Source: a virus (taxonomy: Duplodnaviria > Caudoviricetes). From it: DNA of 31,827 bases. Position 1 is the first letter of the stretch; each line of letters begins with the position of its first letter. The notes under the pieces are model-generated. The model made no database searches and was not told the DNA's origin. It saw nothing but the letters and a program-made list of their open reading frames with translations. A program made the position numbers and the translations under genes. Positions 1 to 31,827 of the stretch are shown here, piece by piece. Location: positions 1 through 31,827 of IMG/VR virus record IMGVR_UViG_3300020045_004367; one strand, given 5' to 3'.

Positions 1-1247
1 TCGTCGTATCAGACGGCAGGGTGTGGGCGCAGACTTCACAGAACGGGACACTCACCGAAGTGACCGGAAGCGGTTTAACCGCAGGAGTCAAGCCCACTTT
101 TGCCGAAGACAACGCGAATGTATTTGTTGCTGCCAACTCGCGGATTTACAAAATCACCAACTTTACCATGGCCGCACTGGCGGGTAACTCACCGACCGGC
201 GTAACTTCCATGCTCTATCATGGCGGTTTCCTTTTGGCTAACGGGCCGGACATTGCCGGGGATACGGTCTATTCTGACGATAAATCAAACGGTTATGCTC
301 TTTGGGAAGTCTATAACAACGAGAGCAAACCCGACAGATTGCAGACGCTTTTACTCGTTGATGGACAATTCATTTACAACATCGGGCCGGAGACGTGCGA
401 AGTCACCTACACCGGAGGCAACCCGCAGAATCCTTTTGAAGTCAATCGGGGGCGATTATCTTCGTTCGGAACGCCTGCCAAATACTCACCTGTCTACGAT
501 GGCGAGTCCGTTTACTACCTTTCGGAGATCACCCAAAGCCGGAAGGTGATCCAGAACAAAGGCGGAAGCCCTACAATCATTTCATTCCCAATAGACATAC
601 CCATAGAAGCCTTTGAGCGTGTAGACGATGCAGAAGGCTTTATATTGGCTTGCAAGGGACAGAACTTTTATTGTCTTACTTTCCCGACAGCCAATGCAGT
701 AATAAATGACCAACTCATGCCTGCCGTCACCCTTGCCTATCACATCCAGAAGCAGCAATGGCTAATACTGGCACAATGGAACACATTGATAGGTCAATGG
801 CTGGCTTATAGGGGTGGATCTTTCCTCTACATCGAATCATGGGGATTGCGTCTTGTTGGAGACCGTACCAGCGGCAAGACCTATCGCATGTATGAGAATG
901 AAACCGTTGATTATTCCGGCGAAGGCACGATGTCTCACCGATGGAGGGATAACAATAGCAAAACATGGAGTAACGCCCGCACCATATCACTTGGCACAGC
1001 CGGAGATTACAAACGCCCGGCAGATCAATTTTGTTGCGGCCAGAATCGTAACCGACAACACGAGATCAGCTACACCGATATGACCGACGCAGGGGAAATG
1101 TTCAGAATGGCGATTGTCTCAGGTGACATAACCCATGGGACGGACGCAACTAAACGGTCTAATTACTACCGCTACAACGTCAAGCGAGGCACGAACGAGT
1201 TTATCATCAACACCATTACCGAAGATATTACGGCATTGAAGCGATGA
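1..1247 (+). CDS. Tail hub / packaged-DNA stabilization protein, P22 gp10-like (5' partial)
   Basis: The frame is open from position 3 (VVSDGRVWAQ...), so the gene starts upstream of the window. Beta-propeller-like composition and motifs reminiscent of the gp10 family (FYCLTFPTAN, TLAYH...QW, LVGDRTSGK, SKTWSNARTISLG.AGDY). Lies upstream of ejection genes. Confidence 0.7.
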   Translation, partial: VVSDGRVWAQTSQNGTLTEVTGSGLTAGVKPTFAEDNANVFVAANSRIYKITNFTMAALAGNSPTGVTSMLYHGGFLLANGPDIAGDTVYSDDKSNGYALWEVYNNESKPDRLQTLLLVDGQFIYNIGPETCEVTYTGGNPQNPFEVNRGRLSSFGTPAKYSPVYDGESVYYLSEITQSRKVIQNKGGSPTIISFPIDIPIEAFERVDDAEGFILACKGQNFYCLTFPTANAVINDQLMPAVTLAYHIQKQQWLILAQWNTLIGQWLAYRGGSFLYIESWGLRLVGDRTSGKTYRMYENETVDYSGEGTMSHRWRDNNSKTWSNARTISLGTAGDYKRPADQFCCGQNRNRQHEISYTDMTDAGEMFRMAIVSGDITHGTDATKRSNYYRYNVKRGTNEFIINTITEDITALKR

Positions 1248-1354
1248 AAGGTCACGTTATGGCGGATTTATGGTTTTGCGCTAAACCGTTTATAATTTTT
1301 ATTAGTATTTTAGCAATAGTAGAAGTGTTGTTTATTTTATGGTTGGTTACATGA
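1244..1354 (+). CDS. Small single-TM protein (36 aa)
   Basis: Not in the ORF track. MKGHVMADLWFCAKPFIIFISILAIVEVLFILWLVT, with ATGA overlaps to both neighbours (1244-1247 and 1351-1354). Confidence 0.55.
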   Translation: MKGHVMADLWFCAKPFIIFISILAIVEVLFILWLVT

Positions 1355-1701
1355 GCCGCACGTTCTCCAAAATAGTCCCGAAATCCGACCTTGAACAGGA
1401 GCGGTTTTACCTCGATACAATCAGCAAATTGGAGAACACCGACTCCACGCTATCAGATCAGGAGATTTCAACTAGCGGCGGGTCAACCACCAACGGCAGA
1501 ATGAACGAGATGCAGCGGGTGATTGATGGACTCACTAGAGACGTAAGGAACGCTCGGTTATTGGTGGACTTAGTACAGCGGCAACAACAAGAAATACGGA
1601 TGCTACGGGCGCAACAGCCTGTTGAAATAGACAACACCAAGTTACGCGCACAGATACAGAGACTAGAGAAACGAATCTATGACATAGAGGTGCAATTATG
1701 A
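1351..1701 (+). CDS. Hypothetical coiled-coil virion-module protein
   Basis: ORF 1339..1701; ATG 1351 is coupled to the preceding stop. Heptad-rich C-terminus and ATGA overlap with the next gene. Confidence 0.65.
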   Translation: MSRTFSKIVPKSDLEQERFYLDTISKLENTDSTLSDQEISTSGGSTTNGRMNEMQRVIDGLTRDVRNARLLVDLVQRQQQEIRMLRAQQPVEIDNTKLRAQIQRLEKRIYDIEVQL

Positions 1702-2051
1702 GCGTTACTAGAAAACAATCCGCGGCAACACCGGCGCAACTTACCAACTCGCTGGCTACGTATTACACCGTACCGGGCGGAACCACAGCCAAGGATATTA
1801 CCTTTGATTTCTACAACTCCGACACGGCCAACGCTATTGGAATCACCGCCCATCTCGTACCCGCCGCTGGTACAGCATCGGCTACGAATCAGATATTCTC
1901 AGAGACTTCGCCAGGGGGATTGATCCTTGCCCCTAGCGAGTGGCGCAGTATCCCGATTGACCAGGCCATAGGCGCAGCGGCGTTTATCCAGATCAAAGCC
2001 TCAATTACGGCGAAAGTAGCCTGCCACATCACTGTAACAGAGGTTAATTAG
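1698..2051 (+). CDS. Hypothetical small beta-rich structural protein
   Basis: GAGG RBS, Ala/Thr-rich 117-aa ORF, coupled within the late operon. Confidence 0.7.
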   Translation: MSVTRKQSAATPAQLTNSLATYYTVPGGTTAKDITFDFYNSDTANAIGITAHLVPAAGTASATNQIFSETSPGGLILAPSEWRSIPIDQAIGAAAFIQIKASITAKVACHITVTEVN

Positions 2052-2686
2052 TGAGAAAGACCCGCGACATACTTTCGTCAATTATCCGCGACCGCATGAA
2101 CAGCGGGGCAGATTACAACGAAACGGAGAACACCGGATTTCGAATTGCCCGCGGTTCCGCTATGTCGTGGAACGATCTTCAGTTTCCCGTCTCATCGGGT
2201 AGGGTAGGAGCGGCTAATTTCCCTGATTGGGAGGCATTCACAACCAATACAGCAGAGTACGCCTTTACCGTAGACGACTATATTGATCTTTCCGCAAACG
2301 AGCCTTTCCATGGCTGGCTGGAAGGGTCGGATATCAGTATGCACATGCACGTGACTCTCAAAGACGCTAACGCAACAGGGGCTAACAGGTTTGCTAAGTT
2401 TACGCTTTACATAGCCTTTGCTGATGTTGGAGAAGTTTGGGCAGAGGCAACCCCATTGACAGCAGAACTGACCATCCCTACGGGGTCGGTTGCGTTACAT
2501 CACTTTCTCTTGCCAATGGGTCAATTGTCTATGCCTGACAACCTGATAGGCACGCAGATCAAATGCAGAGTAAAGCGCATAGCCGCCACAGGTGGTACAG
2601 AGTACGCCAGCCACATCTTTATAACTCAGGTGGGGGGGCATGTACTTAGCGACACTCAGGGCAGCAGATCGGTGGCAACCAAATGA
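2051..2686 (+). CDS. Hypothetical structural protein
   Basis: 211-aa ORF with GTG start, GAGG RBS and overlaps on both sides. Confidence 0.7.
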   Translation: MRKTRDILSSIIRDRMNSGADYNETENTGFRIARGSAMSWNDLQFPVSSGRVGAANFPDWEAFTTNTAEYAFTVDDYIDLSANEPFHGWLEGSDISMHMHVTLKDANATGANRFAKFTLYIAFADVGEVWAEATPLTAELTIPTGSVALHHFLLPMGQLSMPDNLIGTQIKCRVKRIAATGGTEYASHIFITQVGGHVLSDTQGSRSVATK

Positions 2687-3111
2687 TTTTCGTTTGCCCG
2701 AAAGAACGACTTGAAGAAACTTTGCCATTGGGGCAGAGGTTTTTTGATATGGCGCAAGAGCCGGGAACATTTAACCCCGCATCGTTTCTAAAGTTCTGGT
2801 GCAAGATATATGACAATAAAAATGGATTCATGTTGGTTAACGACAGAAACGGCGTAATTGACGGAGCTTTTGGGCTGATAATTCAAGAAGATGAATTAAC
2901 CGGAGACAGAATAGCAACGGAGAAGTTCTGGTATTCAGAAGGTTTTTCTGGGCCAAAACTATTTAAAAAAGCGCAGGAAATGGCTAAAAAGTGCGAAGCC
3001 ACTATTTTATATGTTCAACATTTTAACAATCAGTACTCAGAAAAAATACACGAGTTTTACAAGAACGATGGATTCAAGCTCAGGTACTTGCGGCTTTTAA
3101 AGGAGCTATAA
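2683..3111 (+). CDS. GNAT-fold protein of the virion module
   Basis: Pattern G.IDGAFG...ATEKFWY...GPKLFKKAQEMAK...EFYKNDGF resembles GNAT motifs. Such genes commonly precede ejection genes in podoviruses. Confidence 0.65.
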   Translation: MIFVCPKERLEETLPLGQRFFDMAQEPGTFNPASFLKFWCKIYDNKNGFMLVNDRNGVIDGAFGLIIQEDELTGDRIATEKFWYSEGFSGPKLFKKAQEMAKKCEATILYVQHFNNQYSEKIHEFYKNDGFKLRYLRLLKEL

Positions 3112-3112
3112 C

Positions 3113-4054
3113 ATGGGATGCGGCGATACTTTCACGGACATAGCCACAGGTGGCGCGACCGCCATTATTGACGATCCCGGCGTAACTCAGGCAATCGGCG
3201 GGGTAATGACCGGAGGCGCTACCAACGCCATGAACGGCGATATTGTCGGGGCGCTGTCGGGTGGCGCTTCATCCTCCATGGGAACGGGCGAAATCGGCAA
3301 ACTCACACGGGCCAGCATTGAAGGGCTTGTGACGGGTGGAGTATCGAACATTCAGCAGGCCGCAAAATACAAGAACTTTGCAAACCAGATGGATGTGTTT
3401 TTCGACCCTTCCCGCGTCAACGACAAATGGATACGCAAATCCGGCACTTACCTTGAAGGCCTACCATTGGGACACGAGGCGCGGCAGCTTGCACCGGCTG
3501 TCATGGCAACCGTAGGCGGTATCTATGGCGGCCCTGTTGGTGCAGGAGCAGGGTACTATCTCGGCGGCAAGATCAAAGGCGACTCCAACAACCAAAACCT
3601 GATAGGCGCGGGAGTTACTACCGGAGGCGCGGCAATAGGCGGGGCAGCAGGGTCTTACATCGCGCCTGCCGTATCTGGGGCGCTTGGTGGCGGTATCATG
3701 GGTAACATCGGTTCGGGAGTTGTGACGGGAGGTATTACCGGAGCAGCGACCGGAGCCATGGGCGCGGCCGCCACAGGGCAGGACGTAGGCACAGGGGCAA
3801 TGCGAGGCGGATTGACCGGGGCGATCGGTGGGGGCGCTAACAATACGTTAGGGCAACTCTACACCGCCACAGGAACACCGCAGATTGCGAGACAGGGGTT
3901 ATCCTCGCTCGCTAACCAAGGTATCAAGTACGGAACCACGGCGTTGAATCAAGAACTGTTCAGCCCTACTCAGCAGCCACGACCGCAACAAACAGGGCCG
4001 CAACTCACCCCGCAACAGCAGGCAACCATGGCCGCACTTTTCGGAGGTAGATGA
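3113..4054 (+). CDS. Gly/Ala-rich internal virion (ejection) protein
   Basis: 313 aa with glycine-zipper-like hydrophobic repeats and a Q/P-rich tail; first of four consecutive ejection-like ORFs. Confidence 0.6.
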   Translation: MGCGDTFTDIATGGATAIIDDPGVTQAIGGVMTGGATNAMNGDIVGALSGGASSSMGTGEIGKLTRASIEGLVTGGVSNIQQAAKYKNFANQMDVFFDPSRVNDKWIRKSGTYLEGLPLGHEARQLAPAVMATVGGIYGGPVGAGAGYYLGGKIKGDSNNQNLIGAGVTTGGAAIGGAAGSYIAPAVSGALGGGIMGNIGSGVVTGGITGAATGAMGAAATGQDVGTGAMRGGLTGAIGGGANNTLGQLYTATGTPQIARQGLSSLANQGIKYGTTALNQELFSPTQQPRPQQTGPQLTPQQQATMAALFGGR

Positions 4055-4055
4055 T

Positions 4056-5216
4056 ATGTTCGAAGATTGGGGAAATGGGATGGTTATAGACACGTCAACC
4101 GGCGATGTTTATGATTCCAATTCAGCGGAATACTTAGGCAATGATTCTGCCAGTTACTTTGGTCAGGATTATGTTAGCGCCGGATCAGAAAACAGCCCTT
4201 ACGGGGGCTGGAGTGCGCCAGATTACTCTGTTGCCGGGGATGGCTCGGTTACGTTCACAGACGGCACTGTTGTCAATGCAGATGGCAGTATATCAACAGG
4301 TGGGCAGACTTACACACCGGATCAGGTCAAGGCAGACCCTAGCCTGTTTGATAAGATCAGCGGGGTGGTCTCCAACTCTAACTTTTTGAAAGCCGCCGGG
4401 ATTATAGGCACTGGCCTTGCCGGTCAATATTTCAACAACCAAGCCGGAGCCGCAGGAGCCGCCGCAGGACAGACCGCACTTAACGCACAGCTTGCCGGGG
4501 CCAACACAGCCGGACAGCTTAACCGTGAGCAGTTCGAATATCAAAAACTTCTTAATGAGCCGTTCTACAACAAAGGTTTGTCTGCGTTTAATCAGTACAA
4601 CTCAGCAGTAACCGGGGAAAAGTACATTGACCCGAACTATCACAAACTAACCCGCGAAGAGGGCGACGCGCTCAACTACGCCTATCGGGAAAGAATGGGC
4701 ATCCCGTGGGACGCAAGCAACGGAGGACAGACCACCTACAACGGTATGCCGGTCAATGACCCGCTGATAGCAGCTTATCGAGGGCCGGACGGAACATACA
4801 CCGGGCAGCCGCCAGTTATCTCATGGACTCCCACGGAATCACCCGCTTACAAGTGGCAGCAGGAACAGGCCAACAAGAACAACAGCCGCACCCTCAGGGC
4901 GTTAGGCCGTGAAAACAGCTCTTACGGTATGGGGGAGCAGTTCAAGACACAGCAGAACCTAGCTGCTAGTGAATACGACCGGCAGTTGGGGCGTTTAGCC
5001 GATATGACCAACATCGCCAGGGGTGGCGCGTCTGCTTTGACAGGTGCATCAAATACCTACGGCACACAAGCTAGCAACAACGCTATTACCAGCGCGAACA
5101 ACACGGCGAACAACGCTCTGATGGGCGGCGTACTTGCACAGAACAACGCACAGAACAATATCAGCAACCTGTACGGGACTGCAAATCTAGGTTTGAAAGC
5201 CTTTGGCATACAATAG
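4056..5216 (+). CDS. DNA transfer/ejection protein (P22 gp7/gp20-like position)
   Basis: Ala/Gln/Asn-rich, with ESPAYKWQQEQ...LAASEYDRQLGRLA typical of podoviral pilot proteins; GGAGG RBS. Confidence 0.65.
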   Translation: MFEDWGNGMVIDTSTGDVYDSNSAEYLGNDSASYFGQDYVSAGSENSPYGGWSAPDYSVAGDGSVTFTDGTVVNADGSISTGGQTYTPDQVKADPSLFDKISGVVSNSNFLKAAGIIGTGLAGQYFNNQAGAAGAAAGQTALNAQLAGANTAGQLNREQFEYQKLLNEPFYNKGLSAFNQYNSAVTGEKYIDPNYHKLTREEGDALNYAYRERMGIPWDASNGGQTTYNGMPVNDPLIAAYRGPDGTYTGQPPVISWTPTESPAYKWQQEQANKNNSRTLRALGRENSSYGMGEQFKTQQNLAASEYDRQLGRLADMTNIARGGASALTGASNTYGTQASNNAITSANNTANNALMGGVLAQNNAQNNISNLYGTANLGLKAFGIQ

Positions 5217-5224
5217 GGGGCATT

Positions 5225-6811
5225 ATGGCAGAAGTGGATTACCTCAGATATGCTCAGTTGATGGGCCAGCGCAACCCGGTAGGTGAAGGTTTAGCGCAAC
5301 TAGGCCAGACACTTGACGATAACCGCCGCTATGACCTGCAAAAACAGCAGATATTACGTCAGAACCGGCTAGCGGATATGCAACTACAGCAGGGGCAAAT
5401 GACGCTTGATGAGGCAAAGCGCAAGCAGGATGCCCGCGAACAGCTCAGAACCGGTCTTGCTGGACTGCAACCTACTTCAAACCCCGCTTTTCAGGCGCAG
5501 CAGGCAGCGCACACACCGGAGGCGCTGAACTACGACCGCATGACTCCCGCGGCTAGGCAGTTCGCGCAGACAGAAGCCGGGCCGGGTAGCGACGTGGTAA
5601 AGGGCCAGCGAGACTTAGCCGTAGCATCGGCACCCGCAAAAGCTCCCGCGGTAGCGCCAGACCCTATCCCGTTAATTCTGGATTATGCTATCCGCACCGG
5701 CAATTACGATGAAGCTAAAAACGCAGTGTCGTTGGACGGTATCATGAGGAAACGACAGGCAGAAGCTAGCGCATACGGCGACCTTGCCACGGCAGATAAA
5801 CTTGAAGTCGAGATAAGCCGGATAGACAAGATCGGTAGCATGGTCAAGAAACTGAGGGAAGCCGACAAAACCGGGGGGCTGGTCAAGGAGTACGTCACTG
5901 CCCATCCTGAGATTTTCCAAGGGATCGACCCTAGCAAGATCGGCGTGCAGAATGACATGGTTGAAATGAAGGGCGCAGGCTACACGCTGGTAGTTGGGCC
6001 GGATGGTAAAAGTCATATAGTCAAGGATGCCAACGAGACAAAGGGTTTCGATACCGTGGATATGGGCGACAGGATTAAATACATCCCCCGCGACGGTTCA
6101 CCGGCTTATTACGAGAAGAAAGGCATCACACCCGGCGCAGCAGCCAGGATAACCATTAATCAGGGTGGCGGCGATAGCGAAGATGTAGCAGCATGGGCCA
6201 AAGCTGTAAAAGAAGGCCGCGCAAACCTTGCCGACGTTCCCAACCGTGGAACAGTCAGAAGCCGAGTAGTGAAAATGATAGAGCAGGGCGGCGGGGCGGA
6301 TTATGCCGCCAACAAGTCAGACAACGCCGGATTCAACGCATCTATCACTCAACAGCAAAAACAAGTTGGTGCAATGGGCAGTTTTGTTAAAAATATGGAC
6401 TCGCAAATATCAAAAGTCAGTGAACTATCGAAAAGGCTGTCTACTTTCGATACGCGCCTGTTGAACGTCCCGTTACGCGCCGTTAGAGGCCGCATTGCAG
6501 GTTCAGCCGACCAGGCTAAATACGATATGTACCTGACAGAGATCGAAAGCGAAATAGGCAAACTCGCAACAGGATCGGCGGGGAGTGTGTCGGAATTGTC
6601 CGTCGGAGCTCAGCAGAAATGGGAGAAGATCCACGACAAGAATCTTTCCATCAAAGATATGCTTTCGTTACTACAGGAGACGCGAGAAGCCGGGAAACTG
6701 AGGATGAAATCAGTACAAGACCAACTCGGAGAAACAAGATCGCAAATGAGGAACAGAGGCGGAACAACCACACCACCGAAAGCTAACAAAGATCCACTTG
6801 GTATCCTATAA
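5225..6811 (+). CDS. Internal virion / DNA ejection protein
   Basis: 528-aa helical Q/A-rich ORF between other ejection-like genes, ending DPLGIL. Confidence 0.6.
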   Translation: MAEVDYLRYAQLMGQRNPVGEGLAQLGQTLDDNRRYDLQKQQILRQNRLADMQLQQGQMTLDEAKRKQDAREQLRTGLAGLQPTSNPAFQAQQAAHTPEALNYDRMTPAARQFAQTEAGPGSDVVKGQRDLAVASAPAKAPAVAPDPIPLILDYAIRTGNYDEAKNAVSLDGIMRKRQAEASAYGDLATADKLEVEISRIDKIGSMVKKLREADKTGGLVKEYVTAHPEIFQGIDPSKIGVQNDMVEMKGAGYTLVVGPDGKSHIVKDANETKGFDTVDMGDRIKYIPRDGSPAYYEKKGITPGAAARITINQGGGDSEDVAAWAKAVKEGRANLADVPNRGTVRSRVVKMIEQGGGADYAANKSDNAGFNASITQQQKQVGAMGSFVKNMDSQISKVSELSKRLSTFDTRLLNVPLRAVRGRIAGSADQAKYDMYLTEIESEIGKLATGSAGSVSELSVGAQQKWEKIHDKNLSIKDMLSLLQETREAGKLRMKSVQDQLGETRSQMRNRGGTTTPPKANKDPLGIL

Positions 6812-8619
6812 TGGGCGAACTTGCACAGAAAATAAGGGCTAAGTATCCCGGCAGCTACGATGCTTTGCCTGATTCGGAATTAGAGGCAAAGATTACAGCC
6901 AAGTATCCCGGTGTTTATGACCACCTGACAAGTGAATGGCGCACTGGCACCGGGGCGAAGGCCGGAGCAACACAGGCGGATTTTCTCAGGGATGAAGGGA
7001 CAACCGGCACAAAGTTACGCCAGAGTTTTAAAGATACGCCTGCAATGGATTATGTAAAGGAACCTGCACGCTTTGCCGCTGAAACTGCCTTAATGCCGCT
7101 GAACGCATTAGGCAGGGGGTTGAAGTCCGTTGCATCCACGGTACAAGGTGGCGGCGAAGCAATCCGCACAGGTTCTATTGACGCAGGCTTGCAGAGATAC
7201 CAGCAGAAACAAGCAGAGTTCCAGCCTGTTCAATCGCCAATGGCACCGTCTGCAATGGGCAACATGATAGCAGCAGGCGCACAGAAAGGCATAAACAAGC
7301 TGTCAGACCTCACCGGCAGACCGGACATAGTTGAACCTGTTGCACAGGGAGCTATGGATATAGGGGCGCTTGCAGGGCTGAAAGCTGCTACACCGGCATT
7401 ATCAGCCGGAGTTAGAGCGGGAGGCCGGGGACTGGTAGATTTAGCAGGCGGCACCGCTGCAAAGATCGGAATAACCCCTGAAAAGATGTACGCCAGTTCA
7501 CTAAAACAATCCACCGTGATACCGATGGAGCAACGGGCGGCCAATGTCAAAGCGGGATTAGAAGGCGGATATGTTCCTAATAAAAAGGGTCTCAATAGGC
7601 TTTATAACGACATTAACGAAATAAACGGACAGATAGGCGCTGTTATCGAAGAAGCCGCCACAAGGGGCAAGCAGGCGGATGCAACGCCATTTATAAATGA
7701 GATAAAAGCCATTGATACAGCTATTGCAGGAGAACAAACAAGGGCGGTAGTACAGGCGCAAAACAAGGCGATACAACAGCACATGATCCGCAACGAGGGC
7801 GGACACTGGATGCAAAAAACAAACATTCCCGATGCGTCCTATTTTGCTAATCTTCGCAAGGCATATGATGCTTTACCACCTGAAAAGCAGATACAGGGAG
7901 GCTTACCATCTCCCGAAACGGTTTCATCGCCTGTCATAGATAATTTTATCGCCAAAAAAACGCAGTTACAGAAAGCCGTTGAAGAATCAGCACCAACTGG
8001 CAAAACTATCAAAGTTGACGATATATTGACGAGACTAGAAGATGTTAAACAACGGGCTATTGATTCTTTCGGAGACAATAACCCTGCCTTGAGATCCATC
8101 AAAGGGTTTGAGAAGTCTTTGAAAAACCATCCTTCTGTTGTCAACGGAGAAATACCAATTGACATAGCACAACAGATGAAAACCAACACCTACAAACAAC
8201 TTAAAAATGCCTACGGGGAGCTGAAAGGCTTTGAGGTCGAAGCAAAGAAGGCTATGGCAAGGGGCGCGAAGGAAGAGATTGTGGCACAGATACCAGAACT
8301 TGCGGCTTTGAATGCCAAAGACTCCACGCTAATCAACTTGGAAAAGGTCTTATTCAAAGCCGTCAATCGTATTGAAAATCGCGACATGATGGGCATAGGC
8401 GTACCGATTAAAGCACTTGCCGGCGGGCAGGCAGGCGTTAAAGGGATGTTTATAGGGACGCTATTAGGACTTATAGACACGCCAACCATCAAAGCCAACC
8501 TTGCCATAGCCATGCACAAAGCAAGAGGGAAGTCAGTCCCAAAAACAGAAATCAACACCCTTGTCCAAAAAATGCAGGCGGGGCTATTAGCGAGACAAAC
8601 ACAAGGAGAACAACCATGA
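6811..8619 (+). CDS. Large internal virion / DNA ejection protein
   Basis: 602-aa helical Ala-rich ORF with an N-terminal repeat (KIRAKYPGSYD / KITAKYPGVYD); 1-nt overlap with the previous stop. Confidence 0.6.
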   Translation: MGELAQKIRAKYPGSYDALPDSELEAKITAKYPGVYDHLTSEWRTGTGAKAGATQADFLRDEGTTGTKLRQSFKDTPAMDYVKEPARFAAETALMPLNALGRGLKSVASTVQGGGEAIRTGSIDAGLQRYQQKQAEFQPVQSPMAPSAMGNMIAAGAQKGINKLSDLTGRPDIVEPVAQGAMDIGALAGLKAATPALSAGVRAGGRGLVDLAGGTAAKIGITPEKMYASSLKQSTVIPMEQRAANVKAGLEGGYVPNKKGLNRLYNDINEINGQIGAVIEEAATRGKQADATPFINEIKAIDTAIAGEQTRAVVQAQNKAIQQHMIRNEGGHWMQKTNIPDASYFANLRKAYDALPPEKQIQGGLPSPETVSSPVIDNFIAKKTQLQKAVEESAPTGKTIKVDDILTRLEDVKQRAIDSFGDNNPALRSIKGFEKSLKNHPSVVNGEIPIDIAQQMKTNTYKQLKNAYGELKGFEVEAKKAMARGAKEEIVAQIPELAALNAKDSTLINLEKVLFKAVNRIENRDMMGIGVPIKALAGGQAGVKGMFIGTLLGLIDTPTIKANLAIAMHKARGKSVPKTEINTLVQKMQAGLLARQTQGEQP

Positions 8620-8963
8620 AAAAACTTATCATCGCCGCAATCATCTTAACCGCTGCAACCGCATTAGCAAAAGGGCCGCTACAGAAAGAAACCGGAGTAA
8701 AGGCCGTTATCCAAGGTTTCGCGCCGGACGGTACAAAGTCCACTGCAGTGACGGCACTTATCAGCACGACCGTGGATGCGTCAACGAGTGCGGCGTTCTC
8801 TATTTATTGCGCGGCTGATTCCAAAATCCGCTTGATGCCAACTAGCGCCAAAAGCACGTACAAACAGAACACTATCCCCGGCGGCAGTTGGTACACTAGG
8901 GTAGTAAATGCAAATACTCCCTTTGTAAACTACAGCGGAGCTTGTGAATTGCAGTTAGATTAA
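8616..8963 (+). CDS. Hypothetical exported protein (signal peptide)
   Basis: Sec-type leader MKKLIIAAIILTAATALA; AGGAG RBS; ATGA overlap. Confidence 0.7.
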   Translation: MKKLIIAAIILTAATALAKGPLQKETGVKAVIQGFAPDGTKSTAVTALISTTVDASTSAAFSIYCAADSKIRLMPTSAKSTYKQNTIPGGSWYTRVVNANTPFVNYSGACELQLD

Positions 8964-8972
8964 GGGGGGATC

Positions 8973-10952
8973 ATGGGAACATACGCAAAGGTTTTTGAAA
9001 CACTCTTAACATCACAGCGGGCCAGCGGAGTCACGCTATCGGGCGGGAAGGTGCATTTCTATGTTCCAGGTTCGGTAACGACTTACAAAGCCATTTATGC
9101 CGACAGGGGCAAGCAGACACCAGCCGCCAATCCTTACACGCTGAGCGCAGACGGCACAGCCTCAATTTACGGCGATGGGCTGTATGACGTGATCCTTAAG
9201 ACGGCAGCAGGCGCAACAGTGACAACGTGGGAAGACGTGTCATTAGTGGACATATCCGGCGATGAGACATCAATCGCCAACTATGCCGACCTTGCCGCCG
9301 CCGTAGCTGCTATCGGGTCAACAAAGACCACCATGGTTGTGAGTACGGACCAGGCTGTAACTGCTGATTTGACCGTCCCGTCAACTATGGCTCTGAAATT
9401 GGTCAACGAGGCCAAAATCACCGTATCATCTGGCAAGGTTCTGACCATCAACGGGCCGTTTGACGCTCCCGCAGTTCAGGCGTTCGCCGGAACAGGTACG
9501 GTGGTTTTCGGACAAGGGTCTACAGACAGAATCTATCCGCAATGGTGGGGGGCAAAAGGCGACGGAACAAATGACGATACATCGGCGGTACAATCCGCGT
9601 TAAATGCGGCTTTTGGGTCATTCATTACTTACTATGCCCCTGCCGGTGTGTATAAGATCACTGCAAGCATAACCCCTACGTTAGCAAATATGCGCGGGGC
9701 TTCCAACTCCCCCGGTGGTTCTATTATGTCTGGTGCGGGAATGGGGGCTACTCAATACCTCTACACTCCTACCTCTGGCATAGCGTTTAACTTTACGGTC
9801 AATCAAAACCACGTTGATTCTATATTGTGCCAGGACTTCGCAATTAGAATAAACGACCCGACCGGCGCATCATCGGCTAGTTGCATGAAGCTACCTCAAG
9901 GGGGCGGCCAGAGATTCCATCGGGTACATTTCGACGGGGCCGGGGCTACGGGTGGCATAGGGCTGGACCTTGACGGACTCTACAATAGCGGCCTTTACAG
10001 CTACCATGTCGTTGTTTCCGAGTGCCGATTTGCCAACGGCGCCGGTCAGAACACATGGATTAACGCTAACGGCGTGTTAGATTTGGTTATTGACAAGTGT
10101 TTCATGTCGGTACTCACCGGGGATTACGGTATTAGGGTGGATAATTGCCGTTCTGTATGTATCGAAAACAATCAGTTAGAAACATATCACAGCGTTGCTG
10201 TTATTCCGACTCAACATCTTATTTATGCAACTGACACATTTGTCATGGACGTGCGGGACAACTGGTTTGAAGGTGCGTCTCATGTGAGTTGCTTTCGTAT
10301 CGGGGCGGGATGCCGGGGTGTTCAGGTCAATAGATCGTATTACTATCACGACAATTCCGCTACAGGGTCTTTGATTTACAACGAATGCGACGAAAACGTT
10401 ACAGTAGACACGCTTGTTTACCAGAACGTGAGTAATGTAGAGGCACCTGTTGCAGCAGGAACAAGGCCGATACTTTACACACTATCATCTGACTCTATTG
10501 TATTTAGAGGTACTTACACACGGCTTTATGACAATGGTAAGCAACTTGGCGCACATTATGGATTCGACAACCAGCAGACTGTTTTAGCAAGTGCGGCACC
10601 TTCCATCGCAGCGGGTTTCTACCTTCCGTCACAAGGGCAGTACCTTGTATCTGTAACAGTAGAAAGCGCCGATGGGGTGAACAGGGCGGCGCAATCTTTT
10701 TATGTATCGTTGTTGGGGGCTGATCCTTACGCAGCAGAGATAATGCCGGTAGCAAATACCTACACCATAGTAATAACAACAGGAACACCGGATACTGGAG
10801 TGATTAGCAACGTACCTGTGCTTAATGCGATAGGCGCCAACAAACCTACCGCAATCAGCGTTGCTTATGTCGCCAACACTCAATTTTCCATTGGGGCAAC
10901 AGTACCAATAAATACCGATTGGACATTTAGATGTAAGGTCACTGCAATATAA
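8973..10952 (+). CDS. Tailspike / receptor-binding protein with pectate-lyase-like beta-helix
   Basis: N-terminal anchor (GGKVHFYVPGS...ANPYTLSADG.A.IYGDGLYDV), then WWGAKGDGTNDDTSAVQSALNA and YAPAGVYKIT (Pectate_lyase_3-type cap), followed by Asn/Cys-ladder repeats. Confidence 0.85.
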   Translation: MGTYAKVFETLLTSQRASGVTLSGGKVHFYVPGSVTTYKAIYADRGKQTPAANPYTLSADGTASIYGDGLYDVILKTAAGATVTTWEDVSLVDISGDETSIANYADLAAAVAAIGSTKTTMVVSTDQAVTADLTVPSTMALKLVNEAKITVSSGKVLTINGPFDAPAVQAFAGTGTVVFGQGSTDRIYPQWWGAKGDGTNDDTSAVQSALNAAFGSFITYYAPAGVYKITASITPTLANMRGASNSPGGSIMSGAGMGATQYLYTPTSGIAFNFTVNQNHVDSILCQDFAIRINDPTGASSASCMKLPQGGGQRFHRVHFDGAGATGGIGLDLDGLYNSGLYSYHVVVSECRFANGAGQNTWINANGVLDLVIDKCFMSVLTGDYGIRVDNCRSVCIENNQLETYHSVAVIPTQHLIYATDTFVMDVRDNWFEGASHVSCFRIGAGCRGVQVNRSYYYHDNSATGSLIYNECDENVTVDTLVYQNVSNVEAPVAAGTRPILYTLSSDSIVFRGTYTRLYDNGKQLGAHYGFDNQQTVLASAAPSIAAGFYLPSQGQYLVSVTVESADGVNRAAQSFYVSLLGADPYAAEIMPVANTYTIVITTGTPDTGVISNVPVLNAIGANKPTAISVAYVANTQFSIGATVPINTDWTFRCKVTAI

Positions 10953-10974
10953 ACTTTGGAAGGAGGATACCGCC

Positions 10975-11076
10975 ATGATGAGCAGAAAAGGGATGCAAAC
11001 AATTATGTCCAGCAGCAAGGCACCAAAAACAGCGCCAAAACCGAAAGCCAAGCCTGGAACAAAGAAGGGGAAATGA
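10975..11076 (+). CDS. Small Lys/Pro-rich basic peptide (33 aa)
   Basis: Not in the ORF track. AGGAGG RBS; MMSRKGMQTIMSSSKAPKTAPKPKAKPGTKKGK. Confidence 0.55.
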   Translation: MMSRKGMQTIMSSSKAPKTAPKPKAKPGTKKGK

Positions 11077-11077
11077 T

Positions 11078-11374
11078 ATGCAAACAACAGTGGCTCTTAC
11101 CGAGGCTTCATGGATTGCAAGTCCCGACCTCATAACACACGCAATCAGAGTGCTGTCAGGCACAGTCATCATGCTCGGTGGGGGCCTTGTTGGTACGCTC
11201 CTTTATATCTGGAACGGCACGAAAGCAGAGATTATATCCCTGAACACTAAAATAGACCGCATAGCTACGGGGCTTGAAGCACTGGCGTTGACAACGCAAT
11301 CCAAGCTTGCCGCCATAGAGGTCAGATGCGACGAACGCCATACGATGCGGCGCAGAATGACTGACGAGGGCTAA
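11078..11374 (+). CDS. Membrane protein, putative holin/lysis accessory
   Basis: One TM segment (VLSGTVIMLGGGLVGTLLYIW) plus a coiled coil; immediately upstream of the endolysin. Confidence 0.5.
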   Translation: MQTTVALTEASWIASPDLITHAIRVLSGTVIMLGGGLVGTLLYIWNGTKAEIISLNTKIDRIATGLEALALTTQSKLAAIEVRCDERHTMRRRMTDEG

Positions 11375-11376
11375 CT

Positions 11377-11931
11377 GTGAAAATTGATATAGAAAAGTTC
11401 CTCTTCCTCTATCAGCAACAGGAGTTCAAAACCATCAACGACCATCAACGGGCGGGGCTGGCTGATCTTCTCGGCTATTTCTCCAAAGACGCGGCTATGA
11501 ATGATCTACGATGGATTGCCTATTGTTTGGCAACCACGCTGCACGAGACAGCCGGAACATGGCTACCCATAGCAGAGTATGGCCGGGGCAAGGACAAGCC
11601 CTACAGCAAGCCAGCAGAGAACGGCAAGGTGTTTTACGGCAGGGGATACGTTCAGCTTACATGGGCAGACAACTACAAAACCATGTGTGACGTGTGTGGC
11701 GTTGACCTCTTCAACAATCCCGACCTTGCCATGCAGCCGGAGATTGCCTACCGGATCATGTCCTACGGTATGCGGCGGGGTAGTTTCACCGGAGTGGGGT
11801 TGAAACGCTACATCAACGATGAAAAGTGCGATTACCTACATGCCCGAAAGATCATCAACGGCATGGACAAGGCTGAATTGATTGCCGGTTATGCGGAGAA
11901 ATTTGAGGATATTTTGAAGGCAACCACATGA
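11377..11931 (+). CDS. Endolysin, glycoside hydrolase family 19 (lysozyme/chitinase-like)
   Basis: AYCLATTLHET, FYGRGYVQLTWADNY, NPDLAM and ARKIING motifs. Confidence 0.9.
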   Translation: MKIDIEKFLFLYQQQEFKTINDHQRAGLADLLGYFSKDAAMNDLRWIAYCLATTLHETAGTWLPIAEYGRGKDKPYSKPAENGKVFYGRGYVQLTWADNYKTMCDVCGVDLFNNPDLAMQPEIAYRIMSYGMRRGSFTGVGLKRYINDEKCDYLHARKIINGMDKAELIAGYAEKFEDILKATT

Positions 11932-12002
11932 ACCCCCTCGGCATATATCTCGGACTAATGACGTTCCTGATATTCGCCGCGCTGATTTACCAATTATTTT
12001 AA
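11928..12002 (+). CDS. Small hydrophobic peptide (24 aa)
   Basis: MNPLGIYLGLMTFLIFAALIYQLF; ATGA overlap with the endolysin stop. Confidence 0.45.
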   Translation: MNPLGIYLGLMTFLIFAALIYQLF

Positions 12003-12012
12003 CGGAGGCCAC

Positions 12013-12096
12013 ATGATCGACTGCCCGAAGTTCGGCCCTGTGAGTGACGATTACGACTGTGAAGGTTGCAGCCAGTGCATAAGGAGTAAGCGATGA
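12013..12096 (+). CDS. Small Cys-rich peptide (27 aa)
   Basis: GGAGG RBS; MIDCPKFGPVSDDYDCEGCSQCIRSKR; ATGA overlap with the next gene. Confidence 0.5.
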   Translation: MIDCPKFGPVSDDYDCEGCSQCIRSKR

Positions 12097-13877
12097 AAAA
12101 ACTGATTACCGGCTTTATACTTTCACTCCTGATTGTTTCACAATCCTGCGCTTTTGATCTATGGCAGGGCGCGGGGCTTGGCTTTGCAAACAGCATTGTC
12201 GGACTCCCCGGCGCTTCCGCGCAAACCGCCTTTCTGCCGTTTGATTCCTCGCTTGGAACCGCTACGTTTGTTCGTAATGGTGGCGCGGTAAATCCTGACA
12301 CTGGACTATGGGCGAACGAAAATCTCTGCCTGCAATCAGAAGTGGCTGGCACTACATGGACACAGACCAACGTAACCATCGCCGCTAACTCGATTGCCGC
12401 ACCGGACGGCAACATCACCGCTGATACGCTGACAGCCGCAGCCGATAACGCCACATGGGTGCAGACACCAACAGCAAACCAGCTCGTTGATAAAACGTGG
12501 TCGATCTATGTAAAGCGCAAGACCGGTACGGGGGCGATCAGCCTGTCTCTGGACGGAGGCAGTACATACACCGCTGTAACCGTCACCGCCGACTGGACGA
12601 GGGTATCTATCACACAGGCCATTGCCGCGCACTCGCTTGTGTTGAAGATATCCACTAATACTGATGCCGTCTACGTGTGGGGCAGTCAGCTACAGAGGGG
12701 GCCAATTGGCCCGTATCTCGCCACGACTACCGCCGCAAAATACGACCAGCCAAGATATGTTACCGGAAAAGACGGCACCGCTGCACACGCCCTATTAGTA
12801 GAGGAAAGCAGCACAAACCTTATTTTGCAGTCAAACACTTTCAATACCACTTGGATAAAAGACTCTACAAACACGCTTAATGCTGCAGACGCTTTTGGTA
12901 TCGCTAATAGCGCATGGACAATAGAAGATAGCAGTGCAGCGGCAGTACAAAGTTTTTATCAGCAAGTCACCGCAGGGAGTCTGACCGCAGGGCAAACCTA
13001 CACGTCATCCGTCTATGTTAAAAAAACGGTGGGAGCTACTACATATCCGTCATTCAATCTAGCCAGTGCATCATTCACAAGAGGCGGGGGATGCGTCATA
13101 GACACAAATAACGGGATAGCCGTAGCCCACGCAACCAGAACAGGGTCAACAATCGACCCGACCACAGTGTCGGTGGATACGGTCGGGGATTTTATCAGGG
13201 TTAAATTGTCGGTTACTGTTGGAGCTACCGGAATTTATTACGCCCAATTTATACCTGCTGGTATGTCGTCGGTGACAACTAGCGGTAATACGACTGCCTC
13301 ACTACTCGGATCGACTATTATACACGGTTTTCAAATTGGATTAATGCCATATGCTACGAGTTACATCCCCACAACCACAGCAGCAGTTACCAGAGCCGCT
13401 GAATACGCAACACAGGCAACAAGCGGGATTGTCACCCAGGATGCAACAGCAACCATTCAAGGATGGTGGAAACCGGAGGGTGTGGCTGCTGGTAAAACAC
13501 AGACTATCTGGTCAACGTATACCGGGGCGGCAGATTATACGAGACTGGTCTATTCCGGCACTGCCCTGGTATTTACCAAAGCCAAGACAGGGCAAGCGAC
13601 TGAAACGATATCACACACTGTAACCATCACCCCTAACACATGGTATCACGCAGCTGTAACCATAGCCGCTGACGGGACGGCTCTGATGTACCACAACGGG
13701 TCGCTTGTTGGCACGAACGGAACAACTACCGCCTTCAAGCCAGTTATCGCCACCAACATGCAGTACGGGGCATTTAACGGTACACTGCAAATCAACGGTT
13801 CGCTGGATTATTCCAGATTCTTCAATCGTGTGATGACTGCTTCCGAGATTGCACGGTACTACAATAAGGGGCTGTGA
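12093..13877 (+). CDS. Exported Thr-rich fibre-like protein with two tandem beta-sandwich repeats and a C-terminal LamG/concanavalin-A domain
   Basis: Signal peptide. Duplicated module (NLCLQS..TTW / NLILQS..TTW; SIYVK / SVYVK; PYLATTTAA / SYIPTTTAA). LamG signature NTWYHAAVT...MYHNG...GSLDYSRFFNRVMTASEI. Confidence 0.8.
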   Translation: MKKLITGFILSLLIVSQSCAFDLWQGAGLGFANSIVGLPGASAQTAFLPFDSSLGTATFVRNGGAVNPDTGLWANENLCLQSEVAGTTWTQTNVTIAANSIAAPDGNITADTLTAAADNATWVQTPTANQLVDKTWSIYVKRKTGTGAISLSLDGGSTYTAVTVTADWTRVSITQAIAAHSLVLKISTNTDAVYVWGSQLQRGPIGPYLATTTAAKYDQPRYVTGKDGTAAHALLVEESSTNLILQSNTFNTTWIKDSTNTLNAADAFGIANSAWTIEDSSAAAVQSFYQQVTAGSLTAGQTYTSSVYVKKTVGATTYPSFNLASASFTRGGGCVIDTNNGIAVAHATRTGSTIDPTTVSVDTVGDFIRVKLSVTVGATGIYYAQFIPAGMSSVTTSGNTTASLLGSTIIHGFQIGLMPYATSYIPTTTAAVTRAAEYATQATSGIVTQDATATIQGWWKPEGVAAGKTQTIWSTYTGAADYTRLVYSGTALVFTKAKTGQATETISHTVTITPNTWYHAAVTIAADGTALMYHNGSLVGTNGTTTAFKPVIATNMQYGAFNGTLQINGSLDYSRFFNRVMTASEIARYYNKGL

Positions 13878-13878
13878 C

Positions 13879-14259
13879 ATGAGATACATCATTCTGTTTC
13901 TTCTGCTGGCATTGCCGGTACAGGTAAGCGCCACCGATCTGGTTATCCGCACCAAGGCAGGCGTGACCATCAAACAGGCCGCTGTCGAACTTAAACAGTT
14001 CATCAAGAAGCACAATATGTTTGACGATGGGAGTCCATTAGGGAATATAGAAGACCTTATCGGGGACGTAATGACACCGCCGGTGAAGTCTACTGTAACA
14101 ACTCCAATCAATCGCTGGTACGTCCGAATCAGGATAACGGACCCGACAGATATCGCCGCTGTTACCCTAGCCCTGCCCAATGCAACCACTGTGCAATATG
14201 TGTGTGTTGATTGTGAGTACGAACTAGACCCAGGCGTTTGGGTAGGGGGGATACTATGA
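13879..14259 (+). CDS. Hypothetical exported protein
   Basis: Signal peptide MRYIILFLLLALPVQVSA; ATG 2 nt after the previous stop. Confidence 0.65.
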   Translation: MRYIILFLLLALPVQVSATDLVIRTKAGVTIKQAAVELKQFIKKHNMFDDGSPLGNIEDLIGDVMTPPVKSTVTTPINRWYVRIRITDPTDIAAVTLALPNATTVQYVCVDCEYELDPGVWVGGIL

Positions 14260-14480
14260 CACTAACCAGCCTATTACGATCAGATTCGCCGGAGTCAACC
14301 ACGCGGCTATGCTTCCTGCTGATTGTTCTATCCGTTATCGGGTGGGAGTGGTGGGCGGTTATCCACAATACGACTGTTCCCGGCCTGGTGGAGATATTGG
14401 GCTTTGCCGGGGTTACGCTTGGATGGAAACAGCTACAGGAGCGCAAGGGGGCAGCAAATGACGCTACGGGAACGCCTTAA
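14256..14480 (+). CDS. Putative 2-TM holin
   Basis: S(S/T)TRL motif, two hydrophobic segments and a charged C-terminus; ATGA overlap. Confidence 0.55.
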   Translation: MTLTSLLRSDSPESTTRLCFLLIVLSVIGWEWWAVIHNTTVPGLVEILGFAGVTLGWKQLQERKGAANDATGTP

Positions 14481-15066
14481 ATCATGGCCGTGGGGCAAGG
14501 TAGTCTTTTACGGGCTGGTTGCCGTTGCCGTCACCGTTGGGCTGATATGGGCTAAAAAGATGATATGGCCTGTGCGTCCCGTTGACACCGCCCCGCAAGT
14601 GCTGGCAGAAGCACCACAGGCGGCCAAAGTGGAGAGAATTTACATTCCCGGCCCTACGAAGATATTGATTTACGACAAGCGAGAGTTAGAGAACAAGATC
14701 CCCATACCTCCTGCCGTGTCGGGCAATCCCAATAATCAGTACACGGCTACTGCTCAGGTGCCTAGTTCGCCTTATGGAGGCACCGCTGTTGCGTTTATCA
14801 ATCGGTCAACAGGGGTATCCAACATAGCGTACACAGCTAAAAAACGCCCCCTGTTCGGTTTCGGTGGCACTGGCGGCGTTGGAGTCCGCGGAGGTGTTGG
14901 AGCAGGTAACGCAGGCACAGGGTACACAGGCGGAATTTACGTGCGCCAGCAGATCGTTAGAGTGGCAGACGTGCAGATTAGTGGAGTCGCAGAATTGAAT
15001 TTATCCACATACCAGAAACCGGAAAGTAAAGCTGTTGTCGAGGCGGAGTTGTGGTCGTGGAGGTGA
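14458..15066 (+). CDS. Membrane-anchored protein, possible unimolecular spanin-like
   Basis: N-terminal TM, Pro-rich linker and amphipathic beta-strand C-terminus ending in aromatic residues; near the end of the lysis region. Confidence 0.45.
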   Translation: MTLRERLKSWPWGKVVFYGLVAVAVTVGLIWAKKMIWPVRPVDTAPQVLAEAPQAAKVERIYIPGPTKILIYDKRELENKIPIPPAVSGNPNNQYTATAQVPSSPYGGTAVAFINRSTGVSNIAYTAKKRPLFGFGGTGGVGVRGGVGAGNAGTGYTGGIYVRQQIVRVADVQISGVAELNLSTYQKPESKAVVEAELWSWR

Positions 15067-15069
15067 CAC

Positions 15070-15150
15070 ATGGAAGTCACGTATTGGAGCATAACAGAGG
15101 AAGAGCTAACCGAAGTATGGTGGCTCTGTGATTTCGAGGGCCACGCCTGA
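15070..15150 (+). CDS. Small acidic peptide (26 aa)
   Basis: GGAGGTG RBS; MEVTYWSITEEELTEVWWLCDFEGHA. Confidence 0.35.
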   Translation: MEVTYWSITEEELTEVWWLCDFEGHA

Positions 15151-15383
15151 TTGTATACCGCCGTGTATACAGTTTGCTATGCATAGGTTATGTATAGTCT
15201 TATTCTTCCTGAAACAATCTGTAAACAACGCATACTGACATATACCCTTGAAATTGCTTATATCTTGTAACTAATCAATTTAATTGAATAAATAGCAAAT
15301 CAACTGGAATGAACGAAATAAACAATAACAATATCAGATAGTTGGGTACTCAAAATATGCCCGAAAATAGCCTTTGCACAAAT

Positions 15384-15428
15384 CTGGGGGTCTAGTGGTC
15401 GCAAGTTCAAATCTTGTCGCCCCGACCA
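15384..15428 (+). tRNA. 3' half of tRNA-Pro(GGG), attP core; not a complete tRNA
   Basis: CTGGGGG anticodon loop, TCTAG 3' anticodon stem, T-arm GCAAG-TTCAAAT-CTTGT and acceptor strand CGCCCCG-A-CCA. No matching 5' half upstream. Confidence 0.85.
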
Positions 15429-15434
15429 AAAATC

Positions 15435-15469
15435 AGCCACTTACGGGTTTTCCCGTAGGTGGCTTTTTT
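15435..15469 (+). terminator. Rho-independent terminator after the tRNA fragment
   Basis: AGCCACTTACGGG-TTTT-CCCGTAGGTGGCT stem followed by a T run. Confidence 0.85.
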
Positions 15470-15497
15470 GTTATGCATAGAATTGTGCATAGGCACT

Positions 15498-15683
15498 TTA
15501 TAGCCTTAATCCGTATTTAGATATTCGCTCTCTAATGCTAGACACAGGGCAGTTTGAACTTTTATGCGCTTCTGGTGGGGCGCACCGGCAAAGAGGGCAA
15601 TAGCCGTTCATGCTGTATTCTATCCTTTCCAGCACTCGTAAAATATCATAAGAACTCACAGCACGTTTTTCATATTCTTCCAT
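15498..15683 (-). CDS. Hypothetical small Cys/His protein
   Basis: GGAGGG RBS before ATG 15683 (MEEYEKR...); CPLC...H...C motif. Confidence 0.55.
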   Translation of the reverse strand: MEEYEKRAVSSYDILRVLERIEYSMNGYCPLCRCAPPEAHKSSNCPVSSIRERISKYGLRL

Positions 15684-15705
15684 GTTTGTACGCCCTCCGA
15701 TTAGA

Positions 15706-16908
15706 TTATTTAAAACTCGATAAGAAACTTTCGGCAAACTTATCTGTTGCCTTCCTGATATGTTCCCTTGAAATATGCCCGTACAAATCTTTCGTGATTG
15801 ATATGCTGGCGTGCTGTAGGATTTCCGACAGGGTGCTTAAATCGCCGCCCTCCAAACCACCAGTACCCATGAGGTAATGGCTGGCATAAGTATGACGGAG
15901 CGAGTGAAAACTAACGTCCGTGAACTCGCAAGCCTTGATTGTCTTATCCCATTCCGTTCTGAATCGTACCATTGTTTCCTGACCTGACTTATCAGGGAAC
16001 AGGTAACGAGACAGGGGGCGTTTCTTCCACTCTTTCAAAACCTCTATTAGATGCTCCGGTATATCCACAGTATGCGGTTTAGTGGATTTCATTTTGTGCC
16101 CTGGGATCTCGATCAACCTTTTCGACAGTCTCACCTCTGCCCAAGTCAGATTAAGCACGTTCGATTTACGAAGTCCGGTGTTTAGTGCAATCAATGTTGC
16201 CATTTTGACTTCCGGCGTGGTCGCTTTCTCAAGCAAAAGAGTAATTTCGCTCTCCGTCAAATATCGGGCTTTCTGAGACGATTTCTTCAATAAAGCAACT
16301 CTTGCTATGTCCATACTCTTTCCGCACAGTCTAGGGGATTCCTCCGCGCTCGTTCTGGCAACATGAAGCGAGTATATTCTTTTCAATGCCTTAATTTCGT
16401 GATTGATGGTTGACGGGGCAATATCTTCCTCTGTTCGGGCGGTGGCATAGTCCAGAACGTCAGCCTTGCGAATGGTCAACAGGGTTTTCTCTCCAAAGTA
16501 TTCCGTGAGGGGAACCATTTGCCATTTGTAGTAATCAGCGGAAGATTGTTTCAGCAGTCTTTGCTTGACGGCATCTGCCCACCACTTCGTGCAATCCTTG
16601 ACCGCCTGACTCCACGGTATGTCCTGTTCACCCTGTTCCTTCTTGGGCGGCTCCACCATGAACGTGCCGTTCTTGATCTTGACTTTGCACTCTGCCAGGT
16701 AATCTTCTGCGTCTCGTCTGCGGGGAGATACGGATTTAGTGTAGAGCTTGCCCTTGTACGTGAGTCTCACTTGCCAGTTCTCTGCTATGTATAGTTCACC
16801 ACTACACTTAGGACAGCAACCCTTGTGTTTACCTGATGTTGTGGCCGTTCTATATGCACAGGATTTGGTTTTGCAGAGCACGAACTTAAAGATAGATTTC
16901 TCATTCAT
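15706..16908 (-). CDS. int: Phage integrase, tyrosine recombinase
   Basis: TGLRKSNV (Arg I), K, FHSLRHTYAS (HxxR), ILQH and catalytic Tyr in DLYGH; SAM-like core-binding region (PSTINHEIKALK); close to attP. Confidence 0.95.
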   Translation of the reverse strand: MNEKSIFKFVLCKTKSCAYRTATTSGKHKGCCPKCSGELYIAENWQVRLTYKGKLYTKSVSPRRRDAEDYLAECKVKIKNGTFMVEPPKKEQGEQDIPWSQAVKDCTKWWADAVKQRLLKQSSADYYKWQMVPLTEYFGEKTLLTIRKADVLDYATARTEEDIAPSTINHEIKALKRIYSLHVARTSAEESPRLCGKSMDIARVALLKKSSQKARYLTESEITLLLEKATTPEVKMATLIALNTGLRKSNVLNLTWAEVRLSKRLIEIPGHKMKSTKPHTVDIPEHLIEVLKEWKKRPLSRYLFPDKSGQETMVRFRTEWDKTIKACEFTDVSFHSLRHTYASHYLMGTGGLEGGDLSTLSEILQHASISITKDLYGHISREHIRKATDKFAESFLSSFK

Positions 16909-16910
16909 GG

Positions 16911-17261
16911 CTATCTCCCCATGTGCTCCAGTAGTTGAGCAACGGCCTTTCGTTGTTCGTCCTGATAGCTACGGTATAATGACAATACCTTCGTCTCGTC
17001 TGCCGTTAGGTCGCCCCCCGAAGTTAAGAGGGCGGCAAGCTCCATCGCTCCTGCTTCTTTGACGGCGGCGGCTATCTCTGCCACAGGTGCGCCAAAGTGA
17101 AATGCAATAATCATAAACGTATAGGGTGCCGGCTCATGGCCGCGATTGAGGATTTTAGTAACTGTTTCCTCGGAAATTTGGCACTTGGTAGAGTCCCGCC
17201 AGTCCTTGACGTTGCGATACTTTGACATTTGGTACATGGCAATCAGTTTTTCCCGTAGCAT
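16911..17261 (-). CDS. Putative XRE-like HTH regulator
   Basis: ISEETVTKILNRGHEP HTH-like segment and a repressor-type C-terminus (LTADETKVLSLYRSYQDEQRKAV); GGAGG RBS. Confidence 0.6.
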   Translation of the reverse strand: MLREKLIAMYQMSKYRNVKDWRDSTKCQISEETVTKILNRGHEPAPYTFMIIAFHFGAPVAEIAAAVKEAGAMELAALLTSGGDLTADETKVLSLYRSYQDEQRKAVAQLLEHMGR

Positions 17262-17282
17262 AAACCCTCCTGTTGTTGGTTA

Positions 17283-17528
17283 TTATACTCCAATGCCTAA
17301 TGCCGCCTGAATCTGACTAAGTTTTCGGCTTTCACCACCCTGCACTCCAGCGCGGAAAACCTTGTTGGCAAAATCTATGGCTATCATAATTTGGGAATCA
17401 GTCATGGAGCCGGGGAAGGTGAATAACTTGCTTCCGTCGCAATCGTACAAATCAACATATTCGGGCAGAGTCCCTTCCATACGGCGGTCCAGTACAGCAT
17501 CCTGTTTGTGCAGATAAATGTCTTCCAT
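17283..17528 (-). CDS. Hypothetical protein
   Basis: 81-aa ORF with AGGAGG RBS; first gene of the int operon. Confidence 0.65.
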   Translation of the reverse strand: MEDIYLHKQDAVLDRRMEGTLPEYVDLYDCDGSKLFTFPGSMTDSQIMIAIDFANKVFRAGVQGGESRKLSQIQAALGIGV

Positions 17529-17768
17529 ATACCCTCCTATCCTCCCTGTTTATTTTTGTTTACAATTCACTTTTACCATTCAGCTTGGTTTTGTCAATCA
17601 TTTAAATTGACCGCCAACAACATTGAAAACACATTGCTGCGTATGTTGCTGGAATTACTGTAAACAACGTATTGCCCGATAAATAAATAATTATTTTGCT
17701 TGACGCGATTATCAGAAAAGGGCATATCATTCTGTAAACAAGACAACCAAGTTGATTGGAGGGGATGC
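17529..17768. promoter_or_regulatory. Divergent promoter region (int operon / xis operon)
   Basis: AT-rich. Leftward TTGACA (17597-17592)-N16-TAAAAG; rightward TTGACG at 17700; three TGTAAACAA motifs. Confidence 0.6.
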
Positions 17769-17996
17769 ATGGAATGGATAAGTGTAGAGGATAGATTGCC
17801 ACTAAGAGATGATGAAGTTTTTAATTATGCATCTGTTACGGTATTGGCCGCAACAAAAGATAATGACGTTCGCGTGGTTGAGTTTTGCCGGGGGAATACA
17901 GATAAAAACAACCCTTGGGCTTCATTTGAAGAATATGTAGACGGGTACATAACCCATTGGATGCCGCTACCAGACCCGCCCAAATCGAAGGCATAA
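17769..17996 (+). CDS. DUF551 family phage protein
   Basis: MEWISVEDRLP...ITHWMPLPDPP signature; GGAGG RBS. Confidence 0.85.
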   Translation: MEWISVEDRLPLRDDEVFNYASVTVLAATKDNDVRVVEFCRGNTDKNNPWASFEEYVDGYITHWMPLPDPPKSKA

Positions 17997-17999
17997 AGC

Positions 18000-18167
18000 A
18001 TGGAACCACCAAAATACGAGACAATGAAGCTGGCAACAGCGGCACCCCTGTATGACGTTAAGCTATCAACGCTCAAGATGATGTGCCTAAAGAACAAAGT
18101 AAAAAGCAAGTTGGTCGGCGGTCATCGTTATGTGACCCCGGCTGAGATGGATAAGGTTTTTAAATAA
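18000..18167 (+). CDS. Excisionase-like winged-HTH protein (55 aa)
   Basis: Not in the ORF track. MEPPKYETMKLATAAPLYDVKLSTLKMMCLKNKVKSKLVGGHRYVTPAEMDKVFK fits the HTH_17/Xis pattern; basic and divergent from int. Confidence 0.65.
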   Translation: MEPPKYETMKLATAAPLYDVKLSTLKMMCLKNKVKSKLVGGHRYVTPAEMDKVFK

Positions 18168-18278
18168 CGTTTTGAGCATGACCGGGGAGGATGAAAATGA
18201 ACGAAGGCAATCAAGTAGAAGAATCAAGGCGCGAACAGATCGAGGGGAGTTGGCCTCCGGTCGATGCGCTGGTTATAT
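18162..18278. mobile_element. Integron attC-like recombination site 1
   Basis: AAATAAC (18162-18168)...GCATGACCGG (18176-18185)...CCGGTC-G-ATGC (18257-18267, one extrahelical base)...GTTATAT (18272-18278). Confidence 0.75.
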
Positions 18279-18643
18279 CCGTTCGGCAACCGTGGGCATG
18301 GCTGATTATCAATGCTGGTAAGGACATCGAGAATCGGGACTGGTTCACTAAAGTTCGTGGCCGCGTCTTCATTCATGCCTCGAAGGGAATCACAAAGCGG
18401 GAATGGGCGGAAGCGTGGGACGCTGTACGGCACCTCTGCCCGGAAGCATGGGAAAAGGGGAAGCGGGAAATTCAGGCTGGCATGATCGAGCGCGGCGGCA
18501 TCATCGGCAGTGTTGAAATCGTGGATTGTGTGAGCAAGTCAGATTCTCCGTGGTTTTTCGGAAAATACGGCTTTGTGCTGAGAGATCCGCAACCGATGGA
18601 GTTTCAGCCGTGCAAAGGGCAACTAGGGTTTTTTAGGATATAA
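18191..18643 (+). CDS. ASCH domain protein
   Basis: ISVRQPWAWLIINAGKDIENRDW...RGRVFIHASK...GGIIGSVEIVDCV...PCKGQLGFF. Confidence 0.92.
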   Translation: MKMNEGNQVEESRREQIEGSWPPVDALVISVRQPWAWLIINAGKDIENRDWFTKVRGRVFIHASKGITKREWAEAWDAVRHLCPEAWEKGKREIQAGMIERGGIIGSVEIVDCVSKSDSPWFFGKYGFVLRDPQPMEFQPCKGQLGFFRI

Positions 18644-18691
18644 CGGGTCAAGCATCACCAGCCATAAGCTGAGTGCACCCGATGGTTATAA
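18638..18691. mobile_element. Integron attC-like recombination site 2 (short, partly degenerate)
   Basis: ATATAAC-GGGTCAA-GCATCACCAGC-CATAA-GCTGAGTGCACCCGATG-GTTATAA; same box spacing as site 1. Confidence 0.65.
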
Positions 18692-18707
18692 TCCGTAAGG
18701 GGGATTT

Positions 18708-19133
18708 ATGAAATCACTAGCAAGAAAGTTTTACAACGAGACGGCAAGACTTGAAAATATGGTGTTACTGGCAAGCGTACTTGGAGAAATTGACTCCATG
18801 CCTGAGGTGATGGAAGAGGACTTTTTGCAGGAGGGTATTGAAGATATGGTGTCTTGTTTCGGGCCAATGCCGGATGAAATCAAAGAGGCTTACGAGTTGG
18901 AAGATTATTCCGAGTTCCTTGGCTGGCTACTCGACAATGACCGTTTCGGATTCCTGCTCAAGTTTGCAACTCCGGTGATGAAACCAAGCGCAAGCGGTAA
19001 CGGTGCATCGTATTCATGGGGCCATTACCGCATGAAGTGGGTATACGGTGATACTCTGGATGCTGCGCTAGATTCTGGTTTCGCATGGGTTGAAGAGTGC
19101 CGAAATATGGAAAAGGCGGAAGCAGGATTATAA
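18708..19133 (+). CDS. Hypothetical acidic protein (cassette-borne)
   Basis: 141-aa ORF with AAGGGGG RBS; its stop codon is the TAA of a TAAC box. Confidence 0.75.
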   Translation: MKSLARKFYNETARLENMVLLASVLGEIDSMPEVMEEDFLQEGIEDMVSCFGPMPDEIKEAYELEDYSEFLGWLLDNDRFGFLLKFATPVMKPSASGNGASYSWGHYRMKWVYGDTLDAALDSGFAWVEECRNMEKAEAGL

Positions 19134-19146
19134 CCATAGATTATAC
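19128..19146 (-). mobile_element. attI-like simple site
   Basis: Minus strand reads GTATAAT-CTATG-GTTATAA (7-5-7 architecture), with no adjoining attC hairpin. Confidence 0.5.
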
Positions 19147-19186
19147 CGACCATGCAAGGTAGGCGCTACTTTTTGCGGAGGGCAAA

Positions 19187-19510
19187 ATGTATCGTTACAG
19201 ATCGAAGGGCAGCCAGCGTTTCAATGAACGAATGCGGCGCTGGCGCGAGGCGAAAGAACGTATTAGGCTGGAAGGGCCAGCGCCGGTCTATCCATACGAG
19301 CCACCAGAGATAAGGCGCAGGATAGTTGTCGAAGATTATGATTACAATCGGACGGTGCGGCACGAGTTCGTACTGTTGAAATCAAACAGGATTGACTCGT
19401 ACCACGTAGCCGTGGACGGCAAGCTACTCCCTGGCCGTATCGGATGGGCGAAGATTTTAGAGTTGATACGCAAGGCGTTCATCAGGGCAACGACAAGAGT
19501 ATTTGAATAA
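19187..19510 (+). CDS. Hypothetical basic protein
   Basis: 107-aa Arg-rich ORF with GGAGG RBS. Confidence 0.65.
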   Translation: MYRYRSKGSQRFNERMRRWREAKERIRLEGPAPVYPYEPPEIRRRIVVEDYDYNRTVRHEFVLLKSNRIDSYHVAVDGKLLPGRIGWAKILELIRKAFIRATTRVFE

Positions 19511-19519
19511 GGAGGCACC

Positions 19520-19669
19520 ATGCCAGCACCAAAGAAATCTGCACCACGCTACAACGTAGTAAATGGCCGCCTGAGCGACGAAGAGATGGCGGCAGTCATG
19601 GCAGCTATCAAACAACGGGGCATAAAGATCACGGAGTACGTCAGAGAGTGTGTGTTGCGGGGGATGTAA
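19520..19669 (+). CDS. Ribbon-helix-helix regulator, HgtR-like (49 aa)
   Basis: Not in the ORF track. AAGGAGG RBS; MPAPKKSAPRYNVVNGRLSDEEMAAVMAAIKQRGIKITEYVRECVLRGM has a beta-alpha-alpha RHH pattern. Confidence 0.7.
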   Translation: MPAPKKSAPRYNVVNGRLSDEEMAAVMAAIKQRGIKITEYVRECVLRGM

Positions 19670-19670
19670 C

Positions 19671-19706
19671 AAAACGGCCACCAGTTATCTGATGGCCGTT
19701 CTCTTT
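19671..19706. terminator. Probable bidirectional terminator
   Basis: AACGGCCA-CCAG-TTAT-CTGA-TGGCCGTT hairpin between convergent genes. Confidence 0.7.
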
Positions 19707-20007
19707 AGTACCGTCTGCGCTGTTTCTGTTCGTAAGACGAGGGCTGTTGCAGAGTATTCCCGTAGGTGCGCTGATTGTATTCCGGCGCTTTATCGTTGTA
19801 CGTTGGGCGCTCCGTTCCCTGGTGGCCAGTGTAGGGGTTAGAGTTGCCCTGTGTGCCGTAGTTGTTGTTGTAGGAGCTATCGGGCGTAGATCGGACGTAT
19901 GGCGCAACGTAAGTGCCGTCTTGCTTGATATACCCCTCGACGTATTCCCCTGCCATTGCCGACCCTGCCAGTAAAGCCAATCCCAATGTGAAGATAATCA
20001 CTTTCAT
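19705..20007 (-). CDS. Small exported protein (VxGYxKxDGTYVxPYxRS family)
   Basis: Signal peptide; YVEGYIKQDGTYVAPYVRSTPD...NYGTQGNSNPYTG; AGGAGG RBS. Downstream of the repressor, so likely expressed in the lysogen. Confidence 0.8.
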   Translation of the reverse strand: MKVIIFTLGLALLAGSAMAGEYVEGYIKQDGTYVAPYVRSTPDSSYNNNYGTQGNSNPYTGHQGTERPTYNDKAPEYNQRTYGNTLQQPSSYEQKQRRRY

Positions 20008-20183
20008 GTTGCCTCCTTTTTAGTTGGCCTGCCAAAAATCAAACAGACTTTCAGATTATTTTGCTTACATTAGAGTAAATTTCTATTTACAACTATTTTC
20101 ACCGGCGTATTGTCGTGTGACGTATTTCGCCCCAATGAGGGGGCATACTCCAAACATCAACCACAGGAGATACGAAACCATGA

Positions 20184-20537
20184 CTATTGCTCAAGCTCGG
20201 AATTTTGCGCACGATCTTTCTTCCACTTACGGAGTATCACAATCACTTCAAGCTGTTCGGTTTCTGAAAGGTCAGCGACTTCTTGTTCAAGCAGCATGTG
20301 TTCAGGAGATGCTGGATAATGAGGCGGGCCAGAGGGTTTAACCTCTTCTAGCAGTTCATCTATAGGTGTACGAAAATATTTAGCCAGCAAGGCAAGGTTT
20401 TTCCCATGTTGCGGTATTTTACCTTTGCGGTGATAGTTAGACACAGATACATGGTCAATGCCGCACTCTTCGCCTATTCTGCGGTAGGACTTTCCTTCTG
20501 CTAATTTGCCTCCTATTAATTCTTGCAACCTGTTCAC
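20184..20537 (-). CDS. CI-like XRE HTH repressor (no peptidase domain)
   Basis: SYRRIGEECGIDHVSVSNY...LALLAKYFRTPIDEL HTH. GTG 20537 follows AAGGGGG (the ORF extends to 20576). Divergent from a Cro-like gene. Confidence 0.75.
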   Translation of the reverse strand: MNRLQELIGGKLAEGKSYRRIGEECGIDHVSVSNYHRKGKIPQHGKNLALLAKYFRTPIDELLEEVKPSGPPHYPASPEHMLLEQEVADLSETEQLEVIVILRKWKKDRAQNSELEQ

Positions 20538-20576
20538 TGTGCCCCCCTTACGGTCGTATACGGTTTTAAATTCCAA

Positions 20577-20699
20577 CCTGTTATATAATACAATTAAACA
20601 ATATCATAGGAATATTAATTAGCAATCACTTTTCTATTGACTGGTGAAATTGGATATGAGATAAGACACCATACTCAACAAAAACAACAGAGGGAGGTG
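20577..20699. promoter_or_regulatory. Lysis/lysogeny switch promoter region
   Basis: AT-rich divergent gap. Leftward TTGCTA (20625-20620)-N16-TATTGT; rightward TTGACT at 20637. Confidence 0.55.
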
Positions 20700-20705
20700 A
20701 TGCAA

Positions 20706-20945
20706 ATGACTTGGAATTTTGATGCAGCTCGTATCAAGTTGGCGCGTGAAACGAAAGACCTGAATCAATCGGAGTTCGCCAGTATGATTGGTGTGTCGGC
20801 ACAACATCTTAGCGCATGGGAGACAGGTGCAATTGCGCCAGGGATCGGCAGTCTGATGAAAATTGTTAATGCCTTGAACATTCGTCCAAGGTTTTTTTTC
20901 GTCCAGAGTGTTGAAAATGGTGATGTTTTGGATAAAGAAGAGTAA
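20706..20945 (+). CDS. Cro-like XRE HTH regulator
   Basis: IKLARETKDLNQSEFASMIGVSAQHLSAWETG; GGAGGTG RBS before ATG 20706. Confidence 0.85.
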   Translation: MTWNFDAARIKLARETKDLNQSEFASMIGVSAQHLSAWETGAIAPGIGSLMKIVNALNIRPRFFFVQSVENGDVLDKEE

Positions 20946-20978
20946 CGAATTGCCGTTGAAAGGTAAGAGGGCGCGACT

Positions 20979-21458
20979 ATGGAAATAGAATACAAGGGAC
21001 ATACGGTTTTGATAGACGAGGAATTTCTTTCTTTGTTTGAAAGTGCCAATTGGATAATTTCTAAGGGGGGACGAAGTTTTTACTTGGTAGCCAAGCCAAA
21101 TAATCTTTTCCACAGGCTTGTAATGGGACTGTCATTCGGAGATGGCAAAATCGTGGATCATATTAACTGGAATGGGCTTGACAACAGAAAGGAAAATCTA
21201 AGGGTTGTTACCCATGCTCAGAATTTAAGTAACCAAGCAGTCAGACCGGATCGTACTTATAAGGGAAAGCGCAAAACATCACAATTTAAAGGTGTGTATT
21301 ACGACAAAACAAGAAATAAATTTTGGGCTTGTATTTCTGTTGAGGGGAAAAGAATCAAGTTGGGGAGATTCAGCGATGAAATATCAGCAGCTAACGCATA
21401 TAACTCCGCAGCAATAAAATACTATGGGGATTGTGCCGTACTTAACGAATCACGCTAA
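20979..21458 (+). CDS. HNH endonuclease with C-terminal AP2 domain
   Basis: FHRLVM...VDHINWNGLDNRKENLR and TSQFKGVYY...LGRFSDEISAANAYN. Confidence 0.92.
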   Translation: MEIEYKGHTVLIDEEFLSLFESANWIISKGGRSFYLVAKPNNLFHRLVMGLSFGDGKIVDHINWNGLDNRKENLRVVTHAQNLSNQAVRPDRTYKGKRKTSQFKGVYYDKTRNKFWACISVEGKRIKLGRFSDEISAANAYNSAAIKYYGDCAVLNESR

Positions 21459-21517
21459 AAAGCCGCCACCTGCTGTGAACAGGTAACGGCCAAACTACGA
21501 GACAAGGAGAGACTATC

Positions 21518-21715
21518 ATGGGAAAGCCTCAAACGCAACACCAGCGTTCGCAACGTAAGATTGATAGATATGCTCGGTTCGCCATGCGCCAGCCCTGCCG
21601 CTGGTTGGCTTGCTTATCTCTCGCCACACAACACGCGCCCAAAAATCTCAGGCAATACCTAGCAGACACCATTATGTGCAAGATCACCCAAATGGAATAC
21701 ACGCCTAACCACTAA
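21518..21715 (+). CDS. Hypothetical protein
   Basis: 65-aa ORF with AGGAG RBS. Confidence 0.5.
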   Translation: MGKPQTQHQRSQRKIDRYARFAMRQPCRWLACLSLATQHAPKNLRQYLADTIMCKITQMEYTPNH

Positions 21716-21733
21716 CCAAAGGAGAACACACTA

Positions 21734-21892
21734 ATGATATCCGAAACAATAACCCGCCTCACAATAATACTCGAAGCATTTGGCGACATCCCCGTATTTC
21801 ACGGCGACATGATCCCCGGCGCCGACATTGTATTTGAACCACCAACAGAAGATTACCCAATGGGGTACGTGCATGTGGGGGAGAAGCCATGA
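21734..21892 (+). CDS. Hypothetical protein (52 aa)
   Basis: Not in the ORF track. AGGAG RBS; MISETITRLTIILEAFGDIPV...; ATGA overlap with the next gene. Confidence 0.6.
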   Translation: MISETITRLTIILEAFGDIPVFHGDMIPGADIVFEPPTEDYPMGYVHVGEKP

Positions 21893-22368
21893 ATTTTATT
21901 GACGCTGTGCAGGCGTTGCAGTCAGGTAGCTGCGAGGGAATATTGCACCCGCAGTGGACTCAAAAACATGAACCTCAATATTTAGTGTTGTCTTGCAATA
22001 AGAATGAATTGGAATGGTTGTCTGATTGCCCGTTCATGGGAATAAGTATCAGTCAAATGCTTGCCGACGACTGGCAGATGGTAGCCCCGCAGACGGAAAC
22101 GGTGGAGACTGAGCCTATGTGGGGGATAGCCAAGAAAGCTACAGGTGAATTAACAGGCGATTTGTTCCCCACAGAAGAATCGGCGGCTGACAATATACGT
22201 CCAAATTATACACCTGTAAAATTGTCCGGCATCTACACCCGCCCCGTACCCGTCAAGGTCAAGCGTAGAGAAAGAGTGTTTGGCTTTGAGGGCCATTTCT
22301 CGGGAGAGAGTACACATAAATTTGACCACAGGTACAATATTTACGCCGAATGGGAAGAAACGCCATGA
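21889..22368 (+). CDS. Protein with N-terminal Tad2/DUF2829-like domain
   Basis: MNFIDAVQALQSG...W...SQMLADDWQMV resembles the MNF.EAL.ALK.G...D.LA.DW pattern. Confidence 0.5.
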   Translation: MNFIDAVQALQSGSCEGILHPQWTQKHEPQYLVLSCNKNELEWLSDCPFMGISISQMLADDWQMVAPQTETVETEPMWGIAKKATGELTGDLFPTEESAADNIRPNYTPVKLSGIYTRPVPVKVKRRERVFGFEGHFSGESTHKFDHRYNIYAEWEETP

Positions 22369-22550
22369 GGTACGAATACCTAATTATCGCCATGATAGCC
22401 GTCTGTTTCCTGGTTGTCGGCCACATCGAGTCACACGAGCCGACCCCGCACTATGCACAGGTTGATTGCCCTGAATGCCACTTGCCCAACCTCAACACTT
22501 ATCAGGCATACGCCGAAGCGTGGCCGTCACCTAAGGAGGCGCGCAAATGA
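22365..22550 (+). CDS. Small membrane-anchored protein with CxxCH motif
   Basis: ATGA-coupled start; hydrophobic N-terminus followed by CPECH. Confidence 0.6.
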   Translation: MRYEYLIIAMIAVCFLVVGHIESHEPTPHYAQVDCPECHLPNLNTYQAYAEAWPSPKEARK

Positions 22551-22711
22551 ACGACCTGTATATTTTTGGCGGCATGTTTATCGCAATCTATCTGTTCACT
22601 CGCTGGCTGGAATCGAAGCTGCCGGATACTTGCAACTGTGATGATGCGGCACAGGGGAGAGCGTGCAAGTCTTGTGACTGGCCGCATCTTCCACGCAAGG
22701 AGGATTACTAA
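22547..22711 (+). CDS. Small membrane protein with Cys cluster (54 aa)
   Basis: Not in the ORF track. AAGGAGG RBS and ATGA overlap; MNDLYIFGGMFIAIYLFTRW...CNCDDAAQGRACKSC. Confidence 0.55.
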   Translation: MNDLYIFGGMFIAIYLFTRWLESKLPDTCNCDDAAQGRACKSCDWPHLPRKEDY

Positions 22712-22712
22712 T

Positions 22713-22937
22713 ATGAAAGTCGGAGATAGGGTAAAAATAATTGACCCTGATATTTTTGTTAGGAGTACCGCCACAAAAATAGATAAGGGCAGAATCGGAG
22801 TTATCATAGGTTTTACTCAATCGCCTAACCACAAACCAATAGTATTGTTTCCGAAGGATGGTAGACGAAAGGAATACCATTTTGGGCAGTGCCGAGATAA
22901 ATGGCTAGAAGTTGTGCAGGAAACACCACCTGTATGA
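22713..22937 (+). CDS. Small SH3/KOW-like hypothetical protein
   Basis: AGGAGG RBS; MKVGDRVKII...GRIGVIIG. Confidence 0.65.
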   Translation: MKVGDRVKIIDPDIFVRSTATKIDKGRIGVIIGFTQSPNHKPIVLFPKDGRRKEYHFGQCRDKWLEVVQETPPV

Positions 22938-23074
22938 TTACCTCATGGCAAACAATCCTCGCAGTCCAGTGCATGTACTGCCGGAGATTCTACCAGATCA
23001 AAAACGGCGCGGGTGTCACTGGCATATCACATGGGATTTGTCAACCTTGTTACGACAGGAGGTTTGGAAAATGA
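22934..23074 (+). CDS. Small zinc-ribbon protein (46 aa)
   Basis: Not in the ORF track. CMYC...SHGICQPC; ATGA overlaps at both ends. Confidence 0.65.
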   Translation: MITSWQTILAVQCMYCRRFYQIKNGAGVTGISHGICQPCYDRRFGK

Positions 23075-23244
23075 ATAAGTACGGTTGCCGCACATTACAG
23101 GGCGCAGAGCTTGAGCAGGCAATAGCACAGTGTACGCCGCTAGGTAATGTCTGGAAGAAAAACATTCCCCGTCCTCATGGGGATATGCCCTCTGGTCTTG
23201 GCAGGCGGCATGAGGACAAAAACGCTATACGGGGGTGCAAATGA
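23071..23244 (+). CDS. Hypothetical protein
   Basis: AGGAGG RBS; MNKYGCRTLQGAEL...; coupled to both neighbours. Confidence 0.55.
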   Translation: MNKYGCRTLQGAELEQAIAQCTPLGNVWKKNIPRPHGDMPSGLGRRHEDKNAIRGCK

Positions 23245-23393
23245 GCGCATCGGCCATAAGGTACACCCCATACCCCAAGGGTCAAGGATGGCACGATAGC
23301 CGCCAACATCCTGACTATTACTCAACCATTCACGATGATGAAGAGGGCAAACCCGAAGAGTGCGACTACAGCGATTATTACAAAGAAAGATAA
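23241..23393 (+). CDS. Hypothetical acidic peptide (50 aa)
   Basis: Not in the ORF track; ATGA overlap, and fills the gap in the operon. Confidence 0.45.
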   Translation: MSASAIRYTPYPKGQGWHDSRQHPDYYSTIHDDEEGKPEECDYSDYYKER

Positions 23394-23409
23394 AAAGGAG
23401 AGTCTAAAA

Positions 23410-23697
23410 ATGGGATTCCAGATTGTAGTAAAAACCGGCGATGCAGGGGAAGTGACTTTGAGAGGGTGTGCTGATGGCACCGTGGAATTTTGCAAATGGC
23501 AGGACGTAAAAGACCCTGTTACGAAAGTGGTTACACCCACCCTTGTTGCATACAAGTGGTATGCCTCGATTGTGCAGGCTTTTGAGAGGGTGGCAAGGAT
23601 GCGGGTGGCCTCTGCTGCTGCCAGGGATTTAAGTGAGCTTGTGGCGGCTGTTAAGGCCATTCGGAGCGACATTAAGAGAGAGATGGGGGCGATATGA
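23410..23697 (+). CDS. Hypothetical protein
   Basis: AGGAG RBS before MGFQIVVK (the ORF extends to 23335). Confidence 0.65.
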   Translation: MGFQIVVKTGDAGEVTLRGCADGTVEFCKWQDVKDPVTKVVTPTLVAYKWYASIVQAFERVARMRVASAAARDLSELVAAVKAIRSDIKREMGAI

Positions 23698-23954
23698 ACA
23701 TTACATTTACACCAGAGGCACCGATTCAAGAAATGGAATCCCGCGTACTGATTGATGGCAAGGACTACGGCCGGGTGATGCCGCACCGTGAAAAGACCTA
23801 TCAGGCACAATTGACAATGACTCAGGGCGTTATGTCCTCGTTCTTTGGCTATGGTGAGACGAAACAGGATGCAGTACATGATGCGCTGTGCAATGCCGTT
23901 AAGGATATTGCCGAAATGGGCAAAGAAGTTGACGCGATACTGGAGGCACTGTGA
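23694..23954 (+). CDS. Hypothetical protein
   Basis: 86-aa ORF coupled to its neighbours. Confidence 0.65.
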   Translation: MNITFTPEAPIQEMESRVLIDGKDYGRVMPHREKTYQAQLTMTQGVMSSFFGYGETKQDAVHDALCNAVKDIAEMGKEVDAILEAL

Positions 23955-24361
23955 GTGAAATCCGCGAGATGTTGAGTGATATGAGGACGGCGGAAATCAG
24001 GACATTCGGCGGGGTAGCGGCTCGGAATCCGCTAGGTGACAAGATTCAGTATTTTGGCCCTGATGGACTGTTTTCAATACCTGCTATCCGCGCTTATGGC
24101 CGCTTTATGAGGGAACATAGGAAGATGGAAGGGACCGATCAGCTACGTAATTATAATAACTGGCGGCAGGGTAAAGGTCTCCCGCAGAACGTGTGCATTG
24201 ATTCAATGGGTAGGCACCTTCTCGACCTCGCTGAATTGCTGGAAGGGACGGACGTTGTAGACGAGTCCACCGGCAAGCAAGTGACCGTCACCGAGGCATG
24301 TTGTGCGATCATATTCAACGCTAATTCAATCTTGGACAACGAAGTTAAGGGTAACATCTGA
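23951..24361 (+). CDS. dATP/dGTP diphosphohydrolase-domain protein (DUF5664-like)
   Basis: RTF.G.A.R...K..Y, RNYNNWRQG.G.P...IDSMGRHL and CAIIFN pattern. Confidence 0.7.
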   Translation: MSEIREMLSDMRTAEIRTFGGVAARNPLGDKIQYFGPDGLFSIPAIRAYGRFMREHRKMEGTDQLRNYNNWRQGKGLPQNVCIDSMGRHLLDLAELLEGTDVVDESTGKQVTVTEACCAIIFNANSILDNEVKGNI

Positions 24362-25188
24362 TGCACCAAACATCATTATTTAATGATATACAAGAATACC
24401 CACCTGACCTATATCGTCCATTTTTAACTGCGACAGAAAACGGGAAAGGGGTATTAGATGTTGACACCGTAAAGGGATGTACTCTTGGACTTGCAGCTTA
24501 TCCTAATGGCGGTTGCTATGGTGAGTGTTACGCATACAAAACGGCACACAGATACGGCATTGACTTTAAGCAATCAGTAAGCAGAAAGCTGTTCCGGTCA
24601 AATAGAACTGATGTTTTTATCATAGTTAAAGACCATAGCGCAGGGTGGTACAGAGTTGGAACGGCTGGTGATCCTTGCCATGATTGGGATAACACTATCG
24701 AAGTGTTACAGTTTTTACGCAGAACAAATAAGATTCCGGTAATTATCACAAAACACTGGATAACACTTACTGACAACCAGCTTGATAAACTTAAAGACCT
24801 GGGGGCAGTTGTTAATACCTCAGTAAGCGCATTAGACACCGAAGAAGAATTAAATCACAGAATAGAGCAAATAGGCCGTATAAAGTACGCAGGCATTAAA
24901 AGCATAGTGAGGGTAGTTACCTGCTGTTTTAGCACCACAGAAGGATCTATACAGCGCCAAGCAACACAGGACTATCTACTGTCTTTCAATAATGTAATCG
25001 ACAACCCATTAAGAGCATCAAAATTAAATGAATATGTGAAAAGGGGTGATATTCTATTAAATAAAAAAGGTGGTTGGACAGGAAACGGGGCCGGTAACAT
25101 TTCATTGCACTCAGAGAGTGTCTATCTAGGAACTTGCGGCGGTTGTCCAGATCAATGTGGAGCCGATCATGCAAAGAAAGGGATTTAA
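24361..25188 (+). CDS. Radical-SAM-like protein with atypical Cys spacing
   Basis: DTVKGC-x11-CYGECYA, RVGTAGDP, VIITK, SVSALD and C-terminal CGGCPDQC. Confidence 0.7.
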   Translation: MHQTSLFNDIQEYPPDLYRPFLTATENGKGVLDVDTVKGCTLGLAAYPNGGCYGECYAYKTAHRYGIDFKQSVSRKLFRSNRTDVFIIVKDHSAGWYRVGTAGDPCHDWDNTIEVLQFLRRTNKIPVIITKHWITLTDNQLDKLKDLGAVVNTSVSALDTEEELNHRIEQIGRIKYAGIKSIVRVVTCCFSTTEGSIQRQATQDYLLSFNNVIDNPLRASKLNEYVKRGDILLNKKGGWTGNGAGNISLHSESVYLGTCGGCPDQCGADHAKKGI

Positions 25189-25189
25189 A

Positions 25190-26581
25190 ATGACGCAGGA
25201 ATCATTGTTTAAACAGGAAGTTGAATACCTTTATGTGCCGATGGTTATCGGTTCGGGGTATGAGCAGATTGTGGCAGAGTTGGCTATTGCTGATAAAATA
25301 GCGTACAGGGCCGCGCGTAAAAACATGCAGATACATTCTGCTATCATCCTCAAAATTGATGGCGAAGTATGCGGGTTTTTCACATTCCAGAACAACCAAG
25401 AAGTAAAAGAGTTTTGCCTCCTGCAATCCACAATCCGGCCTGATAAGTTTGACTTTGATATTTATGACAACATGGTAAAGGCAATCATAGACCGTAATGT
25501 AAACGGCTATCCAATGATTATCACCACAGACCCAAAAAGCAAATTTGAAACACCAAAGCGTTTTAAGAGTCTTGGTTTCAAAACATATCTTACTATGTCC
25601 GGCTACGAATACATGGTGTACGGTGATGAAAAAGATGTTCGCATGAAACTGCTGGCACACATAACCATGACAAACGTGTGGAATTCTTTGAAAGGCGATT
25701 GGCTACGCCTCAAAAAAGAATGGAACACACAGATTGAAGAGGCCGGTGAAAAACATGGCATACCCAACCCCAAATTTGCATCCCGTGAAGGATGCTGGCA
25801 AGGGGAAAGCGGCTTTTCGAATGTCGTACTTTCAACCCGTACTGTTGAAGATGGGGAGATTGTCACCAACAAAGAGAAGTCACACAACGGCAACGCCTCA
25901 GTACTCGACCCTGTAGCCTGTGAAGTTATCTTGCGGTTCTTTATGCCAACAAATGGGACAAGGGTTTATAACCCATTTGGAGGCGGTGTCCAGATGGGGT
26001 TTATCGCCGGGGCGTATGGTTATGATTATATCTCAAGCGAGATCAGGCAAAACCAATGCGACACCAACAACGCAATATGTCAAGACCTACCGGGTTCTGC
26101 TAGGTGGATTAAAAGTGACAGTTCAACGTACATGCCACCTGAAAAAGTAGACATGGTTTTCAGTTGTCCCCCGTATTACCGCGTTGAAAAATACATTGAC
26201 TATGATGGCAAGTCACCGGACGGAGAAATTAACTCAATTGATACTTATGAGGGTTTCCGAGACACGTTATTCTCCGGTTACAAAAAAGCAATCGAAAGCA
26301 TGAACGATAATTGTTTCTTTATTGTTATGACCGGAGATAGCAGGGATAAAAACGGTTGTTACCATTGCCACGAATCCGAGACAGAGATATTTTTCAAAGA
26401 ACAAGGCCTTTCTGTCTACAACAAAATAATCTATTTGGAGTGCGAATTTACACGCCTTGCACAGGCCAAAAAAACACTTAACTACCGTAAATTTCCAAAG
26501 CGTGAACAGAAGATTATTGTCGCTTACAAAGGCGACCCAACGGTTATTAAAGATTTATTCCCACCAACAGGGAGACTCTAA
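25190..26581 (+). CDS. DNA amino-methyltransferase with N-terminal GNAT-like domain
   Basis: SAM-binding VYNPFGGG and catalytic-type FSCPPYY. N-terminal IDGEVCGFFTF...FKSLGFKT is GNAT-like. ATG 25190 lies 2 nt after the previous stop. Confidence 0.75.
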   Translation: MTQESLFKQEVEYLYVPMVIGSGYEQIVAELAIADKIAYRAARKNMQIHSAIILKIDGEVCGFFTFQNNQEVKEFCLLQSTIRPDKFDFDIYDNMVKAIIDRNVNGYPMIITTDPKSKFETPKRFKSLGFKTYLTMSGYEYMVYGDEKDVRMKLLAHITMTNVWNSLKGDWLRLKKEWNTQIEEAGEKHGIPNPKFASREGCWQGESGFSNVVLSTRTVEDGEIVTNKEKSHNGNASVLDPVACEVILRFFMPTNGTRVYNPFGGGVQMGFIAGAYGYDYISSEIRQNQCDTNNAICQDLPGSARWIKSDSSTYMPPEKVDMVFSCPPYYRVEKYIDYDGKSPDGEINSIDTYEGFRDTLFSGYKKAIESMNDNCFFIVMTGDSRDKNGCYHCHESETEIFFKEQGLSVYNKIIYLECEFTRLAQAKKTLNYRKFPKREQKIIVAYKGDPTVIKDLFPPTGRL

Positions 26582-26763
26582 TGCAAAACCGATTAATACA
26601 TCCATGTGACGTGCCCACAGGGTTGCTTAACAATTTGCTGTTTATTTTAGACAACCAAGAAATGTCTATTTCTGATTTAAGAAAATTACTTAATGAAGCG
26701 GATTATCGTGACAAAGCAATAACAACAATTAAAAAAATAAATAACACTAAGGTCATTGCATGA
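26581..26763 (+). CDS. Hypothetical protein
   Basis: 60-aa AT-rich ORF with TAATG overlap. Confidence 0.5.
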   Translation: MQNRLIHPCDVPTGLLNNLLFILDNQEMSISDLRKLLNEADYRDKAITTIKKINNTKVIA

Positions 26764-26903
26764 GTATCCAATCCCAGATAACCAAGATAATAGCCCGGCA
26801 GATGCCAGAAAATACGCTTGTGATTCGATCAAACTACGAACCGCCAAGGACACGCCAAGAGCGCAGACGGCGCAAGAAGGAGGGGGAGGCAAAATGCCAT
26901 TGA
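26760..26903 (+). CDS. Hypothetical basic peptide (47 aa)
   Basis: Not in the ORF track; ATGA overlap; MSIQSQITKII...RQERRRRKK. Confidence 0.45.
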   Translation: MSIQSQITKIIARQMPENTLVIRSNYEPPRTRQERRRRKKEGEAKCH

Positions 26904-27205
26904 ATAACATACCAATCTACAAAATCATGTCGCCCAATGACACGTTTGATATTGTCAACATATCCGTAATTGACGCTCTGCTAAACGTGCTGATGGCGAG
27001 ATGCAAGGGCAACAGATACCGCTTGTCCCGCCTCCAATCCATGTTTGACCTGCTGCACAAGATCGAAGTGTCATACGAGGGTTACATCCCTGACGAGTAT
27101 ATCAACCGATCAGAGAGGTTTTTAAAGTACATGCACACGGATTTGAACAGTCTGATTAAGGACATTAAGGGGGTGAAGAGTGGCGAAACGCCCAAAGAAG
27201 GTTAA
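26894..27205 (+). CDS. Hypothetical protein
   Basis: GGAGG RBS before MPLNNIP (the ORF extends to 26756). Confidence 0.6.
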   Translation: MPLNNIPIYKIMSPNDTFDIVNISVIDALLNVLMARCKGNRYRLSRLQSMFDLLHKIEVSYEGYIPDEYINRSERFLKYMHTDLNSLIKDIKGVKSGETPKEG

Positions 27206-27500
27206 GACCGAAACGCCGCGTGGTCTGATAGTTACCAAACTTCGGCAGATGTTCATGTGGAGTCCAGAACGATCAGCGGCCCTTAAACGAGACGATAAGA
27301 CTTGCCAAGTATGCGGCAAGAGAGAGAGCAAGGCCAAAGGGAAGGAACTGACTGTGCAGGTGCATCACTTGGCTGAGGGCGATATAAATTGGGACAGAAT
27401 AGTTGCTGTAATCAGGAAAGAACTGTTATGCCCACCAGAGATGCTGATAACGCTTTGCAAGGAACACCATCAAGAGTGCCACCAGAAGGGGGAACTATAG
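27180..27500 (+). CDS. HNH endonuclease
   Basis: ALKRDDKTCQVCG...QVHH...LITLCKEHHQECH. Confidence 0.85.
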   Translation: MAKRPKKVKTETPRGLIVTKLRQMFMWSPERSAALKRDDKTCQVCGKRESKAKGKELTVQVHHLAEGDINWDRIVAVIRKELLCPPEMLITLCKEHHQECHQKGEL

Positions 27501-27919
27501 TGGAATGCCCTAAATGTCACGCCAAGATGAGAAATATCAACTCCAGCATCGGCAGCGCATACCACGGCGCAGAGTCGTCGCCAACTATCACGTCAGGCTG
27601 GAGCTGCGAACCGGCTGGATGCGGAGCTTGGATAGATGCCAATGACCCGCCTGTCTGCCCCATGCCGCCGAAAGAACATACCCGCCACCCTGATGGCAAA
27701 GGCGGCTTTATCCGCCAAATAAATCATCTGACCGGGCTAGACAGGCTAGTTTGGGATTACCGTAACACAATCAGGGCAATGGGCAGAACGCCAAAAGAAA
27801 TAGCAACCAAGTTGAATGAATTGCGCCCAGGGTCACGATTAAATGGTAATATGGTGGCGGCAAGTTTGAACAGGTTGGAGAACGGCCAAATCGAGAAGAA
27901 AGTGAGGGAGGAAGCATGA
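27500..27919 (+). CDS. Hypothetical Zn-ribbon protein with possible C-terminal HTH
   Basis: GTG start overlapping the previous TAG; CPKC...CEPAGC; RTPKEIATKLN. Confidence 0.55.
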   Translation: MECPKCHAKMRNINSSIGSAYHGAESSPTITSGWSCEPAGCGAWIDANDPPVCPMPPKEHTRHPDGKGGFIRQINHLTGLDRLVWDYRNTIRAMGRTPKEIATKLNELRPGSRLNGNMVAASLNRLENGQIEKKVREEA

Positions 27920-28632
27920 ACAACGAAATAGCAGTTATCGCAGTAACACCGATGGACTTAATCAGCCGGGCGCAAGCGTCAAACGCCAGTATTGAACAGA
28001 TGCAACAACTCTTTACGCTTCAACTGAGGTGGGAGGAAAACGAGGCAAGGAAAGCGTATTACAAGGCGGTTGCTGATTTCAAATCCGAAGCCGTGGACAT
28101 CATCAAAAATAAGAAGGTGTCATACCGCACCGACAAGGGTGTGACGGAATACAACCATGCCGAACTCGGCCAGATCGTAAACACTGTAACCCCCTTCCTT
28201 TCCCAAAATGGACTTTCCCACCATTGGGAATACTCGCAGATTGACGGCAAGGTCAAGGTGACGTGTTTCCTCACTCACGACATGGGGTACGAGAAATCAA
28301 CATCACTGGAAGCGCCACCGGATACATCGGGCGGGAAGAACGGGATACAGGCCATTGGTTCGACCACAAGTTACCTTGAGCGATACACCTTTCTTGCTAT
28401 GACTGGGCTTGCTTCTAGGGAACAGGACGATGACGGCAGGAGCGCAGGGAAAGCAGCAGTAGAAACCATCACCGAAGCACAAGCAAAAGACCTGTTGGCC
28501 CTAATAGCCGAGGTCAAGGCCGATGTTGCTAAGTTCTGTACCTACTACAAGGTCAACGCTGTAACCGGCCTTCCCGCAGCCAAATACGACCAGGCTGTGA
28601 AAAACTTGGAAGCAAAGAGAGGGGATAAATAA
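27916..28632 (+). CDS. ERF-family single-strand annealing protein
   Basis: YNHAELGQI...CFLTH...QAIGSTTSYLERYTFLAMTGLA...DDDG. Confidence 0.9.
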   Translation: MNNEIAVIAVTPMDLISRAQASNASIEQMQQLFTLQLRWEENEARKAYYKAVADFKSEAVDIIKNKKVSYRTDKGVTEYNHAELGQIVNTVTPFLSQNGLSHHWEYSQIDGKVKVTCFLTHDMGYEKSTSLEAPPDTSGGKNGIQAIGSTTSYLERYTFLAMTGLASREQDDDGRSAGKAAVETITEAQAKDLLALIAEVKADVAKFCTYYKVNAVTGLPAAKYDQAVKNLEAKRGDK

Positions 28633-28712
28633 TGGAACCTATGGTCATGCCGGGATATCCGAGAAACATGCGCAACTTGTTATTACCGCTATCGTAGGAG
28701 GTTTGGTCAATC

Positions 28713-29363
28713 ATGTCAGAATCAATTACTAAATATCCATGCGGCAAAATATACGCAGACGTTGAACAGGGCAAGCCGGAATGGTTTGCAATCAAGTGCG
28801 GAATTATCAGCGGTTCCAGAATGGCCGATGTCATGCAAGAAAAAAAAGGCACCGGCTATGAAAATTACCTGGCTCAGTTGGCGTGTGAACGGTTGACGAA
28901 TTGCGTCACTCCGACATTCAAGAATGATTATATGGATCGTGGTAGCGAGGACGAATCACCGGGCCGTGAATGTTTTGAATTTATCACTGGATACACTGTT
29001 GAGCAGGTAGCCTTTATCAAGCATCCCTTTATTGAGAATTTCGGGATATCGCCTGACGGATTGATCTGCGCTGCCGGTATGTGCGAAATCAAGCGAAAAA
29101 TTCCGGCTTTACATCAAAAGTATCTCAGGGAAAAGCGAGTCCCGCCTGAATATCTAAAGCAGATGCATTCACAGATGGCGTGCTCAGGCAGGGAATGGAA
29201 CATATTCGTTTCATATTGTCCCGAAATGCCAGCGGAACTACAGATTTTTCAATGTCGGTTGGAACGCGACGACCATTATATCAAAGAGATTGAGTCATCC
29301 GTTATCCAGTTTGACAAGGAAGTTGAAAAGAGAATCGCGGAACTAAAGGCGCTTATCCCATGA
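28713..29363 (+). CDS. YqaJ-like (lambda exonuclease family) viral recombinase nuclease
   Basis: EQGKPEWF..K.G.ISGS, MDRG..DE, GISPDGL, EIK, Y..QM..QM. Confidence 0.92.
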   Translation: MSESITKYPCGKIYADVEQGKPEWFAIKCGIISGSRMADVMQEKKGTGYENYLAQLACERLTNCVTPTFKNDYMDRGSEDESPGRECFEFITGYTVEQVAFIKHPFIENFGISPDGLICAAGMCEIKRKIPALHQKYLREKRVPPEYLKQMHSQMACSGREWNIFVSYCPEMPAELQIFQCRLERDDHYIKEIESSVIQFDKEVEKRIAELKALIP

Positions 29364-29809
29364 CGCAAAAGATCATCCTCATAACACAAGCGCACAAGAA
29401 CCGCGCCATTGCCATACTCTCCGCCATGGCGCTGGAGCCGGTGATGGAAGTTGTGATTAGGGAGCACAAAAAAGACCGCTCAGCGGAACAAAACGCCCTT
29501 TACTGGCAGTGGCTAACTATCATTGGCAATGAGCTAGGAGAAACAAAAGAGGAAGTACATGAGCATTACAAGGACAAGTTTCTTGTCAACATCTACGAAC
29601 GAGACAATGCCGACTATGCCGAAATGGTGCAATCACTCCGCGAAGTCTGGAAGCATGGAATGAAGCAGGAGGCTATTGAATTGAGAAAGAAGATTGTAGC
29701 CCTGACCTCCACCACTACGGCCACCACGCACCAGATGAGCGAGTATATGACCAACATAGAGAGGGATGCAGCAGCCCTTGCCATAAGACTGCCGCAAGTG
29801 GAGGGATGA
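29360..29809 (+). CDS. NinB/Orf-like recombination protein
   Basis: RSAEQNALYWQWL...EEVHEHYK...STT......MSEYM..IE. Confidence 0.75.
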   Translation: MTQKIILITQAHKNRAIAILSAMALEPVMEVVIREHKKDRSAEQNALYWQWLTIIGNELGETKEEVHEHYKDKFLVNIYERDNADYAEMVQSLREVWKHGMKQEAIELRKKIVALTSTTTATTHQMSEYMTNIERDAAALAIRLPQVEG

Positions 29810-30084
29810 TGCCGCCTAACTGGAAACAGCGCACAGAGCGCAATCCGGCGTATCTGGCATGGCTACGGACGCAACCCTGCTGCCTGTGTTCCTATCCCCA
29901 CCATATCCAGGCACATCATACGGAGAGTGGCGGCATGGGCATTAAAGGTTCGGACATGAGTTGCGTGTGCGTCTGCATGGTTTGCCACCATGATATTCAC
30001 CAGAACGGCAGTAAGGACGCTATACCGGGACTTCCAGTAATACTTGAAAGGTTGCATCAAAAATACAAGGAGAACAAGAAATGA
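29806..30084 (+). CDS. DUF968-like HNH-fold protein
   Basis: AYLAWLRTQPCCLC...AHH...GMGIKGSD...CMVCH..IH. Confidence 0.75.
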   Translation: MMPPNWKQRTERNPAYLAWLRTQPCCLCSYPHHIQAHHTESGGMGIKGSDMSCVCVCMVCHHDIHQNGSKDAIPGLPVILERLHQKYKENKK

Positions 30085-30362
30085 TTACCATCAAAGACAA
30101 AGTAGAGCGCAACGGCAAAGAGACATTCACGGTCTGCATCGGCGGCACAGAAATCAAGTCATGCAAGGTGGTTGAAGGCGCAAAAGGCCCGTTCATCTCC
30201 GGCCCTGCCATACCGCCCAAACAGGACGGCGGCAAGTGGTTCAACGTGGTCTTTTTCTCCAGCGAAGATCAGCACGAAATACTTGAAATATTGCGGGGCG
30301 CGGCCATACCGGAGATTGACGTTAGCAAGGATGGCTTTGACGACTCGGACATTCCGTTCTGA
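30081..30362 (+). CDS. SpoVG-like / single-stranded DNA-binding protein
   Basis: IKSCKVVEGAKGPFISGPA...GKWFNVVF with an SSB-type acidic tail DDSDIPF. Confidence 0.7.
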   Translation: MITIKDKVERNGKETFTVCIGGTEIKSCKVVEGAKGPFISGPAIPPKQDGGKWFNVVFFSSEDQHEILEILRGAAIPEIDVSKDGFDDSDIPF

Positions 30363-30396
30363 TGCCAAAATATTCAACCAAGTTGAATGAAAGTTG

Positions 30397-30425
30397 TTGA
30401 CGTTTCATTGGGGCAAGAGTATTGT
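30397..30425 (+). promoter_or_regulatory. Putative sigma70 promoter for the replication genes
   Basis: TTGACG (30397-30402)-N17-TATTGT (30420-30425). Confidence 0.55.
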
Positions 30426-30455
30426 ATTAGGTAATTACAATTGAATATAGTCTTT

Positions 30456-30554
30456 AACGCGTTGGCTAGAACGTGTTTCCAATTGGTGACGGCGGGAAAC
30501 CGCTACAACCATGAAAGGCCGTTGAGAGTGCTAGCCCACTTTTAACGGTCTTTC
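30456..30554 (+). ncRNA. Putative structured leader RNA (three hairpins, kissing loops)
   Basis: 8-bp stem with loop GGCTAG, a GAAA-tetraloop hairpin, and an 18-bp stem with the complementary loop CTAGCC. Confidence 0.6.
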
Positions 30555-30571
30555 TATTTCTAGGAGAGGAT

Positions 30572-30745
30572 ATGTCGATTACATTCCAAGCACTAAAACT
30601 AAGTCTGACCACTGACGGATTGATACTATTGCAGCAACCAGTATCAGGATTTGACACACAAGAAATAGCCTTTCATCCTCTTCAAGCCGATATAATTTGT
30701 CAGGCAATAATGGACATAGCCACGTCCTATAAATTGCAATCATGA
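30572..30745 (+). CDS. Hypothetical protein (57 aa)
   Basis: Not in the ORF track. AGGAGAGG RBS; MSITFQALKL...; ATGA overlap with the next gene. Confidence 0.55.
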   Translation: MSITFQALKLSLTTDGLILLQQPVSGFDTQEIAFHPLQADIICQAIMDIATSYKLQS

Positions 30746-30978
30746 AGAAGCAGAAACCCTTTTTTTACAAGCTGAACGCCGCTGACTTTTTTGCAATAAT
30801 CAGAGAATTTTCTGACAAAGAATTGGCAAAATGGATACGCACTTTTTCGGCTGATTTAGTGGCAGGTAACAGCAAGGACGAGTTTACATCAAGAATGATA
30901 GAAGAGACTGTAAAATATAGGGAATCGTTATCTCAATCAGGCAAAATCGGCATGGAAAAGCGGTGGAAAAATGGATAA
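30742..30978 (+). CDS. Short replication-initiator-like protein (DUF1376/YdaU-like N-terminal region)
   Basis: KPFFYKL.AADF start and SQSGKIGMEKRW end; upstream of the helicase. Confidence 0.45.
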   Translation: MKKQKPFFYKLNAADFFAIIREFSDKELAKWIRTFSADLVAGNSKDEFTSRMIEETVKYRESLSQSGKIGMEKRWKNG

Positions 30979-31089
30979 GGTCGTTATAACTTTGTTATTA
31001 AGGTTGTTATATCAACGCGCTGCTATTGCTACTGTTATTGTTATTAATAGTTAGTAGATAAAGATCTTTAGTATAAGAGGTATTGGAAA

Positions 31090-31520
31090 ATGTATGACCT
31101 AAGACCATACCAAGAAAAAGCGGTTGACCAAATTCGCCGCCTGATAGTGTCAGGCAAAAAGTCAATCATGATTCAGTCGCCTACCGGAAGCGGGAAGGGT
31201 GTCATGCTTTCCCATATCATCCACTCAGCCAACATGAAGGGCAAATCAGTTTTGTTTCTTGTCCACCGTAGCGAAATCCTTTTTCAAGTCTCTGACTACA
31301 TGGACAAGTACGAAATTACCCATGGCATAATTAAGGCCGGAGAACAGGCCAACTACACCCATCCGGTACAACTTGCCTCATTTCAAACCATCATACGGCG
31401 TATGAGTTTTTTTCAAGAGACATTCGACGTTGTAATTATCGACGAAGCCCACCACGCCACCGCTGCCACATACATCAAGGTTATCAAGGCTTTCCAAAAA
31501 CAGATTATTTTAGGCTTTTC
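31090..31520 (+). CDS. SF2 DEAD/DEAH-box helicase, 5' part (interrupted by inversion)
   Basis: LRPYQ, SPTGSGKG (Walker A), LVHR and IIDEAHH. Motif III (SATP) continues only on the minus strand at 31692-31521. Confidence 0.9.
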
Positions 31521-31827
31521 GTTATAGTCACCTGCTTTGAGTTTAACATCTTTAAGGTCAGGCTCTACGGGAGCAAAGTACCGAATGGGGGCAAGAAAAC
31601 CCAAGTCCGTTAGGTTTTGGATCGTCTCAACCTGCACCATTGAATCAAATAGGTTGCCTAATCCCATGCCGTTTTTACGGGTAGGTGTGGCAGAAAAGCC
31701 TAAAATAATCTGTTTCTGGAAAGCCTTGATAACCTTGATGTATGTGACAGCGGTGGCGTGGTGGGCTTCGTCGATAATTACAACGTCGAATGTCTCTTGA
31801 AAAAAACTCATACGCCGTATGATGGTT
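31386..31827. repeat. 135-bp inverted duplication (fold-back) at the window end
   Basis: 31386-31520 is the reverse complement of 31693-31827 with 2 mismatches; 172-bp spacer. Confidence 0.95.

What the first reader, a model, noticed from the sequence alone, without database searches (positions are those of the whole stretch)
18162..19146. Phage-borne miniature integron: two gene cassettes with attC-like sites and no IntI
Seen: three consecutive genes (xis-like, ASCH, hypothetical) stop on the TAA of a TAAC box. The first two boxes open imperfect hairpins closing at GTTAT with identical spacing (AAC-N7-GCAT...N4-GTT) and extrahelical bases. Each cassette has perfectly complementary ends: GTTATATCC (18272-18280) with GGATATAAC (18636-18644), and GTTATAATCC (18685-18694) with GGATTATAAC (19125-19134). 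Known: complementarity of core and inverse-core sites across a cassette is the footprint of IntI-mediated insertion of a circular cassette at G/TT. The extrahelical base sets the canonical orientation on the minus strand (ATATAAC-CAGCG-CATCGACC), so the ORFs are inverted relative to attC, as I recall for inverted-integrase integrons of Treponema and deltaproteobacteria. The phage Int lacks the IntI-specific insertion between patches II and III. Inference: the phage keeps a cassette landing pad in an early operon and borrows a host IntI to acquire and shuffle genes.
Basis: partly seen in the sequence, partly recalled or inferred. Interest (0 to 1): 0.88.

Follow-up and report, generated by a model that had tools for sequence, protein, structure and literature searches.

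The report
Phage dock for backwards integron cassettes
A temperate phage carries two small genes as integron-type cassettes, facing backwards, at a docking site that ten other phages fill with different genes; the 32 kb seen holds no integron integrase, so it likely borrows one from its host or from another phage to reshuffle its early genes.

Summary
Real. 18162-18278 and 18638-18691 are attC-type sites. They are the two best window hits of a model built from Geobacteraceae chromosomal attC (26.8 and 16.1 bits); site 2 is damaged. The third box, 19128-19146, is an attI. The same box precedes a homologue of the 107-aa gene (19187-19510) in 10 of 10 other phage contigs, with 10 different sequences joined at its AAC. 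It also precedes the intI of many phages that encode their own IntI inside the early operon. Both genes recur in unrelated phages, with homology ending at the AAC boxes. The genes face backwards relative to attC, unlike host integrons, phage TJE1 and Treponema; ASCH starts inside its hairpin. A complete 58-kb phage with this platform has no IntI, so the enzyme likely acts in trans. No recombination was observed. Phage CALINs are published (Qi 2023); my 10 paper searches found no description of the inverted class, the phage IntI clades or the attI/107-aa module. This scan noted the inverted class earlier on other DNA (unchecked notes).

The parts
18000..18167 (+). 55-aa small gene (xis-like by position and look; no Pfam or PHROG hit); its TAA lies in the distal R box
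18162..18278 (+). attC 1 read on its predicted recombinogenic (+) strand: AAATAAC, 8-nt spacer, CATGACC (18177-83), loop holding RBS and ATG of the ASCH gene, GGTC[G]ATG (18259-66, extra G 18263), 5-nt spacer, GTTATAT
   Evidence: 26.8 bits, E 2.5e-4; pfold 0.13; same hairpin in L185 and L194, with a compensatory C-G to A-T change in L194
18168..18643 (+). cassette 1, 476 bp (hairpin plus ASCH gene), inferred crossover AA|C on + (G|TT on -)
   Evidence: homology with L185 runs from the AAC at 18166-68 to the AAC at 18642-44; three different hairpins follow in window, L185 and L181
18191..18643 (+). ASCH-domain gene; likely starts at ATG 18197 inside attC 1; the R box encodes V-I-S and the far box R-I-stop
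   Evidence: PF04266 and phrog_3193; variable N-termini in homologues
18638..18691 (+). attC 2, degenerate or hybrid: 8/5 spacers, extra C 18676, 7 of 10 R/L pairs
   Evidence: z -2.7; 16.1 bits, E 0.074; its 3' arm matches host sites with a matched 5' arm (L323, L325) and a groundwater contig
18644..19133 (+). cassette 2, 490 bp (hairpin plus 141-aa gene)
   Evidence: 10-bp end complementarity; same gene between complementary boxes in a Mu-like phage (L001)
18708..19133 (+). 141-aa hypothetical phage gene
   Evidence: 19 clusters; mostly an ordinary operon gene in 29 viral loci
19128..19146 (+). attI-type simple site TTATAAC-CATAG-ATTATAC (on the minus strand L box, 5 nt, G|TTATAA)
   Evidence: same box before the 107-aa gene in 10 of 10 contigs, before phage intI and before host short intI
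19187..19510 (+). 107-aa basic protein of no known family, in the slot that intI occupies in IntI-encoding phages
   Evidence: 108 clusters, no family; AlphaFold2 pLDDT 85, no clear fold match; 25 K+R
15706..16908 (-). ordinary phage integrase, not an IntI; probably not part of the system

Best explanation
This is a two-cassette integron array with its own attI but no intI, set in a phage early operon with the genes facing backwards, and it is likely loaded and reshuffled by an integron integrase supplied by the host chromosome or a co-resident prophage. Shown: the anatomy, the conserved attI, and exchange of genes at the AAC boxes among phages. Inferred from integron biochemistry: the coding (+) strand folds into the recombinogenic attC; IntI cuts at AA|C; a circle made of hairpin plus gene enters at attI, so the newest cassette sits next to the 107-aa gene and older ones are pushed upstream. 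Also inferred: because the genes are inverted, the phage's own early transcript would read them without a Pc promoter, and long hairpins bring the ribosome site and start codon along. The cargo is ordinary phage early genes that became cassettes. Site 1 is predicted active, site 2 weak.
For: A model trained only on 32 chromosomal Geobacteraceae attC ranks sites 1 and 2 first and second in the window, both on +; 47 of 47 hits in 33 phage or prophage loci lie on the anchor gene's strand. ASCH homology with L185, L181 and L173 ends at the AAC box; window and L185 share the upstream hairpin from its AAC onward, behind different genes. The 141-aa gene lies between complementary boxes in a Mu-like phage. 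All 10 other contigs with the 107-aa gene have AAC-N4/5-ATTA before it and 10 different upstream sequences; in 7 of the 8 with enough sequence a GTT box upstream is complementary to the attI flank over 9-13 bp. Around 78 viral IntI loci, 78 attC-like sites lie upstream on the intI strand, against 7 in the other three positions. ORFs between sites hit PHROGs in 13 of 36 cases on that strand and 0 of 32 on the other. Cassette-end complementarity is 8 bp or more in 25 of 37 neighbouring pairs, against 0 of 37 within a site. No IntI over the cut-off in 14 array-bearing viral records, including a complete 58-kb genome with terminal repeats. IntI is present in 54 of 121 Geobacteraceae genomes and between primase and terminase genes of prophages. 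IntI1 recombines phage attC sites in vivo (PMC9892861).
Against: No recombination event, circle or excision joint was observed; only assembled contigs were available. No empty version of this exact locus was found. Site 2 pairs only 7 of 10 R/L positions. ASCH alleles 91-96% identical to the window's carry a different upstream hairpin (L181, L173), which AA|C crossover alone does not explain. Close ASCH homologues without the boxes exist (L166, L193, L195). The contig is incomplete (no terminase or capsid gene recognised among the ORFs scanned), so an intI elsewhere in this phage is not excluded. The host is inferred only from homologues. The training sites were picked by my own scan for this architecture, and IntegronFinder/HattCI could not be run. 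A crude longest-ORF test was less clean: 19 plus, 11 ties, 7 minus.
Confidence: 0.76

Rival explanations
1. Frozen remnant: the array came from a phage integron whose intI was replaced by the 107-aa gene. The att sites now serve mainly as short shared linkers for the phage's own homologous recombination (ERF and YqaJ genes at 27916-29363) and as translation starts.
For: Site 2 is damaged or hybrid; hairpins are swapped among near-identical ASCH alleles; the two sites in L001 share their first 21 nt and have degenerate R boxes; no circles seen; ERF and YqaJ are present.
Against: Ten different sequences join the same attI exactly at AAC, with 9-13 bp cognate complementarity in 7 of 8, where only about 3 bases are shared; site 1 keeps its structure with compensatory changes; IntI-less complete phages keep 6-8 intact sites.
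Confidence: 0.14
2. The 107-aa protein or the phage Int, not an IntI, performs or directs the recombination.
For: The 107-aa gene follows the attI in 10 of 10 contigs, is the only one of 24 window genes shared with two other phages, and was not found in any IntI-bearing locus held.
Against: It is small, with no recombinase fold found; the Int lacks the IntI insertion; the att sites match those beside true IntIs; arrays also occur in records where no IntI was found and the 107-aa gene was not seen in the fetched flanks (L001, L009, L047, L048).
Confidence: 0.05
3. Stray host cassettes entered a secondary GWT (attG) site at random, as described for bacterial genomes; there is no landing pad.
For: IntI inserts cassettes at GWT sites, and small CALINs may arise this way (bioRxiv 10.1101/2022.09.11.507474, passages); attC types are shared with host integrons.
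Against: The insertion point is a conserved attI reused in 11 phages; the cargo is phage genes; the orientation is the reverse of most host cassettes.
Confidence: 0.04
4. Chance boxes or terminator-like hairpins between genes.
For: Site 1 has no unusual folding energy (z -0.5); 5 unrelated pairs in the window also reach 9 bp complementarity.
Against: Model hits, covariation and exact exchange boundaries; no + strand terminator called there.
Confidence: 0.01

Closest known systems
Phage CALINs and phage-borne integrons (Qi et al. 2023, PMC9892861; main text read through the conclusion, supplements not read)
   Same: Clusters of attC without intI in phage genomes (17 CALINs in 10,705 genomes); five of six tested sites were recombined by IntI1.
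   Different: Their model case TJE1 is canonical: genes on +, extra-base strand on -. Their complete integrons are captured chromosomal or class 1 elements with intI divergent from the cassette genes. In the text read there are no inverted ORFs, no phage-lineage IntI in an early operon and no attI tied to a non-integrase gene.
Sedentary chromosomal integrons of Geobacteraceae
   Same: attC with long 8-9/5-6 nt spacers and shared arm types; attI TAAC-N4-ATTAGAC before the short IntI; attC orientation relative to attI.
   Different: Host ORFs mostly point away from attI and end at R''; here they point toward attI and begin in or after their own hairpin. There is no intI.
Reverse (inverted-integrase) integrons of Treponema (PMC7691350, PMC3607928; passages)
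   Same: [quoted passage not shown]
   Different: There intI lies upstream of attI and ORFs stop on R'' followed by L''; here the order is cassettes, attI, then intI or the 107-aa gene, and it is the ORFs that are flipped.
attG insertion / SALINs (bioRxiv 10.1101/2022.09.11.507474; passages)
   Same: IntI acts in trans on cassettes outside a complete integron.
   Different: attG is any GWT; here a conserved attI is reused across phages.

Membership tests
Integron cassette array (attC/attI) | R boxes with invariant AAC/GTT closing an imperfect hairpin of about 57-141 bp | tested here: met
   117 and 54 nt; range from PMC5371416; site 2 is slightly short, like host sites of 47-54 nt
Integron cassette array (attC/attI) | Paired L boxes with an extrahelical base, site 1 | tested here: met
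   7 of 7 L pairs, extra G; pfold 0.13 within the 0.0007-0.83 of 13 host sites; compensatory change in L194
Integron cassette array (attC/attI) | Paired L boxes with an extrahelical base, site 2 | tested here: inconclusive
   4 of 7 L pairs, pfold 5e-4; 16.1 bits, E 0.074
Integron cassette array (attC/attI) | attI simple site (two inverted boxes 4-5 bp apart) at the end of the array | tested here: met
   19128-19146; same box before phage and host intI and before the 107-aa gene; spacing from PMC12614218
Integron cassette array (attC/attI) | Cassettes gained or lost exactly at G|TT | tested here: met
Integron cassette array (attC/attI) | Recombination depends on IntI and on the folded single strand | not testable with these tools
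   needs a recombination assay
Integron cassette array (attC/attI) | Hit of the IntegronFinder or HattCI attC model | not testable with these tools
   models not available; no Rfam hit; own model used instead
Complete integron | intI with the IntI-specific insertion beside attI | tested here: not met
   only a lambda-type Int in the contig
Canonical integron or CALIN geometry | ORF on the top strand, ending at R'', read away from attI | tested here: not met
   ORFs lie on the strand with the extra base on the 3' arm, the reverse of TJE1 and most host arrays
CALIN (two or more attC, no intI) | At least two attC within 3 kb and no intI nearby | tested here: met
   the contig is incomplete
Reverse integron (Treponema type) | intI upstream of and transcribed toward attI, cassettes canonical | tested here: not met
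attG/SALIN insertion | Insertion at an unconserved GWT site | tested here: not met
   conserved attI in 11 phages

The most novel reading that the evidence does not exclude
Temperate phages run their own branch of the integron system. Several virus-only IntI clades sit in early operons behind inverted arrays of phage genes. A mobile 'attI + 107-aa gene' module lets integrase-less phages use the same cassette pool, with the 107-aa protein recruiting or switching on a borrowed IntI. Hairpins that carry a ribosome site and start codon are fused to ordinary phage genes, which makes phages a visible site of cassette birth.
Probability: 0.3. Interest if true: 0.92.

Novelty: new variant of a known kind. 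Interest (0 to 1): 0.75.

Why it matters
Integrons are treated as bacterial, and attC sites in phages as rare hitch-hikers (21 of 10,705 genomes in PMC9892861). Here they look like a working part of phage evolution: a site-specific route to early-gene mosaicism, with a reversed design, phage-lineage integrases and integrase-less users. How cassettes are made is an open question in the integron field (own knowledge). This system gives paired examples of one gene family as a plain operon gene and as a cassette, with independent boundaries (L001 vs L009; window vs L047), and of one hairpin type heading unrelated genes (L443). That makes cassette genesis testable by comparative genomics. Shared attC types with host integrons imply two-way traffic between phage and chromosome pools.

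Tried and rejected
Rfam: no hit. No close relative of the phage Int in viral contigs, so no syntenic empty site was found; xis-like and DUF551 homologues were not found among the loci held. The first genome scan, with the 141-aa alignment, was empty. The metagenome pattern scan gave only 4 ASCH genes among 82 hits. The output was cut and about 14 of 80 ASCH loci were not read there; the scan covered all of them. The sigma-70 scan found no promoter upstream of the array. No RNA holder was listed. Laying two groundwater assemblies showed no excision joint; contigs cannot show absence. For the 107-aa protein: atlas blank; no clear match in PDB, BFVD or VIA (best Z 4.0); not found in 124 Geobacteraceae genomes, without a positive control; no earlier scan note by sequence or place. 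Complex prediction with a phage IntI alignment gave no answer (score 0.00) and is used neither for nor against binding. The IntI tree is the quick version (SH-aLRT, midpoint root; 104 rows after dropping duplicates, rows with stops, short matches and the window Int), so no origin or direction is claimed. The journal version of the attG paper is not held; the preprint was read in passages. Paper searches found no description of inverted phage arrays or phage IntI clades; most subscription journals are not covered, and the supplements of PMC9892861 (orientation of its other 14 CALINs) were not read. Rejected: the Treponema analogy, attG insertion and chance.

Full report
Setting. The window is a whole 31.8-kb virus record. 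It holds a head-closure gene, a GH19 lysin, a lambda-type integrase, two divergent HTH genes, and ERF, YqaJ, NinB and methylase-like genes; no terminase or capsid gene was recognised among the ORFs scanned, so it is probably incomplete. The closest ASCH homologues in genomes are from a Geobacteraceae, a Deltaproteobacteria and a Pelobacter bin (64-67%), and named homologues are from Geoalkalibacter. A Desulfuromonadia host is therefore an inference.

Observation. Coordinates and complementarities are exact: 9 bp across cassette 1, 10 bp across cassette 2, 5-6 bp for non-cognate pairs. Of 4631 comparable pairs in the window, 10 reach 9 bp, 3 of them in a terminal fold-back. On the + strand site 1 reads AAC, 8 nt, CATGACC ... 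GGTC[G]ATG, 5 nt, GTT: an extra G on the 3' arm, the layout of a recombinogenic attC bottom strand (established integron knowledge; features in PMC5371416). Its MFE fold is unremarkable (z -0.5), but the R/L-paired form has probability 0.13, inside the 0.0007-0.83 of 13 host sites. Site 2 pairs 7 of 10 positions, at 5e-4. The phage Int lacks the IntI insertion.

Are they attC? I collected IntI loci from the family of the Geobacteraceae bin: 54 of 121 genomes pass the TIGR02249 cut-off, with a short and a long type. In 25 fetched stretches (23 IntI loci), the attC-like sites found lay, with one exception, upstream of intI and all on its strand, often with 8-9/5-6 nt spacers like the window's. 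A covariance model from 32 such sites in chromosomal loci (87.8% paired cells, slid controls 20-46%) ranks site 1 (26.8 bits, E 2.5e-4) and site 2 (16.1 bits, E 0.074) first and second in the window, both on +. Caveat: the training sites were chosen by my own scan for this layout, and E-values are rough.

Do the cassettes move? The 141-aa gene occurs at 79% identity in a Mu-like phage between complementary boxes and two other hairpins. Three ASCH homologues at 90-96% have the same end boxes; a fourth at 76% has none (4 ASCH among 82 pattern hits). In the alignment homology ends at the downstream AAC, with different hairpins beyond it. Window and L185 share the upstream hairpin from its AAC onward, behind different genes. 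L194 has the same hairpin with a compensatory pair. Against a simple picture, L181 and L173 carry another upstream hairpin, so hairpins are also exchanged. Both gene families are mostly plain operon genes in phages: 2 of 29 loci for the 141-aa gene show att flanks, and among 80 ASCH loci, sites were seen in a few such as L039, L047 and L048 (cut, and 35).

The third box is an attI. All 8 viral homologues of the 107-aa gene found by protein and 2 more found by DNA pattern (12 hits, 2 of them chance without gene or AAC) have AAC-N4/5-ATTA directly upstream. The 10 upstream sequences differ, and homology starts at the AAC. In 7 of the 8 with enough sequence, a GTT box upstream is complementary to the attI flank over 9-13 bp; the eighth gives 6. 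The same kind of box precedes the short host intI. None of 14 array-bearing viral records has an IntI over the cut-off, among them a complete 58-kb genome with terminal repeats and 6-8 sites, a complete provirus, and records at 91% and 93%. Two of these phages share only the 107-aa gene among 24 window genes tested, so attI plus this gene travels as a module. Its protein is basic, has 108 clusters and no known family or fold.

Phages with their own IntI. Prophages in three genomes carry an intI co-oriented with the early genes, directly behind such an attI; in two of them it lies between primase and terminase, portal and capsid genes. These proteins keep the IntI insertion and the catalytic residues. 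A viral scan returned 78 loci, the best of 347 confirmed stretches. Of 85 attC-like sites around them, 78 lie upstream on the intI strand. ORFs between neighbouring sites hit PHROGs on that strand in 13 of 36 cases and on the other in 0 of 32; a crude longest-ORF test gave 19 plus, 11 ties and 7 minus, against 1, 5 and 5 for chromosomal loci. Cognate end complementarity reaches 8 bp in 25 of 37 pairs and within-site in 0 of 37. In a quick tree the viral IntIs form several virus-only groups (one of 22 rows, SH-aLRT 99) apart from the main host groups; two genome rows nest among viral ones. No 107-aa homologue was found in the IntI-bearing loci held. Among GenBank phages only 9 records match IntI.

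Translation start in the hairpin. ASCH begins inside attC 1, and its close homologues have unrelated N-termini up to L-V-I-S (17 of 45 have that motif and 13 of 45 end in FFRI). Of 45 long phage sites, 15 hold an RBS-like motif and an in-frame ATG in the loop, against a mean of 3.1 (maximum 9) in 200 loop shuffles. In L443 the site-1 hairpin type heads two unrelated genes.

Mechanism and comparison. The best reading (0.76) is an inverted cassette array with a real attI, served in trans by a host or prophage IntI; the chemistry is inferred, not shown. The main rival (0.14) is a frozen remnant now shuffled by homologous recombination. It works like an integron and is a CALIN by definition, but it is neither a complete, a canonical nor a Treponema-type reverse integron. 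TJE1, the published model phage CALIN, is canonical, and Treponema ORFs stop on R'' followed by L''. Papers seen: PMC9892861, main text through the conclusion; PMC8352920, abstract and passages; passages of bioRxiv 10.1101/2022.09.11.507474, PMC3607928, PMC12614218, PMC5371416 and PMC7691350. Ten searches found no account of the inverted phage class. Earlier unchecked notes of this scan describe it on other DNA; my reading was formed before I saw them, and they are not counted as support.

Verdict. Real; a new variant of a known kind; interest 0.75.

Noticed in passing
window 31406-31807: The contig end is an inverted copy of the preceding helicase stretch (60-bp perfect run; mirrored ORF 31413-31811), likely a fold-back assembly artefact.
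   Followed up: no
window 19519-19668; L281:17090-17213; L335: A 50-aa ORF that looks ribbon-helix-helix-like by eye follows the 107-aa gene; two phage IntIs have a C-terminal extension of similar look. No family hit for the window ORF.
   Followed up: no
L318, L320, L325, L329, L333, L334, between attI and intI: A conserved ORF of about 120 aa on the opposite strand sits between the array and the long-type Geobacteraceae IntI.
   Followed up: no
L429 (KX853513) 4680-9434: Virus Rctr41k's 'xerD' is an IntI-like protein followed by about five long attC-like sites in canonical orientation: a Treponema-like layout in a phage.
   Followed up: partly
window 18674-18712 against contigs in runs X1 and X2: Another contig shares the 3' arm, R box, RBS and ATG of site 2 but has a fully matching 5' arm and a different gene, suggesting that site 2 is a hybrid and that cassette scaffolds are reused.
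   Followed up: partly
L001 2927-2995 and 3417-3470: The two sites flanking the 141-aa gene share their first 21 nt, and both have degenerate GTT boxes.
   Followed up: no
L347, L353, L382, L387, L388, L392, L410, L416: Cargo of phage IntI arrays includes DNA methyltransferases, a Mom-like modifier, PAPS reductases, a radical SAM protein, DHH phosphoesterases and an HNH nuclease.
   Followed up: no
L303, L304: Genome IntIs that nest among viral ones; L303 has three sites on the intI strand, so it is probably a prophage.
   Followed up: partly
L381, L383, L401, L402: Viral intI matches with internal stops, i.e. broken integrases behind an attI or array.
   Followed up: no
window 236-298: Third model hit (13.1 bits, E 0.37): R boxes only, inside a virion gene; probably chance.
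   Followed up: no
window 24361-26581: A 275-aa cysteine-motif ORF followed by a 474-aa ORF with a weak N6/N4 methylase hit (E 0.0011): a possible DNA-modification pair.
   Followed up: no
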